From: an uncultured Candidatus Saccharibacteria bacterium | Lineage (GTDB): Bacteria > Patescibacteriota > Minisyncoccia > Phycocordibacterales > UBA918 | DNA: 64,000 nt | Assembly (NCBI GenBank): GCA_964601615.1 | Contig: CAZRNZ010000001.1 | Location: forward strand, 7,658-71,657 | Reading direction: 5' to 3' | Shown: in pieces, positions 1 to 64,000 of the stretch | How positions within the stretch are numbered: the stretch's first letter is position 1 | Layout: each line of letters starts with the position of its first letter | The notes under the pieces: model-generated | What the model saw: the letters and a program-made list of their open reading frames with translations, nothing else | The model's database searches: none | What the model was told of the DNA's origin: nothing | Program-made: the position numbers and the translations under genes

Positions 1-26
1 GGACTTCCGTCACCTACGGTAACGGC

Positions 27-2168
27 ATGTTTGTGGCTGTGGCACAAAGTGGTACGAATCGTGTGATGACTTCACCAGACGGTATCACTTGGACTCCTCG
101 TACTGCAGCAGCAGCAAATGCTTGGTGGACAGTTACTTACGGCAACGGTCTCTTTGTGGCAGTGGGATATAGTTGTACAAGCTGTGTAATGACCTCACCA
201 GATGGCATCACTTGGACCGCTCGCACTATATCAAGTGCTTGGACATCAATAACTTATGGTAACGGCCTGTTTGTGGCAGTGAGTCAGTCTGGCACTGTCA
301 TGACCTCGGGAGACGGTATCACTTGGATTCCTCGTACTGCACCTGAGGCAAATCAGTGGTACTCCGTCACCTACGGCAACGGTCTGTTTGTGGCAGTGGC
401 ATATAGTGGTACTAATCGTGTGATGATATCAACAGATGGTATTACTTGGACTGCTCGTACAGCTTCAGAGGCAAATCAGTGGACTTCAGTTACTTATGCC
501 AACAACAGGTTTGTAGCTGTGTCGGATAATGGTACCAATCGTGTGATGACTGCTGAATTAAGTAGTCCAACCGATCATGGTTTCATCTATGGAACTGAAT
601 CAGATTTAATTGGAGGAGATACGGCAACTTCATCGGCTGGTGCATTCACTTCTGCTGGAGCCATTAGTTCTAATATCGAAGGTTTAACTAGTGGAGTAAC
701 TTACTACTATCGTGCTTACGCCACTACTGGTTACGGTACTGGCTATGGTGAGATAAAGAGTTTTTCTACACTGGGATTGCAGGTAGTGACTAGACCAGAA
801 ACTGGAGTGACTAATAACCGAGCCAGAATACATGGTGAGGTGTTGCTGCAAGGAACTGTAGGGACTGGTAATTTGGGTAATTGGACTCCTCGTACAGCTG
901 CTGAGGAAAACTCTTGGAACTCCGTCACCTACGGTAACGGCATGTTTGTGGCGGTGGCAGGTAGCGGTACTAATCGCGTGATGACCTCTTCCGACGGTAT
1001 CACTTGGACTCCTCGCACTGCGGCGGAGGCAAACACCTGGAACTCCATCACCTATGGCAATGGTAGGTTTGTGGCAGTGGCATCAAATGGCACCAACCGC
1101 GTGATGACCTCACCAGACGGAATCACTTGGACTCCTCGTACTGCGGCGGAGGCAAGTCAATGGTACTCCGTTACCTACGGCAATAGTCAGTTCGTAGCAG
1201 TATCTAATAATAATAGTAACCGCGTCATGACCTCACCAGACGGTATCACTTGGACTGCTCGCACTGCGGCAGAGGCAAACTCTTGGCAATCAGTCACCTA
1301 CGGCAATGGCATGTTTGTAGCAGTGGCTCTAAATGGCACCAACCGCGTGATGACCTCACCAGACGGTATCACTTGGACTCCTCGTACTGTTGTGACATAT
1401 GGCTGGCGTTCCGTCACCTACGGCAACGGTCTGTTTGTGGCATTGGGAAAGCCAGGTGGTCTAGGCGGCTGTACAACTAATTGTGTCATGACCTCACCCG
1501 ACGGAATCACTTGGACCGTACGCACTGCTGTTGAGGTAATCCCTTGGCACTCCATCACCTACGGCAACGGTCTGTTTGTGGCAGTAGCAGGTGGTTTAGT
1601 TGGTCTAGGTGGCGGCTGTACAACTAATTGTGTCATGACCTCATCAGACGGAATCACTTGGACCGCACGCACTGCTGCTGAGGAAAACTTTTGGCAGTCT
1701 GTCACCTACGGTAACGGCATGTTTGTGGCAGTAGGATATAGTGGTACCAACCGTGTGATGATTGCAGCATTAGAACTTACACCTTTGGCGATAATCGACC
1801 ATGGATTTATTTGGGGTACTGAAGAAAGTTTGATTGGAGGCGATACTGCTACTACTTCACTCGGAGCTTTGGCAAGTGCTGGTTCATTTGATTACTTATT
1901 AAACAATCTGAACCCTAATGACATCTATTACTACCGAGCTTACGCTGTAGATGCTAATGGATTGCGGTGGGGAGAAATAAGGTCATTCCAGGTTAGGTTC
2001 TATTATGGAGGAGGAGGTGCCGAAATAGGTGATCCACCACCAGATGGAGATGGAGATGTGGGCGGGGGAGATGGTGGCGGTGGTGGAGAGATTGGTGGAG
2101 GAGAGGGACAACCTGAAACACCTCCGCCAGTTGGTGGTGGTGGTGGAGGAGGAGGAGGAGAGTTGTAA
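27..2168 (+). CDS. 5'-truncated large secreted/surface repeat protein. About 11 tandem ~42-aa Asp-box (BNR-like) repeats in two blocks, each block followed by an Ig/Fn3-like 'YYYRAYA' module, then a Gly/Pro-rich C-terminal tail.
   Basis: ORF runs to the window edge. Repeated 'NRVMTSPDGITWTPRTAAEAN.W.SVTYGNG.FVAV' units (S-x-D-G-x-T-W Asp-box) are visible at ~126-bp DNA periodicity. The tail is GGGGAEIGDPPPDGDGD...GGGGGGGGG. Confidence 0.6.
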   Translation: MFVAVAQSGTNRVMTSPDGITWTPRTAAAANAWWTVTYGNGLFVAVGYSCTSCVMTSPDGITWTARTISSAWTSITYGNGLFVAVSQSGTVMTSGDGITWIPRTAPEANQWYSVTYGNGLFVAVAYSGTNRVMISTDGITWTARTASEANQWTSVTYANNRFVAVSDNGTNRVMTAELSSPTDHGFIYGTESDLIGGDTATSSAGAFTSAGAISSNIEGLTSGVTYYYRAYATTGYGTGYGEIKSFSTLGLQVVTRPETGVTNNRARIHGEVLLQGTVGTGNLGNWTPRTAAEENSWNSVTYGNGMFVAVAGSGTNRVMTSSDGITWTPRTAAEANTWNSITYGNGRFVAVASNGTNRVMTSPDGITWTPRTAAEASQWYSVTYGNSQFVAVSNNNSNRVMTSPDGITWTARTAAEANSWQSVTYGNGMFVAVALNGTNRVMTSPDGITWTPRTVVTYGWRSVTYGNGLFVALGKPGGLGGCTTNCVMTSPDGITWTVRTAVEVIPWHSITYGNGLFVAVAGGLVGLGGGCTTNCVMTSSDGITWTARTAAEENFWQSVTYGNGMFVAVGYSGTNRVMIAALELTPLAIIDHGFIWGTEESLIGGDTATTSLGALASAGSFDYLLNNLNPNDIYYYRAYAVDANGLRWGEIRSFQVRFYYGGGGAEIGDPPPDGDGDVGGGDGGGGGEIGGGEGQPETPPPVGGGGGGGGGEL

Positions 2169-2188
2169 AATTGAATATGGGGAAGATA

Positions 2189-2223
2189 ACAGGGGCGCCG
2201 TAAGGCGCCCCTGTTGTTTTTGT
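2189..2223 (+). terminator. Rho-independent terminator after the repeat-protein gene.
   Basis: aacaggggcgcc-gtaa-ggcgcccctgtt hairpin followed by tgttttt. Confidence 0.7.
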
Positions 2224-2246
2224 AGTGTCTGGTATAATAAATCAAT

Positions 2247-2780
2247 ATGAGTCTAGACCAGCAGATTGAAGCTATTTTATTTTACAAGGCCGCACCAGTG
2301 GAGAAGGATTTTTTACTTAAAACCCTAAATATTTCCAATGATGAATTGCTCGAGTCTCTAACTTTTTTAAAAAGCCGACTGGTCTCTGGTGTGACCAGGT
2401 TGTTGGAGTCTGATACAGCTGTGGAGTTAGTTTTAGATACCTCATTTGATGGTTTGATTGATGGCTTAAGAAAGGAAGAACTTAATCGAGATATTGGCAA
2501 AGCTGGGGCAGAAACTCTAGCTATTGTGATGTATAAATCACCAGTGTCGAGAGCGGAAATAGATAGAATACGAGGAGTAAATTCTTCATATATATTAAGA
2601 GCTTTAGAAACTAGAGGTTTGGTGGAAAGATCGGTAAAAGGGCAGAGAAGTGAATTTCGCCCAACCACCGAATTATTTAAATTCTTGGGGATACCAGAAA
2701 AGACCAATATGCCAGATTATGCTACTGTAATGGACGCATTAGATAATTTTGAAAAACAACAATTAGTAGAAAATGACTGA
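2247..2780 (+). CDS. scpB: Segregation and condensation protein B (ScpB).
   Basis: N-terminal 'IEAILFYKAAPV' and winged-helix repeats typical of ScpB. Confidence 0.75.
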   Translation: MSLDQQIEAILFYKAAPVEKDFLLKTLNISNDELLESLTFLKSRLVSGVTRLLESDTAVELVLDTSFDGLIDGLRKEELNRDIGKAGAETLAIVMYKSPVSRAEIDRIRGVNSSYILRALETRGLVERSVKGQRSEFRPTTELFKFLGIPEKTNMPDYATVMDALDNFEKQQLVEND

Positions 2781-3819
2781 CAATCAATACGAGACAACAG
2801 AAAATAATACGTCTTTATCAGAAGAGTTTTTTTCTGAACCAATTGTAGAAACAGAACGTAGTAATATGCCGGTAGTAAGACAATTAGTGGTCGTGTCATT
2901 TATTCTATTGGGTGTTTTTTCGATAGGAGCCACTTCGGTTATTTTAAGTAAAATTGAAAAGCAATCTGGAGATAATCCTAATATCGCCGCATCATCAGCA
3001 GCAATAAAAGAAGGGGAAGAAAAAAGTAGCGGAGACCCATTTGCAGATTTGAAGGTAAATGCAAAATCTGCCATTGTGATTGATTTACAAACAGACAGAG
3101 TGCTTTACCAGAAAGAGCCTGATTTAAAGTGGCCGTTAGCTAGTATTACTAAGTTGATGACTGCCTTGGTGGCAAGAGAAATTGTAGAGGAGGGAAGTAG
3201 TGTACAGATAACAAAAGAAGCAATCGGACAGGCAGGAGAAAGTGGTTTTACCGAAGGTGAGAGATTTTCTTACCGTAATTTGTCTGACATGATGCTGCTA
3301 ACTTCATCAAACGACGGAGCTTATGCGTTGGCAGCCGCTGCTGGAAGTGCTTTAAATAATGAAAATCCAGCTGATGCCTTCGTGCGAGCCATGAATGTGA
3401 GGGCTAAGGAGATTGGTTTAACCAAAACTTACTTTAGAAACCCAACAGGATTAGATATTACAGAAGATGAGGCTGGTGCATACGGAACTGCTAGGGAAGT
3501 AGCCGTACTGATGGAATATTTGTTAGAAAATTATCCTGAGATTTTAGAAGAAACAAATAAAAAAACTAGTACTGTTAATAATACAGCAGGTGATAGATAC
3601 GAAACTGAAAATACAAATCGCATGATTGATGCTATCGCAACTTCGCTAGGATCTAAAACGGGTTACACTACTTTAGCTGGTGGAAACCTAGTGGTTGCTT
3701 TTGATGCGGGGATAAATAGACCAGTTGTAGTGGTGGTGTTGGGGTCTTCGCACCAAGGTAGATTTTCTGATGTTTTACGTTTAGTTGAAGCATCAAGGCA
3801 GTATTTAGGTAATGAATAA
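2773..3819 (+). CDS. D-alanyl-D-alanine carboxypeptidase (peptidase S11, PBP5-like) with N-terminal TM anchor.
   Basis: SxxK (SITKLMT), SxN (SSNDG) and KTG (SKTGYT) motifs present. Confidence 0.75.
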   Translation: MTDNQYETTENNTSLSEEFFSEPIVETERSNMPVVRQLVVVSFILLGVFSIGATSVILSKIEKQSGDNPNIAASSAAIKEGEEKSSGDPFADLKVNAKSAIVIDLQTDRVLYQKEPDLKWPLASITKLMTALVAREIVEEGSSVQITKEAIGQAGESGFTEGERFSYRNLSDMMLLTSSNDGAYALAAAAGSALNNENPADAFVRAMNVRAKEIGLTKTYFRNPTGLDITEDEAGAYGTAREVAVLMEYLLENYPEILEETNKKTSTVNNTAGDRYETENTNRMIDAIATSLGSKTGYTTLAGGNLVVAFDAGINRPVVVVVLGSSHQGRFSDVLRLVEASRQYLGNE

Positions 3820-3828
3820 TAAAAGTAT

Positions 3829-4902
3829 ATGGAACTTACTCTCATAAAAGTTTTTTTACCAACCGCGATAGCGTTTTTTATTGGAATTGCTATTACACCT
3901 TTGGTTACTCATTATTTGTTTAAATACAAAGCTTGGAAAAAGTCTTCTGGTAAGGGAAATGGTTATGGCGGAGGGGGAACTCCAATATTTGATAAGCTTC
4001 ATAAAGAAAGAGATACAAACACACCTAGATTGGGTGGAATTGTGATTTGGGGAAGTGTTATTTTGACAGTACTCTTTATATTTTTATTGCAAGTATTTTT
4101 GCCAGAGACAATATTCGGCAAGTTAAATTTTTTGTCTCGTTCTCAGACTTGGCTACCGCTTTTGGCCATGATGGTGGGTGCGATTGTTGGACTGGTTGAC
4201 GATATTTTGACAATTAGAGGTGATGGCAAACACTTTGCTGGTGGTCTACCTCTATCGCAGAGAATGTTGGTAGTAGGACTTACGGCAATCTTTGCTGGTT
4301 GGTGGTTTTATGAAAAGTTGGGAGTAGATAGTGTTTCTTTATTTGGTTTTGGTGATTTAGTACTAGGTATTTGGTTTATTCCTTTCTTTGTTTTTGTGGC
4401 TGTCTGTATTTATATGTCTAGCGTGATAGACGGCCTGGATGGATTAGCAGGAGGGGTGTTTATGTTTATCTTTACTGCTTATGCAGGTATTGCTATTTGG
4501 CAACAACAATTTGATATTGCGGCTTTGTCGGCGACTATCGTAGGTGGTATTTTGGCTTTTCTTTGGTTCAATATTCCGCCAGCTCGTTTTTATATGACAG
4601 AGACAGGTGTAATGGCACTCACTATGTGTCTCACTATCATTGCTTTTATGACTGATAGCTTAGGAGAAGGGGAAGGTGTTTCACTTTTGCCGATTGTGGG
4701 ATTTTTGTTGGTGGCTACGGTAGCTGCTAATACAGCGCAGATTTTATCTAAAAAAATATTAAAGAAAAAATTACTTCTAATTGCACCACTACATCATCAT
4801 TTTGAAGCAATTGGTTGGCCTGCTCACAAGGTAGTGATGCGTTATTGGGTGTTAGGATTTGTCTTTGCTGTGATTGGTTTATTGTTAGCTATCGGTCTAT
4901 AA
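3829..4902 (+). CDS. mraY: Phospho-N-acetylmuramoyl-pentapeptide transferase MraY.
   Basis: Polytopic membrane protein with VDDILTIRGD and PLHHHFE motifs. Confidence 0.85.
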   Translation: MELTLIKVFLPTAIAFFIGIAITPLVTHYLFKYKAWKKSSGKGNGYGGGGTPIFDKLHKERDTNTPRLGGIVIWGSVILTVLFIFLLQVFLPETIFGKLNFLSRSQTWLPLLAMMVGAIVGLVDDILTIRGDGKHFAGGLPLSQRMLVVGLTAIFAGWWFYEKLGVDSVSLFGFGDLVLGIWFIPFFVFVAVCIYMSSVIDGLDGLAGGVFMFIFTAYAGIAIWQQQFDIAALSATIVGGILAFLWFNIPPARFYMTETGVMALTMCLTIIAFMTDSLGEGEGVSLLPIVGFLLVATVAANTAQILSKKILKKKLLLIAPLHHHFEAIGWPAHKVVMRYWVLGFVFAVIGLLLAIGL

Positions 4903-4918
4903 TATTTTTAAGACGACC

Positions 4919-6025
4919 ATGAGTAACGCAAAATCAGTAGATAAGATATTACTTTTTATTGTGCTGGTTTTGGTTGGTTGTGGTTTTTTTATTTTCTCTT
5001 CTGCTTCACTCGGCTTACTGGCACGCGGGGGAGCCAGCTTTTCTTCAGTGGCATTTACTCAGGCAGTATTGGGTATTGGTGGTGGATTAACTGCGATGTT
5101 TATTACTAGCAGAATTCATTATCGTGTTTGGCGGAAGTTTGCATTTTATATATTTTTAATTGGCATCGCTTTATCTTTGTTGGTATTTACGCCACTAGGA
5201 TTTGAACATGGTGGTGCTAGAAGATGGTTGGATATTGCTGGTTTTTCATTTCAACCAGCTGAGGCGCTGAAGATTGCTTTTGTGATTTATATGGCAACTT
5301 GGTTCTCTGGTAAAAGAAAAAAAATAGAAGATTTTTGGCACAGCACAGCGCCATTCGTGGCTGGTGTAGTTGTAGTAGGAATAGTAATGCTCTTGCAGAG
5401 AGATACAGATACTTTTTTGATAATGGCAACAGCGGGAGCGGCAATGTTTTTTGTGCAGAGTGGCCGTTGGCGGGATTTGTTGATAATGGGTGTGGCAGCA
5501 ATTCTGCTTGTTGCTACTTTGGCTTTGGTACATGATTACATCAGGCTTCGCATAATGTCTTTTTTTAATGCTGATTTAGATCCGCAAGGTATCAGTTACC
5601 AGGTAAATCAATCTTTGATTGCGGTGGGAAGTGGTGGTTTGCAAGGAAGAGGTTTTGGGCAAAGTATTCAAAAATTTGAATACTTACCAGAACCAATTGG
5701 TGACTCGATATTTGCTGTTTACGCCGAAGAGTTTGGTTTTATTGGTGCATTTATTTTGGTATTACTTTTTTCAGCTTTTGCTTTCAGGGGTTATAGATTA
5801 GCGACACATGCACCAGATGATTTTGGTATGTTGTTGGTAGTTGGTTTTATTACTATGATTATTTTGCAAGCATTTTTGCATATTGCAGCGATGACAAAAT
5901 TTGCTCCAATGCTAGGTCTGCCACTACCGTTTATTAGTCACGGTGGTACTGCTATGTTGATTACATTGGCAGCAATCGGAATAATATTAAATGTGTCTAA
6001 GTATCAGAAAATAAGAATAACTTAG
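4919..6025 (+). CDS. ftsW: SEDS-family cell division protein FtsW/RodA.
   Basis: Ten-TM SEDS-like sequence located between mraY and murG. Confidence 0.75.
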   Translation: MSNAKSVDKILLFIVLVLVGCGFFIFSSASLGLLARGGASFSSVAFTQAVLGIGGGLTAMFITSRIHYRVWRKFAFYIFLIGIALSLLVFTPLGFEHGGARRWLDIAGFSFQPAEALKIAFVIYMATWFSGKRKKIEDFWHSTAPFVAGVVVVGIVMLLQRDTDTFLIMATAGAAMFFVQSGRWRDLLIMGVAAILLVATLALVHDYIRLRIMSFFNADLDPQGISYQVNQSLIAVGSGGLQGRGFGQSIQKFEYLPEPIGDSIFAVYAEEFGFIGAFILVLLFSAFAFRGYRLATHAPDDFGMLLVVGFITMIILQAFLHIAAMTKFAPMLGLPLPFISHGGTAMLITLAAIGIILNVSKYQKIRIT

Positions 6026-6039
6026 CGTATAATTATCTT

Positions 6040-7164
6040 ATGAGAATAGTTTTTGTTGGTGGTGGTACCGGTGGTCATTTTTACCCGCTGATGGCGATTG
6101 CTGAGGCTGTGCGCGGTAGAGATGTACAATTGGGTGAAAATAGCGACTTATTTTTCTTGGGCCCAAATCCTTACAACAAAATATCTTTAGACTCTTTGCA
6201 GATTAAATATCGTTATGTACCAGCTGGTAAGAATAGGGTGGGGTATGGAGGCATAGCAAATTTTTTTGATTTATTTAAAACAGGATTTGGTGTATTCATC
6301 GCTTTTTTTAAGTTGTTACTGCTTTATCCCGATGTAGTGATGAGCAAAGGAGGGTATACAAGTGTGCCAGTGGTATTGGCAGCAAAACTACTCCGTATAC
6401 CTGTCGTGATTCATGAATCTGATGCTGTGCCGGGTAGGGCAAATTTAATTGCTGCCAAGTTTGCTCGATATATTGGTGTGGCATACAACGAGGTGATTCC
6501 TTATTTTAATCAAAATAAGGTGGCACAGGTTGGTATTCCAATTCGGAAAATATTTTTTAAAACCATTAGTGACCCTTATGTTCGCCTTGGTATTCCAAAA
6601 GACAAGCCAGTTATTTTGGTAACAGGAGGTTCTTCTGGTGCGGAAAGACTTAATGATTTTATTTTAGCTTCACTGGGACGTTTGTTAGAAAATTTTACCG
6701 TTGTTCATCAGGTGGGTGAAGCTAACTTTGAAAAAGTAAGTAGTGCAGCCTCGGCACTTTTTACCAGCAAAGAACCTTTAGCTAGTTATTTTGTGTTTGG
6801 TCACCTTGATCAAGATGATTTTGTAGCTGCTTTACAATCAGCCAGTTTGGTTGTTACTAGAGCTGGTTCTACGGCTTTATTTGAAATTGCAGCTAATGGT
6901 AAACCGGCGATTGTTGTACCAATTCCAGAGCAATTGAGTCGTGATCAAAGAAGCAATGCTTACGCTTATGCAAGAGCAACAGGTGCTGTAGTGTTGGAAG
7001 AAAAAAATCTCAGTGATGAAATTTTAGCTTCAGAGATTGAAAGAATTCTTAGTAGTGAAGAAGTTTTAAGAAAAATGAGTGAAGGAGCACTATCTTTGAC
7101 AGTGGGGCAGGCTGCCTATACACTGGCCGATGCATTGCGTAGTATTGCTAGTGAACATCAGTAA
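6040..7164 (+). CDS. murG: Undecaprenyl-PP-MurNAc-pentapeptide UDP-GlcNAc transferase MurG.
   Basis: N-terminal 'IVFVGGGTGGHFYPLMAIAEA' GT28 motif. Confidence 0.85.
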   Translation: MRIVFVGGGTGGHFYPLMAIAEAVRGRDVQLGENSDLFFLGPNPYNKISLDSLQIKYRYVPAGKNRVGYGGIANFFDLFKTGFGVFIAFFKLLLLYPDVVMSKGGYTSVPVVLAAKLLRIPVVIHESDAVPGRANLIAAKFARYIGVAYNEVIPYFNQNKVAQVGIPIRKIFFKTISDPYVRLGIPKDKPVILVTGGSSGAERLNDFILASLGRLLENFTVVHQVGEANFEKVSSAASALFTSKEPLASYFVFGHLDQDDFVAALQSASLVVTRAGSTALFEIAANGKPAIVVPIPEQLSRDQRSNAYAYARATGAVVLEEKNLSDEILASEIERILSSEEVLRKMSEGALSLTVGQAAYTLADALRSIASEHQ

Positions 7165-7170
7165 TTTTTT

Positions 7171-8514
7171 ATGAACGTAGTAACAAGAATCCCGCCGAGT
7201 CCAACAGGACATTTACATATCGGAACAGCTAGAACGGCTTTATTTAATTACTTATTTGCTCGAAATAATAAGGGTAGTTTTGTTTTTCGTAGCGAGGATA
7301 CTGATAAGGCACGCTCTACAAAAGAGTATGAAGAAGAAATAATTTCTGGCTTAAAGAAGTTAGGGATTAATTGGGACAATGATGATCTTGTTCGACAATC
7401 TGAACGCGCTGATATTTATAGAAAGTATCTAGAAAAGGGAATAGAGGATGGACACTTTTATATTTCTAAAGAAGAAAGCAAACAAAATCCTGGTGAGATG
7501 GTTGAGGTGATTCGTCTTAAAAATCCAAATAAGACAATTACTTTTAATGATTTGATACGTGGTGATATTACTTTTGATACAACAGAGTTGGGTGATATTG
7601 TAGTGGCTCGTTCTATTGATGATGCTCTTTATCATCTGACAGTAGTGATTGATGATTATGAAATGGGAGTAACTCATGTACTTCGTGGAGAAGATCATAT
7701 CTCTAATACACCGAGACAGATTTTGATTCAAGAAGCACTTGGTTTTAGTCGTCCAGAGTATGCTCATTTGCCTTTAATTTTGGCACCAGACAGAAGTAAG
7801 ATGTCTAAGAGACATGGTGCGACTGCGATAGAAGATTATTTTGCAGAAGGTTTTTTACCAGAAGCAATTATAAATTATTTAGCATTACTTGGTTGGAACT
7901 CAGGGACTGATAAAGAAATTTACACACTAGAGGAATTGGTAGAGATTTTTAATATTTCTCAAGTACAGAAAAGCGGTGCGGTTTTTGATAAGCAAAAATT
8001 CCGCTGGATTAATCGCCAGCATTTAGACTTACTTTCAGAAGAGGATTATAGAACTAAGGTGTTAGAATTTTTGCCATCGCGCGTTAAAGAGTTGGCTAAC
8101 TTTAACGATGAAAGATTCTCTAAGTTACTACCAGTAATTCGCGAGCGTGCTGAGATTTTTGGTGATGTAACCACTGCTGGTGAGGTAGGGGAGTATGACT
8201 TCGCCTTTGATGCTCCTGATGTACCTGTGGAAATGTTGGCTTGGAAAAAAGATAATAGCATTAAGGATGTTTTGCCAAGACTAGAAAAATTAATTTCTCT
8301 TTTAGATAACGCTGATTTTTCTACGACAGAAAATATTAAATCTGCTGTATGGGATTTTGCCGAAAAAGAGGGGAGAGGAGAAGTGTTGTGGCCAATGAGA
8401 GTTGCCCTAACTGGTCTAGAAAAATCACCAGATCCCTTTACTGTTGCTTATATAATTGGAGCCGTGGATACTAAGGAAAGGCTAAAAGCAGCTTATGATA
8501 AAATAAAAGGGTGA
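7171..8514 (+). CDS. gltX: Glutamyl-tRNA synthetase.
   Basis: HIGH motif (PSPTGHLHIGTART) and KMSKR/KMSKS-type motif. Confidence 0.9.
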   Translation: MNVVTRIPPSPTGHLHIGTARTALFNYLFARNNKGSFVFRSEDTDKARSTKEYEEEIISGLKKLGINWDNDDLVRQSERADIYRKYLEKGIEDGHFYISKEESKQNPGEMVEVIRLKNPNKTITFNDLIRGDITFDTTELGDIVVARSIDDALYHLTVVIDDYEMGVTHVLRGEDHISNTPRQILIQEALGFSRPEYAHLPLILAPDRSKMSKRHGATAIEDYFAEGFLPEAIINYLALLGWNSGTDKEIYTLEELVEIFNISQVQKSGAVFDKQKFRWINRQHLDLLSEEDYRTKVLEFLPSRVKELANFNDERFSKLLPVIRERAEIFGDVTTAGEVGEYDFAFDAPDVPVEMLAWKKDNSIKDVLPRLEKLISLLDNADFSTTENIKSAVWDFAEKEGRGEVLWPMRVALTGLEKSPDPFTVAYIIGAVDTKERLKAAYDKIKG

Positions 8515-9842
8515 AATCTTTTATTTTAGGAAAAACTCGGAATTATAAAAACTTAATTGCTTTTTCTGTAGGTATTTTATTAATACCACTGATATTTTTT
8601 GGTACAGGATTTGTTTTTGCTCAATCTGAAGCTGAGCGTCTGCAAACACAAAAAAATAATTTAAATAGTCAGCTCTCTGACTTAGAAAAGGAAATCGCTG
8701 CTTATGAAGCAGAGCTTGGAAAAGTTGGTGCCGAGAAAAACACTCTGCAAAAAGCCATTAACCAACTGGAGTTAGAAAGAAGGAAGGTGCTCACTGAGGT
8801 GCGTTCAACTGAGAATAAAATATCCACTATTGATTTGCAGTTGGGTCAGCTTTCTACGGAGATAAAAAACACCAGCGAAAGTATTGAAAAGAACAATGCT
8901 GCCGTAGCAGAGATTTTGCGGGTATTAGACCAGACTGATTCTCAATCTTTGATTGAGTTGTTGCTTCGCTATGACAATCTGGCTGATTTTTGGCTGGAAG
9001 TAGAAGACTTGGAAACCATTAGAGAGAAGATGCGAGAGAGAGTACTAAATCTTTCTTCATTAAAAGAAGTCTTGTTTGATAAGGTTAGTGAAGAAACAGA
9101 GAATAAGGAAGACTTATTATCACTTCGTAACCAATATTCTGGACAGCAGCAGGTATTAGATAGTAATAAGAAAGAAAAAGATCAACTTCTTACTGCAACT
9201 AGAAATGAAGAAGCTGAATATCAAAAGATTTTAAATGAAAAGAAAGCAGCTAGAGAAAAATTGGCTGCGCAAGTACAAGATATTGAATCTCAGATTAAAT
9301 TTATTCTTGACCCAAACTCAATTCCAACTAAAGGAACAGCTGTTTTCCGTTGGCCTCTAGAAAAGATAATTATCACTCAATACTTTGGCTATACAACTTT
9401 TGCTTTGCAAAATCCGGGTGTGTATAAAAATAATATGCACAATGGTATGGACTTTGGTGCACCAACTGGAACAAAAATTTATGCTCCATTAGGAGGCACT
9501 GTACGAGCTACTGCCAATACAGATCTTGTGCCAGGTTGTTATTCTTGGGGTCAGTGGGCTTTGGTTGATCATCCAAATGGTTTATCTACACTATATGCGC
9601 ACATGAGTTGGACTGGAGTTACTGCGGGTCAAAAATTGAATACTGGTGATGTGATTGGTTATGTTGGCGCTACTGGTTACGCTACGGGACCGCATTTACA
9701 CTTTACTCTATATGTAAGTCAGGCTGTTCAGGTAAAGAAATTTAATGAATTTAAGTCTGTAACTGGTTGTGGAGCTGCGCTATCACCATTTGCGGCTGTG
9801 GAAGGATATCTAAACCCTGCAGACTATCTTCCAGCAAACTAA
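8511..9842 (+). CDS. M23 family metallopeptidase with N-terminal coiled coil (EnvC-like murein hydrolase/activator).
   Basis: Long coiled-coil N-terminal region. C-terminal M23 motifs HNGMDF...GPHLHF. Overlaps gltX by 4 nt. Confidence 0.75.
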   Translation: MKSFILGKTRNYKNLIAFSVGILLIPLIFFGTGFVFAQSEAERLQTQKNNLNSQLSDLEKEIAAYEAELGKVGAEKNTLQKAINQLELERRKVLTEVRSTENKISTIDLQLGQLSTEIKNTSESIEKNNAAVAEILRVLDQTDSQSLIELLLRYDNLADFWLEVEDLETIREKMRERVLNLSSLKEVLFDKVSEETENKEDLLSLRNQYSGQQQVLDSNKKEKDQLLTATRNEEAEYQKILNEKKAAREKLAAQVQDIESQIKFILDPNSIPTKGTAVFRWPLEKIIITQYFGYTTFALQNPGVYKNNMHNGMDFGAPTGTKIYAPLGGTVRATANTDLVPGCYSWGQWALVDHPNGLSTLYAHMSWTGVTAGQKLNTGDVIGYVGATGYATGPHLHFTLYVSQAVQVKKFNEFKSVTGCGAALSPFAAVEGYLNPADYLPAN

Positions 9843-9932
9843 TGCGGAAATACTTGATATTTTCTAAAGTTTTCTTATACTTACGCTCGAATAGTTCTCC
9901 AGCGTTCTTGGGATAAAGGAAGGGAAAATAAA

Positions 9933-10094
9933 TTGACCGTAAAAGGTAGTAATGAATCGTCTTTGGGCGAAGTTGAGCAAAACAAGCTCAAATCAACAAT
10001 AGCTTTATTTTTAGCTATTTCTTTTACTGCTTTGGCAATCATTGCTGTATTGTATGAGCCTATTACCAGGCTTGTATACCTGACCTCTTTCTAG
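9933..10094 (+). CDS. Possible small single-TM protein (53 aa) with a TTG start.
   Basis: aaggaaggg SD-like box lies 8 nt upstream of the TTG. The hydrophobic core is IALFLAISFTALAIIAVL. The stop sits directly before a strong terminator. It is absent from the ATG-based ORF track. Confidence 0.3.
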   Translation: MTVKGSNESSLGEVEQNKLKSTIALFLAISFTALAIIAVLYEPITRLVYLTSF

Positions 10095-10100
10095 TCGTAA

Positions 10101-10136
10101 AGCCGATTACTCAAAAGTAATCGGCTTTTATTTTAT
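10101..10136 (+). terminator. Rho-independent terminator.
   Basis: agccgattact-caaa-agtaatcggct hairpin followed by tttatttt. Confidence 0.65.
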
Positions 10137-10505
10137 CCTTTTAGGGACAGGGAACAGGGAAGAAGCAATTAACCTCAATTGGATGAGATATTTTTTAAAT
10201 CCGCTACTCCCCTATCCGAAAGTGGGGGAGGAGTCCCTATTGAGGTATTTTAATTATTTTGAATTTAGATCTTACAAAAGAAAATTAAGTGCAGATAAAG
10301 ATGTATAAGTTTATTAAAAATTTTAATAAATAAACTAAAAGGGGGATTTTAAATCCAAAATCAAACTGTGGATAACTTTATCTGTAAACCCCTTTCTTCC
10401 AGTATATAATTGAGTATTAGAGATATTATACTCAGTTACATATCTAACAAATAAGCCCTATTTCCTACCTCATATATAATGTATTGATCACAGCCAAGCT
10501 TTCCT

Positions 10506-11504
10506 ATGACTGATAAAAAAGAAAAAAATAATAACGTTGAGACTTTAAAGACCGCTAATTTTTCTGTCCTCCCCCACATACCGCATTTCCTGACTTCCAT
10601 ACTGGCTAACAATTATTCTAAAAAAACTCACGATTCATATAAGCGTGATTTATTGACCTTCGACCGCTTTTTAGCTTCTGAGATGACTCATATATCGTTT
10701 AATAAGCTTGATAAGCATGTTATTGAGCTATTTAAGGCTCATTTAAATTCAGATGACCGTAAGACCACTTTGGATAAAAAAACAGCGGAAAACAGGCTTT
10801 CTAGCGGTTCAGTTAATCGTATGTTGTCATCCTTGCGTCGGTATTTTGCCTACCTGATTGATATGGATTATGAATCCCCTTTAGCTCCAACGGCAATCAA
10901 GTTGGTGCGAATGGAAAAGAAACATGGTCAAGTTGCTGAGTTGCATGAATTAATTTCCTTAATAGAGTCACCTGCTAAATTTGAAAAAAATAAATTTGTG
11001 GCTTTACGTAATCGTGCCATGCTGGAAACTTTAATGGCTAGTGGTATGCGTATATCCGAACTTCTTAGCCTAAAAACAAGTCAATTAGATAAGTCTGGAC
11101 GTATTTTTATCCAAGGTAAGGGTCGTAAGCAGCGTTTTATCTACCTAACAGAGCGTGCCAAGACTCATATAGATGCTTACCTTAAATTACGTGTTGATGA
11201 AAATACTTTCCTTTTCATTCCTAGGCGTGGCTTAAATGCTGGAGAAAAAAATGCTCGCATCTCCCCCAATTATTTACAAATGAAAATCAAACGCTATCGT
11301 GAATTACTTGGTATAAATGTACCAACATCAGCTCACTCATTGCGTCACGGCTTTGCTACCTATTTGGCCGAACAAGGTGCTAATCCAGCCGCAATTCAGA
11401 TTTTACTTGGTCACGAATCACTCGACACAACGACTCGTTACGTACATGCTTCGGACCGTTATGCTGAAGAAACTCATCGTAAATTTCATCCAGTTAGTGA
11501 GTAA
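10506..11504 (+). CDS. Tyrosine site-specific recombinase, XerC/XerD family.
   Basis: N-terminal SAM-like core-binding domain. C-terminal R...HxxR...Y catalytic motifs (HSLRHGFATYL...TTRYVH). Confidence 0.8.
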   Translation: MTDKKEKNNNVETLKTANFSVLPHIPHFLTSILANNYSKKTHDSYKRDLLTFDRFLASEMTHISFNKLDKHVIELFKAHLNSDDRKTTLDKKTAENRLSSGSVNRMLSSLRRYFAYLIDMDYESPLAPTAIKLVRMEKKHGQVAELHELISLIESPAKFEKNKFVALRNRAMLETLMASGMRISELLSLKTSQLDKSGRIFIQGKGRKQRFIYLTERAKTHIDAYLKLRVDENTFLFIPRRGLNAGEKNARISPNYLQMKIKRYRELLGINVPTSAHSLRHGFATYLAEQGANPAAIQILLGHESLDTTTRYVHASDRYAEETHRKFHPVSE

Positions 11505-11511
11505 ATAATAT

Positions 11512-11541
11512 AAAAAGCGCAACCAAAGGTCGCGCTTTTTA
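11512..11541. terminator. Bidirectional terminator between the recombinase gene (+) and the 11557-12063 gene (-).
   Basis: aaaagcgcaacc-aaa-ggtcgcgcttttt with an A-tract 5' and a T-tract 3'. Confidence 0.6.
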
Positions 11542-11556
11542 TATAAATTCTAAACT

Positions 11557-12063
11557 TTAATCAACTCCGTTGGTGATTGAAAGTATTGTATCGCAAGGAC
11601 ATTCAGATGGTGTATCTTCGTGTTCTACTTTGAAATTTGAATCAAATGCTACAGCAATAAATTGTCCATTTTTAGTGTAGTAAGTAACATTTGAACCAGG
11701 ACCACTTGCTTCACGTGATATATCTTTCTCCCAGCCAGCATCAGTTAATTTTTGTTCGTAGTAATCTGTAAATGGTGTGGCAACTTCATGAATATTAGTC
11801 ACATCAACTAATGAGTCAGAAAATATTACCCAGTATGCTTTTTCTTGCTCATATCTTGGTTCAACCAAGACCGGATCTTGCCAATTAACTCCCGAATACA
11901 AAGGTAATAATTCATTATTTAATGATATTACTTCTTCATTTTGAGAACTAGTTGCTTCATTGGCAACTTCTTTACTTTTTATCACAAAAAGTACTAGTAA
12001 CCCAACAATAATAATTCCTAAGACAGCAATTATTATTAGTAGTTTTTTATTATTTTCTTTCAT
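11557..12063 (-). CDS. Hypothetical membrane-anchored exported protein.
   Basis: N-terminal TM/signal segment (LLIIIAVLGIIIVGLLVLFVI). No recognisable catalytic motifs. Confidence 0.5.
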   Translation of the reverse strand: MKENNKKLLIIIAVLGIIIVGLLVLFVIKSKEVANEATSSQNEEVISLNNELLPLYSGVNWQDPVLVEPRYEQEKAYWVIFSDSLVDVTNIHEVATPFTDYYEQKLTDAGWEKDISREASGPGSNVTYYTKNGQFIAVAFDSNFKVEHEDTPSECPCDTILSITNGVD

Positions 12064-12106
12064 ATTTTGATTATTTATTACCTCTATTTTATCTTGCTAT
12101 AAAACT

Positions 12107-12137
12107 AAAAGCGAGCACACTTTGTGTGCTCGCTTTT
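12107..12137. terminator. Hairpin terminator (bidirectional).
   Basis: aaaagcgagcacac-tttg-tgtgctcgctttt. Confidence 0.6.
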
Positions 12138-12165
12138 AAGGATATTGTGAATATAATTTTGTGAA

Positions 12166-12285
12166 TTAACCTTCACAACTAACACAGACCGATTCACCTA
12201 CATGATGAATACGAGGTTTTGCTGCTGGGGCACCTTCAACTTCTGGTAAATCGAAGTCAAATTCCATGTCTTGTTTCTTTTCCAT
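12166..12285 (-). CDS. Possible 39-aa Cys-containing peptide (MEKKQDMEFDFDLPEVEGAPAAKPRIHHVGESVCVSCEG).
   Basis: ATG start with a weak AGGGA box. It ends 30 nt before the 12107-12137 terminator and is not in the ORF track because it is under 60 aa. Confidence 0.3.
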   Translation of the reverse strand: MEKKQDMEFDFDLPEVEGAPAAKPRIHHVGESVCVSCEG

Positions 12286-12705
12286 ATCCCTAAATTATAT
12301 CACTGCAACAAATTACCTGCTGTGCATAACTGAGTTTTAACTAGGAAAATAAGGATTTTGATCTCGACGTATTTGTAGATTCACTAAGTCCAGAGTAAAT
12401 CTACTAAATTTTACTAATGTATATTTATGTCCAAATTACTTTTATGTATTATCAAAGATACTAATTTAACTACTGCAGATTAAAATAATCACTGACCTAT
12501 ACCCCACCTTACTTGACTTAATTCAAAATCGTGTGATTAATTTATGCCTCACAATGTCTGTATACTCATGTAACCTTTTGTATAGTTTTATGTAGATCTT
12601 CTGATATTTAAGTAGTCCACTTTAGTTGGATTAAGATCGCTTTGGTATCGATATGTAGGGTTATAATTAAACTAGGAAGTTTAATAAATTAATTTAATTA
12701 ACTTT

Positions 12706-13128
12706 ATGAAGGCAATAGATAAAGTTATTCGAGAACACGGTGCGTTGGTAGGGCGTTCACTCATTGGTCTATTATTCTTATTTTCTGGTGTTGGTATTTT
12801 GATGGGAAATATAGACGGTATTACTAGTATGATTGCAGCCAAGGGTATTCCATTGGCAATACTTGTTGCTTGGGCAGCTGTGTTTGTAAAAATTGGTGGT
12901 GGGATTTGTCTTATTCTTGGTTATAAAACTAGAGAGGCTTCACTGGCTTTGCTTGGTTTTGTACTTTTAACAATCTTGCTTTTCCATGGCAATTTACAAG
13001 ATCCAAACTTATTTAAAAACTTAGCTATCATGGGCGGTCTGTTCTATGTGTACATTTATGGACCAGGAAAAGGCTGGAGATTGAAAATAAAAGATAAATC
13101 TTCAAAAGACCCTTCTCCTGCAATGTAG
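12706..13128 (+). CDS. DoxX-family membrane protein.
   Basis: Four-TM small protein with DoxX-like composition. Confidence 0.6.
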   Translation: MKAIDKVIREHGALVGRSLIGLLFLFSGVGILMGNIDGITSMIAAKGIPLAILVAWAAVFVKIGGGICLILGYKTREASLALLGFVLLTILLFHGNLQDPNLFKNLAIMGGLFYVYIYGPGKGWRLKIKDKSSKDPSPAM

Positions 13129-13150
13129 GATTTTGAGATTGAAGAAAATA

Positions 13151-13186
13151 AAAAAGCAGCGTCGCCTTTCGGCGACGCTGCTTTTT
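13151..13186. terminator. Bidirectional Rho-independent terminator.
   Basis: aaaaagcagcgtcgcc-tttc-ggcgacgctgcttttt. Confidence 0.65.
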
Positions 13187-13199
13187 GTATTTTTCCTAA

Positions 13200-13535
13200 T
13201 TAGCCGTTGTATGCCAGGGTTCTTCCCCAACATGCAGATGACGCATTCCAAGGTCGTGTTCCTTCCTTGTCATAAAGGTATTTGGCGTAAGCCAAGTTAC
13301 CTTCCGTCGTTAAAATATCGTACCCAAGTCTCAAAGCAGGTTCTCTGTGAAGAGATTCCATAATCTGGAAGACTCCCTTTGCAGAACTTGTTGGATTCTT
13401 AAGTACTTGTCCGCTCCTATCAAATTGATTGAATTCGGACTCACAACGAGCAATGGTGATCATGACTGGTGTATCTTTGAAATACTCACGAACCACATTC
13501 TCGGTGTTATTTTCGGAAAGGGCTACTTTTTCCAC
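13200..13535 (-). CDS. Lytic transglycosylase (SLT/lysozyme-like) domain protein. It starts at a GTG, and a signal-peptide-like in-frame extension runs upstream to ~13640.
   Basis: Motifs 'ARCESEFNQFD...AKGVFQIM' resemble the SLT catalytic Glu and GLMQIM motifs. The upstream in-frame translation 'DPWLILSGLLTAVISVSAAATIS' is hydrophobic. Confidence 0.5.
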   Translation of the reverse strand: MEKVALSENNTENVVREYFKDTPVMITIARCESEFNQFDRSGQVLKNPTSSAKGVFQIMESLHREPALRLGYDILTTEGNLAYAKYLYDKEGTRPWNASSACWGRTLAYNG

Positions 13536-13847
13536 TTCAGCCGTAGCTAGAGTTATCTGTCCATGTTCGATCGGTGTTGTACTAATCGTTGCGGCAGCAG
13601 ATACTGAGATTACAGCAGTCAGTAAACCGGATAAAATAAGCCAAGGGTCTTATCTTTTAAAAGTCTGTCCTCTAAAATCGTAAGATTTCGTCTAAGTAAC
13701 AGACCTCTGAAGGGAGGCTGAAGCCTCCTAATCAAAAAAACAGCCGTAGCTGTCCTTCATTTATACTAGCATAAAATGGCCTAAAAATCAAATTATGCAA
13801 CAAATATAGTTTTATGTAAATAGTATAAAACCCTTATTTTAAGCCAT

Positions 13848-14699
13848 TTAGTCCTGTTCAGATAATAGCGCCATTGCACCATAAAGTCCTGAATCATCTT
13901 TCAATTTTGCTGATTCTATTTGTGGTAGTGGAATTTCATCTCCCAGTATATCTGCTAGGTAGCTACTCACCTTCTCTACTGGAATAACTGGATTTCCTGT
14001 CATCATAGAGCCTCCTAATACGATTGTGTCCGGTGACCAGTACAAAATTGTATTACGTAAACCATGCGCAAGGTAGTTTGCTAGCTGGTCCCAAATGGCA
14101 TCCTCCTGAGGAATCTCATAAGGTTTCACTCCGGTACGTTCTTCTACTGCTGTGCCAGAAACAAGATTCTCTAGTGTCGGTAAAATATCATCACCTAGAA
14201 TTGTTCGGTCAATATCAAGTACTTGCTTACCCGGTTCAAACCCCAGGTGATAGCTGTCTATCTTCCCTTCTTCTATTTTGGCACCGCCAACACCAGTTGA
14301 GATGGTGTGGTAAACCATAATTTTAGACTCCTTCCCTGCTCCGAAGTGTGCTTCGCCCAAACCAGCTAAAGCAGCATCATTTTCTAAAATAACTTTGGTG
14401 TCTAGTTCTTTAGCTAAAGCGTCTGCTAGTGGTTCCTCTACCCATTTTGCCAGAACGTCATCATTCATTATTGATCGTCTGTCTTCGCTTAGCATTCCAC
14501 GTACTGCACCAGTGGCGCCACGAATCGGTTTACCCTCAGTTAACTCTTTAGCTGCAGTAACTATTTTTTCAATACCTTCTTTGAAGTTTATTGGTGTAGT
14601 AAATTTAATTGGCTTAGAAAAAGTCTTTAGGTCTTCACTCACAGCTACACGAGTTTTTGTGCCACCGATATCAAAAATTATGTAACTCATATTATTCAA
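13848..14699 (-). CDS. ROK-family sugar kinase (glucokinase-like).
   Basis: DIGGTKTRVAV N-terminal ATPase motif and ILENDAALAGLGE motif. Confidence 0.7.
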   Translation of the reverse strand: MNNMSYIIFDIGGTKTRVAVSEDLKTFSKPIKFTTPINFKEGIEKIVTAAKELTEGKPIRGATGAVRGMLSEDRRSIMNDDVLAKWVEEPLADALAKELDTKVILENDAALAGLGEAHFGAGKESKIMVYHTISTGVGGAKIEEGKIDSYHLGFEPGKQVLDIDRTILGDDILPTLENLVSGTAVEERTGVKPYEIPQEDAIWDQLANYLAHGLRNTILYWSPDTIVLGGSMMTGNPVIPVEKVSSYLADILGDEIPLPQIESAKLKDDSGLYGAMALLSEQD

Positions 14700-15621
14700 C
14701 TATTGGTTTTATTTCTTGATTAAAAACTTCACTCATTTCTTTGCAATACTGTACGATATTTTCTTTAAAGTAAGGTGGCTTAGTCGATTGGATTAAACCA
14801 ACTAAGTAATAAGTTAAGGACAGTACTCCACCAAAATTTATATCATCTGCAATATCGATATTAATTAAGTTTTGTATATCTAGCCAAGTAATATCGTTTC
14901 CAATATTTATGAATAACTCATTGTCATTCGGTACCACGGTTTTAGCGTGTTTGAGTTCTTCGGGAGAAAAGAATCTGCCACAAATATGAGAGCCAAATAA
15001 TTCATCAAATTTGGTACGGAGCATTGGTTTTATTTCAGAAAAATCGGCTGGCAAAATAAAACTGTAGGCTGAATACTTGGCTAGTTGTTCCGCTGTAATA
15101 GATTCAGAAGTTTCCTTAATTAATCTCTGGATGGCAGAAACTGACTCGTTAGTGTCAGCTAAAATCATGCTCAGATAAGTAGACGTATTATAGGTATATG
15201 GCTCACGATTCTTAGGAAATACAAAAACCTCATCTAAAGATAGTTGCTTTGCAGCATCAGACTCAGGATTATTTGTTAATAGAATTATTGGTAGATTTTT
15301 ATCTTTTGCCCAAGCTGCAATCTCTACAGAGTGTTTTCCGCCAGATGCAGAAATTAAAAATATGCCATCAATGTTTTCTGTTTTATTAAATATTGATTTA
15401 TAGTCTGATTCATTAGCAAAAACTGCATCGTTCTTGGTAAATAATATGCGACCAGTTGCTTCGGCATTTCCACTACCTATTACAAGAGGTCTTCTAAATG
15501 GTGAGTTTGTGTTTGGTAAAACAATATCTTCAGAAAAAAGTTCCAAGGCACCAAGTACTACGGTGTGTAGGTCAGGCATGTGTTCTGTATTAAATTCGTT
15601 CAGGATTTTTTGGTAGCTCAT
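14692..15621 (-). CDS. SIS-domain sugar-phosphate isomerase (possible bifunctional phosphoglucose/phosphomannose isomerase).
   Basis: SIS-like GSGNA...ISASGGKHS motifs. Overlaps the ROK kinase gene. Confidence 0.55.
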   Translation of the reverse strand: MSYQKILNEFNTEHMPDLHTVVLGALELFSEDIVLPNTNSPFRRPLVIGSGNAEATGRILFTKNDAVFANESDYKSIFNKTENIDGIFLISASGGKHSVEIAAWAKDKNLPIILLTNNPESDAAKQLSLDEVFVFPKNREPYTYNTSTYLSMILADTNESVSAIQRLIKETSESITAEQLAKYSAYSFILPADFSEIKPMLRTKFDELFGSHICGRFFSPEELKHAKTVVPNDNELFINIGNDITWLDIQNLINIDIADDINFGGVLSLTYYLVGLIQSTKPPYFKENIVQYCKEMSEVFNQEIKPIVE

Positions 15622-16394
15622 TATTTTGTTGTTAACTTTTTAGTAGCTGTCTTCTTGCGTGGTTTTAATGTACAAGTCTTGGAAAGTTTTTTAACAATAT
15701 ATTCCTCGGCTTCATCTACTGAATCTACAACATGGAATAAATCCAAGTCTTCCTTGCTGATAGTTTTGTATTTACCTGCCAAGTCTTTGTCCATCCATTC
15801 AATAAGTGGTGTCCAAAAATCTTTACCATAAAGTAGTACTGGTATAGCTGTAATTTTTTTTGTTTGGATAAGAGTGACTATTTCAAAAAATTCATCCAAG
15901 GTACCAAGTCCTCCTGGATAATAAACATAAACTTCTGATGCATAAGCCAACATAACTTTGCGAGCAAAGAAGTGGTCAAAAGGCATTGATTCAGTAGTGT
16001 ATGGATTTAATTGTTGCTCTTCAGGAAGCTTGATGTTTAGACCAACTGAAGTTCCGCCAACCTTAAAAGCACCGACGTTACCAGCTTCCATAATTCCATT
16101 ACCTCCACCAGTAACAATTGCTAGACCCATTTCTGCCAGCCTAGCAGCTAGTTCCTCAGCTTCTTTGTAGTATTTATCGTTTGGCTTTAAACGCGCACTT
16201 CCCCAGAAGGTGGCGGCTGGTCCAAGTCTTTTGAGTAGATTAAAACCATTAACAAACTCTGACATGATGCCAAAAACTCGCCAGCTCTGATCGGCTGGCC
16301 TAAGTAGCTCTGTTGTTAGACGACAAGTAACTTGCTCGTCATTAGTAAGAGGTTGTTCACTTGGTAGAGGCTTGGAAAAGAAATCACGTATCAT
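15621..16394 (-). CDS. LOG-family (TIGR00730) protein, cytokinin riboside 5'-monophosphate phosphoribohydrolase-like, with an N-terminal extension.
   Basis: GGGNGIMEA and PGGLGTLDEFFE motifs. Confidence 0.75.
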   Translation of the reverse strand: MIRDFFSKPLPSEQPLTNDEQVTCRLTTELLRPADQSWRVFGIMSEFVNGFNLLKRLGPAATFWGSARLKPNDKYYKEAEELAARLAEMGLAIVTGGGNGIMEAGNVGAFKVGGTSVGLNIKLPEEQQLNPYTTESMPFDHFFARKVMLAYASEVYVYYPGGLGTLDEFFEIVTLIQTKKITAIPVLLYGKDFWTPLIEWMDKDLAGKYKTISKEDLDLFHVVDSVDEAEEYIVKKLSKTCTLKPRKKTATKKLTTK

Positions 16395-16415
16395 TGTGAT
16401 TTATTTTATCATGAT

Positions 16416-16443
16416 AAAAAGGGTGCAGGCTTCGCCTGCACCC
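16416..16443 (-). terminator. Terminator for the exonuclease gene.
   Basis: gggtgcaggc-ttcg-cctgcaccc with a T-tract on the minus strand. Confidence 0.6.
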
Positions 16444-16459
16444 AATTATGTTAATTACC

Positions 16460-17053
16460 TTATTCCCAAGGAATTTCGTACTGATCAAACTCTGGTAGGA
16501 GTTTTTTGTTGTAAAGCAGACGATAAGCTACTTCAGCGTGAGAAAGTGCACCAGTTAAGGCGTTGTGTGGTGTTGGTTCGTCTGGAATACCGCAGTAGTT
16601 TAGTATTGAATCTAGATTTAGGTCACTGCGTCTCCTTTGTTGGTCGATAGGTGGTGTAACTCCCCTCTTAATCATATGCATAAAGCAAAGTGAGTGAGTA
16701 TCGATAGTTCTGTGTGCAAAGTCCCAAGATAGTTTTTCTCGGTAAGCTGCTTCACGCAAGAAGTCTCGATCAAACGAAGGATTTTGTCCGGTTAAAGTTC
16801 GGTCGCCAACATGTTGGCTCCATTCCATAAATTCCCTAATCAACTCCCCTTCAGTTTTTTTGTTTTCATCTAGAGCCTCTTCTTTACTAAAACCATTTAC
16901 GGCCAGAGCTTCATCAGAAATACCTGCACAATCCCAGACTCGACACTCACCATAAAAACGCCATTCTGGATTGTCGGAGTCCAGTGCGCCAATAGATAGG
17001 ATAGAATTTTTTTCAGCATTCAGTCCTGAAGCCTCAATGTCTACAATTAACAT
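16460..17053 (-). CDS. DEDDh 3'-5' exonuclease domain protein (DnaQ-like).
   Basis: Exo I 'LIVDIEASGL' and the C-terminal H-x4-D motif region. Confidence 0.65.
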   Translation of the reverse strand: MLIVDIEASGLNAEKNSILSIGALDSDNPEWRFYGECRVWDCAGISDEALAVNGFSKEEALDENKKTEGELIREFMEWSQHVGDRTLTGQNPSFDRDFLREAAYREKLSWDFAHRTIDTHSLCFMHMIKRGVTPPIDQQRRRSDLNLDSILNYCGIPDEPTPHNALTGALSHAEVAYRLLYNKKLLPEFDQYEIPWE

Positions 17054-17055
17054 AA

Positions 17056-17808
17056 TTATATTTCACTTACTTCTAGACTAATAGATTTAAAGCGCAAAAC
17101 TCCACCATTGTTCATGTAGATTAATTCTAGTTCTTCAGGATTAAGTTTTGTGATTTTGTAGTAAAACTTTTCTTCTGGTGATTCACTAAAGAAAAGTTCT
17201 AGATAGGTTTCTCCTGTCTCAATTTCAAATGGAGTTTCAACTGCGCTACTCTTATCAAAAATTACCCAATAACCATCAGAGTTTTCATTATTGTAGGAAT
17301 CTACCACAGTCTGACTGGTGTTGTTGCTAAAAGTTCGGGTAAAACTCTCGTCGTCTAGACTTTGCCACCTTCCAATAATGTTTTGACTCAAGATTGATAT
17401 CTCGCTAGTTTGGACATTTTCCGATTCAGTTAAGCCGTCACCAAAATGGTAAGGAGCATTATTGGGATCAAAAGGTTGATTACAAATACTTATTTCACCT
17501 GTTGCTAGATTTAGTACCTGTACGTTTTCGCCTACAAAGATGTAGCTAAAATAATTATCAGCAAATGTCAGAGGTGTGTCAGAAATTTTATTAAGTTCTT
17601 TAGTAACCTCACCTCTTTCAATGATTTTTAATTTATCAAAAGCATCATTAAATTCTGCGATGAAGCCATTATTCTCACTACAGATAAATGAGACTTGATT
17701 ACTTGATGTTGGTTCAGTTATTTTTTGTTCTTGTGATCTCGTGTAGATAATTACTGTTGCAACAGTAATTATTATCAAGAGTGTGATGATTAGGAGTTTG
17801 TTTGCCAT
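17056..17808 (-). CDS. Hypothetical exported or membrane-anchored protein.
   Basis: N-terminal TM segment. No recognisable domains. Confidence 0.45.
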   Translation of the reverse strand: MANKLLIITLLIIITVATVIIYTRSQEQKITEPTSSNQVSFICSENNGFIAEFNDAFDKLKIIERGEVTKELNKISDTPLTFADNYFSYIFVGENVQVLNLATGEISICNQPFDPNNAPYHFGDGLTESENVQTSEISILSQNIIGRWQSLDDESFTRTFSNNTSQTVVDSYNNENSDGYWVIFDKSSAVETPFEIETGETYLELFFSESPEEKFYYKITKLNPEELELIYMNNGGVLRFKSISLEVSEI

Positions 17809-17872
17809 AATAATTTTGGTAACTAATAAATGTATATATATTTTAGCTTTTCAGGCTTTTTATTACCAATAA

Positions 17873-18259
17873 CTAAATGCCTTTGCAGTTGGCGGCGGGG
17901 CGAAGCCCCGCCGCCTCAGCATCTTCCTTAGAAGAGAAAAACCTTTTATTTGCATCACTTATGCGCTTGGCACCTGAACAATGTGGTAAATGGTAAACAG
18001 TGCCATTTTTGGAGGCAACATATCTGACTTCAACATCAGCTACTATTGGACTTGCTATTGGAGCGTGTAAAGTCTTTGTTTCTGGTATTATTTCAACATT
18101 TTCTTCATAAGAAACCGATTGTCTCCCCAGTCCAAATGAAGCAATTGCCACCAAAACTACTACAAAAGCGCTAAAAATAGCCCTATCTTGAACTATGGCC
18201 TTGATTTTTTCCTTCATTTCTTGTAGGATGCTGAGCATTGTATCGATTATTATAACCAA
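17873..18259 (-). CDS. Hypothetical membrane-anchored protein with a C-terminal H/C-rich motif.
   Basis: One TM segment. C-terminal '[12 protein letters not shown]...AANC'. Confidence 0.4.
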
Positions 18260-18261
18260 TT

Positions 18262-18534
18262 ATGGCAACTAAAAAATCAGGAGGTACCAGTAAAAACCTG
18301 CGTGACTCACAACCAAAATATCTAGGTGTAAAGAAGGCTGACGGCTCTAAGGTTGCTGTTGGTGAGGTTATTGTGCGTCAGCGTGGTACTCGTATTGAGG
18401 CTGGCAAGAATGTTGGTATTGGTAAAGACCATACTCTATTTGCTGCTTCTGAAGGACGTGTAACATTCCGCGAAGCTCGTAAAGTTCGTTTTGACGGAAA
18501 GAGAGTTACTAAGAAGACAGTTGACGTTGTTTAA
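18262..18534 (+). CDS. rpmA: 50S ribosomal protein L27.
   Basis: [12 protein letters not shown]...KKADG..V..G.I..RQRGT is a canonical L27 sequence. Confidence 0.9.
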
Positions 18535-18554
18535 TTTTTAAACAATCAAAACAA

Positions 18555-18587
18555 AAAAGCGCGACCTTCGGTCGCGCTTTTTGTTTA
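18555..18587. terminator. Bidirectional terminator between rpmA and the PPIase gene.
   Basis: aaaaaagcgcgacc-ttcg-gtcgcgcttttt. Confidence 0.7.
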
Positions 18588-18601
18588 TTATTTTGTTCCG
18601 T

Positions 18602-19300
18602 CTATCCCCTGTTGATAGTAATTGTTTCAATAATCACAGGATTCACTGGGATGTCTCTTTCTTTAGTCTCGGTAGTACCAATAGCATCAACTACGTCCAT
18701 ACCATTGATTACACGTCCGAATACTGGATGCTTTGATGTAAAAGGTTGTTTATCAAAGTCTAGTGGAGTGTTGTCTGCTAGGTTGATGAACCATTGGCTT
18801 CCACCTGAGTTTGGTTGACCAGTGTTGGCCATAGAAATTGTGCCGCGAATATTTGTAAGAAGTTCTCCTGCTACAAATTCGTCAGCAACATTTTTGTCTG
18901 GACCACCCATGCCATAGATTGCTTCGTTGTCACCCTTAGAATTTGGGTCACCAGATTGAATCATAAAACCTTCAATCACACGGTGGAATTTAACACCATT
19001 ATAAAAACCTGATTCAGCCAAGTCGATAAAGTTTCCAGTAGTTATTGGCATTTGGTTGGCAAAGAGTTCTAGTTCAATGTCTCCCATGTTTGTTTTGATA
19101 ATTGCTGTTGGATTCATAGTATTGATATTTTTTGGATTACTAATTGGTTGTTCTTCTGGTACTAGCGGCCCGTCTATTGTTTCGTTTTGATTCAGACTTG
19201 GACCAGTGGAAGAAATATTTTGCAGATAAATCAGTCCAGCGAGAATTAAGGCTGATCCGATTATTACGGCAAGGATTAATTTAATATTATTTATTTTCAT
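18602..19300 (-). CDS. Cyclophilin-type peptidyl-prolyl cis-trans isomerase with a signal/TM N-terminus.
   Basis: FHRVIEGFMIQSGDP and WFINL cyclophilin motifs. Confidence 0.85.
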   Translation of the reverse strand: MKINNIKLILAVIIGSALILAGLIYLQNISSTGPSLNQNETIDGPLVPEEQPISNPKNINTMNPTAIIKTNMGDIELELFANQMPITTGNFIDLAESGFYNGVKFHRVIEGFMIQSGDPNSKGDNEAIYGMGGPDKNVADEFVAGELLTNIRGTISMANTGQPNSGGSQWFINLADNTPLDFDKQPFTSKHPVFGRVINGMDVVDAIGTTETKERDIPVNPVIIETITINRG

Positions 19301-19303
19301 AAA

Positions 19304-19738
19304 TTATTCGATACTGATAAGTATGATTCCTTTATTTTTCCCGTAAATCAATTCAACCTGATGTTCACCTGTGGTTTTGATTTGGTCCTGGATTTTTAGC
19401 ATCTTTGGATCAATATCGATATCTTGTTTTTGAGCCGCTTCGATAATTATTTCTGGTTTTAGGGCAGCAAACAAATGTCCGTTGTCGTTTTTAAGGCCAC
19501 TGATTTTAATCACTACCTCTTCCAGCTTCTTCTTGGTGGCAAAGAAAAGTTCTTCAGTTGCTTTTTCTTTGTTCTCAGCTTGTTTATGAAAATTTGAAAT
19601 ATTTTTTAAATTTTCTGGTGTCGCTGGTTTAGCAAGACCTTTTGGTATTAATTGGTTCTGGGCGTATCCGTCTGGAACTTCAGTAATCGAATGTCGTTTA
19701 CCTATTTTCGCCACGTCTCTTAAAAGAATTACCTTCAT
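19304..19738 (-). CDS. rplI: 50S ribosomal protein L9.
   Basis: MKVILLRDVAKIGKRHSITEVPDGYAQNQLIP N-terminus. Confidence 0.85.
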   Translation of the reverse strand: MKVILLRDVAKIGKRHSITEVPDGYAQNQLIPKGLAKPATPENLKNISNFHKQAENKEKATEELFFATKKKLEEVVIKISGLKNDNGHLFAALKPEIIIEAAQKQDIDIDPKMLKIQDQIKTTGEHQVELIYGKNKGIILISIE

Positions 19739-19767
19739 AGCAAAATCACTATATCATGAACAGAAAA

Positions 19768-19802
19768 CTCCCGCACGGCCGCCTTTGGCGGCCGTGCGGG
19801 AG
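19768..19802 (-). terminator. Strong hairpin terminator after the S41 protease gene, immediately upstream of rplI.
   Basis: ctcccgcacggccgcc-tttg-gcggccgtgcgggag with a T-tract on the minus strand. Confidence 0.65.
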
Positions 19803-19811
19803 AATTTTCTA

Positions 19812-21101
19812 CTAAAACTGAAACCCTATTTTCTCTGCTAAATCCTTCTCTCCATTTAGCCATTTGATAGCAGATTCTTGCTGCGAATCTTTGCCTTTGG
19901 CTAATTCCTCTGGAGTTCGAATTACCTTTATTTTGGGCTCCAAACCACCTTCTGAGAATGAAACTCCTTCTGGGGTTAACCATCGAGCAATAGTTACTTT
20001 CAATGCAGAAGAATCTGGCAAACTTACTAATTCTTGTACTGAACCCTTTCCAAAAGTATTGTCACCAATAGTAGTTGCAGCTCCGTGTTCAGAGAGTGCC
20101 CCAGCCAAAATTTCAGATGCTGATGCAGAACCGCCATCAATCAAAACTACAAAATTATCAGGATCAATGTTTACTATCTGTACAGTGGATGTGCGATAAA
20201 CTTGTTCTTTATCATCACCAAAACTTTCGCGCACAACAACTTTTCCTTGTGGCATAAAGTAGCCAGCAATATTTACAGCGCTCTCTAGATATCCTCCCGG
20301 ATTACCTCGTAAGTCAAGGATAAGCTTTTCATAATTACTGTTTTTGAATTCTAGAATTGCTTCACGCATCTTAGATTCAGCTAATGCGTTGAAGCTAAAT
20401 AATCTAATGATGAACACATCTCCCTCTTTCTCGATTTCTATAGTTGGAATATTTATTGTGTCACGAGTAATTTTCTTTTCTAAGAACTCACTAGTTGATT
20501 GTCGGTAAATGGTCAGAGTAACTTCGGTGCCACGATCACCACGGATTAGCTTTACAGCCTGATCCACTAGCATTTTTTCTGTAGTCTGGTCATCAATTTT
20601 TGTGATGATGTCACCAGATTGAATTCCTGCTTTTTCAGCCGGAGAATCTGGTAGTGGACTAATAATGGTGATAACACTATTACGCATACCTACTTCCATA
20701 CCAACACCACTGAAGTTTCCAGAAATATCTTCAGCAAAATAAGCAGCATCAGCTGGTGGCATGAAAACTGTATAAGGGTCGCCATAACTTTCTACCAAGC
20801 CAGCAATCGCTCCTTGGATACGAGTGGTTTTATCAGGTCTTTCTGAGCTAGAAACAAACTTATTTTCTAGAATATTCCAAACGCGCCAAAATTCTTTTAA
20901 GTCGGCGTCTTGGTCAGGTTTAGCTGAGGGAGAAAGAAAACTAAACAAACCAGCCTCAAGAGATACTTCATTAGGCATCCCTTTTCCTATTTCTATACCA
21001 GATACAAAAGCTGCACTACTTAATAGAATAGCCAGGGTTACTCCTAGTAGTTTGTTGGTCTTTTTTGATTTATTTTCTTGCTCTTTTTCCATGTGGGTCA
21101 T
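19812..21101 (-). CDS. Carboxyl-terminal processing protease (S41) with a PDZ domain.
   Basis: PDZ region, S41 core 'RGNPGG' and GSASASE motifs. N-terminal TM segment. Confidence 0.8.
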   Translation of the reverse strand: MTHMEKEQENKSKKTNKLLGVTLAILLSSAAFVSGIEIGKGMPNEVSLEAGLFSFLSPSAKPDQDADLKEFWRVWNILENKFVSSSERPDKTTRIQGAIAGLVESYGDPYTVFMPPADAAYFAEDISGNFSGVGMEVGMRNSVITIISPLPDSPAEKAGIQSGDIITKIDDQTTEKMLVDQAVKLIRGDRGTEVTLTIYRQSTSEFLEKKITRDTINIPTIEIEKEGDVFIIRLFSFNALAESKMREAILEFKNSNYEKLILDLRGNPGGYLESAVNIAGYFMPQGKVVVRESFGDDKEQVYRTSTVQIVNIDPDNFVVLIDGGSASASEILAGALSEHGAATTIGDNTFGKGSVQELVSLPDSSALKVTIARWLTPEGVSFSEGGLEPKIKVIRTPEELAKGKDSQQESAIKWLNGEKDLAEKIGFQF

Positions 21102-21164
21102 TATCGCATATAGTCGGAAAACCTAGAAGTGAGAACTTTATGTGCTATAAAACCTCTTAATAAT

Positions 21165-21173
21165 TGTTATAAT
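21165..21173 (+). promoter_or_regulatory. Extended -10 promoter element (TGtTATAAT) upstream of cysS.
   Basis: ttgttataat lies 10-18 nt before the likely ATG at 21183. Confidence 0.35.
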
Positions 21174-21182
21174 ACAGTCTAT

Positions 21183-22628
21183 ATGTTTAGTTTGTTTAGA
21201 TCAGCTCCAGTAAATCAGCCTGTATTTTTGTACAATTCTGCCACTGGAAAGAAAGAAGAATTCAAGCCATTAAAAGCTGGTCATCTAACTATGTATAGCT
21301 GTGGTCCGACTGTTTATGACCATATTCATGTTGGTAATCTACGCTCATATCTCTTGCCAGATTTGCTTACTCGCCTATTTCTCTATAATGGTTACAAAAT
21401 TAAATCAGTAATTAACTTTACTGACTTTGGTCATTTGAGTGACGATGGAGATGATGGTGAAGATAAGATGGTAAAAGGTATGAAGCGTGATGGTTATGAA
21501 ATTACGCTTGAAAATATGCGGACTTTTTCTGAACCATATATTGATTCTTTTAAGTCTGACAATTTAGTTTTTGGAAATCTGCCGCCAACTGTATATACCA
21601 GAGCGAGTGATTATGTGCGTCAGCAGATTGCTCTTATTCGCGCGCTAGAAGAAAAAGGTTACGCTTACAAAATATCAGATGGAATTTATTTTGATATTTC
21701 TCGCTTCCCTTCCTATGGTGTTTTAGGGAATGTTGATATTGAAAAAATGAAAGCTGGCGCTCGCGTAGAAGTAAATCTAGAGAAAAAACATCCAGCTGAC
21801 TTTGCACTGTGGAAGTTTAGTGATTTAGGTTGGGAAAGTCGTTGGGGTAAAGGATTCCCTGGTTGGCATATTGAGTGTACCGCTATGGCTTTTGCTGAAC
21901 TCGGTAAGCAGATCGATATTCATACTGGTGGAGAGGATTTAAAATATACGCACCATAACGGTGAAATAGCGCAGGCAGAATCTGCTACTGGAAAGAAATA
22001 TGTCGGTTATTGGCTGCACAATTCTCACGTTACGATAGATAAAAATAAGATTGCCAAATCTGCTGGAAATGGAATTCGCTTAAAACAATTGGCTGATCGT
22101 GGTTATTCCCCTGCTGATTATCGTTTTTGGTTGCTGCAAAGTCACTATCGCACAACTGCTAATTTTACTTGGGATGCTTTAGAGGCTGCAAAACAAGGAT
22201 TGATTCGTTTACGTCGTTTGGTTTATGAAGAGTTGGGTGGTGAACGGCCATCACAAATTGATGAGAAATATATAAATAAATTTGTAGCTGCCATTTCTGA
22301 TGATCTTGATACTCCAAAGGCTTTGGCGATTTTGGCAGATTTAGCTAAAGATAATTCAGTTTCTCCAGCTAATAAATTGGCTACTATTCATTCATTTGAT
22401 TCTTTGTTGTCCCTTGGTTTATCAAAAAATACTGAAGATGGTTTGGCTGAACTTGGTATTGTGCAGGTACAAGACCTGCCTGATGAAATACTTTTACTTC
22501 TTTCAAAAAGAGAAAATGCTCGCGTGGCAAAAGATTTTGCTGAGTCAGATCGCTTGCGTGATCTGCTAAAAGAAAAAGGTTTTGAAGTAAAAGATACCTC
22601 AAAAGGCCAGGAAATAATTAAGCTATAG
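21183..22628 (+). CDS. cysS: Cysteinyl-tRNA synthetase. The start is taken at the ATG at 21183; the track ORF begins at an upstream GTG at 21129.
   Basis: HIGH-type 'DHIHVGN' and 'GWHIECTAM' motifs, and a KMSKS-type 'KIAKSAGN'. Confidence 0.85.
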   Translation: MFSLFRSAPVNQPVFLYNSATGKKEEFKPLKAGHLTMYSCGPTVYDHIHVGNLRSYLLPDLLTRLFLYNGYKIKSVINFTDFGHLSDDGDDGEDKMVKGMKRDGYEITLENMRTFSEPYIDSFKSDNLVFGNLPPTVYTRASDYVRQQIALIRALEEKGYAYKISDGIYFDISRFPSYGVLGNVDIEKMKAGARVEVNLEKKHPADFALWKFSDLGWESRWGKGFPGWHIECTAMAFAELGKQIDIHTGGEDLKYTHHNGEIAQAESATGKKYVGYWLHNSHVTIDKNKIAKSAGNGIRLKQLADRGYSPADYRFWLLQSHYRTTANFTWDALEAAKQGLIRLRRLVYEELGGERPSQIDEKYINKFVAAISDDLDTPKALAILADLAKDNSVSPANKLATIHSFDSLLSLGLSKNTEDGLAELGIVQVQDLPDEILLLLSKRENARVAKDFAESDRLRDLLKEKGFEVKDTSKGQEIIKL

Positions 22629-22637
22629 ACATATCCA

Positions 22638-22856
22638 TTGTTCGTGTTATTGTTTTGGACGAATAAAACCTTAACAAGGAGAAGTACTTTGGACTGGAAA
22701 CTACTTATTTTGTCATGCGTTCCTCTGATTATTGTTGCAGCTATTTTGGTTATTAAGATTATGGCTGGTAACAAATATGTCGCGAGGAGAGCTATTTCTG
22801 TTTGTGCTCACGAAGGCGTCGGCGATGGTCCTTGTCCGATTTGTGACAAGAATTAA
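22638..22856 (+). CDS. Possible small membrane protein between cysS and its terminator.
   Basis: One TM segment. C-terminal CPICDKN. Confidence 0.3.
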   Translation: MFVLLFWTNKTLTRRSTLDWKLLILSCVPLIIVAAILVIKIMAGNKYVARRAISVCAHEGVGDGPCPICDKN

Positions 22857-22930
22857 TATTAGCACCAGCATGTTTTCATGTTGGTGCTTTGTTTTTTCTA
22901 CTTATCCACTTTGTCCCCAAAGTCCACAGT

Positions 22931-22963
22931 AGGCGGCCGCTTCGCGGCCGCCTTTCTTTTTTG
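22931..22963 (+). terminator. Rho-independent terminator.
   Basis: aggcggccgc-ttcg-cggccgcct followed by ttcttttttg. Confidence 0.7.
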
Positions 22964-22976
22964 TTAAAATACTCTC

Positions 22977-24371
22977 ATGACCAATACTGATCGTCGCCTA
23001 CGCACTCCCCCACATAACGTGGATGCAGAAAAAGCATTGCTTGGAGCTATTATTTTAAAGCCAGAAGTAATGCATGATGTTTCTGCTGATATTCGTCCAG
23101 AAACTTTTTATGCTGATAAACATCGAGAAATCTATCGAGCAATTTTTGAAATATTTACCAAGGGTGACCCAATTGACCTTCTTTCTGTTTCGACAAAATT
23201 AAAGAGTGTCGGACAGCTAGATAGAATTGGTGGCGCTGCTTATTTGGCAGAGTTACTTGAAGCTGTTCCTGCTGCCGGTAACGCTCTTTACTACTCTTCT
23301 GAGGTGCATAACAAATCAATGCTTCGCGGCCTTATTCATGCGGCTGATGACATTGCTGAATTGGGTTATTCTGATCCAGAAAATATCGACGCCGCTCTTG
23401 ATCAGGCTGAGAAAAAGGTTTACGAAGTTACTAATCAAACTACTGCACAAAAGTTCGTTACTATTGGTTCTGCCCTTACTGAAGCTTGGGATCGTTTTGA
23501 ACACTTGAGTGCCAACCAGGAGGATATTAGAGGTGTGCCAACTGGTTTCGCTTCAGTAGATAATATTTTAGCTGGTCTACAAAAATCGGACTTAATTATT
23601 TTGGCTGCTCGTCCTTCTGTGGGTAAGACTACTTTTGCGTTGGATTTGGCTCGTAATGCAGCCGTACAATACAAAAAGTCAGTTGGTATCTTTTCTCTAG
23701 AGATGGGTGCGCAGCAGCTGGTTGACCGTATGTTGGCTTCTGAAGCGGGTGTGGACTCTTGGAAACTTCGTACCGGACGTTTGAAGACAGATCAAGAATT
23801 TGAAGCTGTACAAGCAGCCATGGCACGTTTGTCTGAAGCTTCTATTCATATCGACGATCAGCCTGGAACAAACATCCTTAAGATGCGATCTTCCGCTCGT
23901 CGTCTTCACAACGAGCATGGATTGGATTTGTTGATTGTAGATTATCTTCAATTGATGTCCCCTACCGCTACCAAAGCCAGTGATTCGATGGTACAGCAAG
24001 TTACCGAGATTTCTCGTTCATTAAAGATTCTCGCTCGTGAATTGAACGTACCAGTTTTAGCTCTATCACAGCTTTCTCGTGCAGTAGAACAACGCGGTGG
24101 ACGTCCGCGTCTTTCTGACTTGCGTGACTCTGGTTCTATCGAACAGGACGCCGACGTGGTGATGTTTATTCACCGTGAAGATAAGATAAATAAAGAATCA
24201 GAGAGACCAAATATTGCTGAAATTTTGGTAGAAAAACACCGTAACGGTCCTGTTGGTTCAGCTGAGCTTTACTTCGATGGTAAGCATGTTCGTTTCTTAA
24301 ACCTTGATAACAATCACAACTCTACCGGTGCTGAGGCCGCTTTTTCTGCTGCATCCAACGATGATTTCTAA
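22977..24371 (+). CDS. dnaB: Replicative DNA helicase DnaB.
   Basis: N-terminal DnaB domain. Walker A 'ARPSVGKTTFALD'. RecA-like C-terminus. Confidence 0.9.
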   Translation: MTNTDRRLRTPPHNVDAEKALLGAIILKPEVMHDVSADIRPETFYADKHREIYRAIFEIFTKGDPIDLLSVSTKLKSVGQLDRIGGAAYLAELLEAVPAAGNALYYSSEVHNKSMLRGLIHAADDIAELGYSDPENIDAALDQAEKKVYEVTNQTTAQKFVTIGSALTEAWDRFEHLSANQEDIRGVPTGFASVDNILAGLQKSDLIILAARPSVGKTTFALDLARNAAVQYKKSVGIFSLEMGAQQLVDRMLASEAGVDSWKLRTGRLKTDQEFEAVQAAMARLSEASIHIDDQPGTNILKMRSSARRLHNEHGLDLLIVDYLQLMSPTATKASDSMVQQVTEISRSLKILARELNVPVLALSQLSRAVEQRGGRPRLSDLRDSGSIEQDADVVMFIHREDKINKESERPNIAEILVEKHRNGPVGSAELYFDGKHVRFLNLDNNHNSTGAEAAFSAASNDDF

Positions 24372-24382
24372 TTATTTTTCTC

Positions 24383-25000
24383 ATGAATCCTCTCGATAAA
24401 TTGATAACCTATTTTGAGCAATTTCCTGGAATCGGTGCTCGCCAAGCACGCCGCTTTGCTTTTCATGTTTTGACTATGAGAGAACCAGAAATTGAAGAAT
24501 TTTCTGAGTTAATAAAAAACTTGAAAGGATCAGTTACTGAGTGTGCTTCCTGTCGTCGGTTTTTTGCTAGAAATGCTGGACGTACAGATTTGTGTGATAT
24601 CTGTTCTGATGGTAGTCGTGACCAAGCCAAGCTTCTGGTGGTTGAACGAGATATTGATATTCGTTCTATCGAGCGTAGTGGTGTTTATGATGGTCTTTAT
24701 TTTGTACTTGGCGGAACCGTACCTCTTTTGGAATCAAAAGAAAATTCTAAACTTCGAGGTGGTGGTTTGAAGCAAGTTGTTGAAGTACGTCTCCCTGCTG
24801 GACTCAATGAGGTTATATTAGGATTTTCGGTTAATCCTGATGGTGAAAATACAAGTCGTTTTGTGGAATCAATCATCAAAGGAATTGAAGGTACTGATAA
24901 AATAAAGATATCTCACCTAGGTCGTGGACTCTCAACTGGAAGTGAGCTTGAGTACGCAGACCCAGAGACTCTTAAGAATGCCTTGCAAAATCGGTATTAA
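24383..25000 (+). CDS. recR: Recombination protein RecR.
   Basis: C4 zinc finger 'CASCRRF...CDICSD' plus a Toprim domain. Confidence 0.9.
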   Translation: MNPLDKLITYFEQFPGIGARQARRFAFHVLTMREPEIEEFSELIKNLKGSVTECASCRRFFARNAGRTDLCDICSDGSRDQAKLLVVERDIDIRSIERSGVYDGLYFVLGGTVPLLESKENSKLRGGGLKQVVEVRLPAGLNEVILGFSVNPDGENTSRFVESIIKGIEGTDKIKISHLGRGLSTGSELEYADPETLKNALQNRY

Positions 25001-25061
25001 TGTGTTATTATTGTATAAGTTAACAGGAGGCGTTAGGCAGACCAACTAAAAGGTAGCTCCA

Positions 25062-25361
25062 ATGGTCAATGACTTAACACCAGCAAATGACAATCTCCAA
25101 ATGGTTGTCTATCAAAAGTTCCAAAAAGTAGAATTATTCTACGTTAGTATATATCTATGGCATTGTGTTGGTTTGAGTCGTATAGACATTCCAACATGGT
25201 GCTGGAGAATAGAACCTTTTATATTAAGGCGAAAATATAGTGAGGATTTCGCCTTAGATTTGCTTGTGCGATCTTATGAATGGTTCGGCACCCTGTCTGA
25301 AAATCAAAAAAAATTCTTACGCCAACTTTGGGAAGAAAGTACTCCTCAGTTAGTTGCATAA
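25062..25361 (+). CDS. Hypothetical protein.
   Basis: ORF followed by its own GC hairpin and T-tract at 25371-25399. Confidence 0.4.
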   Translation: MVNDLTPANDNLQMVVYQKFQKVELFYVSIYLWHCVGLSRIDIPTWCWRIEPFILRRKYSEDFALDLLVRSYEWFGTLSENQKKFLRQLWEESTPQLVA

Positions 25362-25370
25362 CAATTATTA

Positions 25371-25399
25371 TCCGGCCGCGCAGCGACCGGATTTTTTAT
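25371..25399 (+). terminator. Terminator-like GC hairpin with T-tract.
   Basis: tccggccgcgcagcgaccgga followed by ttttttata. Confidence 0.5.
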
Positions 25400-25471
25400 A
25401 ATTTATATTGACTTTATCTGTTTTTTATGCTACTATATTGGAAGGATAATCTATTCTAATTCAAGAAGAAC

Positions 25472-25786
25472 TTGTTGGTTAGTATGGAGTCGAAAATGAG
25501 ATCTTTAGAAACTGATGAATCAGACGAACCAAGGGATACTTTGGTACCTGAAGAACACATCTACGCCATTCTTTCTTGGTTTCTTGAAGAAATCTATTAC
25601 GGTGGTGGTATGACTGTGATCGACTTAGATTGTCACATTGGTGACAGTCTTCGCACCACTCTCTATCCGCGCAGTGTGGTGGAGTATTGGTTGCATCGCT
25701 CCGGTGTCGATAAATGGCAACCAAAGCCTAGCTCGATGATTGTCGCGACATATCGTCATGTTACTCAACTTCGTCTGGTTGCTTAA
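25472..25786 (+). CDS. Hypothetical protein.
   Basis: ORF with a downstream terminator. Confidence 0.4.
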   Translation: MLVSMESKMRSLETDESDEPRDTLVPEEHIYAILSWFLEEIYYGGGMTVIDLDCHIGDSLRTTLYPRSVVEYWLHRSGVDKWQPKPSSMIVATYRHVTQLRLVA

Positions 25787-25801
25787 GATGTACAAAAGAA
25801 T

Positions 25802-25837
25802 ACCGCTGAACCTTTTATGGCTCAGCGGTTTTATTTT
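25802..25837 (+). terminator. Rho-independent terminator.
   Basis: accgctgaacc-tttta-tggctcagcggt followed by tttatttt. Confidence 0.55.
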
Positions 25838-25846
25838 GTCTTAAAC

Positions 25847-25875
25847 AAAAATCCTCACTTTTGAGTGAGGATTTT
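25847..25875 (-). terminator. Terminator for rplU (bidirectional hairpin).
   Basis: aaaatcctcac-ttttga-gtgaggatttt. Confidence 0.6.
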
Positions 25876-25877
25876 GA

Positions 25878-26213
25878 TTACTTGATTGAAGTGATTTCAA
25901 CGCGTGAGTATTTTTGACGATGACCTAGTTTACGGTCACGGTTGCTCTTAGCCTTGTAACGGATGATTGTGATCTTTGGACCTTTCTTAAGTCCTAGATA
26001 ATTTCCTGTTACCTTAGCTCCGTCAATGTGTGGAGTGCCGATTGTGGCAGCCTTACCATCATCTGAAAGAAGTACCTTATCAAAAGTTACTTTGTCGCCT
26101 TCTGAGTAATCACCCAAAAGTTCAACATCAATGATGTCTCCAACTGATACTGCGTATTGCTTGCCACCTGTCTCGATAACAGCAAAATCGGTTTGTAGCT
26201 CTTTTTTAGCCAT
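25878..26213 (-). CDS. rplU: 50S ribosomal protein L21. The start is taken at the internal ATG (MAKKELQTDFAVIETGGKQY); the track ORF begins at an upstream TTG.
   Basis: AVIETGGKQY..V..GD...V is a canonical L21 N-terminus. Confidence 0.85.
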   Translation of the reverse strand: MAKKELQTDFAVIETGGKQYAVSVGDIIDVELLGDYSEGDKVTFDKVLLSDDGKAATIGTPHIDGAKVTGNYLGLKKGPKITIIRYKAKSNRDRKLGHRQKYSRVEITSIK

Positions 26214-26322
26214 AATGCCGGCAATACTACCTGAAATATGGATATTTTGCAATAGGCTTCTAAAATATTAATTTTTCTAATTAATATGCTATATTTCACT
26301 AGTTTCGTACCAGGAGAAAATA

Positions 26323-26511
26323 ATGTCTAGTACCAGAAAGCAGAAACTTCGTCAAAGAAATCGTTGGAAGGGGTTGCTCGTGATGACTAATCCCGTAGAG
26401 CGTGCAAAACACAATGGAATTGCCGAGCACGATACGAGCTTTCGCAAGAGACGTTGGTTAAAAAGAGGTGGTGATGCTACTAATTGGATGGCACCTCTCT
26501 ATCGTACTTAA
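26323..26511 (+). CDS. Small arginine/lysine-rich hypothetical protein (62 aa).
   Basis: ORF immediately followed by a strong terminator at 26521-26545. Confidence 0.4.
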   Translation: MSSTRKQKLRQRNRWKGLLVMTNPVERAKHNGIAEHDTSFRKRRWLKRGGDATNWMAPLYRT

Positions 26512-26520
26512 TATCAATAA

Positions 26521-26545
26521 AAAGCGCCCATGGGCGCTTTTTCTT
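26521..26545. terminator. Bidirectional terminator.
   Basis: aaaagcgccca-tgggcgcttttt. Confidence 0.65.
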
Positions 26546-27599
26546 AATCCTCGTCTAGTTTATTAGGTTTTTCGATAGTCAGGATATCTACCCCACCTGC
26601 TTCACCGGTAATACGAGTCACATCCTTATCCATCTTAGCTAGCTCCTTATAGCCGGCATTGTAGTGATTTACTGTTGTAGCTAGCGTATTGCCAAGCTTT
26701 TGGTAGTAATCTTCGTATTTGTTGATGTGGATTCCAAGTTTCTCTACATTCTTGATAATATCCTTGGCTTTTTCTTCAATTTCAAGAGCTTTGAGACCTT
26801 GTAGAACTGTTTGTAGATATGCCAAGAATGAAGTTGGAGAAACAATTATTACCTTGTACTTCCCTGCTGCTCTTTGAATAAGGTTTTCTTCACCACCACC
26901 AACTTTATTTGATAATAGGTCGTAATAAACTCCTTCGGAAGGAATGAACATAAAGGCAAAGTCGGTAGTTCGTTCAGTTGGCTTTATATATTTTGCGGTT
27001 TCAGTAATACGAAGTTTTAGGTCATTTACAAAAGCTTTTTCTAGGGCCGCTCGCTCTCCCGCGTCATTTGCTTCAATTAAACGATTGTAGTTTTCTAGAG
27101 AAAATTTAGAGTCAACTGGAATAACTTTATCTTTCACAAAAACAGCCGCATCAACAATTTCACCATTTTCAAATCCATACTGCATTTGAAAACTTCCTGG
27201 CGGTAAAACATTTTGCAAAACAGTTTCTAGATAATACTCACCAAGAATACCGCGCTGTTTTGGATTTTTGAGAACGTCTTGTAATTGTTTGAGTTGTTCA
27301 GCAAACCCGATTACTTGTTTGTTTGTTTCTCCTAGCTTGGTAAGTCCCTCGGTTACTTCACGAACAATCTTATTTGATTCGCCGAGCTGACTTTGTACTG
27401 ATTCTTGAATGGTGCGATTATTTTCGCTCAATCTGCGGTCCATAGTGTCACGCAGTTTTTCCATTTGTTGTTGCAGAAAAAGTAGACCGTCAGTGTCTTG
27501 TTTTTGTGGCTCCTCTTTCTTTTTTATAAAAGTGGCATAAATCTGGATGGCCAAAATAGTCACCACAGCAACAATAATCAGTATTTGTATTAGTTCCAT
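26544..27599 (-). CDS. rmuC: DNA recombination protein RmuC.
   Basis: N-terminal TM segment, coiled coil, and a C-terminal RmuC nuclease-like domain. Confidence 0.8.
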   Translation of the reverse strand: MELIQILIIVAVVTILAIQIYATFIKKKEEPQKQDTDGLLFLQQQMEKLRDTMDRRLSENNRTIQESVQSQLGESNKIVREVTEGLTKLGETNKQVIGFAEQLKQLQDVLKNPKQRGILGEYYLETVLQNVLPPGSFQMQYGFENGEIVDAAVFVKDKVIPVDSKFSLENYNRLIEANDAGERAALEKAFVNDLKLRITETAKYIKPTERTTDFAFMFIPSEGVYYDLLSNKVGGGEENLIQRAAGKYKVIIVSPTSFLAYLQTVLQGLKALEIEEKAKDIIKNVEKLGIHINKYEDYYQKLGNTLATTVNHYNAGYKELAKMDKDVTRITGEAGGVDILTIEKPNKLDED

Positions 27600-27642
27600 T
27601 TGGCTATTTTAACACGTTAATCTTGGTGGTATAATCGCGGAT

Positions 27643-28101
27643 ATGTCACTACATACAGATATAAAAGCTTCTTTAAAAGAAGCAATGAAGGCTAAGGACG
27701 AGGTAAAGCTCCGAACTGTTCGCGGTATGCTTACCGCTTTTACTAATGAATTAGTTGCTACAGGAAAGACTCCTCAGGATGAGTTGACTGACGACGGAGT
27801 TTTGTCTGTTATTAAGCGTTTGGCAAAGCAAAGAAAAGAATCTATTGTGCAATTCGAGGCTGCTGGTAGAACAGATTTATCTGAACCAGAAAAGGCTGAG
27901 CTTATTGTGCTTGAAGCATATTTACCACAGATGATGTCTCAAGAAGAAATTGAGCCAATTGCTAAGGCAAAGTTGGCTGAGATGGGAGAAGTCGACAAGT
28001 CTAAAATAGGTGTCGTGATTGGTATGCTGATGAAAGAATTTCAAGGAAAAGCCGACGGAGGTGACGTGAAGGCTGTGGTTGAGAAAATATTGCAAAGCTA
28101 G
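27643..28101 (+). CDS. GatB/YqeY domain protein.
   Basis: Typical YqeY sequence (LKEAMKAKD...LRTVRGMLTA). Confidence 0.8.
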   Translation: MSLHTDIKASLKEAMKAKDEVKLRTVRGMLTAFTNELVATGKTPQDELTDDGVLSVIKRLAKQRKESIVQFEAAGRTDLSEPEKAELIVLEAYLPQMMSQEEIEPIAKAKLAEMGEVDKSKIGVVIGMLMKEFQGKADGGDVKAVVEKILQS

Positions 28102-28139
28102 TCTTTTTGCTGTCTAATATAAGAGGTTAGTATTGAATC

Positions 28140-28391
28140 GTGTATCTTTTTCCGGAGGGATTTCCTATGGGAATGCCAGTAAAAGTACAGGAAGCATACG
28201 AGCGTGGTGATTTCGTTGCGATTAGGCGTATGCGGAAGAAATCGACAGACACTAAGCGTATAAAAAAGCAATTGGCTGACAAGCGACGTGACGAGCAAGA
28301 GGCTATTGATGATTTATTTCGGCGAAGAAATGAATTTGATATGTTTTTAAATGCTCGTCAGCGCAACGACCATCTCTTACCAGAAGAATAA
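28140..28391 (+). CDS. Small basic hypothetical protein.
   Basis: ORF with a following hairpin terminator. Confidence 0.35.
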   Translation: MYLFPEGFPMGMPVKVQEAYERGDFVAIRRMRKKSTDTKRIKKQLADKRRDEQEAIDDLFRRRNEFDMFLNARQRNDHLLPEE

Positions 28392-28394
28392 TTA

Positions 28395-28429
28395 AATGCT
28401 CTGCAATTTCAGCAGAGCATTTTCTTTTA
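28395..28429. terminator. Bidirectional terminator between the small ORF and truB.
   Basis: aatgctctgc-aatttca-gcagagcatt followed by ttcttttat. Confidence 0.55.
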
Positions 28430-29233
28430 TAGTTGTTCTGCGTCTTCAACTCTAAAACTAGCAATCTTTGTGCGACGAAGACTTTGTAGTGTAGCAGGAA
28501 ACCCTTTTCCTAATTTCTTATACCGCTTTTGTCGTAGCTGATTAAAATACAAAGCTAATTTATTTAGGCCTAGTTTGGTCATGTTCTCTTCCAATTTTAT
28601 CAGTTGCCTAATGACTAGATTGCTTTGGTTTCCAGTTAATCTATTTCCCAGCTCTTCTCCAAGTGAGCGAATGTAAGTACCACTACCGACTTTGAATCGG
28701 GCTTTTATTATCATTCCCCTATTTTCTCTTTTAATATCTAAAAGCTCAGCTTCATAGATTCTCATTTTTCTAATTGGTAGTTCTGAGTTTGGGATATATT
28801 GTCCGAGAAGCTTTGCTTTGCGGGCTTTTTTGTACATTGGTACACCATTTCTTTTGATGGCAGAAAAAGCTGAAACAGGTAGTGTGAGAATTCCTTGCAT
28901 GGAGTTGATGGTAGCGGAAATTTTTTCAGAGGAAAAAATTTCCGCTACCTCTTCGTCGTTTATTTCCCTTTCTTCTATTACTCTTCCATCTAAATCACCA
29001 CTTTCAGTTTTTTTACCAATCAAAATTTCCGCAACATATTCTTTGTCGAGTTTAATATACTCAGGAAGTTTTTTAGTACCTTTACCAACACCAATTATCA
29101 TCAATCCAGAAGCTAGTGGATCTAGTGTCCCTGCATGCCCCATTTTCTTAATTCCGGTCTTTTTTCTAAGTTGTCTGATTACACCAAAAGAGCTTATTCC
29201 TACTGGTTTATCAATGAAAATAATTTCGTTCAT
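28427..29233 (-). CDS. truB: tRNA pseudouridine(55) synthase TruB.
   Basis: FIDKPVGISSF...GHAGTLDPLASG catalytic Asp motif. Confidence 0.9.
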   Translation of the reverse strand: MNEIIFIDKPVGISSFGVIRQLRKKTGIKKMGHAGTLDPLASGLMIIGVGKGTKKLPEYIKLDKEYVAEILIGKKTESGDLDGRVIEEREINDEEVAEIFSSEKISATINSMQGILTLPVSAFSAIKRNGVPMYKKARKAKLLGQYIPNSELPIRKMRIYEAELLDIKRENRGMIIKARFKVGSGTYIRSLGEELGNRLTGNQSNLVIRQLIKLEENMTKLGLNKLALYFNQLRQKRYKKLGKGFPATLQSLRRTKIASFRVEDAEQL

Positions 29234-31809
29234 ACACTACTTGTTCCTTTCTGATGCGCACCATGAACTATTAGCCATTTTGCCATTTCAACCATTGCCA
29301 CGTTACCTATTACCCAAACAATCAGCCAAACAAACCATTCTAGAGGCAAGGCGGTTGTGCCAAAGAGGTTTTGGAAGAAAGGATGATATATCGTCATCAT
29401 CAGCATTGCAAGACCAAAAACAATTCCAATATTTAATACTTTGTTTTCAAAGATTGGATAAGAAAATAGTGGCTTATTTAGGTTGCGGAAAGAGTAAGCA
29501 ACAAACAAGATGTATGAAGCAAAACAGGCAAATACGAAAGTTCTCTCTACTGCTGATTCTCCACCAATTGTGACGAGTAAGTAATAAAGAACTAGAAGTG
29601 CAATTGAGCTCATGGTACCAATACCAAAACTCAGGGTTATCACTTCTTTACTTAAAATAGCTTGGTCCCGAGCACTACGCTTAGGGTTTTCTCTATCAAA
29701 GGCGTAGGCAATTGCTGGAATGCTGCCAGTAAAAAAGTTTACCCAAATAACCTGTAGTGGTGAAAGTGGCAAGGTTAGACCAATTATTAAAGAGCCTCCA
29801 AGTAATACGATTTCATCAAGTGAGTTCGACATTAGATAAACAAAAGTTTTTCTAATATTAGATAGGATTAATTTTCCTTCATCTATTGCGCCTTTGATTG
29901 TAAAGAAATTGTCGTCGAGCAAAACCAGGTCAGCAACTCCTTTAGCAACATCTGTACCGCTACCAACAGCAACACCAATTGATGCGCGTTTTAGTGATGG
30001 GGCGTCATTTACACCGTCACCCAACATTGCCACAACTTCGCCATTAGACTGCAGCATTTCTACTACGCGATATTTATCTTCTGGTGTCATACGAGCCAAA
30101 ATTCTGATGCGAGAAAGCGAATCAAGTAACTCTGAGTCAGTCATTGTTCGAAGGTCGTCACCAGTTAGCACCTTAGATAACTCTCCTTCCCAACCAAGGT
30201 TTGCAGCAATTGCTGCAGCGGTTCCTGGTAAATCGCCAGTTGCCATAATTACTCGAACTCCTGAATTTTCTATTTCAGAAATAGCCTCTTTCATATTCTC
30301 TCTTAGTGGATCGTAGAAAGAAAAGATTCCTAAAAGACTCAAATTAAAATCTGATTCTGTACTACCTTCTGATAATTCTCCAACTCCAAGTAATCTCTTG
30401 CCAGACTGACTTTGTTCTTCTAATAACGCAGATAACTTTTGTTTATTAATTTCAGATAAATTTGAATTCTTCAAAAGAATATCTGGCGCTCCAAGCACAA
30501 CTCTTTTTTCACCAGATTTATGGACTGAGTATTTGTGAGCAGAGCTAAATAATTTAATTGGTTCTGATTCGGAATAAATATCATGTACAGGCACACCTCT
30601 TTTGGCAGCAGCGCGAGCAATCGCCACATCTAAGTGTCTACCAGATATATTCCATTTGTCGGGAGATTCTTCTGGGTTATCAATAATTACATTGATGTTT
30701 GCAGATGCTAATGAGAGAAGATTTTTGATTGAATCTTCTTCAGTTTTTTCATTAGATAAAATTGAACTAGTTTGAAAAACTTCCACTAATTCCATATTTC
30801 CTGTGGTAAGTGTGCCAGTTTTGTCTGTGATAATTATCGTTGCACTACCAAGGGTCTCCGCTGCTAAAAGTGATTTAACAATTCCTTTTTGTTTAGCAAT
30901 TCTCTCTACTCCAACAGCTAAAATCGCAGTCAGTCCAGGTGGTAGTGCTTCAGGAATTGAGCCAACCGCAATAGCTACTCCAATTAAGAAAATTTCTAAA
31001 TGGTCCATGCCTCTGGCAATACCAATTGCATAAACTCCAACTGACAAAAGTATAATTGCAGCGGCAATTATGTAACCCATACGAGTAACTGCCTTTTGTA
31101 GTGGGGTGCGAGCATTTTCTTGAGTAAGGACCGCCTCAGCAATTTTGCCAAATTCAGTATATGAAGCTGTGGCTGTAATGATTGCCTTACCCTGCCCTTC
31201 AGAAACATAAGTGCCACCAAAGATAAGATTGGTACGGTCTTGAATTGGTGTTACCTCGGCAGTTGATTCTGTAGTTTTAGAGACTGGTAGAGATTCTCCA
31301 GTTAAAACGGATTCATCTACTGATAAGTCATGTACTTCAAACAATCTTCCGTCAGCGGGAATTCTTTCGCCAGAGCGAAGAATTATGATGTCACCCGGAA
31401 CAATATTGCGAGCATCAATTTCCTCTTCTTTTCCATCTCGGATTACTCGTACACGTGCTTCGATATATGACTTAAGTGCTTCAGTAGCTTTCTCTGCTTT
31501 GTATTCCTGAGAAAAACCTAATCCAACTGCTACACCAACTGCTAGAAAAATAAATAGCGCATCCACCCACTCATGAAAAATAATTGTTACAACTGCTGCT
31601 ATTAATAAGATGATTATTAGTGGACTAGCAAGTTGTTGGAAAAGTAACCAGATTGGTGAGCGTGAACGACCTTGCTCAAAGGTATTTATTCCGTAGGATT
31701 TTAATCTTTCTTCAGCTTCTTGCTCAGAAAGACCAGTTTCTTTATTACTATTAAGTTCCTTCGTTACTAGGTCGATATTTTTCGCCCAGACATTTTCAAT
31801 TGGTGGCAT
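29230..31809 (-). CDS. Cation-transporting P-type ATPase (Ca2+/Mg2+-type, P2).
   Basis: DKTGTLT phosphorylation motif, TGES-like motif, GDGVNDAP hinge, and ten TM segments. Confidence 0.85.
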   Translation of the reverse strand: MPPIENVWAKNIDLVTKELNSNKETGLSEQEAEERLKSYGINTFEQGRSRSPIWLLFQQLASPLIIILLIAAVVTIIFHEWVDALFIFLAVGVAVGLGFSQEYKAEKATEALKSYIEARVRVIRDGKEEEIDARNIVPGDIIILRSGERIPADGRLFEVHDLSVDESVLTGESLPVSKTTESTAEVTPIQDRTNLIFGGTYVSEGQGKAIITATASYTEFGKIAEAVLTQENARTPLQKAVTRMGYIIAAAIILLSVGVYAIGIARGMDHLEIFLIGVAIAVGSIPEALPPGLTAILAVGVERIAKQKGIVKSLLAAETLGSATIIITDKTGTLTTGNMELVEVFQTSSILSNEKTEEDSIKNLLSLASANINVIIDNPEESPDKWNISGRHLDVAIARAAAKRGVPVHDIYSESEPIKLFSSAHKYSVHKSGEKRVVLGAPDILLKNSNLSEINKQKLSALLEEQSQSGKRLLGVGELSEGSTESDFNLSLLGIFSFYDPLRENMKEAISEIENSGVRVIMATGDLPGTAAAIAANLGWEGELSKVLTGDDLRTMTDSELLDSLSRIRILARMTPEDKYRVVEMLQSNGEVVAMLGDGVNDAPSLKRASIGVAVGSGTDVAKGVADLVLLDDNFFTIKGAIDEGKLILSNIRKTFVYLMSNSLDEIVLLGGSLIIGLTLPLSPLQVIWVNFFTGSIPAIAYAFDRENPKRSARDQAILSKEVITLSFGIGTMSSIALLVLYYLLVTIGGESAVERTFVFACFASYILFVAYSFRNLNKPLFSYPIFENKVLNIGIVFGLAMLMMTIYHPFFQNLFGTTALPLEWFVWLIVWVIGNVAMVEMAKWLIVHGAHQKGTSSV

Positions 31810-31872
31810 ATGTAATCCTATTGTAACTTGCTCTAGAGACTAAAAAACTCATTTTTTCAACATTTTGATTAT

Positions 31873-32592
31873 GTGTTGATTTTGATCATTTCTCGTGAGA
31901 TAGTTGGTATCGGCATTAAACTAGAGGAGTTTAAAATGTCTGTCGGTATTACTAAAAGTGAACTTGTCGGGCAGTCTGTTCTTTCTTCTCTTGAATCTCG
32001 TGTGCGGCTAACTGGATTACCAGTCTTGCCTGCAGAAAAGGTTTCAACTCACAAGAAGTTGATTACCTCATTGGCTCGTACTGGTGTATGGAAATGGCTT
32101 TATCCAGTTCCTGTGGCAATCGTATGGCTTTTGACAGAATTGTTTCTAAATACTCGTGTTCATATTCAACGCCTTATGTCAGCAGGATTTGCTTTTGGTG
32201 TTTTGGTTAATATCAATCTAGCACCAGACTTTGCAGCAGTTCTCCTAAGTGCCGTTACTTACATGATCCTGTTTCCACTTGCTCTATGTGTGTTTGGAAT
32301 AATTCTTGCATTCTTGGCAGATAATCGCTTTGTTCAAAAATTTAATTGGGCTGGAGAGTATTGGTCCAAGCGCTACTATGGAGTCGGTGAACTCAATAAA
32401 CTTATACAAGAGAATACGGTTCCTACCAATATTTATCACCGACTGGATGCGGTCTTCAAAGAATTTGCTGGCACAGATGCCAAAATATTCGTCGAAGGTT
32501 ATGGGGATGATCCTTTTGTCGGAATAAAATATCAAGGTGAAACTGTTTATTTTGGTGCTTGGAATACAACTGAAGAGTTGGATAATTACTGA
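31873..32592 (+). CDS. Hypothetical membrane protein.
   Basis: Several TM segments. No motifs recognised. Confidence 0.45.
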   Translation: MLILIISREIVGIGIKLEEFKMSVGITKSELVGQSVLSSLESRVRLTGLPVLPAEKVSTHKKLITSLARTGVWKWLYPVPVAIVWLLTELFLNTRVHIQRLMSAGFAFGVLVNINLAPDFAAVLLSAVTYMILFPLALCVFGIILAFLADNRFVQKFNWAGEYWSKRYYGVGELNKLIQENTVPTNIYHRLDAVFKEFAGTDAKIFVEGYGDDPFVGIKYQGETVYFGAWNTTEELDNY

Positions 32593-32598
32593 AGAATT

Positions 32599-32646
32599 AA
32601 AATGGCCGGAAAGGAGCTTCGCTCCTTTCCGGCCATATTTTTTATT
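32599..32646. terminator. Bidirectional terminator.
   Basis: aatggccggaaaggagc-ttcg-ctcctttccggccat followed by atttttt. Confidence 0.65.
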
Positions 32647-34324
32647 TACTCAGATAATAATAAATTCTGCCAAGTCTGATTATTTCGTAATCGTATCTTT
32701 CACCAAGGTGTTCAAAAATTGGTTTTAACTTTTCGTCCCCTACTTCACCAATTGCTTCTTTAATTTCCAACCAAACATCACTCCAGTCTTTTGGTAACAA
32801 ATGATTAATATCATTAAGTTCAATTCTTTTTTCAGTAACCAATTCTTCCAAGTGACTCCAAATAGTCGAGCCAGACATCTTCCTTTCTTTAGCTATTTGG
32901 GCAATATTATTTTTCTCTTGCAAAAGTCTCTTGGTTATTTCGTAAGTACTTTCCTTCTGAATTCTTTCGTGAGGTTCACCAACTTTCACATCCGCAGGAT
33001 TTGGAATCTTCCCTCCTAAAGTCGTCACAAAAGCTTTGTGCATTTTCTCTATCTCAGATTCTTCCATATCAGTGAAAGCACTTTCTGCTTGTTCGCTACT
33101 GTCACGAAAAGCCTCGTCCTGTCTGGCAACTCTCGGATCAACACTAAGAGCATTAGGATTCATTCCTGAAAGTTTTAGTCCCTGTAGGGTTCGTACACGC
33201 GATAGTGCAACGTATCCCTGTCCATAAGCAAAAGCGCGAGAAAGATCTATCTCTGCTGCATCAAGCGACATTCCCTGACTCTTGTGAATTGTAATTGCCC
33301 AAGCTAGACGTAGTGGCACTTGATCAATAGAAGCCTTTATCTTTCCATCTTCTACTACTTCCCAACTCGTCGGCTCCATCTTGATAGTTCTGCCGTCGGC
33401 TAGTTTGATAATTGGCCAGCCTTCACGAGCATCAAAATCTATTACTCGCCCTAGTGTGCCGTTTACATAACCCTTCTCAAAGTTATTTTTAGTACACATC
33501 ACCATCGCTTCTTCTTTAAGGTCGAGCACTTCTGGTGAAAGACAAGTTCTTACTAACCCTTCAATTAATGGTTTGCCACCCATGCCGTGCATTTTAAAAC
33601 TTCTGACAGTACCTTTTAGACTGGCGAGCTTTTGATTATTAAAAGCATCCACATCAGCGTTGTGAGTATATAGTTTGGTTGGTTCAATATTTTCAAAACC
33701 AATATCAGTTTGTTCCTTGAGAAGATTGTAGTGATCTTCTTCAACCTGCATTTTACGCACTGACTGCAAAAGTCCCAGAAATAGTTCGTCTTCTTGACGG
33801 TGTTGTTCTGTCAGATAGCAAACTAAAGGTTTTGCTTCTTTCCAGGCAAGAGAATCAAAAGCATAATGCACAACCTCACCCATCCTAGTGATTGGTGGTA
33901 ACTGAAAAAAGTCACCTACAAAAACTACTTGCAAACCACCAAATGGTTGCTCGCTTTGCTTTACAGCTTTGGCAACTTTATTTACCATGTCGAGCAAGTT
34001 GCCACTCATCATCGAGATTTCATCGATAATAAGTACGTGAGCTTTTTTAATTCTGCGAGCAGTTTTTTCACTTGAAGAAATCTTGTCTAAGTCTTGCGCA
34101 GTCAATGTATCTCGTACACCAATTCCACTCCAAGAGTGAATCGTCATTCCACCAATATGCGTTGCTGCAATTCCAGTAGAAGCAGTAACAGCCACTGATA
34201 AACCAGCTGCTTCAAGCCAAGCTATGTATTGATTGATAACATGGGTTTTTCCAGCTCCAGGTTCTCCAGTTAGAAAAACATTTCCACCAGTTTTTAGAAT
34301 ATCGAGTGCTTGATTTTGAATCAT
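32642..34324 (-). CDS. RecD/PIF1-like ATP-dependent DNA helicase with a C-terminal HTH-like domain.
   Basis: Walker A 'LTGEPGAGKTHV', Walker B 'VLIIDEISM', and a UvrD_C-like region 'TIHKSQGMS'. C-terminal HTH-like 'NIAQIAKERKMSGSTIWSHLEEL'. Confidence 0.7.
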   Translation of the reverse strand: MIQNQALDILKTGGNVFLTGEPGAGKTHVINQYIAWLEAAGLSVAVTASTGIAATHIGGMTIHSWSGIGVRDTLTAQDLDKISSSEKTARRIKKAHVLIIDEISMMSGNLLDMVNKVAKAVKQSEQPFGGLQVVFVGDFFQLPPITRMGEVVHYAFDSLAWKEAKPLVCYLTEQHRQEDELFLGLLQSVRKMQVEEDHYNLLKEQTDIGFENIEPTKLYTHNADVDAFNNQKLASLKGTVRSFKMHGMGGKPLIEGLVRTCLSPEVLDLKEEAMVMCTKNNFEKGYVNGTLGRVIDFDAREGWPIIKLADGRTIKMEPTSWEVVEDGKIKASIDQVPLRLAWAITIHKSQGMSLDAAEIDLSRAFAYGQGYVALSRVRTLQGLKLSGMNPNALSVDPRVARQDEAFRDSSEQAESAFTDMEESEIEKMHKAFVTTLGGKIPNPADVKVGEPHERIQKESTYEITKRLLQEKNNIAQIAKERKMSGSTIWSHLEELVTEKRIELNDINHLLPKDWSDVWLEIKEAIGEVGDEKLKPIFEHLGERYDYEIIRLGRIYYYLSK

Positions 34325-34426
34325 TGGCTATAAGTTTACCACAAGGGCAAAATATTGATTTTTACTTAAAAATGTGCTATAATTAAAGAGGTGATAGTAC
34401 CTTAATAAATATGAAGGAGATAACCC

Positions 34427-35329
34427 GTGAGCGGGATTACTCAAAAAAATACTGCTGCGACCGCCGGTCAAATCAGGATGCTTGGACAAGTGGCCACTGC
34501 CGCTGTTCTCAAATCACTTGAAGAGACTAGCCTCAACAATATTGATGCCCAGCGCATTATTGAACATGGCGATAAATTCTCGATTGGTATTCGTGAGTCT
34601 GTCACTCGCCTGCTTCAGGGGTTGTCGGCTTCCGACACTTTCCAGAATGAGGAGGTACTTTCGGACGAAGGATACTATTCTGGCTATGAGCCTAAGAGTA
34701 TTGCCGAACAAATGAAGATTCTGCGCGGTCTTTTCCCAAAAATTGGTAACGCCGACGAAAGTCTCGCTGAAGGTAAGCTTCCTTTGGGTGCAGAAGGATG
34801 GTTTGCGATTCCGCGGTGGCAAGATTTTGCTGCCACGTATGCTGAAGCAGTCGAAATTGCGCTTGCAAAGATTGAAGAGGTGTATGGTGACAATTTCTAT
34901 AACTGTCACAAAGGTCGGCTTGGTCTCTACAGTCTTCGTCAGTCTGTAGAAACAGCCGATATGTTAGAAAGGATCGGACAAGAGCAAGAATTTTATGATG
35001 TTCTCGTAATTCCTGCCCAGTTTGGTCTCAGACATCGTGGTCGTTCTATTCGTCGCTCTGTTGAGGTTTTTGCTGATGATGAGTTTGGACTTGGTGTCTT
35101 TGCTATATGCATCATGATTCTGACTCATCCAGAACGGATTATGCACCACAGTGACTTGTGGATCGACTGCTTTGGTGACGAATATGATGATCCGAATTCT
35201 GGTGTTCGCATTGACTATTCCATATTCTTCGGTTTCATTAGAGACAGAGTCGAGTGTGATATGGGTTGGTCCGGCTATGTCGACCGTGGATGCGGGTTAG
35301 CTTCTGGGTTCTTTGTTTCTGTTGAATAA
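34427..35329 (+). CDS. Hypothetical protein (300 aa).
   Basis: ORF with its own terminator. No motif recognised. Confidence 0.45.
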   Translation: MSGITQKNTAATAGQIRMLGQVATAAVLKSLEETSLNNIDAQRIIEHGDKFSIGIRESVTRLLQGLSASDTFQNEEVLSDEGYYSGYEPKSIAEQMKILRGLFPKIGNADESLAEGKLPLGAEGWFAIPRWQDFAATYAEAVEIALAKIEEVYGDNFYNCHKGRLGLYSLRQSVETADMLERIGQEQEFYDVLVIPAQFGLRHRGRSIRRSVEVFADDEFGLGVFAICIMILTHPERIMHHSDLWIDCFGDEYDDPNSGVRIDYSIFFGFIRDRVECDMGWSGYVDRGCGLASGFFVSVE

Positions 35330-35352
35330 GATTTAAAACTATAAGACCATCC

Positions 35353-35385
35353 TTCTGGATGGTCTTTTCTTTTTGTGTAGATAAG
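35353..35385 (+). terminator. Rho-independent terminator.
   Basis: aagaccatcc-ttct-ggatggtctt followed by ttctttttg. Confidence 0.6.
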
Positions 35386-35426
35386 TATCACTTAGCACTT
35401 AGTAGTTGATATATAATTGATTAATA

Positions 35427-37172
35427 ATGAGTTCTAAAATACTTTCCAAAGGAAAAGATGAGGAGATTTTTAGAGAGCCACTTGGTCATATATTGGTCGA
35501 AAAACTACTTCGTGAGGCAGGTTTTGAAGGAGATGTTTTAAGTAGTGCTGATGTTCTCGATAAATATTCCAGAGACGAAAGTATTTTTTCTATCAAACCA
35601 CAAATTGTTCTCCAACCTGTAAACGTCAAAGATGTCTGTGTTGCTGTTTCTGTTTTGGGAAAAGAAAAAGAAAAGTTCCCTTCCCTTTCCTTAACTCCAC
35701 GTGCCGCTGGTACAGGACTTGGTGGTGGTTCACTCACTGATTCAATTGTGCTTGATGTAAATACACACATGAATCGTATTTTGCGTGTTGGCCGTCAGGC
35801 TGGCAAAGTTACCTTTACTTGTGAATCTGGTACTTGGTGGCGCGATGTCGAAAAGGAATTAAAAACCTACGATAGTTATTTGCCGCCCTTCCCTGCTTCT
35901 AAACAGATTTGTTCTATTGGTGGTTCTGTTGCTAACAATGCAGCTGGTCCAGATTCTCTTCGCTTTGGTCATGTAGCAGATTGGGTGGAGTCGCTAGAGG
36001 TTGTTTTGCATGACGGAAAAGCTTATGAGGTACGTCCGATAAGCTACAAAGAATATAAAAATATCATCACTAAAAAAGACGCTTTAGCTAAAATAACTAA
36101 AGAAGTTTTTGAACTAATCAAAAAGAATGAATCTTTAATTAAGAAGTCTCGACCTAAGACAGCCAAGAATACTGCGGGTTATTCTTTGTGGGACGCATTA
36201 GATGTTTCAGTTGATGATTTCATGGCTGGCAAAGGCAAGTTTGATTTGACCAGAATTTTTTCTGGCAGTCAGGGCACGATTGGTATTATTACAAAAGTCA
36301 CTATGCGAGCTGAACCAATTGCTCACGATGTAGAACTCGTAGCGGTGCCAGTATTTGACCTAGCTTCAGCAGGCAGAGTTGTATTGGAATCAGTAAAATT
36401 TGATCCAATCAACGTAGAGGTTTTTGATGCCCTTACATACAAAGCAGCAATGGCTAATCCTGGTTTTTTCCGAGCTAGAATAACTGGTCTGCCATATTTA
36501 GGAATGCTTTGGTCCATGTACACAACCTACTTTTTCCGCTGGAAAAGAAAGTTGCCAGAATTTGTTCTCTTGGTGACCTTAGATAAAAAAAGTCTGAAAA
36601 AATCTGGTAAAGAAACTAAAGACTTACTTATCGAACTTAGAAAAGTTGGTGGTGAGACAGCCATGTTGGTAGAGAATAAAAATGACAAGCAGATGTTTTG
36701 GCAGGTACGCGATGCCAGTTTTTTGCTTTCCAAATTACTTGACCCCAAGAAACGACCTGCAGCTTTTCTGGAAGACATGACTGTTCCGTCAGAACATATT
36801 GCTAAGTTTTTTTCTGATATTAAATATCTTTTGAATAAATATAATGTGCAGGCGGCAGTGCATGGACATGGTGGCAATGCTCATTTCCACTTCTATCCCC
36901 TACTTGATTTCACCAACAAGCAAACTCCAGATTTGATAATGAAAATGTCTGATGAGTTTTTCCATACCGCAGTAAAGTACGGTGGCAGTATTTGTGGTGA
37001 ACACAATGACGGAATTATTCGCACTCCGTATTTAGATTTAATGTTTTCTAAAAAGACCTTAGATTTATTTGAAAAACTAGAAAGTATTTTTGATCCTAAA
37101 GACATCTTCAATCCTGGTAAAAAGGTAAATCCAAGATTTGATATAAAGACTTCAATTAGAAAGATTAATTAA
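35427..37172 (+). CDS. FAD-linked oxidase (FAD_binding_4 family, GlcD/D-lactate dehydrogenase-like).
   Basis: FAD-binding 'PRAAGTGLGGGS' motif and a C-terminal FAD-oxidase_C-like region. Confidence 0.7.
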   Translation: MSSKILSKGKDEEIFREPLGHILVEKLLREAGFEGDVLSSADVLDKYSRDESIFSIKPQIVLQPVNVKDVCVAVSVLGKEKEKFPSLSLTPRAAGTGLGGGSLTDSIVLDVNTHMNRILRVGRQAGKVTFTCESGTWWRDVEKELKTYDSYLPPFPASKQICSIGGSVANNAAGPDSLRFGHVADWVESLEVVLHDGKAYEVRPISYKEYKNIITKKDALAKITKEVFELIKKNESLIKKSRPKTAKNTAGYSLWDALDVSVDDFMAGKGKFDLTRIFSGSQGTIGIITKVTMRAEPIAHDVELVAVPVFDLASAGRVVLESVKFDPINVEVFDALTYKAAMANPGFFRARITGLPYLGMLWSMYTTYFFRWKRKLPEFVLLVTLDKKSLKKSGKETKDLLIELRKVGGETAMLVENKNDKQMFWQVRDASFLLSKLLDPKKRPAAFLEDMTVPSEHIAKFFSDIKYLLNKYNVQAAVHGHGGNAHFHFYPLLDFTNKQTPDLIMKMSDEFFHTAVKYGGSICGEHNDGIIRTPYLDLMFSKKTLDLFEKLESIFDPKDIFNPGKKVNPRFDIKTSIRKIN

Positions 37173-37180
37173 AGTAAATA

Positions 37181-37214
37181 ATAAGCTGATTAAATCTAAT
37201 CAGCTTATTTATAA
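37181..37214. terminator. Hairpin terminator at the left flank of the island.
   Basis: ataagctgatta-aatc-taatcagcttat followed by ttat. Confidence 0.55.
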
Positions 37215-37528
37215 CCTCTAGTTTACGTTACATCCTAGGTAAATCATCTGACTATCTAAGTCATAGGTAATCCTGAAGCATTGATATTCTGCCACACTCC
37301 CATTCCATTCCAAGAATTTATCTGATTCTAGCCTACTGGCTATTATTTTTCTTTAATGTTAGAAGTCCTTGTAGATGATTAATGCTAGGATGAAGAACTC
37401 TGCATGTTCTGCCATTACTTATGTAAGTAATTTAACTTTTCGGTTCACTTTAGAAAAGGCGTCTACTTTACCGCTGCTGATATTATCTCCAAGAGCTTCT
37501 GTGTGTGATCTGGGTGACTTCGGTTGAG

Positions 37529-39847
37529 TCAGTCCCTTTTAAATAATTCATTTATTTCCTCCCTGCTTCCTTCAATTATGTCCCTGTGGCTATCTTCATC
37601 AGCAAAATCTTTTGCAGATTCTTCCATCATCTCTAAAGCTCTATCAGCATGGTTATCACTCATTCTGTCTACGATTGTGGCTACATTGAAAGATGTCATG
37701 TCTAATACATACCTGCGTTCGGAATCTATAAAATTTTCGTTGATCGCTTGTTCAATTTCAGAATTGATGGAATATGTGTCAACTTCGTAGTCATCTGGAG
37801 CTATAAAATCAACATATTTAGTGTAATCAATATCTAAATGATCTTCTATATTATAAAGAATATGATCTTCATATAGCAGAGCAAGATGCTCTGCTATATG
37901 TTTATCTTGTATCTGTCTATCATAAAAGTATCTAAATAAATGCTCAAAGTCGAGATTGTCTATATTACTATTTAGATAAGCCCATAAAAAGTCAAATTTT
38001 TCTGGCACAAATTCTGTTTCAAAAAAAGATAATATGTAATAAAGCTTGTAGAAATCAATTAAGTTTAAGCTCTGTGACTCTTCTTTTTCCAGTGTGGTCA
38101 GACTAGATAAAACTTCAATTATTTTTTCACTGGCAAGATTATTTTCATCGCAGTGTATTAAACATACAAGCCAATTCCAATCTTTCTTAGCAAGTTTACT
38201 TTTATATAACGATTCAAATAAATTTTTCTGTAAATATTTAAATTCTAAATCAGTAATATAGTCATTTCTTTTTAAAGATTCTAAATATTGGATGGATTCA
38301 ATATTTGACAAGGCAAACAATAATTTATTTATCTCAGACTCGTTATTTTTAAAATAATTCTCAACTATATAGTCTCCAAGAGATGGATTAAAAAGAATGT
38401 ATTGAAATTCGTTTTTATCAAAAACTTTACTCCTACTTAGAAGTGAATCTAAAGCTACTTTAATAACGTAACTAAAGGAAGCTTCGTTATCAGAAGAAAA
38501 CTTATTGTAGTTACAAAAAATATCAAAAGAATTTCTTAGGTGTGATTCACTTATTTTTCCGTTATTAAATGCGACTAATAAAACCAGGGTTTTTGTACAC
38601 CTGTCTAACTTTTCGAAATAGTCCTCCCAAATATCACTCGGGTTATCAAGTTTTTCTTCTATGTAGGTAAAATAATCATTACTTTTTATTTCAGAAAACT
38701 CGACCCTCTCTTTTTCTAAAATGTATTCGATTATTCTTGGATTGAAATTACTATGATTAATAATCTTCCAATACTTTTTTTCAAGGTAAATTTGATCAAC
38801 ATAGTCAGGGTCTAATTCAGAAAAATACATATGTTTATACAATATGCGTGCTTTGTCTATCGGTCTTAGGTTTTCGATTTGTAGTACATATTCACTACCT
38901 TTAATATTTCCCTTCTCTAGGGAAGGGAATATTCCTCGTGCCTTATTTATGATGGTGGTGCGAGAATTTAATATAAATTTAAGTTTCTTGGATCGCGCTA
39001 CTCTGTCCATAAATAACATAATTTGGGAAGAATCATCTCCTTTGGAAATATCCATAAAATTTTCACCAAGAAAGTCATCAAAATAAAAAACTATGTTACA
39101 TTCTTGATTTGCTGACACAATATCTTCAGCTTCTTTGATGTTCCTGATTGAATAGAAAGAATATCCATTCTTTACATATGTAAATGCAAGCATATTTGAT
39201 AGTGTTGTCTTTCCAATGCCTGCTTCTCCAGTGATTACTACAACATTCTTTTCATCCAAACGTTTTCCAGCTTTATCAAAATCTTCAGTGTAAACAAATC
39301 GAACAGAATTTTTCTTTATATTCTCAAGTAGAAAATCACTTTGTCCTTGCAGTCCGCCAGTAAGCGCATTTGCAATTGTCTGCCCTAAAATCTTTTTCAG
39401 AAGAATCTCTGAATATATGTATAGCTGTGTATATTTTTTAACAATGTCAAAATTCTCTTCTTTTGAGAGAAAACTCTGTATATCATCGAACCCCCAAATA
39501 TCTTCCACGCCTTTAATGAAGCCGTTCATAATAGATAGCATCTCAGCTTTTTTTAGTGGAGTGACTTTACCAGAAGTCATAAAGATATACCTTTCAGGGT
39601 TCAGGGCTTTGACTTTGTTCGTTTCTAATTTTAATGCAGATATAATACGAACAGATGTCGCGTCAGGATAATGCTTCGCCTGTATTATTACACTTTGATT
39701 TTCACCCACCCAAAATCTTCCATCGATACCGCTGTCTTTTCCAACGGTAAAACGTTCAACTCGTTTACCATTCTCTTTCTCAATGATGTCAGCACACAAG
39801 TTTTCAAATTCTCTTGAATCAAGTCTTTTAAGATCGTATTCGGTCAT
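37529..39847 (-). CDS. Mrr-type PD-(D/E)xK nuclease domain fused to a NACHT-like STAND P-loop NTPase, with a C-terminal alpha-helical region (Avs/bNACHT-like antiviral protein).
   Basis: N-terminal 'GKDSGIDGRF...VIIQAKHY' Mrr_cat-like motifs. Walker A 'ITGEAGIGKTT'. Walker B 'IVFYFDDFLGE'. NACHT 'TSR'-like 'ILNSRTT'. Long helical C-terminus. Confidence 0.65.
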   Translation of the reverse strand: MTEYDLKRLDSREFENLCADIIEKENGKRVERFTVGKDSGIDGRFWVGENQSVIIQAKHYPDATSVRIISALKLETNKVKALNPERYIFMTSGKVTPLKKAEMLSIMNGFIKGVEDIWGFDDIQSFLSKEENFDIVKKYTQLYIYSEILLKKILGQTIANALTGGLQGQSDFLLENIKKNSVRFVYTEDFDKAGKRLDEKNVVVITGEAGIGKTTLSNMLAFTYVKNGYSFYSIRNIKEAEDIVSANQECNIVFYFDDFLGENFMDISKGDDSSQIMLFMDRVARSKKLKFILNSRTTIINKARGIFPSLEKGNIKGSEYVLQIENLRPIDKARILYKHMYFSELDPDYVDQIYLEKKYWKIINHSNFNPRIIEYILEKERVEFSEIKSNDYFTYIEEKLDNPSDIWEDYFEKLDRCTKTLVLLVAFNNGKISESHLRNSFDIFCNYNKFSSDNEASFSYVIKVALDSLLSRSKVFDKNEFQYILFNPSLGDYIVENYFKNNESEINKLLFALSNIESIQYLESLKRNDYITDLEFKYLQKNLFESLYKSKLAKKDWNWLVCLIHCDENNLASEKIIEVLSSLTTLEKEESQSLNLIDFYKLYYILSFFETEFVPEKFDFLWAYLNSNIDNLDFEHLFRYFYDRQIQDKHIAEHLALLYEDHILYNIEDHLDIDYTKYVDFIAPDDYEVDTYSINSEIEQAINENFIDSERRYVLDMTSFNVATIVDRMSDNHADRALEMMEESAKDFADEDSHRDIIEGSREEINELFKRD

Positions 39848-39878
39848 ATGTAATATGTTTTACAATTTGCCAATTTTA

Positions 39879-42092
39879 TTATGGCAATAATCCACAAACA
39901 TCAGTATATAATTTTTTTAACTCATCAATGCTCATATCAAGTATTGGTTCATACATAAAAGAATTGAGATGAATGTTCTCTGGAGTCATAATATTTACTC
40001 TTTCTAGAATAATAAGGGCATTTTTCAGACTATCATCTCTCACAGAATCATCTTTATATCTTTCAAATAATTCTCGCGTTTGGTTAACTGAAATTCGACT
40101 TCTATCCGTAATTTTAGCCAACATGTACTCCTCAGCTTTCTGTCGTATTGCTATAGCAAGAATAATTTTATTTTCCAGATTAAACTCCTCATCTCGTATC
40201 GTAGATGCTACTGTCAATAAATGCTGATAGACAATATCTGTATCAGCAATAGTTGCATCAAAGTCATCCCTGTCTATATGCTCTTTAAAGATAAGTTTCA
40301 AATCAGAAAATGTAATATTGCCTGTGTTTGTTTTAGAGTGTAGTAAACATGTTAAAGTGCTGAAATCATCACCGTGAGCAGTTGAGCTGAGAGATCTTCT
40401 GCTGTATTCGATTAGATTTCTGACAAAAGGAATCAAGGCCAAAATATGCTTTTTTGCATCGTCAGCTGTGAAATCTTTATCTTTATACTGTCCACTTTTT
40501 AGACAGTTCATCCAAGTTATAAAGGGTGGATTTTGATACACTTCTTTGATGAGACTTATCCCGTCAAGAGTTTTAATTGCGTGTTTCTTACAATCTCTTG
40601 AAAGACCTAGTCTGCTAGTTATTGTCCTGTAGAAGTCAAAATTGTGAGTAAGGATTATTGAGTAGAAATTACTACCTTTATTGAGGTCATTTAGATATTC
40701 AACAATTGCATATTTGTTTTTATAATCAAACGAATCAGCAATGTCATCAATAATAAAAACAGTTTCTTGATTTTGTAATTGTCTCGATTTAATTTCAAAA
40801 ATAACATTAAGTAAGTAAAAAGCCCGTCTCTCTCCCTGACTTAGGATATTATCTACCATTGTCTTACGTTCGACCGGCTTCCCTTGGAATGAAAAATCAA
40901 TAGCAGGTGTTTGATTGTTTAAAACAGCATCTGCTTTATTATTGATTGCTATCTTAAAAGGTACATTTGCAAATCGGTTTTCAAACTCACCAATAGCTGC
41001 TTCCCATGCTGATTGACCATCTTTAGCCTTTTGGATTATTTCCTCTAAATCTTTTTCTTTGCTCTTGTATAAATCGACCAATACCTCAATACTGGGTGAG
41101 ATCTGTTTCAAGAACCCAAACCATACCTCTCTTTTAAAATCATCGTAATTTACTAACTTTGCAAGAATCTGTTGATTCTTCTTTTGAGTGATAACTTTTT
41201 TAAAGGCCCTTAATGTTTTTGTTTTATCTAGCTTTTTCTCAATTTCTTGAAATAACTCGCGTAATTTTTCATCATTAAATATCTTTTCAACCTCTTCATT
41301 TAAAATTATTGAAAAATCTTCAGACTTTTGAATTTCACCATGTTTTTTCAGTAATAATTTATGTCCCGTGTTGAAATACTCATCTCCCTCTAGGGATGAA
41401 TTTAAAGATTTTGCCTCAGTGGTACCAAAGATGTTTTGGGCATTTTTACCAAAAAACTCAGAATCACTCACGAGTTCCTCATATTTCTCTATGTAGTTTT
41501 GTAATAGCTGAAAGTTCTCACTCAAAAAATCCCGTACCTCATTTTTTGGATCAAACACATCGTTGTATTTAAAATCAAAAAATTCTTTTGCAGATTTAAT
41601 CTCTGGCAGAGTTGTCTCAAAAATCTCAAATATGTTTTTCTTTTTTAGATATGAAAAAGCATCATTGATTTCTGCCTCGTAGTTACCACTACCAGTTATT
41701 TTTTTAAGTCCTGATAGTGTAGCTTTTTTTTGGGAGTCAATTTCTTTGTATATTGTTAGATATTCTTTTCGGGTTTCTTCATCTGCTAGAAGTGTAAGAA
41801 CCTCTTCAGAATTAAATGCTTTGTCGTTATAGGGTTCAATGACACAAATATTTTCTGGCTGCACAGGTATTCCGTCTTCTCGAAACACATCAAAGGTAGG
41901 CATTAACGAGGTATCCATTTGGTCGCATGGTTTACTTTTTGACGAAATATCTTTGAATGTTTTGGCAAAGGAGGTCTTCATTACTCCGTTGGCTGCATAA
42001 ATAGCGATAGTTTTACATTTTGAAAAATCAAACTCACCTTCAAGCTTTTTTATACCGTAACAGTTTTCAAATTTAATGGCTAATTTATTCAT
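39879..42092 (-). CDS. PrrC/RloC/AAA_13-like ABC-type ATPase with a degenerate Walker A, a long coiled-coil insert, and an uncharacterised C-terminal domain.
   Basis: N-terminal 'IAIYAANGVMKTSFAKTF' resembles the AAA_13 'IYGRNGSGKST' P-loop, with the second Gly replaced. Walker B/D-loop 'VFIIDDIADSFD' lies about 410 aa downstream. The intervening region is Lys/Glu-rich and helical. Confidence 0.55.
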   Translation of the reverse strand: MNKLAIKFENCYGIKKLEGEFDFSKCKTIAIYAANGVMKTSFAKTFKDISSKSKPCDQMDTSLMPTFDVFREDGIPVQPENICVIEPYNDKAFNSEEVLTLLADEETRKEYLTIYKEIDSQKKATLSGLKKITGSGNYEAEINDAFSYLKKKNIFEIFETTLPEIKSAKEFFDFKYNDVFDPKNEVRDFLSENFQLLQNYIEKYEELVSDSEFFGKNAQNIFGTTEAKSLNSSLEGDEYFNTGHKLLLKKHGEIQKSEDFSIILNEEVEKIFNDEKLRELFQEIEKKLDKTKTLRAFKKVITQKKNQQILAKLVNYDDFKREVWFGFLKQISPSIEVLVDLYKSKEKDLEEIIQKAKDGQSAWEAAIGEFENRFANVPFKIAINNKADAVLNNQTPAIDFSFQGKPVERKTMVDNILSQGERRAFYLLNVIFEIKSRQLQNQETVFIIDDIADSFDYKNKYAIVEYLNDLNKGSNFYSIILTHNFDFYRTITSRLGLSRDCKKHAIKTLDGISLIKEVYQNPPFITWMNCLKSGQYKDKDFTADDAKKHILALIPFVRNLIEYSRRSLSSTAHGDDFSTLTCLLHSKTNTGNITFSDLKLIFKEHIDRDDFDATIADTDIVYQHLLTVASTIRDEEFNLENKIILAIAIRQKAEEYMLAKITDRSRISVNQTRELFERYKDDSVRDDSLKNALIILERVNIMTPENIHLNSFMYEPILDMSIDELKKLYTDVCGLLP

Positions 42093-42098
42093 ACATTC

Positions 42099-43190
42099 TT
42101 ACCGCAAAAATCTAATCTGCAAATTTAGTTTCATTCGCTGTTCGCGGTTTTCTTCATAGATTTTTCCAAACCTATGACGAATAGTACTTGGTGTATCTAG
42201 TTTTGTATTGTGAAAGAGATAGTCCTCAAATTTGTCGCGGTTATAAAGATGGTAACAGACAATATCACCGTCTTCTTTCACAACAATGTAACCACCGTGC
42301 GCTTCAGTGTATCCATCCCAATCTTTACTCGGCATCATTCCCAGGGCGATACTTGATAGAAAACTTTTTATGTTCATCACTAACATTTCTTTAGTGAAAT
42401 CAATCTGCTCCATAAAGGTAGTATCGTTGGCAATCTTATCCATCAAATCCTTGATGGTAGTTGCTTCTCCCATGTAGTAGTGTTTCAGCATCTGAGCGAC
42501 AATCTTGGGGAATATCGAATCAATTTTTCGAAGGTTACGCCTAAAAATGTCGTTATCCATTCCTATATACTCAAGCTTTGCGCCCACATCATAGGTTAAT
42601 TTTGCAGCATCTCTAACAGACAAGTTGTTGCTACTTTCCACGGGTTTATTATCTTCAGTAGCAATTCTATATAAAAAATTAGTTGCTCCAGATGCATTAA
42701 GGAGAGTTGCGGGCGAACCGAGCATTGATTTGATACTAAAACCTAGCTCTGGAAATTCAGGAGACTTCTTATCATGTAAAACAATTGTTAAGTCGGCCTT
42801 TTTGGCACTCGACGCACGCATTTGGGTACAATAGAGATCGTTCATTGATTCTGTCGCACTTGCAACCTCAAATGTTGTTCCTTCTGAGTTTTTAATCTGT
42901 TCAAAAACTTTAGCAACGCCACCCTTGATTTTTTCCAAATTTACCACACCTATCTCCTCATTTTCACTTGAAATAACAACCAGTCCATCGTTTTTGGAAA
43001 TGTCGTACTCCCTCTTTCCAACTGCCTCCTGACGAATAATTTTCAAAACAATATGAAAATTATCTTCAAGTATTTTTAGATTTTTATCTGCTGTAAAAAC
43101 TTTTCCATCAGTCAAGATTTTAATAAAGGCATAGAATTCAGACCATTCTCCTTTATTGCCTTTGAGAGTTGTAGTAATTTTATTTGTCAT
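42099..43190 (-). CDS. Type II restriction endonuclease, HpaII-like (predicted CCGG specificity).
   Basis: N-terminal 'KGNKGEWSEFYAFIKIL' recalls the RE_HpaII family. Size is about 360 aa. It overlaps by 11 nt the upstream M.HpaII-like methyltransferase gene. Confidence 0.5.
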   Translation of the reverse strand: MTNKITTTLKGNKGEWSEFYAFIKILTDGKVFTADKNLKILEDNFHIVLKIIRQEAVGKREYDISKNDGLVVISSENEEIGVVNLEKIKGGVAKVFEQIKNSEGTTFEVASATESMNDLYCTQMRASSAKKADLTIVLHDKKSPEFPELGFSIKSMLGSPATLLNASGATNFLYRIATEDNKPVESSNNLSVRDAAKLTYDVGAKLEYIGMDNDIFRRNLRKIDSIFPKIVAQMLKHYYMGEATTIKDLMDKIANDTTFMEQIDFTKEMLVMNIKSFLSSIALGMMPSKDWDGYTEAHGGYIVVKEDGDIVCYHLYNRDKFEDYLFHNTKLDTPSTIRHRFGKIYEENREQRMKLNLQIRFLR

Positions 43191-44847
43191 ATTTTTCTAG
43201 GGTTTCAATTATTCTTTCCGCAACTGCTTGAATTGCTGGGACAGCAACAGAGTTACCAAGCTGTTTCATCGATTGAACACTTGATACCTCTTCTGGAAAC
43301 TCAAACCATTTGGGGAATCCTTGCATCTTCAAGCCTTCTTTAGGTCCAATCTGCACAACTTTTCCGTCCACACGATACGCGTCCCAATTTCTGCGGTCAT
43401 TAATACTACTGCCACGACCCCCAACACGAAGGGTAAAACCAACATCTCTATCGCATTTACCGCCAAATATATCTGACATGGTGTACTTCAACTCTTTTAC
43501 TGGTTCTGGAAATTCAAAAGGAATTGTATTATCACGAAAACCAACCATAAACAAACGCGGCCGATGTTGTGGAACTCCAAAATCTGAAGCTTTTACAATT
43601 TTCGCGTGGAATGAATACCCAAGATCTTCTTCGATAATTCGTTTAATTGTTTCAAAAGTTTTTCCGCCATCGTGAGCATATAATCCACGTACATTTTCAA
43701 GAAAAAACGCTTTTGGCTGCTTTTCTTTCATTATGCGAACTACATCAAAAAACAACGTGCCGCGCGCTTCTGCAAAACCTTTTTTGAAACCTGCTTGTGA
43801 GAATGGCTGACAAGGAAATCCGCCTGTGATTATGTCAAAATCAGGCATTTCTTTTTCGTTGACCTTTGTTATATCTCCGACAAAATTACCACTTCTGAAC
43901 ACGTCGGGTGAAACTTTGTAAAAATTATGTCTATATGTACTTCGTGCTGGTTCATCCCACTCCGAAACAAAAACGCATTCAGCGCCGACATTATGAAATG
44001 CAACATGAAAACCACCGATACCTGCAAAAAGGTCGATGAATTTATGCTTTGTTTTTGTCAGTGGTTCTGGTGCTTTATCGTTGACTCCTAGAAAATACAT
44101 ATGACGTGAATCGACAAGAAGGCCAAATAGTGACCCTTGATTACCTTCAGCAACATAATCAGTCGCTTTCGGTTCCATTTTTTGTAATTCGGCAAGAATA
44201 CTATGTACACCTTGTTCAGCAATAATAAGAAAATCTATGACGTTTATACCGATAATCTTACCTGCTTCAATAATTCGGGCAGCAACCTGTTTGTCTTCGT
44301 TACTCGGTGAAGGGTCACCAGATGGGTGATTGTGAATAACAATGACACTAGCAGCATGTTTCTCAAGTCCAGGAGCAAATACTTCTCGCGGATGGATAAT
44401 ACTTTTGTCCAAAGTGCCGATAGATACAATTTCTTTATGTACTAAAACACTTCGAGCGTTGAGGTAAAGACAAACCAAGTGTTCCTTTTTTGCTGTTTTG
44501 AGTTCAGGAACCAATATCGCAGCATCAATGGCAGACAACACCATATGTTCCTCTTCGCCGTTATGTTTGTCATACATACGTCGCGCCAGGGCAAACATTG
44601 AAGCAATTTGCAATGCTTTGACATCTCCTATTCCAGAAATTTGTTTCAAATCTTCCACGGTTGCGTCCATTAGATTATTACCAAATTTTCTGGATATTTT
44701 TTGAGCAAGTAACTTGACGTTTGTGCCTTTGATACCACTTCCAAGTAAAATAGCGAGTAGTTCACTGTCGGTGAGAGCATCGCTACCTTTTCCAAGAAAT
44801 TTCTCGCGTGGTCTGTCGTATTTTGGTGTATCTTTGAGTTTAGCCAT
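43180..44847 (-). CDS. Fusion protein: an N-terminal RadC-like JAB/MPN domain joined to a C-terminal DNA (cytosine-5)-methyltransferase (M.HpaII/Dcm-like).
   Basis: Residues 1-250 carry the HhH 'LSDSELLAILLGSG' and JAB motif 'IVIHNHPSGDPSPSNED'. Residues ~270-555 carry motif I 'FIDLFAGIGGF', motif IV 'GGFPCQPFSQAG', motif VI 'FFLENVRGL', and 'GNSVAVPAIQA'. The reading frame is continuous across both parts. Confidence 0.8.
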   Translation of the reverse strand: MAKLKDTPKYDRPREKFLGKGSDALTDSELLAILLGSGIKGTNVKLLAQKISRKFGNNLMDATVEDLKQISGIGDVKALQIASMFALARRMYDKHNGEEEHMVLSAIDAAILVPELKTAKKEHLVCLYLNARSVLVHKEIVSIGTLDKSIIHPREVFAPGLEKHAASVIVIHNHPSGDPSPSNEDKQVAARIIEAGKIIGINVIDFLIIAEQGVHSILAELQKMEPKATDYVAEGNQGSLFGLLVDSRHMYFLGVNDKAPEPLTKTKHKFIDLFAGIGGFHVAFHNVGAECVFVSEWDEPARSTYRHNFYKVSPDVFRSGNFVGDITKVNEKEMPDFDIITGGFPCQPFSQAGFKKGFAEARGTLFFDVVRIMKEKQPKAFFLENVRGLYAHDGGKTFETIKRIIEEDLGYSFHAKIVKASDFGVPQHRPRLFMVGFRDNTIPFEFPEPVKELKYTMSDIFGGKCDRDVGFTLRVGGRGSSINDRRNWDAYRVDGKVVQIGPKEGLKMQGFPKWFEFPEEVSSVQSMKQLGNSVAVPAIQAVAERIIETLEKYDK

Positions 44848-44854
44848 ACATTGA

Positions 44855-45079
44855 TTACTTCAAAAGTTTGTCACTTGTGACTCCAAGCGCTATAGCAATG
44901 CGTTCGATGGTAGCAAGTGTCGGATTGCCTTTTCCAGCTTCAAGATTGCTAATGAAAGCTCTGTCGCACTTCAACGCTCTGCATATATCGCCTTGAGACA
45001 TACGCTTATCCTCTCGAACACGTTTCATATTTTTCGCTAGTCGTTTTGGTGCTTGTTGCATATCATTTCCACAGTGCAA
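44855..45079 (-). CDS. XRE-family HTH transcriptional regulator (controller-protein-like). The start is probably the ATG at 45061 rather than the TTG at 45079.
   Basis: HTH_3 motif 'RMSQGDICRALKCDRAFISNLEAGKGNPTLATIERIAIALGV'. It ends 7 nt before the methyltransferase gene. Confidence 0.7.
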   Translation of the reverse strand: MHCGNDMQQAPKRLAKNMKRVREDKRMSQGDICRALKCDRAFISNLEAGKGNPTLATIERIAIALGVTSDKLLK

Positions 45080-45081
45080 TC

Positions 45082-45093
45082 ATTATACAAGAA
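45082..45093 (-). promoter_or_regulatory. Extended -10 promoter (TGTATAAT) of the defence operon.
   Basis: The minus-strand sequence reads cttgTATAATgattgcactgtggaaATGatATG, about 20 nt upstream of the regulator's ATG. Confidence 0.4.
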
Positions 45094-45315
45094 TATTGTA
45101 TTGTGTGCTAATGATTTATAATACAACAGTGGTACAGAATTGGATATTTCTTTGGTTGTGGGGCGAGCGATAGCGAAGCACATCAAACCCCATGAGTATA
45201 CAGAAGTACAAAGCCACCACGCGCCTGGCGCGCCCTGCTTCGGTGCAGAATAGCGATTTATTTATGAGCCTTCTCGTGATAGAACCAAATGATTTCATTG
45301 CCTCGTAAGGTCATT

Positions 45316-45927
45316 TTAGTTGGTCGGACTGATTTGCTCCGACCCTTCTCCAGAGATATATTTTAGATCAGAAAACACATCCTCAAACCCTGTGGCTTTT
45401 AAAATTTGCTTCGCTTCAATTTTAGTATCTCTTTTATCATCTAGATCAACACTTACTCTACATGCTTCTATCATTCCAGATATGTAAGCATTATCTAATT
45501 TGTGTTGTTTAGCTCCCGCAACCATAAGTGCCAAATACCAATCGTATACTGGTAAGCCACTTATATATTTTTCAGTTGGAGCAATGTATGTCCTTACATT
45601 ATTCAGTACTTTACCCTCAAAAATTACCGTAAAATCTTCTTTTACGATGTAACCACCGTTACCCCTACCTTCAGCACTGTCTAGTTTTATTATTTCGTCA
45701 CCACTATCGTCAATTTCAAATAGAACTCCATAAACAATATCAGACTCGTTGCACGTTTTTAGTAAGGTCGCTTTGGCTGAATCATCTTTACTTTCTTTGA
45801 TAAGTATTACCTTATAGCCCATAACAATTGCTTTGCCGAGAGGTTCCGCACTTGTACACCGTTTTGGTGCCTTGAGCCGTTCTGTCAGCATGTTTGAACC
45901 GTATGCGAAGTATTTCATATAGGCCAT
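45316..45927 (-). CDS. Gamma-glutamyl cyclotransferase / AIG2-like (GGCT fold) protein.
   Basis: N-terminal 'YFAYGSNM' hallmark of the GGCT/AIG2 fold, plus a downstream acidic catalytic-region candidate. Confidence 0.55.
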   Translation of the reverse strand: MAYMKYFAYGSNMLTERLKAPKRCTSAEPLGKAIVMGYKVILIKESKDDSAKATLLKTCNESDIVYGVLFEIDDSGDEIIKLDSAEGRGNGGYIVKEDFTVIFEGKVLNNVRTYIAPTEKYISGLPVYDWYLALMVAGAKQHKLDNAYISGMIEACRVSVDLDDKRDTKIEAKQILKATGFEDVFSDLKYISGEGSEQISPTN

Positions 45928-45954
45928 TATCTCTCAAAAGTGACAAAAATGACA

Positions 45955-47010
45955 CTAATTTGCAACATCACCAAATAACGAGCCTTGGTTTTTGTTCTTC
46001 TCATCGAATTTCTTTTTTTCTTTTTTTAGTTCCAAATCCTTTTTGTGTTGAACTAAATTATCATTATGGGATGTGACTCTCTTTACATACAACCTTGGTT
46101 TGCCAAATTTACCATTTACATAGTCGTAGAAGCGACTAATGTCAAAAACTACACCTATATTGTCTCCACTAGTAAATGAGATTTCTTGATTCAAGATTTG
46201 ATTTTTATATTCATCATCTTGCATATAAAAAAATATATTTTCACCATCTTCGATAATGATTTGATTGTCTTCATCGAAGACATCAGAGCCATAATAGACA
46301 CCCTTCCACGGCACACCCCTGCCATATTGCTGTTGTTTTTCGATAAATGGTTGTGATAATTGTATATTTCCAGATAAATCAATCTTTAGAAACTCTTTTT
46401 CTTTCGGAATTTCTTCTATATAGTTCTTAAAATCATCTCTTTTTATTTCAGTTTGAAATATCCTTTGTTTTTCTTCAGATATTGTCGGTTTAATACTAAG
46501 AATATCTCTGTCTGCCATTACAGACTGATAAAAAATATTTTTCTGTTTTTTAGGATAATACGAATCGCATATCTCTTCTACCTTTTGTATCTGTTCATCG
46601 CTGAGATTAAAACTTTTACATTTTTCTACTATTCCTAAAGTATTAAGGTCTGATGTAGTGTCGTTCAGTCTTATCTGACTACTAAACAATAATGCTGCCA
46701 ACAAGGTAGTAACTGCCAAAGCTACACCCTGATTATCATTTAAAAATTTAACTACTGTATGCTCTTTAAAAGAACCTTCTTCTGGAGGTAACGTTAAAAT
46801 CTCAAAATGCTCGTCTGGACACAATGTCTTTATCAAATACGATATGATCTCCACTTGTGCCAAGGCACAAGTGTTTCTGACGTGAAAATTTATTGCATGA
46901 ACATCATCACTGGTGAAGTTATAGTGTAGTTCAAGGGTTATTTCTTTTTTAGTCAAATCCGTTCCCATTTTTAACTTTTTGTATTGATATGAATCATTTC
47001 GTTTCTGCAC
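45955..47010 (-). CDS. Hypothetical soluble protein (351 aa). Start is uncertain: GTG at 47010, or ATG at 46968.
   Basis: No recognisable motifs. It is AT-rich and overlaps or abuts the upstream membrane-protein gene. Confidence 0.45.
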   Translation of the reverse strand: MQKRNDSYQYKKLKMGTDLTKKEITLELHYNFTSDDVHAINFHVRNTCALAQVEIISYLIKTLCPDEHFEILTLPPEEGSFKEHTVVKFLNDNQGVALAVTTLLAALLFSSQIRLNDTTSDLNTLGIVEKCKSFNLSDEQIQKVEEICDSYYPKKQKNIFYQSVMADRDILSIKPTISEEKQRIFQTEIKRDDFKNYIEEIPKEKEFLKIDLSGNIQLSQPFIEKQQQYGRGVPWKGVYYGSDVFDEDNQIIIEDGENIFFYMQDDEYKNQILNQEISFTSGDNIGVVFDISRFYDYVNGKFGKPRLYVKRVTSHNDNLVQHKKDLELKKEKKKFDEKNKNQGSLFGDVAN

Positions 47011-47443
47011 TAGAAATCATAAATAACCAATTCATCACTATTATTAACAAACTGACCGCTGGCAAATACGCAAAGCCACCTAATAAGAATGGGTATAAGT
47101 ACGCGCTTATGCTACCAATCCACTGATTATTCTCATCCGTAGCCAGGGCAAGAAAGAACACAACATAGGTGAAGCAGATAATTGTGGACACCAATATCCA
47201 GGTTAAATAATCTAACTGTCGACTAGATAATTTGTATTTTTGCCACTCAAAAACCAAATAGTTGGTAACGGCAAAAAATATAATCATGCCGGACTGCAAA
47301 ATAATCCCACTAGTCTCCTTAGGCTCAGTTCCAGCAAAACTAAATATTGCTTCAATTACTACTGGGAAAAACACAGCCAGCATTACCACTAATTGTATTT
47401 TCTTTTCGACGCTCTTTATCTTTTCCTTGACTGTTAATTCCAT
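46994..47443 (-). CDS. Small four-TM membrane protein (149 aa).
   Basis: Four hydrophobic helices (LVVMLAVFFPVVIEAIF, IIFFAVTNYLVF, ILVSTIICFTYVVFFLAL, LLGGFAYLPAVSLLIIVMNWLF). Confidence 0.5.
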   Translation of the reverse strand: MELTVKEKIKSVEKKIQLVVMLAVFFPVVIEAIFSFAGTEPKETSGIILQSGMIIFFAVTNYLVFEWQKYKLSSRQLDYLTWILVSTIICFTYVVFFLALATDENNQWIGSISAYLYPFLLGGFAYLPAVSLLIIVMNWLFMISSAETK

Positions 47444-47907
47444 ACATCACTTCTGTTTATCTATCAGCTTCAATAAATCCTCCTCTTTCTCATAGGCTCT
47501 CAATCTACCCTTCCAGCACACCCAGTCGATAACTCACACCATCGGTGGTTAAACGCCAATTGGCATCGGACAAGGGCCGAACGAATTAGTTTCTCTAGAG
47601 ACTTCTTGCTGTCGTACTCTTCTCGTTCTCCCTTTTGTCATACACGACGAAGGGAACAACAACCTAATGGGTCTTTGAGCTGAAGCTGTACGTAGTCAAC
47701 TTCGCTAGCGATGGGAGTCAAAAGCTCCTCTAGCTCCATAATACGTATTTTTCAGGTTTTTGCTACAACTCCTTCTATATACTTCTAACTATTTCCGTAT
47801 ACATAATCTCCTTTTGTGGCACAGAATAACGTTTTCGAAAAACGTCATTTTTGGGTACATAATTGAAATTATCAAGAGGAAAATCCAACTCCTTTTTATG
47901 ACAGTAA

Positions 47908-47936
47908 AACAGTCTCAAATTGAGACTGTTTTTGTA
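47908..47936. terminator. Hairpin terminator, usable in both orientations, downstream of tRNA-Glu on the minus strand.
   Basis: aacagtctcaa-att-gagactgtt followed by tttgt (plus strand) or tttact (minus strand). Confidence 0.5.
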
Positions 47937-47980
47937 TGCTAGTTCTGATCCTTCTCGAGTGCTCGAACTTGCACTCTACT

Positions 47981-48055
47981 TGGTGACCCCACGGGAAATC
48001 GAATCCCGATTTCTGCCGTGAGAGGGCAGCGTCCTAACCGTTAGACGATGGGGCC
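47981..48055 (-). tRNA. tRNA-Glu (anticodon CUC), with an encoded CCA end.
   Basis: The minus-strand sequence GGCCCCATCGTCTAACGGTTAGGACGCTGCCCTCTCACGGCAGAAATCGGGATTCGATTTCCCGTGGGGTCACCA folds into a cloverleaf (7-bp acceptor stem, anticodon loop CUCUCAC, T-loop TTCGATT). Confidence 0.8.
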
Positions 48056-48060
48056 AAAAT

Positions 48061-48137
48061 GTACAAGACCATTTCGTCGTTAGAGGGATGGTTGATTTGG
48101 GAAATCAACCATCCGACACCTTATAGACGATAGGGCC
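48061..48137 (-). pseudogene. Degenerate copy of the tRNA-Glu 5' half, followed by a perfect 13-bp-stem palindrome. It is not a foldable tRNA.
   Basis: The minus-strand sequence GGCCCTATCGTCTATAAGG matches tRNA-Glu GGCCCCATCGTCTAACGG at 14 of the first 15 positions and then diverges. A perfect 13-bp-stem palindrome (ggatggttgattt-ggg-aaatcaaccatcc) sits at 48086-48114. No T-loop or acceptor pairing is present. Confidence 0.3.
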
Positions 48138-48195
48138 AGTGGGCATATTTATAACAAATATTCTTGGTTTCGGGAAGAGATAGGGATTTAAAATA

Positions 48196-48226
48196 AACAG
48201 GCCGGAGCGAAGCTCCGGCCTGTTTT
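48196..48226. terminator. Bidirectional terminator.
   Basis: aaacaggccggagc-gaag-ctccggcctgtttt. Confidence 0.6.
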
Positions 48227-48240
48227 AAATCTAATCCAGA

Positions 48241-48993
48241 TTATCTGTTTGTAGAAAATTCTTCTACATCACCACAAGTGATAACATTTCTGTTGTTGTC
48301 ATTTATGAATCCAACACAGATGCTGAAGAAATAATCTTCATTTCTCTCCAGGTTGCTTACAGTTGCTGTGAAGTTATTGTTTCCATTAACTTGTCCGCTA
48401 ATTCTCACTTTCTCTAGACGATCAGTACGAGTACGAACATTGCTGTAGCTTGTGAAGTCATCTTCTACTTCTTCAACAAGATATTCGTCTGTTCCGTAAA
48501 CGAAGAATACTTCCCCGTTTCTGAAATCGTTCATATCTACTCTACCGCGTAGTTGAGCAGAATTACGACTGATACTGGTGGCATTATTTGTGAAAGCTTC
48601 CGGTTCATCATCACGGTAATCTCTGTCGTTGTAGCGATCGTTGTTTCTACTGTTTCTACCACTTCTTGGTTCACCTACAACCTGATTGTATTTTGTATTG
48701 TAGTTGTAATCGTAATTTGATTGGTAGTAATTTGAATTTCTTCTTTGGTCATTAATTTGAGCCTGAAGTTGAATAATCAGTTGTCTCAAATATGATTCCA
48801 ATTGAGCATTGCTCATTACAGTTGTGTTGCTCTGGTAGGTATTGAAGCTACTTGGAACATAGTAATAATTTGTTTGTGCACTCACATTATCCGTTGGCAC
48901 AGCTACTAAAGTAGCTGCAAAAACAACGAAAAATATAGCAATAAAACTCTTTTTCATATAAAGGTAAAGTACACCGAAATATGAAAAAGTCAA
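48241..48993 (-). CDS. Secreted low-complexity (Asn/Tyr/Arg-rich) hypothetical protein.
   Basis: Signal peptide KKSFIAIFFVVFAATLVAV. Region rich in N, Y, Q, R and D. Confidence 0.45.
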   Translation of the reverse strand: MTFSYFGVLYLYMKKSFIAIFFVVFAATLVAVPTDNVSAQTNYYYVPSSFNTYQSNTTVMSNAQLESYLRQLIIQLQAQINDQRRNSNYYQSNYDYNYNTKYNQVVGEPRSGRNSRNNDRYNDRDYRDDEPEAFTNNATSISRNSAQLRGRVDMNDFRNGEVFFVYGTDEYLVEEVEDDFTSYSNVRTRTDRLEKVRISGQVNGNNNFTATVSNLERNEDYFFSICVGFINDNNRNVITCGDVEEFSTNR

Positions 48994-49066
48994 TGTCTGC
49001 TATAAGGTATTTTCTCTTAAAATATATTCTCAGGAAACCGGTCCTCGCTACGCTGCGGGGCTTCCT

Positions 49067-50356
49067 TTAAATATCTTGCCAAGCGCGACTTTGTCTAACT
49101 AGTAGCTTTTCAGCATTTTCTGGCTCACGCATTATGTCCAAAACTATCTTTTCCATGCGCATTCCTTGAGAACCTTTGATTAGGAGGAGGTCTCCTGGTT
49201 GAATAAAGTTTTGCAATTCCCTGCCTGCACGCTCAGATTCGTCGTATTGAATGATATTCTTTTCGCTCATTCCTGCCTTTAGAGCACCATCTGCAACTCT
49301 TTGTGAACGAACTCCTACAGTTACCAAGATATCAGCACATTCTGCCACTTGTTCACCAGCTTCCTCATGTTCTTTTACAGAAAATCTTCCTAGTTCCAAC
49401 ATGTCACCGATTACGGCAATCTTGCGTTGGAATCCGGTCATTTCGTGCATAGTTGATAGGGCTCTATCGAGAGCTGTTGGTGAAGAGTTGTAGGTGTCAT
49501 CAATTATGACGGTATTTTTTATTCCCTCGATAACTCTCATTCGGCCAGGAGCTGGTGTGAAGTCGGTTAATTTTTCTGCCACTTTAGATAATGGGATTTC
49601 CAGTAAGTGCGCTACTGCGCAAGCAGCAGCAAAGTTGTAGATATGACCAACACCTACTACACCTTCAAGATAAAAATCGGCTGAGTCCTCATTGTGTGTG
49701 ATTGTGAAGCTGGTTCCTGTTGGGATTCCATTTGCATAAACAATTTTGTCAGCTGTCGCCATAAAATCGGCAGAAGAATAACGACTGAAAGAGTAAGACT
49801 TTTGTCTTACTGTACCAGCAACTTGGCAAACTTTTTCGTCATCGTTGTTATAGATAAAAACTCCTTCAGTAGCTAAAGCTTCAACCAAGGTAACTTTTTC
49901 TTTGATTACATCATCTGGTGAAGCGAAGTACTCTACATGTACTGGTACATCAGGTAGACGGGTCAAAATAACTGCGTCAGGCTTTATCCAAGAAGTTAAT
50001 CTTGCCATATCTCCTGGTCTGTCTACTCCCATTTCCAAAACTAATACCTCAGGATATTTCCCTGGGAACAAAACCAAGAACAATCCTTCAATAATATTTT
50101 TGAGCCAAAGAATTGGATTTTGCCACGCATTATCTAAGCCAAGAATTGTTAAAGCGACACCAATGTCGGAGTTGTAGCTCTTCTCACTTTTACGTGCACT
50201 AACAGAATCTTTGATGGCATGAAAAACCGCATCTTTGGTTGTGGTTTTTCCGACACTACCTGTGATAGCAATTATTTTTGGTTGAGTACGTTTAAGTAAA
50301 TATTTTGCCTCAGCGGTCAAAATATTTACTACTACAGATTTAAAAAATGTTTTCAT
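49067..50356 (-). CDS. murF: UDP-N-acetylmuramoyl-tripeptide--D-alanyl-D-alanine ligase MurF.
   Basis: ITGSVGKTTTKD P-loop and Mur ligase middle and C-terminal domains. Confidence 0.85.
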   Translation of the reverse strand: MKTFFKSVVVNILTAEAKYLLKRTQPKIIAITGSVGKTTTKDAVFHAIKDSVSARKSEKSYNSDIGVALTILGLDNAWQNPILWLKNIIEGLFLVLFPGKYPEVLVLEMGVDRPGDMARLTSWIKPDAVILTRLPDVPVHVEYFASPDDVIKEKVTLVEALATEGVFIYNNDDEKVCQVAGTVRQKSYSFSRYSSADFMATADKIVYANGIPTGTSFTITHNEDSADFYLEGVVGVGHIYNFAAACAVAHLLEIPLSKVAEKLTDFTPAPGRMRVIEGIKNTVIIDDTYNSSPTALDRALSTMHEMTGFQRKIAVIGDMLELGRFSVKEHEEAGEQVAECADILVTVGVRSQRVADGALKAGMSEKNIIQYDESERAGRELQNFIQPGDLLLIKGSQGMRMEKIVLDIMREPENAEKLLVRQSRAWQDI

Positions 50357-50360
50357 AAGT

Positions 50361-52100
50361 TTATCTATCAGGAGGAATACTGTAATAGTTTATCAAGAAT
50401 TTCGCGATGTCCATAAAGGAATCAGTCAAAGTCTCTGAAGCGTAAGTTACACCTTTAGGATCTTCGGTGTACAAAAATACAAGAAATTCCGGATCATAAG
50501 ATGGGAAATAGCCAAAAAACGAGTGTAAATAACGGTCATCGTAGTATCCACCCTCAGGTCTGGTCATTTGAGCGGTCCCTGTCTTGGCAGCAATTGTGTG
50601 ATCTTTTAGTTTTACTTCACCATTTTTTAGCGCTTCGTCCACTACCCTGGTAAGCATTCTTGAGACATCTTCGCTAGTTTTTTCACTCCAAACTCGCTCA
50701 CCTACTTTTGGTGTAAGAACTTTTTTTGTACCATCTTCATATTCAATTGCACTTACTATATGTGGTGAAATTAACACTCCACCATTACCTAAAGCTGAAA
50801 GAGCTTTTACTGCAGCAATTGGAGTTGTAGCAATACCTTGTCCGTAAGAAGCGGTAGCGTATTCAATATCTCGTGGTGAGTTTAAGTTCTCTACATCACC
50901 TTTAATTTCACCCGGCAAATCAATGCCAGTAACATCACCTAATCCTAGCTTTAAGAAATAATCTCTAAACAAATTTTTCCCCATTGTTTTTACAATAAAG
51001 GCCACACCAGTGTTGAGAGATTTACTGAGAACAACTTGCATATCAACTACTCCACGACCCATCTTGTCGTAGTTGCTAATAGTCCAAGTATCCATCTTGA
51101 GTGAACCTGTATCGTTGTAGGTTGTGGATGGAGAAATTCTGCCACTATCTAAACCAGCTGCAACAGTAAGTGCTTTTATAATACTTCCTAGCTCATACCG
51201 TTCTTCCACAAGCGGATTGCTGAAGTGATCTATCGGACTGCCTGTACGGTTGTTGGGATCAAAAGTCGGTACAGCATCAATTGCATAAATCGCACCAGTT
51301 TTTGGATTGATAATAATTCCACCAGTTAAGCGACTTCCCCATTTGTCTTGAATCTCAAGTAATTCATTTTGAAGTAAACGAGATACTGTTGGCTCAATGG
51401 TAGTAACAACATCACCTTTTTTGTGAGTATTCTCTTCGAGAACATTTTGACCAAGATTAGTAAAAAGTTCAGCAAAAAAGTTTACTGAAAGTCGGTTACT
51501 GTCACGACTTAAAGTTTCTTCATGGAAGCGCTCCAAACCGTATCTTCCAACAGGTTGTTCACCTTCTTCTTTTCCAGCAAAGCCAACAAAACCAACAGTT
51601 CTGGCTGCTAATGAACCAGCTGGATAATAACGCCATCTTTGGCGGTTTAGTTGTACGCCACGCAAGTCCATAGCCTTAATAGTCATGGCTTCTTCTTCAG
51701 TGAGTTCAGATCTGATTTCTACGTAAATACGGTTTGGTAACTTTGCTCGATATAAAAATATGTCACGTTCAATTAGTAGGTATGGAGAAAGAGATTTATA
51801 TAACTCTTCAGGATTTTCAATCCTGCTTGGATCTATAGCTAAAACATATCCACTCTGTACAGTAGCAGCACTCACCTTTTCTCCATCACGAGTAGTGAAA
51901 TAAACTGTCCCGCGGTCGTATAAATCCCTTACTGTATGTATATATTGATTTTCACCACGAGCTATATAAGAATCGTGACTAATTATCTGAAGGTAATACA
52001 GACGACCGACCAAAACCAAACCAACCGCCATAACAATGCCAGTAATAATTCTGATTCGTTTGACTGATTGGTTTCTGGAACTCATTTCTGTTGCGGCCAA
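50361..52100 (-). CDS. ftsI: Penicillin-binding protein (FtsI/PBP3-like transpeptidase).
   Basis: N-terminal TM segment. SxxK (SIIKAL), SxN and KTGT motifs. It sits in the mraZ-rsmH-ftsL context. Confidence 0.8.
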   Translation of the reverse strand: MAATEMSSRNQSVKRIRIITGIVMAVGLVLVGRLYYLQIISHDSYIARGENQYIHTVRDLYDRGTVYFTTRDGEKVSAATVQSGYVLAIDPSRIENPEELYKSLSPYLLIERDIFLYRAKLPNRIYVEIRSELTEEEAMTIKAMDLRGVQLNRQRWRYYPAGSLAARTVGFVGFAGKEEGEQPVGRYGLERFHEETLSRDSNRLSVNFFAELFTNLGQNVLEENTHKKGDVVTTIEPTVSRLLQNELLEIQDKWGSRLTGGIIINPKTGAIYAIDAVPTFDPNNRTGSPIDHFSNPLVEERYELGSIIKALTVAAGLDSGRISPSTTYNDTGSLKMDTWTISNYDKMGRGVVDMQVVLSKSLNTGVAFIVKTMGKNLFRDYFLKLGLGDVTGIDLPGEIKGDVENLNSPRDIEYATASYGQGIATTPIAAVKALSALGNGGVLISPHIVSAIEYEDGTKKVLTPKVGERVWSEKTSEDVSRMLTRVVDEALKNGEVKLKDHTIAAKTGTAQMTRPEGGYYDDRYLHSFFGYFPSYDPEFLVFLYTEDPKGVTYASETLTDSFMDIAKFLINYYSIPPDR

Positions 52101-52106
52101 CCTTAA

Positions 52107-52424
52107 TTATCTTTGAGTAAATAGACTTGTGTTTGAACGATCAATGAAGATTTTTTTACTAGCAGAAATGTAGCCACTTTGTTCTACAACTTCACGAGAA
52201 AGAGAGTTTTGAATTTCCATATACTCGGCCTCTAAGGCAGCTATATCGGAATTAACTTTATGAATATTTGTTTCAGCTTCCTTACTGATTACTACATGAA
52301 CCACACTAGTAGATAAAAAATACATATACAAAACGCATAAAGCAGAGAAGGCAACAAAGGCAATTGCCAATATTAGTTGCTCGAATCTGTATTGCATTGT
52401 GCTTACTAGTGCAAAGTTGTTCAT
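52107..52424 (-). CDS. FtsL-like small bitopic cell-division protein.
   Basis: 105-aa protein with a single TM segment and a coiled coil, located between rsmH and ftsI. Confidence 0.5.
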   Translation of the reverse strand: MNNFALVSTMQYRFEQLILAIAFVAFSALCVLYMYFLSTSVVHVVISKEAETNIHKVNSDIAALEAEYMEIQNSLSREVVEQSGYISASKKIFIDRSNTSLFTQR

Positions 52425-53320
52425 AATTTTTCTATAACTCTTAGTTTTGCGCTTCTTGAGCGTGGGTTTTCATCTCTTTCTGCTTCTCCAGCTACAATTG
52501 GCTTCTTGATAAGTTTGAGGGCTTTGTCATCTTGTATCAATTGATTGAAGAATTGCTTAACTATCCTATCTTCCAAGCTGTGGAAGGATATTATTGCTAG
52601 TCGGCCGCCAGAATCTAGAGATTCAAATCCGTCACTGAGTAGTGTTTTTAAAACACCAAGCTCGTCATTGACGGTGATTCTGATTGCTTGAAAAGTTTTG
52701 GTTGCCGGATGGATTTTTAGTCGGCGATAAAAAGCTGGGACAGCTTCGGTTACTATGTCTGCTAATTGTTTGGAAGTTTTTATTCTTCCCTTTTTTCTAG
52801 CTTCTACAATAAACTTGGCTATACGACGCGCTTGGCGTTCTTCACCGTATCCATAAATGATATCGGCGATAGAATTTTCTTCCCAATCATTGACGATTTC
52901 TTCAGCGGTAAATAATCGTGTTTCTGGATCGCCAAAGGTCATGAGTAGAGGTTCATCTTTCATAAAAGAAAAACCTTTGCCACCGTCTTCAAATTGGTCT
53001 GTACGCCAACCTAGGTCTGCCAGAATAGCAGTTGGTTTTATTTCTAGGTCAGAAACAATATTTTTTAGGTTAGAAAAATTATCGTTTACCAAGTGAATTT
53101 CAGCGTCAGTATTTTCTTTTAAGTCAGAAGCTTTTTCGATAGCTACTCTATCAGCATCTATGCCAACATACTTCCCTCCTCTTCCAAGTAGTTTAATTAT
53201 TTCTCTACCGTGACCGCCACCACCTAAGGTGCAGTCCACAACAATACTGTCTGGCTTAATTGCCAGTACAGATACTGAATCTTCGAGTAATACGGGAATA
53301 TGTTTTGGACCAAGACTCAT
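52421..53320 (-). CDS. rsmH: 16S rRNA (cytosine1402-N4)-methyltransferase RsmH (MraW).
   Basis: HIPVLL...VDCTLGGGGH SAM-binding motif. Confidence 0.9.
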   Translation of the reverse strand: MSLGPKHIPVLLEDSVSVLAIKPDSIVVDCTLGGGGHGREIIKLLGRGGKYVGIDADRVAIEKASDLKENTDAEIHLVNDNFSNLKNIVSDLEIKPTAILADLGWRTDQFEDGGKGFSFMKDEPLLMTFGDPETRLFTAEEIVNDWEENSIADIIYGYGEERQARRIAKFIVEARKKGRIKTSKQLADIVTEAVPAFYRRLKIHPATKTFQAIRITVNDELGVLKTLLSDGFESLDSGGRLAIISFHSLEDRIVKQFFNQLIQDDKALKLIKKPIVAGEAERDENPRSRSAKLRVIEKL

Positions 53321-53751
53321 AGCACACCAATGGAACCTAACTTTTCTGCCAAACTGTCAGCTTGTTCTTCAATCTTCTTTTTATAGTCATTCCACTTTTC
53401 TTCATCCCAGATTTCGATGCGGTCATGAATACCAGCGAGTACAACTTTGCTATTTAGTTTGGCAAAGTCTTTTAGGAAATCCGGAACAAGAATTCTTCCG
53501 TTTTTATCAACCTCCACTTCAACAGCTCCTGATAAGAAGAAGCGATTGAAGTCCCTAGTATCCGCTGCCCCGAATGGCAAAGATGAAATCTTGTCGGTAA
53601 TCTTTTGCCAAGCTTCGAGCGGATAAACGAATAGACAGTTATCTAGACCTTTTGTTACAACCAGTTCTTTTCCTAGCTTTGCACGCCATTTAGAAGGCAG
53701 TGAGAGCCTTTTCTTGGTGTCTAAGCTGTGGATGTATTCACCGATTAACAT
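53317..53751 (-). CDS. mraZ: Transcriptional regulator MraZ.
   Basis: Duplicated DxxxR-containing MraZ halves (LDTKKRLSLP / VDKNGRILVP). Confidence 0.85.
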   Translation of the reverse strand: MLIGEYIHSLDTKKRLSLPSKWRAKLGKELVVTKGLDNCLFVYPLEAWQKITDKISSLPFGAADTRDFNRFFLSGAVEVEVDKNGRILVPDFLKDFAKLNSKVVLAGIHDRIEIWDEEKWNDYKKKIEEQADSLAEKLGSIGVL

Positions 53752-53971
53752 AAGAGTACTAAAAACCGAGTTATGACTCTGTTTCCAGAATTATAACCCA
53801 CTATTTCCCACCACACCACTACTATACACCACTTTGACCCACACAAGTACTAAAAAGGTGCTTTATTGTGGACAAGTACTAAAATTTAATAATTTACTTT
53901 GACATTTACATCTAAATATGCTATAATAAAAAGAGTAAAGGTTTAACTTCATTCTCTAAAGGAGAGATGAA

Positions 53972-54325
53972 ATGTTCAAAGTTATTTCACGTTTTGTAGT
54001 CGCTGTCCTTGTTTCACTCGCCATCATTGTGCCGGCTTCAGCTGGTGAATACGGCAATCGTGGACAGAACAACAGTTCAATCTGGTTTGGCTTCAACAAC
54101 GGTGGATTTTCCGTTCAGTTGAATTCGACGCCACGTGTGGCACGCCCCTCGTATGACTATTACGAGTACAGCAACCATTCGCCGTCGGACAACTACTACA
54201 ATCAGCGTCAGGCCAAGCCCCACACCCCTTCCCGTCTCTCGGGCAGTGGTGAACGAATCTTGTCCGGCGACTATTGCCCTTACCGCCTGGCTTACCAGAA
54301 CGGTTACTATTATTGCGTTCGTTGA
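53972..54325 (+). CDS. Small secreted hypothetical protein.
   Basis: Signal peptide VVAVLVSLAIIVPASA, a Tyr/Asn-rich region, and C-terminal Cys residues. Confidence 0.45.
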   Translation: MFKVISRFVVAVLVSLAIIVPASAGEYGNRGQNNSSIWFGFNNGGFSVQLNSTPRVARPSYDYYEYSNHSPSDNYYNQRQAKPHTPSRLSGSGERILSGDYCPYRLAYQNGYYYCVR

Positions 54326-54335
54326 ATGCAATAAT

Positions 54336-54372
54336 AAAAAGCCTGGAATCTTTGATTCCAGGCTTTCTTTTA
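54336..54372. terminator. Bidirectional terminator.
   Basis: aaaaagcctggaatc-tttg-attccaggcttt followed by cttttatt. Confidence 0.6.
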
Positions 54373-55827
54373 TTTATGCTTCGGTTTCATTAATGGGAAG
54401 GTTTGAACTTCACGCAATGGTTTGTCTATTAAGAAAGCAAATAATCTTTCACCAAAACCAAATCCACAAGTTGGTGGCATGCCGTATTCAAGCATCTCCA
54501 CAAACTCATGATCAGGCATCATTGCTTCGTCATCGCCAGATTCTAGAAGTCTTTGTTGTTCAGCAAAACGATTAGCTTGATCTTCAGGGTCATTTAGCTC
54601 ACTGTAGCCATTACCAATTTCACTACCAGCAAGTAATGGTTGAAAACGCTCTACCACGTCCCTACCTTCGATTTTCTTTGCTAGGGGTGCAATCAATAGT
54701 GGATGGTTGATAACAAATGCTGGGCCACTGATTTTCTTACGGCAGTATTTCCAAAGAGTGTCAGTTAGTCGTTCTTTGTTTTCACCATCGTATTTTACTC
54801 CTAGTTCTTGAAGCTTTGCTTCCATCTCAGCTTTTGAAGCTTTTAGAACATCAATACCAGTTTGTTTCTTGATCTCATCAACGTAGTCGATTTCATCCCA
54901 CTCATCTGCTAGATCAAAACTGTGTCCACGAGTGGTGAATTTTGTGGTATCAAAAACCGAAGTAGCAATTTCACGGTAGAGTTCTTTTACCAGATTCATA
55001 CCGTCTTTGTAGTTGGCATAAGCCCAATACAATTCCAGGTTAGTAAACTCTTGTAGGTGCTCAGGACTGGTGCCTTCGTTGCGGTATGCTCTACCGATTT
55101 CAAAGGTTTTTGGATAACCAGCTGCCATCAATCTTTTTTGCCAAAGTTCTCCGATTGAGATACGAAGGAATACATCAATATCAAAATCATTGTGATGAGT
55201 TTTGAATGGACGAGCTTCTGCTCCACCAGTAGTAATCTCTAAAGTAGGAGTTTCAACTTCAGCAAAACCATGCTTCTTCATAAAGTTCCTAGTTGTGTCC
55301 CAGAATTTATTTTTCTTTTCGAAGATGTCTCTAAGTTCTGGATTTAGTAGGATATCTAGATATCGTTTGCGGTAACGCTCGTCTTCATCTTTGATGCCAA
55401 AGTGTTCGCTAGGAATTGCTTGTAGAGCTTTGGTTAGTACTCGCCAGCCACTTACTGATAATGCCTGAGTACCACGTTTGGTATAGAAAAGAGTTCCAGT
55501 TGCTTCAATGAAGTCTCCTGGATCAATAGTGTCATTTAAAAGATCAAACAACATCTTCCCGATATTGTCGCGAGAAAAGAAAAGTTGAATACGATTACTT
55601 CCGTCGTCGATGTCAGCAAAGGCTGATCCGCCATGTCGACGAATTGAGAATACTCTACCGGCCAATATAATCTCAGTCTCCTCTTCTGATAGATCATCAA
55701 AATTATCTAGAGCAGTTTTAAGATCGTGAGTACGTTTTGTTTCCGCTGCATACGGATTCATTCCGGCTGATCGAAGTAGCTCACGCTTTTTAATTCTATC
55801 TTGTCTTATTTCTTCCAGTGATGACAT
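54370..55827 (-). CDS. lysS: Lysyl-tRNA synthetase (class II).
   Basis: N-terminal anticodon-binding OB fold and class II motifs 1-3. Confidence 0.9.
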   Translation of the reverse strand: MSSLEEIRQDRIKKRELLRSAGMNPYAAETKRTHDLKTALDNFDDLSEEETEIILAGRVFSIRRHGGSAFADIDDGSNRIQLFFSRDNIGKMLFDLLNDTIDPGDFIEATGTLFYTKRGTQALSVSGWRVLTKALQAIPSEHFGIKDEDERYRKRYLDILLNPELRDIFEKKNKFWDTTRNFMKKHGFAEVETPTLEITTGGAEARPFKTHHNDFDIDVFLRISIGELWQKRLMAAGYPKTFEIGRAYRNEGTSPEHLQEFTNLELYWAYANYKDGMNLVKELYREIATSVFDTTKFTTRGHSFDLADEWDEIDYVDEIKKQTGIDVLKASKAEMEAKLQELGVKYDGENKERLTDTLWKYCRKKISGPAFVINHPLLIAPLAKKIEGRDVVERFQPLLAGSEIGNGYSELNDPEDQANRFAEQQRLLESGDDEAMMPDHEFVEMLEYGMPPTCGFGFGERLFAFLIDKPLREVQTFPLMKPKHK

Positions 55828-55880
55828 ATAGATTAAATTTAAAATGGAATTGAAAAAAAGTAAATGTTTAGGGATACAGA

Positions 55881-55910
55881 TTAAGGCGCGGGCGAAGCCC
55901 GCGCCTTAAT
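55881..55910 (-). terminator. Terminator for greA (palindromic, bidirectional).
   Basis: ttaaggcgcgggc-gaag-cccgcgccttaa. Confidence 0.7.
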
Positions 55911-55924
55911 TTAAAAGTTTAGAA

Positions 55925-56395
55925 TTACTGAACTTTAATAACTTTGTAAGCCTGATTTCCAGCTGGTGTGTCGAAACTAAAGTCGTCACCCTTCCCTTTG
56001 CCCATCAGAGCTTCTCCTAGTGGAGAGAGGTAAGAAAGCTTATGTTCATGAATATTAGCCTCTTCTGTTCCAACTATTGTGTAAGTACGTTCTTCCTTGC
56101 TTCCCTTTTTCTGAATTGTTACAGCACTACCAAGACCTACGATGTCGCCCTTTTTGTCGTGAGCAACAATCTTGGCTTCTTTGATAACTTGTTCAAGATG
56201 AGTGATGCGCTCCTCGATAGTAGCTTGCATATCGCGAGCTTCTTGGTATTCAGCATTTTCTGACAAGTCTCCTAGTGAACGGGCATATTCTAGAGCCTCT
56301 GCTACTTCTCTACGACGGACGGTCTTTAGATGTTCTAATTCCTTCTTGAGTTCTTCAAACTTCTCAGGTGTTAGATATGCTCGAGTATCATTCAT
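55925..56395 (-). CDS. greA: Transcription elongation factor GreA.
   Basis: Coiled-coil N-terminal domain and FKBP-like C-terminal domain; typical GreA sequence. Confidence 0.9.
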   Translation of the reverse strand: MNDTRAYLTPEKFEELKKELEHLKTVRRREVAEALEYARSLGDLSENAEYQEARDMQATIEERITHLEQVIKEAKIVAHDKKGDIVGLGSAVTIQKKGSKEERTYTIVGTEEANIHEHKLSYLSPLGEALMGKGKGDDFSFDTPAGNQAYKVIKVQ

Positions 56396-56457
56396 AATAA
56401 GTACAATATAATTTTTGCCAATTATACGTGTATTACAGTCAAAGTCAAAAACTTTGG

Positions 56458-58182
56458 TTAAGCTTCAGGATTTAGATAATTTGGACGATGTTCATTCATC
56501 CATTCAAACACTTCTCTCATTACCCATCCTGCACCGAGTGAGTTGTCTCTCGGTGCTCTCTCCATTAGTAAAATGAAAGAATATTTAGGTTCTTTATAAG
56601 GCCAGTAGCCAGCTACCCAAGAGTTTACGTGAGCATTATCGTTACCTAATTCAGCTGTTCCAGATTTTCCGGCAATTTCTACATAAGGCAAATCAAGTCC
56701 TCGTACTGTTCCTCCATCTTTGTTTACTGCCATTCTCATTCCTTCTTGAACCACTCTTAAGTAACCTTCATCTAAATCTATCTCATAATAATCAGGTTCT
56801 TTATCTTTTATGAAAGTTGGCTTTATAACTTTTCCACCATTGGCCAAAATTGCATAAGCACGCATCATTTGTAATGGAGTTGTTAAAAATCCAAACTGAC
56901 CAATTGAGGTATGGTAAGTATTTCCTAGTCGCCATTCTTCATCAAAAGTTTCTACTTTCCATTCTGGGGTCGGAATTAATCCAGCTTGTTCTCCTGGGAA
57001 GTTTATTCCAGTTAATTCTCCTAAGCCAAAAAGTTCCATATATCTATCAATTCGAGCGATACCAAGTCCGGTAAATTCGCTACTTACTCCAGCTTGTGGT
57101 GCAGCGATTGCTGGAAGACCACCGCCAATTATGTAGAAATAAACATCAGAAGAATATGCAATAGCAGTTTTTGCATCAGTTGCGCCGTGAGCACGCCAGT
57201 CTCCAAATCTAGTTGGTTGACTCGGGTTGTATGGATTAGGGATTATTAGTTGTCCGTTAGAAGTTATCTCCCTCTGTGGACTAATAACTCCTTCTTTTAG
57301 AGCAGCATATGCTATGAATGGTTTTACAATGGAACCTGGTGTGTAAACTCCACCAATTAGTTTATTTAGGAAAGGAAAACGGGTGTCATTGTTGTAACTA
57401 TCAATTAATTCACTATCACTACCATTTGCCATTACTTCAGGGTCAAATGATGGGAAGCTTGTCATGGCAATAATTTCGCCAGTCTCTACGTCCATAATTG
57501 CACCAGCTCCACTTCGGAAACCAGCTTTTTCAACAGCTTCATTGATTATGTTATACATTGATTCAGATAGTTCAGCATCAACAGAAGTTTCAAGGGATTC
57601 CCCGGCTCGACTTTGGTCATATGTAAGTGAGGAAATAATATTTCCCGATACGTTTACTTCAATAATTTGTTTGCCATTTCTACCATGCAGTATATGTTCG
57701 TAGGCACTCTCTAGCCCAGTCCTGCCTATGTAGTCGGTACGATAATAGAACCCGTTTTTATCTTTTTGAGGATAACTTACATAACCGAGAAGTTGTCCAA
57801 GACCAGACCTGTCGGTGTATGCTCTAAGAGAAAAACCGCGCTCGTCATTGTAGTCAGCACTATTCCATGCGAGCATTTCTCCGTTTCTATCATAAATAAC
57901 TCCACGTTCAGCAATTACGATACCTTGATCAATTCTATTGTTATCACTTCGCTCGCGATAGTTGGCGCCATCAGTAACTTGGAGATTAAAAAGTTTGAAG
58001 AAAAATATTATTGCAATAAGAGCAAAACATCCTCCTACCAAAAAAATACTTCTCCTCGAAATCGGTAATTCCAAACGACCTTCCATACGTCCTTTATTAA
58101 AAGAAGGAAGGTTTGAAGAATCCATAAAGATCTCATCAAATTCTAGATTGTCTTTTGGTTTTTTCGGCCAAATAGGAAGCAT
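56458..58182 (-). CDS. mrdA: Penicillin-binding protein 2 (elongasome transpeptidase).
   Basis: SxxK (GSIVKPF), SxD/N and KSGTA motifs. Adjacent to mreBCD. Confidence 0.8.
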   Translation of the reverse strand: MLPIWPKKPKDNLEFDEIFMDSSNLPSFNKGRMEGRLELPISRRSIFLVGGCFALIAIIFFFKLFNLQVTDGANYRERSDNNRIDQGIVIAERGVIYDRNGEMLAWNSADYNDERGFSLRAYTDRSGLGQLLGYVSYPQKDKNGFYYRTDYIGRTGLESAYEHILHGRNGKQIIEVNVSGNIISSLTYDQSRAGESLETSVDAELSESMYNIINEAVEKAGFRSGAGAIMDVETGEIIAMTSFPSFDPEVMANGSDSELIDSYNNDTRFPFLNKLIGGVYTPGSIVKPFIAYAALKEGVISPQREITSNGQLIIPNPYNPSQPTRFGDWRAHGATDAKTAIAYSSDVYFYIIGGGLPAIAAPQAGVSSEFTGLGIARIDRYMELFGLGELTGINFPGEQAGLIPTPEWKVETFDEEWRLGNTYHTSIGQFGFLTTPLQMMRAYAILANGGKVIKPTFIKDKEPDYYEIDLDEGYLRVVQEGMRMAVNKDGGTVRGLDLPYVEIAGKSGTAELGNDNAHVNSWVAGYWPYKEPKYSFILLMERAPRDNSLGAGWVMREVFEWMNEHRPNYLNPEA

Positions 58183-58186
58183 TACC

Positions 58187-58441
58187 CTATTTTAGCATTA
58201 AAAAGTTTTTGGCAGTTTGTACCAAAATTATGATAGAAAAAGCAGCTATTGTATAGGTTGGAGCAACACTGGTTGGACCAAAATAAATATCAAAAAAAAC
58301 TCCAACAACTATTAGTTCAATTCCTAACCAACGATATGAATACCAAATAGCAAAAGGCAAAGAAACAAGAGGTGTGATGAAAATACTTAAGATTATTAAA
58401 AAAGCGAGAGAGAGAATCCTGGTAATCATTTTATTCTTCAT
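58187..58441 (-). CDS. mreD: Rod shape-determining protein MreD-like small membrane protein.
   Basis: 84-aa polytopic membrane protein immediately downstream of mreC. Confidence 0.5.
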   Translation of the reverse strand: MKNKMITRILSLAFLIILSIFITPLVSLPFAIWYSYRWLGIELIVVGVFFDIYFGPTSVAPTYTIAAFSIIILVQTAKNFLMLK

Positions 58442-59342
58442 TAGTTACCTCTGATTCCTCGGTTGATGTTGCTGTGGAGGTAGAAACGACTCCCTCTTCT
58501 GTTGAACTAGCAATTTCTGTATCAATATCAACCAAAACTCCTTCAGGAACATCTATATTAAGAATGTCTCGTTTTGCTTGCTCTACAACTATTCTGGCTT
58601 CTTCAAAACTAATATTAGTAACTGGATTTTTTCCAACACTTACATAACGAAGTGAGTTTATTGGAGTGTCGATTGTTACGTAACCATATTGTTCTGGTTT
58701 GGAAGGGATCGAATCAATTGCAGTGATTGATCCATAAATACCAGCTGACAATGAAGGAACTACAACTATATTTCCGACATTAAGGTTGATTCCCTGAGGA
58801 ACATGAATACGCATTACACCTCCGCCCATTCCGTTGGCAGTTGTGTAAATATTAGGGCCGTAAATAAAAACAGTTGAAGTGAAATTCGGTGTGGTGACTA
58901 GATTTACAATAGCGCTATTTTTGTAAACTGCAGCAATAAAACCAATTACTCTATTTTCTTCAGCAAAAACCGGAGCGTTTTGTATTACTCCGTCTTCTTC
59001 GCCTTGGTCGATAACTAACACGTCATAGGGTAAAGCGGTTGGTCGACCAATAACACCAGCCAATATCTTATCTTTATTTGATTGTCCGATTTGTAAGCGA
59101 AGAGATTCATTCTCTGAACGTAAATAATCTACCTCTTCTTTGAGAGAAAGATTTTGTGATTCTTCTGGAGAGTTTGTTTTTGAATAAAGATAAGTTTCAG
59201 TCTTTAATATTGGACTAAAGAATTTTTCGCTAAGATCTTGGATTGGAGTCGGAAAAAAACGCCAAAACAAAATAGCAATCACAAATACAATTACTGCGAC
59301 AATGAGTTTGGTTTTAGTGTTTGAGGTTTGGTGTGAGCTCAT
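58431..59342 (-). CDS. mreC: Rod shape-determining protein MreC.
   Basis: N-terminal TM segment, coiled coil, and beta-rich MreC domain. Located between mreB and mreD. Confidence 0.75.
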   Translation of the reverse strand: MSSHQTSNTKTKLIVAVIVFVIAILFWRFFPTPIQDLSEKFFSPILKTETYLYSKTNSPEESQNLSLKEEVDYLRSENESLRLQIGQSNKDKILAGVIGRPTALPYDVLVIDQGEEDGVIQNAPVFAEENRVIGFIAAVYKNSAIVNLVTTPNFTSTVFIYGPNIYTTANGMGGGVMRIHVPQGINLNVGNIVVVPSLSAGIYGSITAIDSIPSKPEQYGYVTIDTPINSLRYVSVGKNPVTNISFEEARIVVEQAKRDILNIDVPEGVLVDIDTEIASSTEEGVVSTSTATSTEESEVTNEE

Positions 59343-60387
59343 CGTTTTGATCGATTAAAAGTCCTTCATATTGAGGAAGGTTTTCTAGTGTTGTGCCAAT
59401 TCCTCGTACGACAGCACGAAGAGGGTCAGCGACGACAATCACTGGTACACGGATAATTGATTCAAGTAATTCTGCAAACCCAGGAATTAGTGCACCTCCG
59501 CCAGAAAGATAAATTCCCTTTTGCATAATGTCAGAAAGAACTTCTGGTGGAGTTTTTTCTAGTACAGAACGTACTGCCTCTACAACAGAGTCTACTGAAG
59601 GATTAATTGCTTCTCTAATATCACTATCAGTAATAACTACTTCTTTTGGTAATCCAGTTACAACATCCCGACCACGAACAATGAGTTCTTTTTCCTCACT
59701 CTCACCTTCTACTGCCGCCAGTTTAATTTTTGCTTCTTCAGCAGTTCTTTCTCCAACTAATACTTTGAACTGATCTCGAATATAAGAAACTATTGCATCG
59801 TTTAGATGGTCACCAGCAATTTTTAAGTTTTTAGAGGTAACCATACCGCCATAGGAAATAACAGCGATGTTAGCAGTTCCTCCACCAATATCTATTATCA
59901 TACTTCCAATAGATTTTATGATTGGCAGCTTTGCTCCAATAGCCGCGGCCATTGGTTCTTCAATGAGAAGTACTTCACGTGCACCAGCGTTTTTAGCAGC
60001 ATCACGAGCAGCGCGCATTTCTACGTTGGTAATTCCACAAGGTACACCTATTAGAACTCTTGGAGCAAAAATTGGTTTGGTGGTCTCGCGCACTTTACTG
60101 ATTAGATAAGTAAGCATCTCTTCTGTTACTTCAAAGTCAGAAATAACTCCTTCCACCAATGGACGAACAACTTCAATATGAACAGGAGTTCTACCATGCA
60201 TTGATTTGGCAGCTTCACCAATTGCTACGAGTTGGCCAGTTTTTTTATTAATAGCAACAATTGTTGGTTCGTTTATAACAATACCTTTGCCTTTAACATA
60301 AACGATTGTACTTGCGGTACCTAAGTCAATACCAATATCAGTAGAGAAATTGGATATTACATTTTTGAATAAGTCAGGAATTCCCAT
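59314..60387 (-). CDS. mreB: Rod shape-determining protein MreB.
   Basis: Actin-fold motifs DIGIDLGTASTIVYVKGKGIVINEPT. Confidence 0.9.
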   Translation of the reverse strand: MGIPDLFKNVISNFSTDIGIDLGTASTIVYVKGKGIVINEPTIVAINKKTGQLVAIGEAAKSMHGRTPVHIEVVRPLVEGVISDFEVTEEMLTYLISKVRETTKPIFAPRVLIGVPCGITNVEMRAARDAAKNAGAREVLLIEEPMAAAIGAKLPIIKSIGSMIIDIGGGTANIAVISYGGMVTSKNLKIAGDHLNDAIVSYIRDQFKVLVGERTAEEAKIKLAAVEGESEEKELIVRGRDVVTGLPKEVVITDSDIREAINPSVDSVVEAVRSVLEKTPPEVLSDIMQKGIYLSGGGALIPGFAELLESIIRVPVIVVADPLRAVVRGIGTTLENLPQYEGLLIDQNDELTPNLKH

Positions 60388-60456
60388 GTCGTGACAATAA
60401 TACTATGTTAAGAGGTCAAAGCAAAACTGGTGGGAATGGGTGGGTTTTTGGTTTTA

Positions 60457-60488
60457 AAAGGGCGCAGGCAAAGCCTGTGCCCTTTTAA
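60457..60488 (-). terminator. Terminator for proS (bidirectional).
   Basis: aaagggcgcaggc-aaag-cctgtgcccttt. Confidence 0.55.
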
Positions 60489-60505
60489 AACCAATTCCCT
60501 AAACT

Positions 60506-61771
60506 CTAAGTCTCAGGATTGTTATCAAAATCTGCGTATAATTCTTCTTCTGAAAGAGATCTTACTTCGCCTGTTGCTCTAGTTACTACCTCAAATTTAC
60601 CTTCTTCTTTTGTCTTTCGACTCACAACAACACGATAAGGAATCCCAATTAAATCACTATCAGCAAATTTCTCTCCTGCTCTAGCATCTCGATCATCGTA
60701 AAGCACTTCGACACCGTTCTCTTTCAAAGATAGATAGATTCCATCAGCAAAATCTTTTATTTCGGCATCGTCTGTGTTTAAAGCAACTAGGTGAACTTTA
60801 AACGGCGCAATACTTTCTGGCCAAACAATTCCCTTATCGTCAGAGAATTTTTCTACCACTACTCCAACTAAACGGGTGATTCCAATTCCATAAGAACCCA
60901 TCCAGACTGGAATATCTACGCCTTCTTGGTTCTTAACCATTAAGTTCAAGTCTTCAGCTTTCTGCTGCCCAAAATTAAAGATGTTTCCAATTTCAGCAGT
61001 TTTGTATTTTGTTAATTCTTCCTTCTTAACACCAAGATTTTCTAGGGTTTCGTCATTTAGAACTTCTTCATTAATGGCAATTCCCTTTTCTTTATTTATA
61101 TACGCAATATCTTCTCCTGCTTCACAAATAGTTTGGAATTCATGACTGAACTTAGTAAACGCTCCACCAGCTGCAAAAGTTATGAAAGTATCTTCTCCTA
61201 TACCGATGCGATTAAAAACACGCATGTAAGCCGGCTTTGAAGACTCGTAGTATTTAAGGTGAGTTTCTTCATCAGCTGCAAAAGAATACATATCCTTCAT
61301 TACAAACTCGCGTCCACGCATCACACCGCTCTTGGCGCGAAGTTCATTACGGAGTTTTGTTTGGAATTGGTAAACAGAGATTGGTAAATCCTTGTAGCTG
61401 GAAATGTAATTCTTCATCATTTCACCAATTGGTTCTTCATGGCTCCAACCAAAACCAACTTCCCCACCAGCTTTAAGTTCAGACTTAAACCATACATCGA
61501 CAGTTTCATCATCCCATCTTCCGGTACTTTCCCAGAGTTCCTTTTTTTGCAATGAAGTCATTATTAGTTCCTGGCTATCGATTGCGTTCATTTCTACTCG
61601 AACAATTTCTTTTATTTTTTCTACAACACGTAGACCAAGAGGTAAGTATGAGTACACACCAGCCATTTCTTTAGCAATAAATCCAGCTCGGATTAACAGC
61701 TGGGCATTTTTAGCTGCTTCATCACTTGGTGCTTCTTTGCGCGTTTTTGTAAAAAGTTGTGATTGTCTCAT
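60506..61771 (-). CDS. proS: Prolyl-tRNA synthetase, short form lacking the editing (INS) domain.
   Basis: The bacterial ProRS N-terminus (MRQSQLF..T.KE.P.....NAQLLIRAGFI) and class II core are present. The protein is only 421 aa. Confidence 0.85.
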   Translation of the reverse strand: MRQSQLFTKTRKEAPSDEAAKNAQLLIRAGFIAKEMAGVYSYLPLGLRVVEKIKEIVRVEMNAIDSQELIMTSLQKKELWESTGRWDDETVDVWFKSELKAGGEVGFGWSHEEPIGEMMKNYISSYKDLPISVYQFQTKLRNELRAKSGVMRGREFVMKDMYSFAADEETHLKYYESSKPAYMRVFNRIGIGEDTFITFAAGGAFTKFSHEFQTICEAGEDIAYINKEKGIAINEEVLNDETLENLGVKKEELTKYKTAEIGNIFNFGQQKAEDLNLMVKNQEGVDIPVWMGSYGIGITRLVGVVVEKFSDDKGIVWPESIAPFKVHLVALNTDDAEIKDFADGIYLSLKENGVEVLYDDRDARAGEKFADSDLIGIPYRVVVSRKTKEEGKFEVVTRATGEVRSLSEEELYADFDNNPET

Positions 61772-61841
61772 GGGAATAAAAGCTATGATAAATATCGTTT
61801 TCTTGAATCTTTATTATATTACCTGTAAAAGACAAAAAGAA

Positions 61842-61868
61842 AACCCCGCTTTTGGCGGGGTTTATTTA
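61842..61868. terminator. Bidirectional terminator.
   Basis: aaaccccgc-ttttg-gcggggttt. Confidence 0.6.
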
Positions 61869-62066
61869 TATTTGGACAACAATTGACACAAATATGATTC
61901 CAGAAAGCATCATTACAGAGCCAAGCAAGAATGACGATATGGTACTGTAACGATTTTTTTTTGTTTCCAGATATTTGATATTTAGAAATCCGCCAAGTAC
62001 TAAGGATAAAAGAACCATAAATCCAAATGTTGGATGAGTTACAAAAGAAATGAAGGTTAACAACAT
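61866..62066 (-). CDS. Possible small two-TM membrane protein.
   Basis: 66-aa hydrophobic ORF. Confidence 0.3.
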   Translation of the reverse strand: MLLTFISFVTHPTFGFMVLLSLVLGGFLNIKYLETKKNRYSTISSFLLGSVMMLSGIIFVSIVVQI

Positions 62067-62130
62067 TTTCTTTCTCCTTTAGGGATCAAGTCTGCGCCAA
62101 TATAAACAAATTAATCTTTAGTTAGCAATA

Positions 62131-63219
62131 CTAGAATAATTTGGCGATGTCACTGTAAGTTACAACGACCATCAAAAGAAGTAATAACAAGAATCCGATT
62201 AAGTTAATTCTACCAACCCATTCTGGATTAATTGGACGGCGAATGATTGCTTCAATAGCGACAAAAACTAAACGTCCACCATCAAGGGCTGGGATTGGTA
62301 GTAAGTTTATTACTGCCAGGTTAAGAGAGATGAAAGCCACGAATATCAGAAGAGAAACAATTCCAACTTCTGCAGCCTCACCGACCATGCCAGCTATTCC
62401 AATAGGACCAGCAACTTGGGAAAGATCGGCGCTCATTGTAAAGAATGAACCAAAGAAAGTCAGAATGCCAATCGTGATTGCGTAAAGATATTTTCCAGTT
62501 AATTGGGCTGAACTTGTGATTGCTTCAAATGGATTTTGTTGTTTTGTTTCAACTAAAACAGTAGAAAGTCCAACAATTTTTCTTTCAGGTTCTTCTAAAA
62601 TAACTCCCTCTCTTGAAATTAGCTGCGTCTCAAATCCTTCTCCTTTGTGGGTATAGCTAATGCTTACACCTTCAGGATTTTCATTGATAGCATTTGATAG
62701 ATTACTAGGAGTAAGTAAGACAGGTGTTGCTCCAGCTGTCTCGATAGATGTAATAACTGAGCCTAGTGGAATTTCTGCTTCAGATGCTGGAGAGTTTGGT
62801 AAAACCGAAACGACTGTAAGTTCAGCCTTATCTGTTGCAATACTTTCTTCTACTGCAGTTGGTGTACCCATTAAAGCAATTGCAAAAAATATTATCCAAG
62901 CTGTCAAAATATTCATGGCAACTCCAGCAATGAGAACAATTGCTTGCTGGATGCGTGGACGTGCACCAAAGGCGCGCGCTTTATCTTGGTAGCTCACTTC
63001 ATCTTCACCATTTTCACCAAATATTTTTACATAACCTCCAATTGGTAGAAGGTTGATTGAGTACTCTGTTTCTCCTTTTTTCCAAGCAAATAACCTTGGT
63101 GGAAAACCAATGGCAAATTCGTCCACACGCATCTTCGCCCATTTAGCTGCAATGAAATGTCCAAATTCATGAACAAGTATTAGAAAAACTAATACTGCTA
63201 AAAATATAACTACACTCAT
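62131..63219 (-). CDS. rseP: RIP metalloprotease RseP (site-2 protease).
   Basis: HEFGHF zinc motif, a PDZ domain, and the LDGG motif. Confidence 0.8.
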   Translation of the reverse strand: MSVVIFLAVLVFLILVHEFGHFIAAKWAKMRVDEFAIGFPPRLFAWKKGETEYSINLLPIGGYVKIFGENGEDEVSYQDKARAFGARPRIQQAIVLIAGVAMNILTAWIIFFAIALMGTPTAVEESIATDKAELTVVSVLPNSPASEAEIPLGSVITSIETAGATPVLLTPSNLSNAINENPEGVSISYTHKGEGFETQLISREGVILEEPERKIVGLSTVLVETKQQNPFEAITSSAQLTGKYLYAITIGILTFFGSFFTMSADLSQVAGPIGIAGMVGEAAEVGIVSLLIFVAFISLNLAVINLLPIPALDGGRLVFVAIEAIIRRPINPEWVGRINLIGFLLLLLLMVVVTYSDIAKLF

Positions 63220-63226
63220 ATTAGTA

Positions 63227-63766
63227 TTAGATGGTTATTTCTTTCTCTTTTTGGTCGTATAAAGATTCTAGTTTCTTGTTCATTTCATCAATTTGTTTTT
63301 GCACCTTTTCTTTTTCACGATGAGCTTCGTCGTCACCAATTTCCTTGGCTTTATTACGAGAGTCAATTTCTTTCATCTTTTCGTCACGAGCACTACGAAC
63401 ACGTACGCGCGCATCTTCCATTTTTTGTTTAGCCAATTTTAGTAGTTGTTCGCGTCTTTCGCTAGTTAATTCTGGAAAACTAACACGTAAACCTTGTGAA
63501 TCAGCCACAACACCAACACCAAGATCAGCATCAATCAAAGCTTTTTCGATAGAATGGATTGCATTTGAGTCCCAGGGTGAAATACGTAAAGTACGTGCAT
63601 CTTCAATGCCGACGGAGCCAACTTGATTAATAGGCATTTTTGCACCGTAGCTCTCAACTTTTACACCATCAAGTAGTCCTGGATTTGCTTGTCCAGTTCT
63701 GATTGTTACATATTCGCCGCGAAGCCACTCCTGGGCTCCATCTAGTTTCTTTTGAAATTCTTCCAT
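63227..63766 (-). CDS. frr: Ribosome recycling factor.
   Basis: Canonical RRF sequence (VKVESYGA.MPINQVG...LTSERREQL). Confidence 0.9.
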   Translation of the reverse strand: MEEFQKKLDGAQEWLRGEYVTIRTGQANPGLLDGVKVESYGAKMPINQVGSVGIEDARTLRISPWDSNAIHSIEKALIDADLGVGVVADSQGLRVSFPELTSERREQLLKLAKQKMEDARVRVRSARDEKMKEIDSRNKAKEIGDDEAHREKEKVQKQIDEMNKKLESLYDQKEKEITI

Positions 63767-63810
63767 AAAATATTTATTTTCTTATTTTCGATAATATCAC
63801 AAAATGCTAT

Positions 63811-64000
63811 CTAAGGTAGAGATAAGGCAACTTCTTCTGCTAACATTTTTTTTGAAGCACCTTTGTTATTTATGTATTTAACTGCAGTTAGTAAAGATTT
63901 TTTTAATTCCTCATTTTTGATATCAGATTTGCTAACATCAATAATTATTTCACTAAGTGATTCTGGACTTTTCTTAGCCAAATCTGCTATTAGATCTAAT
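63811..64000 (-). CDS. 3' end of a minus-strand CDS truncated by the window edge (product not identified).
   Basis: Open minus-strand frame '...KYINNKGASKKMLAEEVALSLP*' with a stop at 63811-63813. Confidence 0.3.
   Translation of the reverse strand, partial: LDLIADLAKKSPESLSEIIIDVSKSDIKNEELKKSLLTAVKYINNKGASKKMLAEEVALSLP

What the first reader, a model, noticed from the sequence alone, without database searches (positions are those of the whole stretch)
43180..44847. RadC (JAB/MPN) domain fused in-frame to an M.HpaII-like cytosine-5 methyltransferase
What the sequence shows. A single 555-aa reading frame covers both domains. The N-terminal ~250 aa form a complete RadC-like module, with the HhH element 'LSDSELLAILLGSG' and the JAB metal-binding signature 'HNHPSG...S..ED'. 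The C-terminal ~290 aa form a complete Dcm-type MTase: motif I FxGxGGF, motif IV PCQ, motif VI ENV, and a C-terminal 'GNSVAVPAIQA'.

Established knowledge. RadC-like JAB proteins are common on mobile elements and in anti-restriction neighbourhoods. C5-MTases of the HpaII/MspI subfamily methylate CCGG. I am not aware of a described fusion in which the modification enzyme of a Type II R-M system carries a RadC domain.

Inference. The JAB domain may be a predicted metal-dependent nuclease or peptidase. It could couple methylation status to a second activity, or act as a sensor/effector of the downstream ATPase-STAND pair.

Internal Met codons at 'MEPKATDY' and 'MYFLGVND' could also allow a stand-alone MTase isoform.
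Basis: partly seen in the sequence, partly recalled or inferred. Interest (0 to 1): 0.8.

Follow-up and report, generated by a model that had tools for sequence, protein, structure and literature searches.

The report
RadC-tagged methylase of HpaII restriction system
The restriction system's DNA-methylating enzyme really is fused to a complete RadC protein (a widespread bacterial protein of unknown function); this is not a one-off, because the same RadC tag sits on three unrelated kinds of restriction-system methylases in many uncultured bacteria, which gives a new, testable clue to what RadC does.

Summary
ORF 43180-44847 (minus strand, 555 aa) encodes a full-length RadC (HhH-containing N-domain plus JAB) fused to a C5 cytosine methyltransferase. 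It lies in an HTH–M–R operon with an R.HpaII-family endonuclease, inside a tRNA-flanked defence island of a Patescibacteria chromosome.

It is not an artefact. Two independent assemblies carry the identical ORF, and more than 110 protein clusters (51-92% identity) share the architecture.

New findings:
- This RadC lineage is fused to C5, Dam-like N6A and N6/N4 methyltransferases. Each one examined sits directly 5' of a Type II endonuclease gene, from five families.
- The JAB catalytic residues are conserved at 90% or more.
- The predicted-flexible linker carries a conserved Q-x-S-L-F peptide. This peptide is absent from stand-alone RadC, present in the N-terminal tail of authentic M.HpaII enzymes, and present at the C-terminus of a neighbouring defence protein. 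It resembles a sliding-clamp-binding motif.

Best inference (unproven): RadC plus the docking peptide places the methylase on nascent DNA at the replisome. No description of the fusion was found in the literature; pipelines label it simply "RadC" or "methyltransferase".

The parts
43180..44847 (-). RadC-C5 DNA methyltransferase fusion gene (555 aa), the M subunit of the R-M system
   Evidence: ORF; Pfam and NCBIfam domains; identical protein on two independent assemblies; more than 110 homologous clusters with the same architecture
44578..44847 (-). aa 1-90: UPF0758_N domain with helix-hairpin-helix, the predicted DNA-binding part of RadC
   Evidence: PF20582 at aa 5-78, 8.6e-22; HHH at aa 57-82; mean column conservation 0.86 in 112 fused sequences
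44197..44577 (-). aa 91-217: RadC-type JAB/MPN+ domain with an intact metal site (E155, H172, H174, S182, D185)
   Evidence: PF04002, 5.2e-35; PDB 2qlc RadC homolog, 1e-22; H172, H174, S182 and D185 conserved at 98% or more and E155 at 90% or more in 112 sequences
44053..44196 (-). aa 218-265: inter-domain linker, predicted flexible
   Evidence: AlphaFold pLDDT below 50 for aa 225-250; pTM 0.55; lowest mean conservation of the protein, 0.69, apart from the embedded motif
44107..44163 (-). aa 229-247, TDYVAEGNQGSLFGLLVDS: conserved docking-type peptide. The core Q237-G-S-L-F241 lies at nt 44125-44139. Candidate beta-sliding-clamp-binding motif.
   Evidence: Y231, A233 and F241 in 112/112; G235 and Q237 in 110/112; S239 in 106/112; L240 in 107/112; position 238 variable. 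Present in RadC-D12 fusions. Found in 1 of 125 stand-alone RadCs. Related Qxx[LI]F found in 114 of 119 authentic M.HpaII proteins, mostly 19-21 aa before motif I.
43180..44052 (-). aa 266-555: C5 cytosine methyltransferase module (motifs I, IV, VI, VIII, X; short variable region at about aa 437-500)
   Evidence: PF00145, 4.2e-78; M.HhaI, 4e-62 by sequence and Foldseek 2e-26, TM 0.72; catalytic loop aa 350-363 has low pLDDT
42099..43190 (-). R.HpaII-family restriction endonuclease (363 aa); its start overlaps the M stop by 11 nt
   Evidence: PF09561 RE_HpaII, 1.4e-106, full-length; PADLOC REase_II, 4.9e-91; 77-85% identical partner follows the fusion in L001-L006
44855..45079 (-). Small XRE-type HTH protein, a candidate controller (C) protein. 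The likely true start is the ATG at 45061 (MQQAPKR...). Its stop lies 7 nt before the M start.
   Evidence: HTH_3, 6.8e-11; weak matches to C.BclI, C.Esp1396I and C.AhdI, but also to HipB and CylR2; an HTH gene occupies the same position in L001-L003, L015, L016 and L019
45082..45101 (-). Operator/promoter-like element: palindrome ATACAA-TATTC-TTGTAT (45085-45101) overlapping an extended -10 TGTATAAT (45082-45089)
   Evidence: Read directly from the sequence; function inferred only
45970..45990 (-). Not part of the R-M operon. The identical heptapeptide NQGSLFG sits at the C-terminal tail of the neighbouring PDC-S42-like protein (gene 45955-47010).
   Evidence: One of only two occurrences of Q.[STD][LM]F in the window's six-frame translation; 5 of 21 nt differ from the fusion's copy, all synonymous; tail conserved in 44 of 50 homologs

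Best explanation
SHOWN:
- The gene is the modification subunit of a Type II R-M operon (HTH, then RadC-M, then R.HpaII-family endonuclease). The operon lies in a chromosomal defence island of a Patescibacteria (CPR) bacterium.
- The C5 methyltransferase carries a complete, catalytically intact RadC (HhH DNA-binding domain plus JAB metallo-hydrolase). RadC is attached through a linker that AlphaFold leaves unplaced.
- The linker holds a strongly conserved Q-x-S-L-F peptide.
- The RadC+linker cassette is a portable N-terminal accessory. It is found on three unrelated methyltransferase classes, and in every context examined it sits directly upstream of a Type II endonuclease gene.

INFERRED:
- The cassette's role is generic to the job of an R-M methylase, which is to modify new DNA before the endonuclease sees it. 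It is not tied to C5 chemistry.
- The Q-x-S-L-F peptide most likely docks on the beta sliding clamp.
- RadC's HhH/JAB module binds or processes a DNA structure at or behind the replication fork.
- Together they would concentrate the methylase on nascent DNA. This would be a bacterial counterpart of DNMT1-PCNA, and it would place RadC itself at the replisome.
For: Architecture and operon:
-.

Reality and spread of the fusion:
-.

Partner diversity:
- Three MTase classes are fused to this RadC lineage: PF00145, PF02086 and PF01555.
- The downstream endonuclease families are HpaII, NgoFVII_C, HaeII, AlwI and EcoRII-C.
- Fused RadC modules cluster together in a tree, with N6A and C5 fusions interleaved.
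- Per-module identities are incongruent, which indicates shuffling of the cassette.

RadC module under selection:
- JAMM residues and the HhH domain are conserved.

Linker peptide:
- The conservation pattern is positions 1, 4 and 5 near-invariant, position 3 S/T and position 2 free. Positions 1, 4 and 5 are the ones that matter most for clamp binding (10.64898/2026.05.27.728225; consensus QL[S/D]LF, PMC9690074).
- The motif lies in a low-pLDDT segment in this protein and in authentic M.HpaII.
- It is absent from stand-alone RadC.
- The same peptide ends the PDC-S42 family after a Lys/Glu-rich spacer, as C-terminal clamp motifs do.

Other RadC fusion partners act on ssDNA or fork substrates:
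- ArdC, DnaG primase and DinG/YoaA-like helicases (PMC3239186, PMC11981726).

Precedents for methylases tied to replication:
- DNMT1-PCNA.
- Plasmid single-strand MTases that associate with Pol I (PMC7736820).
Against: - No binding or activity data exist; clamp docking rests on motif resemblance alone.
- Position 2 of the motif is small or polar (S/A/G) rather than the aliphatic residue preferred by known clamp motifs, which predicts weak binding.
- The conserved stretch is longer than a pentapeptide (Y-V-A-E-G-x-Q-x-S-L-F-D-L-L, then a second Y-F-Y element). It could therefore be a structural or regulatory element for another partner.
- Low pLDDT is not proof of disorder, and the M.HpaII model is of modest quality.
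- Stand-alone Patescibacteria HpaII-type MTases work without RadC or the peptide.
- No bacterial MTase-clamp interaction was found in the literature searched.
- The NJ tree has no support values.
Confidence: 0.4

Rival explanations
1. Protection of incoming DNA. RadC is a conserved competence-regulon protein. The fused module would bring the methylase to transforming single-stranded DNA or its recombination intermediates, so that newly acquired DNA is methylated before the endonuclease acts. This resembles the competence-induced DpnA methylase of the pneumococcal DpnII system.
For: - radC is in the core SigX competence regulon of streptococci, listed next to dpnA (PMC5069739), and is competence-induced in other bacteria (PMC6237807).
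- Saccharibacteria (CPR) are naturally competent (PMC10633639).
- RadC is fused to the ssDNA-binding ArdC module and to primases, which act on entering DNA.
- The fusion is enriched in Patescibacteria.
Against: - RadC is dispensable for transformation in three species.
- The Q-x-S-L-F peptide also occurs in M.HpaII enzymes and in a defence protein, with no link to competence.
- The C5 MTase fold here resembles double-strand enzymes such as M.HhaI.
- No competence genes lie next to the cassette in any locus examined.
Confidence: 0.15
2. The JAB domain acts as a peptidase. It might clear covalently trapped methylase-DNA adducts (C5 enzymes form a Cys-C6 intermediate), cut the linker to release the methylase, or degrade the partner endonuclease to keep the system non-toxic.
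For: - The catalytic residues are intact.
- Most fusions listed are C5 enzymes.
- C5 cassettes also carry the 5mC-damage repair gene vsr.
Against: - The same RadC lineage is fused to N6A and N6/N4 methylases, which form no covalent intermediate.
- The partner endonucleases belong to five unrelated families.
- RadC-type JABs are reported to lack the ubiquitin-tail groove.
- The linker is not predicted to dock in the JAB site.
- The literature search linking RadC to DNA-protein crosslinks found nothing relevant.
Confidence: 0.15
3. [quoted passage not shown] That would give the methylase a second DNA-cutting or repair activity: a Type IIG-like bifunctional enzyme, or a helper that processes restriction or mismatch intermediates.
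For: - Contextual argument that RadC replaces a 3'-5' exonuclease on DinG-type helicases.
- The HhH DNA-binding domain is retained.
- Precedent of C5 methylases fused to the Vsr repair nuclease in the M.HpaII family.
- The window's cassette lacks vsr, whereas most related C5 cassettes have it.
Against: - A dedicated endonuclease gene always follows the fusion, so a second restriction nuclease is not needed.
- Cassettes that have vsr still have RadC.
- No nuclease activity or nuclease-like fold has been shown for RadC.
Confidence: 0.1
4. No functional coupling in cis. The fusion arose by loss of a stop codon between adjacent genes of a mobile cassette, and it persists because it is harmless or helps the cassette persist. 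RadC would work as it does when free-standing.
For: - A stand-alone RadC coexists on the same contig as a fusion in L019.
- MTase-only HpaII systems exist in the same phylum.
- The domains are predicted to be structurally independent.
Against: - The architecture is kept over 51-92% identity, with both modules under similar purifying selection.
- It is combined with three MTase classes and five REase families.
- The conserved linker peptide is absent from free RadC.
Confidence: 0.1

Closest known systems
HpaII Type IIP restriction-modification system (M.HpaII / R.HpaII, CCGG)
   Same: - Adjacent, co-oriented M and R genes; the R gene is a full-length RE_HpaII family member.
- The M has all C5 motifs and a Qxx[LI]F peptide N-terminal to motif I, as in 114 of 119 authentic M.HpaII proteins.
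   Different: - 41% identity to M.HpaII, with a much shorter, poorly aligned variable region.
- About 220 extra N-terminal residues forming a complete RadC.
- An HTH gene upstream.
- No vsr in this window.
Canonical stand-alone RadC / YicR (UPF0758; PDB 2QLC)
   Same: - Same two-domain layout (HhH-containing N-domain plus JAB).
- Passes the NCBIfam RadC equivalog cut-off.
- Intact E...HxH...S..D site.
   Different: - Stand-alone proteins end just after the JAB domain and lack the Q-x-S-L-F peptide.
- The fused copy is a diverged paralog: 47% identity to the free RadC on the same contig in L019.
[quoted passage not shown] 2011, 2017; DinG review 2025)
   Same: RadC acts as an accessory module on proteins that work on DNA in genome-conflict or replication contexts.
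   Different: - DNA methyltransferase partners and R-M operon context are not among the described fusions.
- Here the gene is chromosomal.
- No close relative was found in viral contigs.
Eukaryotic DNMT1-PCNA (PIP-box-mediated maintenance methylation)
   Same: A C5 methyltransferase carries a short Q-x-x-[LI]-x-x-F-type peptide outside the catalytic domain that (there) binds the sliding clamp and favours methylation of newly replicated DNA.
   Different: - Clamp binding here is only inferred.
- The bacterial motif type is QxxLF.
- The purpose would be self-protection from a restriction enzyme rather than epigenetic inheritance.
Replication- or uptake-coupled bacterial methylases: DpnA (competence-induced ssDNA methylase) and M.BceJIII / M.EcoGIX (plasmid ssDNA methylases associated with Pol I)
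   Same: Methylases directed to a particular DNA state (incoming or replicating DNA) rather than to bulk duplex.
   Different: - Different methylase classes, with no RadC domain.
- Targeting there is by expression timing or Pol I association.
M.HpaII-Vsr fusion proteins (PF00145 + PF03852, about 560 aa)
   Same: A C5 methylase of an HpaII-type system fused to a DNA-repair-type module; also auto-annotated under the accessory domain's name.
   Different: - Vsr is C-terminal or N-terminal with a known activity tied to 5mC deamination.
- RadC has no known activity and is also fused to adenine methylases.

Membership tests
C5 cytosine DNA methyltransferase (Dcm family, PF00145 / TIGR00675) | Profile score above curated cut-offs | tested here: met
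   PF00145 scores 263.5 bits (cut-off 22); TIGR00675 scores 270.6 bits (cut-off 100.65)
C5 cytosine DNA methyltransferase (Dcm family, PF00145 / TIGR00675) | Conserved motifs: I (FxGxG), IV (PCQ with catalytic Cys), VI (ENV), VIII (QxRxR), X (GNSV) | tested here: met
   DLFAGIGGF 272-280, GFPCQ with C346, ENV 384-386, QHRPR 427-431, GNSV 531-534. All are invariant or at least 90% conserved in the 67-sequence alignment.
C5 cytosine DNA methyltransferase (Dcm family, PF00145 / TIGR00675) | Methylates cytosine C5 in a defined sequence (CCGG proposed) | not testable with these tools
   Specificity is inferred only from the adjacent R.HpaII-family gene. CCGG is mildly under-represented: 50 observed against 70 expected.
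M.HpaII orthologous group | Close similarity to authentic M.HpaII, including the target-recognition region | tested here: inconclusive
   41% identity, E 3e-70 over the core, but large gaps across aa 439-510. The reference sequence was validated at 98% identity against database proteins named modification methylase HpaII.
RadC family (UPF0758; NF000642 / TIGR00608) | Full-length match above curated cut-offs (N-domain plus JAB) | tested here: met
   NF000642 scores 209.5 bits (cut-off 180); TIGR00608 scores 191.1 bits (cut-off 133.85); both cover aa 12-217
JAB/MPN+ (JAMM) metallo-hydrolases | E ... H-x-H-x(7)-S-x(2)-D metal-binding motif | tested here: met
   E155; H172-N-H174-PSGDPSP-S182-NE-D185. 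Conserved at 90-100% in 112 fused sequences.
JAB/MPN+ (JAMM) metallo-hydrolases | Demonstrated hydrolytic activity (peptidase or other) | not testable with these tools
   No biochemical work exists on RadC-type domains according to the 2025 review
Type II restriction-modification system | Adjacent methyltransferase and endonuclease genes forming one unit, conserved together | tested here: met
   RE_HpaII, 1.4e-106, overlaps M by 11 nt. The M+R pair is conserved in L001-L006 and L013-L016.
Controller (C) protein-regulated R-M systems | Small HTH C protein with a palindromic C-box operator upstream of its own gene | tested here: inconclusive
   A 68-74-aa XRE HTH lies directly upstream. Matches to C.BclI, C.Esp1396I and C.AhdI are weak (E 3e-4 to 8e-3) and no better than those to HipB or CylR2. 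A palindrome overlaps a -10-like box. The gene order C-M-R differs from the usual C-R unit.
Beta-sliding-clamp-binding proteins (CBM Q-phi-x-L-F) | Pentapeptide with Q at position 1 and L-F at positions 4-5, in an exposed or flexible region | tested here: met
   Q237 in 110/112, L240 in 107/112, F241 in 112/112. The segment aa 225-250 has pLDDT below 50.
Beta-sliding-clamp-binding proteins (CBM Q-phi-x-L-F) | Aliphatic residue at position 2 | tested here: not met
   Position 238 is S, A, G or T in the family. Known motifs prefer an aliphatic residue there, and an Ala substitution weakens binding.
Beta-sliding-clamp-binding proteins (CBM Q-phi-x-L-F) | Physical binding to DnaN | not testable with these tools
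No DnaN gene was identified among the window ORFs that were scanned.
Polyvalent proteins of conjugative elements and phages (Iyer et al. 2017) | Multi-domain effector encoded on a plasmid, conjugative element or phage and delivered with the invading DNA | tested here: not met
   - Chromosomal context with housekeeping flanks.
- No close relative in viral contigs.
- Always paired with a resident endonuclease.
Type IIG / IIC bifunctional restriction-and-modification enzymes | Nuclease and methylase in one polypeptide that acts as the restriction enzyme, without a separate endonuclease | tested here: not met
   A separate Type II endonuclease gene follows every fusion examined. RadC has no demonstrated nuclease activity.

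The most novel reading that the evidence does not exclude
Many restriction-system methyltransferases, including classical M.HpaII, may be recruited to the replisome by a Q-x-x-[LI]-F peptide that binds the beta sliding clamp. RadC would then be a replisome-associated enzyme that processes nascent DNA. The RadC-methylase fusions would be the 'Rosetta stone' revealing RadC's long-sought function, and they would point to a bacterial equivalent of DNMT1-PCNA maintenance methylation. At least one candidate defence protein family (PDC-S42-like) would use the same peptide to survey replicating DNA.
Probability: 0.2. Interest if true: 0.85.

Novelty: new variant of a known kind. Interest (0 to 1): 0.6.

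Why it matters
RadC is one of the most widely conserved bacterial proteins without a known activity. A 2008 paper asked whether its very name is misleading, and papers from 2025-2026 still call its mechanism elusive.

A recurrent fusion of full-length, catalytically intact RadC to three unrelated classes of restriction-system methylases is a strong guilt-by-association clue. It ties RadC to the handling of newly made or newly acquired DNA.

The conserved Q-x-S-L-F peptide is shared by these fusions, by classical M.HpaII enzymes and by a candidate defence protein. It gives a concrete hypothesis that can be tested cheaply by peptide-clamp binding, point mutants and RadC-deletion constructs in E. 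coli.

If the hypothesis holds, it would show how restriction systems avoid killing their host after replication, and it would add methylases and defence proteins to the clamp interactome.

If it fails, the result is still a catalogued, previously undescribed accessory-domain variant of Type II methylases. Annotation pipelines currently mislabel it as 'DNA repair protein RadC'.

Tried and rejected
- **Assembly artefact or frameshift at the junction.** Rejected. The ORF is intact, two assemblies carry the identical protein, and there are more than 110 homologous clusters.
- **Internal-start MTase isoform.** The Met codons are not conserved. P0118, annotated as a stand-alone MTase, actually begins inside the last RadC strand, so it is a truncated fusion.
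- **Functional link to the downstream ATPase/STAND genes.** They match separate single-gene PADLOC candidates. They are missing from most related cassettes; only L005 has a PDC-S46 homolog.
- **Self-cleaning of covalent C5 adducts as the general rationale.** Weakened by the N6A and N6/N4 fusions. The literature search for RadC and DNA-protein crosslinks returned only unrelated hits such as the RADAR assay.
- **Phage origin.** No close relative in IMG/VR. A single-protein query reaches only close relatives.
- **CCGG avoidance as evidence of specificity.** The observed/expected ratio of 0.71 is no stronger than for GATC (0.50) or GGCC (0.65), so it is not decisive.
- **Comparison with clamp motifs of replication or repair proteins from the same lineage.** The 24 fetched loci and the window contain no such proteins carrying the motif, so no comparison was possible.
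- **Foldseek of the whole model against the PDB.** It matched only the methylase half and said nothing about RadC.
- **The motif as a packed structural element.** Tested by predicting authentic M.HpaII. The tail is unplaced (pLDDT 30-39), so the idea is neither supported nor fully excluded.
- **Second RadC or a vsr gene in the window.** None found.

Full report
**1. Observation**

The window contains one uninterrupted ORF at 43180-44847 on the minus strand, 555 aa.
- Pfam places UPF0758_N at aa 5-78, a RadC-type JAB domain at aa 110-217 and a C5 DNA methylase from aa 269 to the C-terminus.
- NCBIfam scores the N-terminal 217 residues above the curated cut-off of the RadC equivalog model (209.5 against 180 bits). 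It scores the C-terminal part above the dcm cut-off (270.6 against 100.65 bits).
- The JAMM residues (E155, H172, H174, S182, D185) and methylase motifs I, IV, VI, VIII and X can be read directly from the translation.

**2. The fusion is real**
- The identical protein is encoded on two independent assemblies with the same neighbours: a 56-kb Logan contig and a 310-kb NCBI contig.
- A search of 5.8 billion proteins lists more than 110 clusters at 90% identity with the same three-domain architecture. They show 51-92% identity and 100% coverage.
- Where named, they come from Parcubacteria/Paceibacterota, Moranbacteria, Beckwithbacteria, Gracilibacteria and Kerfeldbacteria. Genome loci add MAGs labelled Saccharibacteria and Bacteroidales.
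- Pipelines call them 'DNA repair protein RadC' or 'DNA (cytosine-5)-methyltransferase 1'.

**3. Genomic setting**

The gene sits in a tight, co-oriented operon.
- A small XRE-type HTH gene (44855-45079; probable start at 45061) ends 7 nt before the M start.
- The M gene overlaps by 11 nt a full-length R.HpaII-family endonuclease gene at 42099-43190 (PF09561, 1.4e-106).
- Upstream of the HTH gene, a palindrome (ATACAA-TATTC-TTGTAT) overlaps an extended -10 box.
- The HTH protein resembles solved controller proteins only weakly. Its role as a C protein is therefore plausible but unproven.

The operon lies in a defence island at about 37.5-47.4 kb. The other island genes are:
- an Mrr-nuclease/STAND NTPase (PDC-S73);
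- a PDC-S46 ATPase;
- a GGACT-like protein;
- a PDC-S42-like protein.

The island is bounded by a tRNA-Glu gene and by housekeeping genes: the dcw cluster, aminoacyl-tRNA synthetases and a Pif1-type helicase. The 37-42 kb stretch has low G+C, 0.29-0.33.

**4. Comparative genomics**
- In six close loci (L001-L006) the RadC-M and R.HpaII genes travel together. An HTH gene lies upstream in three of them.
- More distant fusions keep the layout [HTH]-[RadC-M]-[R]-[Vsr], but the endonuclease family changes:
  - HpaII with P0078 and P0107;
  - NgoFVII_C with P0112 and with a Campylobacterales protein;
  - HaeII with P0119.
- In the NgoFVII- and HaeII-partnered proteins the variable region of the methylase is only 23-25% identical to the query and carries 33-34 extra residues. 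This fits a different specificity. The RadC module stays 63-77% identical, closer than in the HpaII-partnered P0107 at 58%.
- This incongruence indicates shuffling of the RadC+linker cassette.
- MTase-only HpaII systems exist in MAGs labelled Saccharibacteria, Gracilibacteria and Patescibacteria group. Their MTases are about 70% identical to the methylase part and start only about 8 residues before motif I.
- One contig (L019) encodes both a fusion and a free 220-aa RadC, 47% identical to each other. The fused RadC is thus an extra paralog, not the cell's only copy.
- The window itself holds no second RadC and no vsr.

**5. The RadC module is a generic methylase accessory**

An exhaustive HMMER search of 1.84 billion representatives with the RadC part alone found that its nearest relatives are mostly long proteins with N-terminal RadC. 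Pfam shows these are fused to three methylase classes:
- C5 methylases (PF00145);
- Dam-like D12 N6-adenine methylases (PF02086);
- an N6/N4 beta-class methylase (PF01555).

Contexts of the non-C5 fusions:
- The D12 fusion is followed by an AlwI-family endonuclease plus a second methylase.
- The N6/N4 fusion (Armatimonadota, NQV17896.1) is followed by an EcoRII-C endonuclease.

In a neighbour-joining tree of 158 RadC modules, all 18 N-terminally fused ones fall in a single 27-tip clade, with D12 and C5 fusions interleaved. Several 'stand-alone-size' members of that clade are clearly truncated fusions. The tree has no support values.

Both RadC sub-domains are as conserved as the methylase: mean column conservation is 0.84-0.86. 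The JAMM residues are conserved at 90% or more. The module is therefore under selection as an active enzyme.

**6. A conserved peptide in the linker**
- The linker (aa 218-265) is the least conserved part overall. It nevertheless contains TDYVAEGNQGSLFGLLVDS (aa 229-247).
- In 112 family members the counts are: Y231, A233 and F241 in 112; G235 and Q237 in 110; S239 in 106; L240 in 107. Position 238 is free.
- The same Y-[VIL]-x-x-G-x-Q-x-[ST]-L-F element follows RadC in the D12 fusions and in the Campylobacterales C5 fusion. It is degenerate in two proteins.
- It occurs in only 1 of 125 stand-alone-size RadC representatives.
- AlphaFold (67-sequence alignment, mean pLDDT 79.8, pTM 0.55) builds two confident modules and leaves aa 225-250 at pLDDT below 50.
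- In the whole window's six-frame translation, Q.[STD][LM]F occurs twice, both times as NQGSLFG. One copy is in the linker; the other is at the extreme C-terminus of the PDC-S42-like protein.
- The two copies are encoded with five synonymous differences, so they are not a DNA duplication.
- Of 50 homologs of that protein, 44 end in K-N-Q-x-S-L-F-[DNG] after a Lys/Glu-rich spacer.
- In authentic M.HpaII-family enzymes from Pasteurellaceae, Neisseria and Bacteroidota, 114 of 119 carry Q-x-x-[LIM]-[FL], mostly 19-21 residues before motif I. Examples are EEPAAQYSLFE and AEEALQYGIFD. The chance expectation is 0.017 per protein.
- That tail is also left unplaced by AlphaFold, at pLDDT 30-39, in a model of modest quality.

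The peptide is therefore an ancestral lead-in of HpaII-type methylases. RadC was added upstream of it, and the combined cassette spread to other methylases.

**7. Interpretation of the peptide**

For a clamp-binding motif:
- Its core matches the bacterial sliding-clamp-binding motif: consensus QL[S/D]LF, general form Q-phi-x-L-F (PMC9690074).
- The invariant positions (1, 4, 5) are those reported as most important for binding.
- Position 3 is S, as in the consensus.

Against:
- Position 2 is small or polar instead of aliphatic, which in model peptides weakens binding.
- The conserved stretch is longer than five residues.
- No paper in the library links a bacterial DNA methyltransferase to the clamp.

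Clamp docking is thus an inference from motif resemblance, from placement in flexible regions or termini, and from recurrence in unrelated proteins. It is not shown.

**8. What RadC contributes**

The literature still gives no activity for RadC (PMC11981726). What is known:
- membership of competence regulons, together with dispensability for transformation;
- described fusions to HhH, ArdC, DnaG-type primases and DinG/YoaA-like helicases.

All these partners act on single-stranded or fork DNA. The new methylase partners share only two things: their substrate is DNA, and as R-M components they must modify newly made DNA before the endonuclease cuts it.

My best explanation, at confidence 0.4, is that RadC plus the docking peptide concentrate the methylase on nascent DNA at or behind the fork.

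Rivals:

| Rival | Confidence |
|---|---|
| DpnA-like role on incoming transforming DNA | 0.15 |
| Peptidase role of the JAB domain: adduct clearance, self-processing or endonuclease control. Weakened by the adenine-methylase fusions and the five endonuclease families. | 0.15 |
| Nuclease or repair role | 0.10 |
| No coupling in cis | 0.10 |

**9.

The core observation stands. The following do not:
- 'Sensor/effector of the ATPase-STAND pair' is not supported.
- The internal-Met isoform is not supported.
- 'M.HpaII-like' is only partly supported.
- The fusion is a common, pipeline-annotated family rather than a singular event.

It does appear to be undescribed in the literature I could search.

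**10. Verdict**

This is a new variant of a known kind: a Type II modification methylase with an undescribed, conserved accessory cassette.

Interest is moderate to high (0.6). The reason is not that the fusion is unique. It is a recurrent 'Rosetta stone' for RadC, and it exposes a conserved, testable docking peptide shared with classical M.HpaII enzymes and a candidate defence protein.

Noticed in passing
window 45955-47010 (-), tail at 45970-45990: A PDC-S42-like candidate defence protein; the real start is probably the ATG 14 codons downstream, giving 337 aa. It ends in ...KNKNQGSLFGDVAN. The K-N-Q-x-S-L-F tail is conserved in 44 of 50 Patescibacteria homologs and is identical as a heptapeptide to the fusion's linker motif, but with different codons.
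   Followed up: yes
proteins P0332-P0451 (authentic M.HpaII family, not in the window): 114 of 119 carry Q-x-x-[LI]-F, mostly 19-21 residues upstream of motif I, in an N-terminal tail that AlphaFold leaves unplaced. About 25 of the 120 are M.HpaII-Vsr fusions of about 560 aa, some annotated only as 'DNA mismatch endonuclease Vsr'.
   Followed up: yes
window 39879-42092 (-); L005 2291-4372: The 737-aa ATPase directly after R.HpaII matches PADLOC candidate PDC-S46 (756 bits) and has no Pfam hit. A 41%-identical homolog also directly follows R.HpaII in locus L005. The pairing recurs in 2 of 7 close cassettes, which could be defence-island clustering or a real association.
   Followed up: partly
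window 37529-39847 (-): A 772-aa protein with an N-terminal Mrr-type restriction nuclease domain fused to an nSTAND3 NTPase (PADLOC PDC-S73, 612 bits). It lies in the lowest-GC part of the window (0.29-0.33).
   Followed up: no
window 45316-45927 (-) and 46994-47443 (-): A GGACT/AIG2-like (gamma-glutamyl cyclotransferase fold) protein and a 149-aa predicted membrane protein flank the PDC-S42-like gene. The membrane protein gene overlaps its start, so the three may form one unit.
   Followed up: no
window 47981-48055 (-): The only tRNA gene in the window, tRNA-Glu(CTC). It sits at the edge of the defence island, between the island and the dcw cell-division cluster, and is a plausible island integration site.
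   Followed up: partly
window 1-64000 (GC skew); maximum of cumulative skew near 28-29 kb: GC skew is strongly positive at 2-9 kb (0.19-0.29, genes on the + strand) and negative from about 37 kb onward (genes on the - strand). The cumulative skew peaks near 28-29 kb. The window may span the replication terminus. A XerC/D-type integrase gene lies at 10506-11504.
   Followed up: no
window 27-2168 (+): A 713-aa ORF with EPTP/DUF6242-type repeats in a stretch of distinctly higher G+C (0.48-0.50) than the rest of the window (about 0.38).
   Followed up: no
protein P0118 (348 aa, annotated DNA cytosine methyltransferase, Magasanikbacteria): This 'stand-alone' methylase begins MDFIIVAKNG..., which is inside the last strand of the RadC JAB domain, and it keeps the linker motif. 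It is either a degraded fusion or a mis-called start.
   Followed up: partly
L007 7457-7813 (+) and L009 6798-7112 (+): Small ORFs near MTase-only HpaII systems carry an N-terminal Q-x-D-L-[FL]-x-E-P element (QGDLLVEP, QQDLFYEP) that also resembles a clamp-type motif. Their identity is unknown.
   Followed up: no
proteins P0179 (515 aa) and P0202 (529 aa): Full-length RadC also occurs at the C-terminus of longer proteins: once after a class-I SAM methyltransferase domain (Methyltransf_11/23/25) and once after an N-terminal region with no Pfam match.
   Followed up: no

What the first reader, a model, noticed from the sequence alone, without database searches (positions are those of the whole stretch)
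45316..47443. Second island module: 4-TM membrane protein, 351-aa protein of unknown function, and a GGCT/AIG2-like protein
What the sequence shows. Three co-oriented minus-strand genes sit directly upstream of the R-M operon. A 149-aa four-helix membrane protein overlaps or abuts a 351-aa soluble protein with no recognisable motif. After 27 nt comes a 203-aa protein that opens with the 'YFAYGSNM' signature of the gamma-glutamyl cyclotransferase/AIG2 fold.

Established knowledge. Pairs of a small membrane protein and a soluble partner are a recurrent architecture in abortive-infection and defence cassettes. GGCT-fold enzymes cleave gamma-glutamyl/amide bonds and occur in conflict-system contexts.

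Inference. This trio may be an independent, uncharacterised defence or toxin module within the island. Alternatively, the GGCT-like gene could modify a peptide or nucleotide signal used by the neighbouring system.
Basis: partly seen in the sequence, partly recalled or inferred. Interest (0 to 1): 0.55.

Follow-up and report, generated by a model that had tools for sequence, protein, structure and literature searches.

The report
Not a trio: a lone defence-candidate gene
The three neighbouring genes are real but are not a conserved unit: the middle one belongs to a published, still untested family of candidate anti-phage genes (PADLOC PDC-S42) that travels alone, and its family ends in a motif resembling the one that docks proteins onto the bacterial DNA sliding clamp.

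Summary
All three minus-strand ORFs exist and have homologues. The middle gene most likely starts at the ATG at 46968, giving 337 aa rather than 351.

The three-gene module is not supported. About 17 distinct loci hold a relative of the middle protein. None of them encodes a relative of the 4-TM protein or of the GGCT-like protein.

One related metagenome contig (L026) keeps the order 4-TM, GGCT, FAD-oxidase, PIF1 helicase at 39-60% identity. It has two unrelated genes where the middle gene sits, and no R-M block. The two outer genes therefore look like local backbone, and the middle gene like cargo in a variable slot.

The middle protein matches PADLOC PDC-S42 over its full length (E 8e-24). 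PDC-S42 is one of 145 untested "guilt-by-embedding" candidates. Relatives sit inside Type I R-M operons in at least two independent arrangements, and also beside a retron, Thoeris, a Septu-like ATPase and GmrSD.

It has no Pfam family and no match to a solved fold (AF2 pLDDT 87).

New here: across 103 diverse members the C-terminus carries Q-L-S-L-F, the beta-clamp-binding consensus. This suggests the protein acts at the sliding clamp, but that is inference.

The GGCT-like protein keeps its catalytic motifs. No link to the middle gene was found.

The parts
45955..46968 (-).
   Evidence: Full-length hit to PDLC05016, E 7.9e-24. 50 homologues of 330-345 aa all start at this Met. GC 0.322 against 0.384 for the window.
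45973..45987 (-). Codons for QGSLF (residues 328-332): the local version of the family-wide C-terminal Q-L-S-L-F motif, a putative beta-clamp-binding motif
   Evidence: Column counts over 103 members: Q 87, L 84, F 91, with variable flanks. Present in 100/178 family proteins, 0/120 GGCT proteins and 3/288 control ORFs. Consensus QL-x1-2-LF is stated in PMC7261172.
46867..46932 (-). Codons for residues 13-34 of S42: conserved polar cluster E13, H15, H24, R31, N32, C34 in the N-terminal ferredoxin-like domain (possible metal or catalytic site)
   Evidence: Conserved in 75-94% of 103 diverse members. Lies on strand 1, the following loop and helix 1 of the AF2 model.
46672..46728 (-). Codons for residues 81-99 of S42: hydrophobic helix, either buried helix 2 of the N-terminal domain or a membrane segment
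   Evidence: It is the most hydrophobic 19-residue window at the same place in 61 diverse members, with a Kyte-Doolittle mean of 1.6 or more in 37 of 61. Modelled as helix 80-95 with pLDDT 85-92.
46994..47443 (-). 149-aa four-TM protein: lineage-restricted flanking gene, not a partner of S42
   Evidence: Four hydrophobic segments. Only three clusters among 5.8 billion, plus a 39%-identical copy in the syntenic L026. Followed by different genes in each locus.
45316..45927 (-). GGCT/AIG2-like enzyme gene (200-203 aa): flanking gene, probably catalytically competent
   Evidence: AIG2_2 2e-7 and GGACT 9e-6, both above the gathering score. Aligns to human GGCT with the YGSN motif and the LDxxEG Glu retained. 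60% identical in the syntenic L026. Found in six different contexts.
47981..48055 (-). tRNA-Glu(CTC) bordering the variable region
   Evidence: ARAGORN. Rfam tRNA, 59 bits.
45215..45230 (-). Weak terminator-like hairpin after the GGCT gene. It may separate the three-gene transcript from the R-M operon.
   Evidence: Consensus scan only, and the number of sites is not above the shuffled expectation.
37529..45079 (-). Second variable slot, a defence block absent from L026: HTH controller, RadC/JAB-Dcm methylase, HpaII endonuclease, PDC-S46 ATPase, Mrr-nSTAND3
   Evidence: Pfam and PADLOC hits. L026 has only one 175-aa gene between GGCT and FAD-oxidase.

Best explanation
The interval is a mosaic, not a module.

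**Backbone and cargo.** The 4-TM gene and the GGCT-like gene belong to the local chromosomal backbone of this Patescibacteria lineage. That backbone runs tRNA-Glu, 4-TM, [slot 1], GGCT, [slot 2], FAD-oxidase, PIF1. Slot 1 holds one horizontally acquired gene, a stand-alone member of the PDC-S42 family. Slot 2 holds the HpaII R-M system, PDC-S46 and Mrr-nSTAND3. The three genes are probably transcribed together simply because they are packed 25-27 nt apart.

**What S42 probably is.** It is most likely an anti-phage gene that works on its own.

**Proposed mechanism (inferred).**
- The conserved C-terminal QxSLF/QLSLF peptide docks the protein in the hydrophobic cleft of the beta sliding clamp (DnaN) on replicating DNA.
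- Once there, it does one of two things. It may compete with polymerases for the clamp and stall replication of phage or infected-cell DNA. Or it may use its N-terminal domain (conserved Glu/His/His/Arg/Asn/Cys cluster) and its beta-rich C-terminal domain to act on the DNA.

**Shown versus inferred.**
- Shown: family membership, lack of linkage to the neighbours, the contexts, the conserved motif.
- Inferred: defence activity, clamp binding, the downstream effect.

**My sub-probabilities.**
- Trio is not a module: 0.85.
- S42 belongs to the PDC-S42 family: 0.95.
- S42 is anti-phage: 0.55.
- The motif binds the clamp: 0.4.
For: **No linkage.** tblastn with the 149-aa and 203-aa proteins found no hit at E<=1 in the loci holding S42 relatives, apart from one 28-residue chance-level stretch (E 0.016) in L005/L013.

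**Synteny.** L026 keeps 4-TM (39%), GGCT (60%), FAD-oxidase (57%) and PIF1 (60%) in the same order and orientation. It has unrelated 242-aa and 214-aa genes in slot 1 and a single 175-aa gene in slot 2.

**Composition.** S42 has GC 0.322, against 0.369 and 0.376 for its neighbours.

**Family.** There is a full-length PADLOC PDC-S42 match. PDC systems are candidates derived from genes embedded in BREX, DISARM and Type I R-M systems.

**Embedding seen independently here.**
- hsdM-S42-hsdS-hsdR in about nine Patescibacteria loci.
- hsdM-hsdS-287aa-S42-hsdR in L038. There S42 is 33% identical and hsdM only 40% identical to the Patescibacteria R-M lineage.

**Other defence neighbours**: retron VII-A2, Thoeris ThsB/ThsA, a PtuA-like ATPase, PD-Lambda-3_A, PDC-S32, GmrSD.

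**Motif.**
- Consensus Q-L-S-L-F with 82-88% conservation of Q, L and F inside an otherwise variable tail.
- Enriched against controls.
- Present in distant Vibrio, Alphaproteobacteria and Parabacteroides members.
- Matches the published QL-x1-2-LF clamp-binding motif.

**Structure.** The tail has lower model confidence (pLDDT 64), as expected for a flexible docking peptide.
Against: - No member of PDC-S42 has been tested. The family is absent from the text of every paper searched.
- Several relatives sit alone among housekeeping genes (L005, L033, L034). That is neutral for defence.
- The Patescibacteria R-M loci that carry S42 are one closely related R-M lineage (hsdM 79-96% identical), so they count as few independent events.
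- The window protein has QGSLF, with Gly where the consensus has Leu.
- Clamp-binding motifs are short and loosely defined. Binding cannot be tested here.
- The hydrophobic helix could mean membrane anchoring. With an N-in topology that would put the tail outside the cell.
- Backbone status for the 4-TM and GGCT genes rests on one syntenic contig. Other close GGCT homologues lie in variable or mobile contexts.
Confidence: 0.6

Rival explanations
1. The three genes form a lineage-specific functional module. A small membrane protein, S42 and a GGCT-fold enzyme would act together in defence or as a toxin system.
For: All three are on the same strand with gaps of 25-27 nt. No terminator-like site lies between them. 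A terminator-like hairpin and a promoter-like site follow the GGCT gene.
Against: They are never linked elsewhere. S42 occurs in more than 15 other contexts without them. L026 has both outer genes with unrelated genes in between. The 4-TM family has only four known loci, each with different downstream genes.
Confidence: 0.07
2. The 4-TM protein and the GGCT-like enzyme are a functional pair that frames a swappable cargo position. This would be a conserved docking or hotspot cassette in which different effectors are exchanged: S42 here, 242+214-aa genes in L026, and a protein with Sir2-like motifs after the 4-TM gene in L029.
For: The two co-occur in two loci with different genes between them. 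Every 4-TM homologue is followed on the same strand by different uncharacterised genes.
Against: The L026 similarity extends to FAD-oxidase and PIF1, so shared ancestry explains the co-occurrence. L029 has no GGCT within 4.5 kb. Five other loci with close GGCT homologues have no 4-TM gene.
Confidence: 0.1
3. S42 is not an immune gene. It would instead be a clamp-associated accessory of DNA replication, repair or mobile-element maintenance that hitchhikes in R-M operons and islands. Possible roles include modulating restriction near replication forks or stabilising the element.
For: Clamp-binding motifs are typical of replication and repair proteins (from my own knowledge, also of some transposases). 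Some members are solitary among housekeeping genes. No experimental defence data exist.
Against: The distribution is patchy and looks horizontally transferred, with low GC. It is embedded repeatedly and independently in Type I R-M operons and sits beside retron, Thoeris and Septu-like genes. This is the pattern used to predict defence genes.
Confidence: 0.2
4. S42 is a membrane-anchored abortive-infection effector. The central hydrophobic helix would span or insert into the membrane, and activation would kill the infected cell by membrane damage.
For: A hydrophobic stretch of about 16-19 residues is conserved in position but not in sequence across the family. Its Kyte-Doolittle mean is 1.6 or more in 37 of 61 members.
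Against: In a confident AF2 model the helix is helix 2 of a beta-alpha-beta-beta-alpha domain. A stretch of about 87 columns of the model matches ferredoxin-fold proteins in Foldseek; which residues are covered is not given. The segment is short for a transmembrane span. A cytoplasmic clamp-docking tail conflicts with the N-in topology suggested by the Lys/Arg residues before the helix.
Confidence: 0.1

Closest known systems
PADLOC PDC-S42, a single-gene phage defence candidate (Payne et al., bioRxiv 10.1101/2024.01.29.577857)
   Same: Full-length HMM match (E 7.9e-24, residues 22-346 of the 351-aa ORF against 7-317 of 320). Same length class. Single gene. Relatives are embedded in Type I R-M operons.
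   Different: This copy is not embedded. It lies in a slot between two backbone genes, next to a Type II R-M system, in a Patescibacteria genome. The candidate family itself has no tested function or described mechanism.
Type I R-M-embedded defence genes such as PrrC
   Same: Same genomic habit: a lone gene nested between hsd genes.
   Different: No sequence or domain similarity. S42 has no ABC-ATPase or anticodon-nuclease domain. Dependence on the R-M complex is unlikely, since many copies lie outside R-M operons.
Beta-clamp-binding proteins carrying the QL[S/D]LF motif (polymerases and MutS; the SocB toxin as a clamp-targeting toxin, from my own knowledge)
   Same: A conserved pentapeptide with consensus QLSLF, 0-10 residues from the C-terminus and after a charged linker. 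It matches QL-x1-2-LF.
   Different: The rest of the protein has no similarity to any known clamp partner. Binding is untested. The window copy reads QGSLF.
Uncharacterised phage or prophage proteins in BFVD, including a DUF6575-annotated protein. DUF6575 is listed among domains of the E. coli defence systems validated by Vassallo et al. 2022 (PMC9519451).
   Same: Full-length Foldseek matches, probability 1.0, E 1e-9 to 6e-7 over 308-349 columns. DUF6575 is named as a domain of one validated system.
   Different: TM-scores are only 0.31-0.36. There is no sequence-level hit to DUF6575 or to any PD-T4/T7/Lambda model. The paper text does not say which validated system carries DUF6575.
Human gamma-glutamyl cyclotransferase (C7orf24; PDB 2i5t, 2pn7) and the AIG2_2/GGACT families, for the 203-aa protein
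   Same: The YFAYGSN(M/L)LTER motif and the LDxxEG catalytic Glu align. Pfam scores are above the gathering threshold.
   Different: It has a C-terminal extension of about 50 residues. The substrate is unknown. There is no conserved partner gene.

Membership tests
PADLOC PDC-S42 | Protein matches a PDC-S42 HMM over its full length | tested here: met
   PDLC05016 E 7.9e-24 (22-346 against 7-317/320). PDLC05017 E 1e-12.
PADLOC PDC-S42 | Single-gene system with no obligatory partner | tested here: met
   No recurrent neighbour other than hsd genes in about 17 loci. Several copies are solitary.
PADLOC PDC-S42 | Found embedded within BREX, DISARM or Type I R-M operons (the basis of the candidate list) | tested here: met
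   Met for relatives: hsdM-S42-hsdS and hsdS-x-S42-hsdR. The window copy itself is not embedded.
PADLOC PDC-S42 | Protects against phage | not testable with these tools
   The PDC systems are described as untested. No paper mentions PDC-S42.
Beta-clamp (DnaN)-binding proteins | QL-x1-2-LF type peptide | tested here: met
   Family consensus Q-L-S-L-F. The window has QGSLF. 100/178 members match Qxx[LM]F in the last 20 residues, against 0/120 and 3/288 controls.
Beta-clamp (DnaN)-binding proteins | Motif lies in an accessible, flexible terminus or loop | tested here: inconclusive
   It is 0-10 residues from the C-terminus, with variable flanks. pLDDT falls to 64 in the last 7 residues. This is a model only.
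Beta-clamp (DnaN)-binding proteins | Physical binding to the clamp's hydrophobic cleft | not testable with these tools
   No complex prediction or binding assay is available.
   No locus with an S42 relative held a real match to the 149-aa or 203-aa protein; the only hit at E<=1 was a 28-residue chance-level stretch.
GGCT / AIG2-like (Pfam AIG2_2, GGACT) | Domain score above the curated threshold, the YGSN substrate-binding motif, and the catalytic Glu | tested here: met
   31.8 bits against a 27-bit threshold and 26.7 against 22.8. The alignment to human GGCT keeps YFAYGSN and LDxxEG.
GGCT / AIG2-like | Gamma-glutamyl cyclotransferase activity | not testable with these tools
   No assay is possible. 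The substrate is unknown.
tRNA-integrated genomic island | tRNA at one border, an integrase, and a direct repeat of the tRNA 3' end at the other border | tested here: not met
   tRNA-Glu is present at 47981-48055. No tRNA-derived repeat was found in 36800-48100. No integrase domain was found among the island proteins.

The most novel reading that the evidence does not exclude
PDC-S42 proteins are a widespread class of single-protein immune effectors that dock on the bacterial sliding clamp through a canonical C-terminal QLSLF peptide. They would use the replisome itself as the place where phage replication is sensed or blocked. As far as the searched literature shows, that mode has not been described for an anti-phage system. 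They also have a fold with no solved relative.
Probability: 0.2. Interest if true: 0.75.

Novelty: new member of a known kind. Interest (0 to 1): 0.4.

Why it matters
**For annotating this window.** The result stops a false three-gene system from entering the record. It shows that the island consists of two variable slots on either side of a conserved GGCT-like gene.

**For the field.**
- It extends the untested PDC-S42 candidate family into Patescibacteria.
- It independently reproduces the family's habit of sitting inside Type I R-M operons.
- It supplies the first concrete, cheaply testable mechanistic handle for the family: a conserved clamp-binding-type peptide at the C-terminus and a conserved His/Cys/Glu cluster in the N-terminal domain.

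If the clamp link holds, it would tie a defence candidate directly to the replisome.

Tried and rejected
**Searches on S42 that found nothing**
- Pfam, NCBIfam and PHROGs, run on the window protein and on 29 and 61 family members, gave only sub-threshold noise.
- A PDB sequence-profile search gave nothing.
- Foldseek against the PDB with two models (pLDDT 77 and 87) gave a best query TM-score of 0.20. The only hits were generic ferredoxin-like and weak OB-like partial matches.
- The viral contig scan and tblastn against phage genomes found no S42 relative.

**Ideas tested and dropped**
- PD-(D/E)xK nuclease in the C-terminal domain (D241...E253-x-K255). Dropped because only D251 and K255 stay conserved in the wider family, and the model places them in a helix.
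- tRNA-targeted island. No tRNA-derived direct repeat and no integrase were found.
- S42 as a retron effector in L001. The retron is already complete (DUF3800 plus RT type VII-A2), so S42 is only a neighbour.
- Sir2 identity for the L029 336-aa protein. The motifs are visible by eye, but there was no significant Pfam, PADLOC or PDB hit.

**Literature and other checks**
- No paper or supplement names PDC-S42.
- No paper in the library links clamp-binding motifs to phage defence.
- Rfam found nothing in the 537-nt gap between the tRNA and the 4-TM gene.
Full report
**1. The observation**

The window holds three co-oriented minus-strand ORFs:
- 46994-47443, 149 aa
- 45955-47010, 351 aa as the longest ORF, with a GTG start
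- 45316-45927, 203 aa

Each has homologues in public data, so they are genes.

The 50 relatives of the middle protein are 330-345 aa long, and all begin at the Met encoded by the ATG at 46968. The public gene call on identical DNA gives 149, 337 and 200 aa. The middle gene is therefore 337 aa, and a 25-nt gap separates it from the 149-aa gene.

The 149-aa protein has four strongly hydrophobic segments.

The 203-aa protein passes the Pfam thresholds for AIG2_2 and GGACT. It aligns to human gamma-glutamyl cyclotransferase with the YFAYGSN motif and the LDxxEG glutamate kept.

The next genes downstream are:
- an HTH controller protein
- a RadC/JAB-Dcm fusion methylase
- an HpaII-type endonuclease
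- a 737-aa PDC-S46 protein
- an Mrr-nSTAND3 protein

**2. Is the trio a unit?**

I collected loci that encode relatives of the middle protein from several sources: contig look-ups, one species-representative genome scan, one metagenome scan, a plasmid search and a viral scan. This gave about 17 distinct loci.

tblastn with the 149-aa and 203-aa proteins found no relative in any of them; the only hit at E<=1 was a 28-residue chance-level stretch (E 0.016) in L005/L013, and the later loci L033, L034 and L038-L040 were not screened.

Close homologues of the GGCT-like protein (55-76% identity) lie in five other contexts:
- next to small unknown genes
- before a DUF4238 gene
- between an ImmA/IrrE-DUF4411 pair and an Imm5-like gene
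- before a P-type ATPase
- in L026 (see below)

The 4-TM family is tiny: three clusters among 5.8 billion, plus one tblastn hit. Different genes follow it in each locus.

**3. The one locus that shares both outer genes**

L026 encodes, in order:
- a 4-TM homologue (39% identity)
- unrelated 242-aa and 214-aa genes
- a GGCT homologue (60%)
- one 175-aa gene on the opposite strand
- FAD-oxidase (57%)
- PIF1 helicase (60%)

The window has the same FAD-oxidase (35427-37172) and PIF1 (32642-34324) genes beyond its defence block, in the same relative order and orientation.

The simplest reading is a conserved chromosomal neighbourhood with two variable slots:
- Slot 1 lies between the 4-TM and GGCT genes. 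It holds S42 here.
- Slot 2 lies between GGCT and FAD-oxidase. It holds the 7.6-kb block of R-M, PDC-S46 and Mrr-nSTAND3 here.

S42 has lower GC (0.322) than its two neighbours (0.369 and 0.376) and the window (0.384).

A tRNA-Glu gene lies 537 nt upstream of the 4-TM gene. I found no tRNA-derived repeat and no integrase.

The three genes are probably co-transcribed. They are 25-27 nt apart, and the only terminator-like and promoter-like sites lie after the GGCT gene. Those are consensus matches only.

**4. What the middle gene is**

It has no Pfam, NCBIfam or PHROG family. It does match the PADLOC model PDC-S42 over its full length (E 7.9e-24).

The PDC systems are 145 single- and multi-gene candidates. 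They were derived from genes nested in BREX, DISARM and Type I R-M operons, and their authors explicitly describe them as untested. No searched paper or supplement names PDC-S42.

My own context survey reproduces the embedding:
- In about nine Patescibacteria loci the gene sits between hsdM and hsdS, with hsdR downstream.
- Those R-M operons are one related lineage (hsdM 79-96% identical).
- They carry different extra cargo next to S42: Thoeris ThsB plus ThsA-Macro, a PtuA-like ATPase, and a PD-Lambda-3_A-like gene.
- A distant member (33% identity) is embedded at a different position, hsdM-hsdS-287aa-S42-hsdR. That operon's hsdM is only 40% identical to the first lineage, so this is an independent event.

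Elsewhere S42 sits beside:
- a complete type VII-A2 retron
- GmrSD plus a methylase
- a PDC-S32-like gene
- RhuM
- housekeeping genes only, with S42 as the lone insertion

.

An exhaustive profile search finds 307 cluster representatives at 50% identity. Nearly all are 300-350 aa and unnamed.

**5. Structure and conserved features**

With a 103-sequence alignment AlphaFold2 gives a confident model (pLDDT 86.8, pTM 0.68). It has four parts:
- an N-terminal beta-alpha-beta-beta-alpha domain (residues 8-95)
- a helical segment (98-152)
- a beta-rich domain (156-301)
- a long C-terminal helix

Foldseek finds no solved structure that resembles it. The best query TM-score is 0.20, and the hits are only generic ferredoxin-fold and weak OB-like partial matches.

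In the viral predicted-structure library three uncharacterised phage or prophage proteins match over the full length (E 1e-9 to 6e-7, TM 0.31-0.36). One is annotated DUF6575. DUF6575 is listed among the domains of the 21 validated E. coli systems of Vassallo et al.. This is a lead only, because no sequence-level link exists.

Conserved residues across 103 diverse members:
- N-terminal domain: E13, H15, H24, R31, N32, C34 (75-94%)
- C-terminal domain: F180 and W221 (invariant), D251, K255

A hydrophobic helix (residues 81-99) is conserved in position. In the model it is helix 2 of the N-terminal domain, so I favour a buried helix over a transmembrane one. I cannot settle this.

**6. The C-terminal motif**

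The tail is variable and charged except for five columns:

| Position | Counts among 103 members |
|---|---|
| 1 | Q 87 |
| 2 | L 32, G 13, others |
| 3 | S 39, D 12, others |
| 4 | L 84, M 10 |
| 5 | F 91 |

An acidic residue usually follows. The motif lies 0-10 residues from the end.

Exact QLSLF, QLDLF and QLNLF occur in distant members. The window protein has QGSLF. The Vibrio, Alphaproteobacteria and Parabacteroides members have QGDLF, QPNLF and QLTLDLF.

Frequency of Qxx[LM]F in the last 20 residues:
- 100 of 178 full-length family proteins
- 0 of 120 GGCT-family proteins
- 3 of 288 control ORFs

The consensus equals the bacterial beta-clamp-binding motif QL-x1-2-LF (which cites Dalrymple et al. 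2001). I found no paper that connects such a motif with a phage-defence candidate.

**7. Most likely mechanism**

Shown:
- S42 is a stand-alone, horizontally mobile gene of the PDC-S42 family.
- Its genomic habits are those of a defence gene.
- It is unrelated to its two neighbours.

Inferred:
- It protects against phage (about 0.55).
- Its tail docks on the DnaN clamp (about 0.4).
- Once docked, it either blocks clamp use or acts on replicating DNA through the conserved N-terminal cluster and the beta-rich domain.

The GGCT-like protein is most likely an active gamma-glutamyl-type cyclotransferase with an unknown substrate. It is conserved in the local backbone. The 4-TM protein is a lineage-restricted membrane protein of unknown role.

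**8. Verdict**

- The module interpretation is not right.
- The defence flavour is right for one gene only, and that gene belongs to an already catalogued but untested candidate family.
- The clamp-motif finding is the one new and testable element.

Noticed in passing
window 43180-44847 (-): The methylase of the HpaII-type R-M system is a fusion. An N-terminal UPF0758/RadC-like JAB domain (residues 5-217) is joined to a C-5 cytosine methylase (269-555). Separate RadC genes also lie a few kb from S42 in L008, L011 and L015.
   Followed up: partly
window 39879-42092 (-): A 737-aa protein matches PADLOC PDC-S46 almost end to end (E 9e-228) and PHROG 38705 (E 1e-128). It is a second untested defence candidate, directly after the HpaII endonuclease gene.
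   Followed up: partly
window 37529-39847 (-): A 772-aa protein has an N-terminal Mrr_cat restriction-endonuclease domain and an nSTAND3 NTPase. It has the lowest GC in the window (0.31) and is the last gene of the block before the FAD-oxidase backbone gene.
   Followed up: no
window 47444-47980: A 537-nt stretch between tRNA-Glu(CTC) and the 4-TM gene has no convincing ORF and no Rfam match. Its purpose is unknown.
   Followed up: partly
L029 505-1515 (+): The 336-aa gene that follows the 4-TM homologue by 4 nt shows Sir2-like motifs by eye (GAGAS, NWD, LHG, CxxC...CxxC). It has no significant Pfam, PADLOC or PDB hit; the best was Sir2Tm at E 0.62. If real, slot 1 holds a defence-type NADase in that genome.
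   Followed up: partly
L011 6600-7990; L009 6149-7961; L016 2736-3263: The same Patescibacteria Type I R-M operon lineage carries extra embedded cargo next to S42: Thoeris ThsB-TIR plus ThsA-Macro, a PtuA-like ATPase with a 130-aa partner, and a PD-Lambda-3_A-like gene. The gap around hsdS works as a small defence-gene hotspot.
   Followed up: partly
L001 4210-5988: A complete type VII-A2 retron (DUF3800 protein plus reverse transcriptase) ends 13 nt before the S42 homologue.
   Followed up: partly
L035 3128-6662: A 63%-identical GGCT homologue lies between an ImmA/IrrE (HTH-Peptidase_M78)-DUF4411 pair and an Imm5-like gene, with a recombinase fragment nearby. This GGCT subfamily also turns up in mobile or conflict-type neighbourhoods.
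   Followed up: no
window 45955-46968 (-), residues 231-301: There is a weak NCBIfam hit to LAPAL_fam, a putative phage structural protein (E 0.0013, 18 bits against a 60-bit cutoff). Together with the three full-length BFVD structural matches, it hints that the beta-rich domain is shared with phage proteins.
   Followed up: partly
window 38653-38694 and 46410-46451: A 42-nt direct repeat at 81% identity links the Mrr-nSTAND3 gene and the S42 gene. Both copies are in AT-rich coding sequence, so it is probably chance.
   Followed up: no
window 34427-35329 (+): A 300-aa ORF between FAD-oxidase and PIF1 has unusually high GC (0.46 against 0.38). It has no Pfam or NCBIfam match, and L026 has no counterpart.
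   Followed up: no
window 48241-48993 (-): A 250-aa low-complexity protein, rich in Asn, Tyr, Arg and Asp and with an N-terminal hydrophobic segment, lies between murF and the tRNA. A strong terminator hairpin follows it (48195-48225).
   Followed up: no
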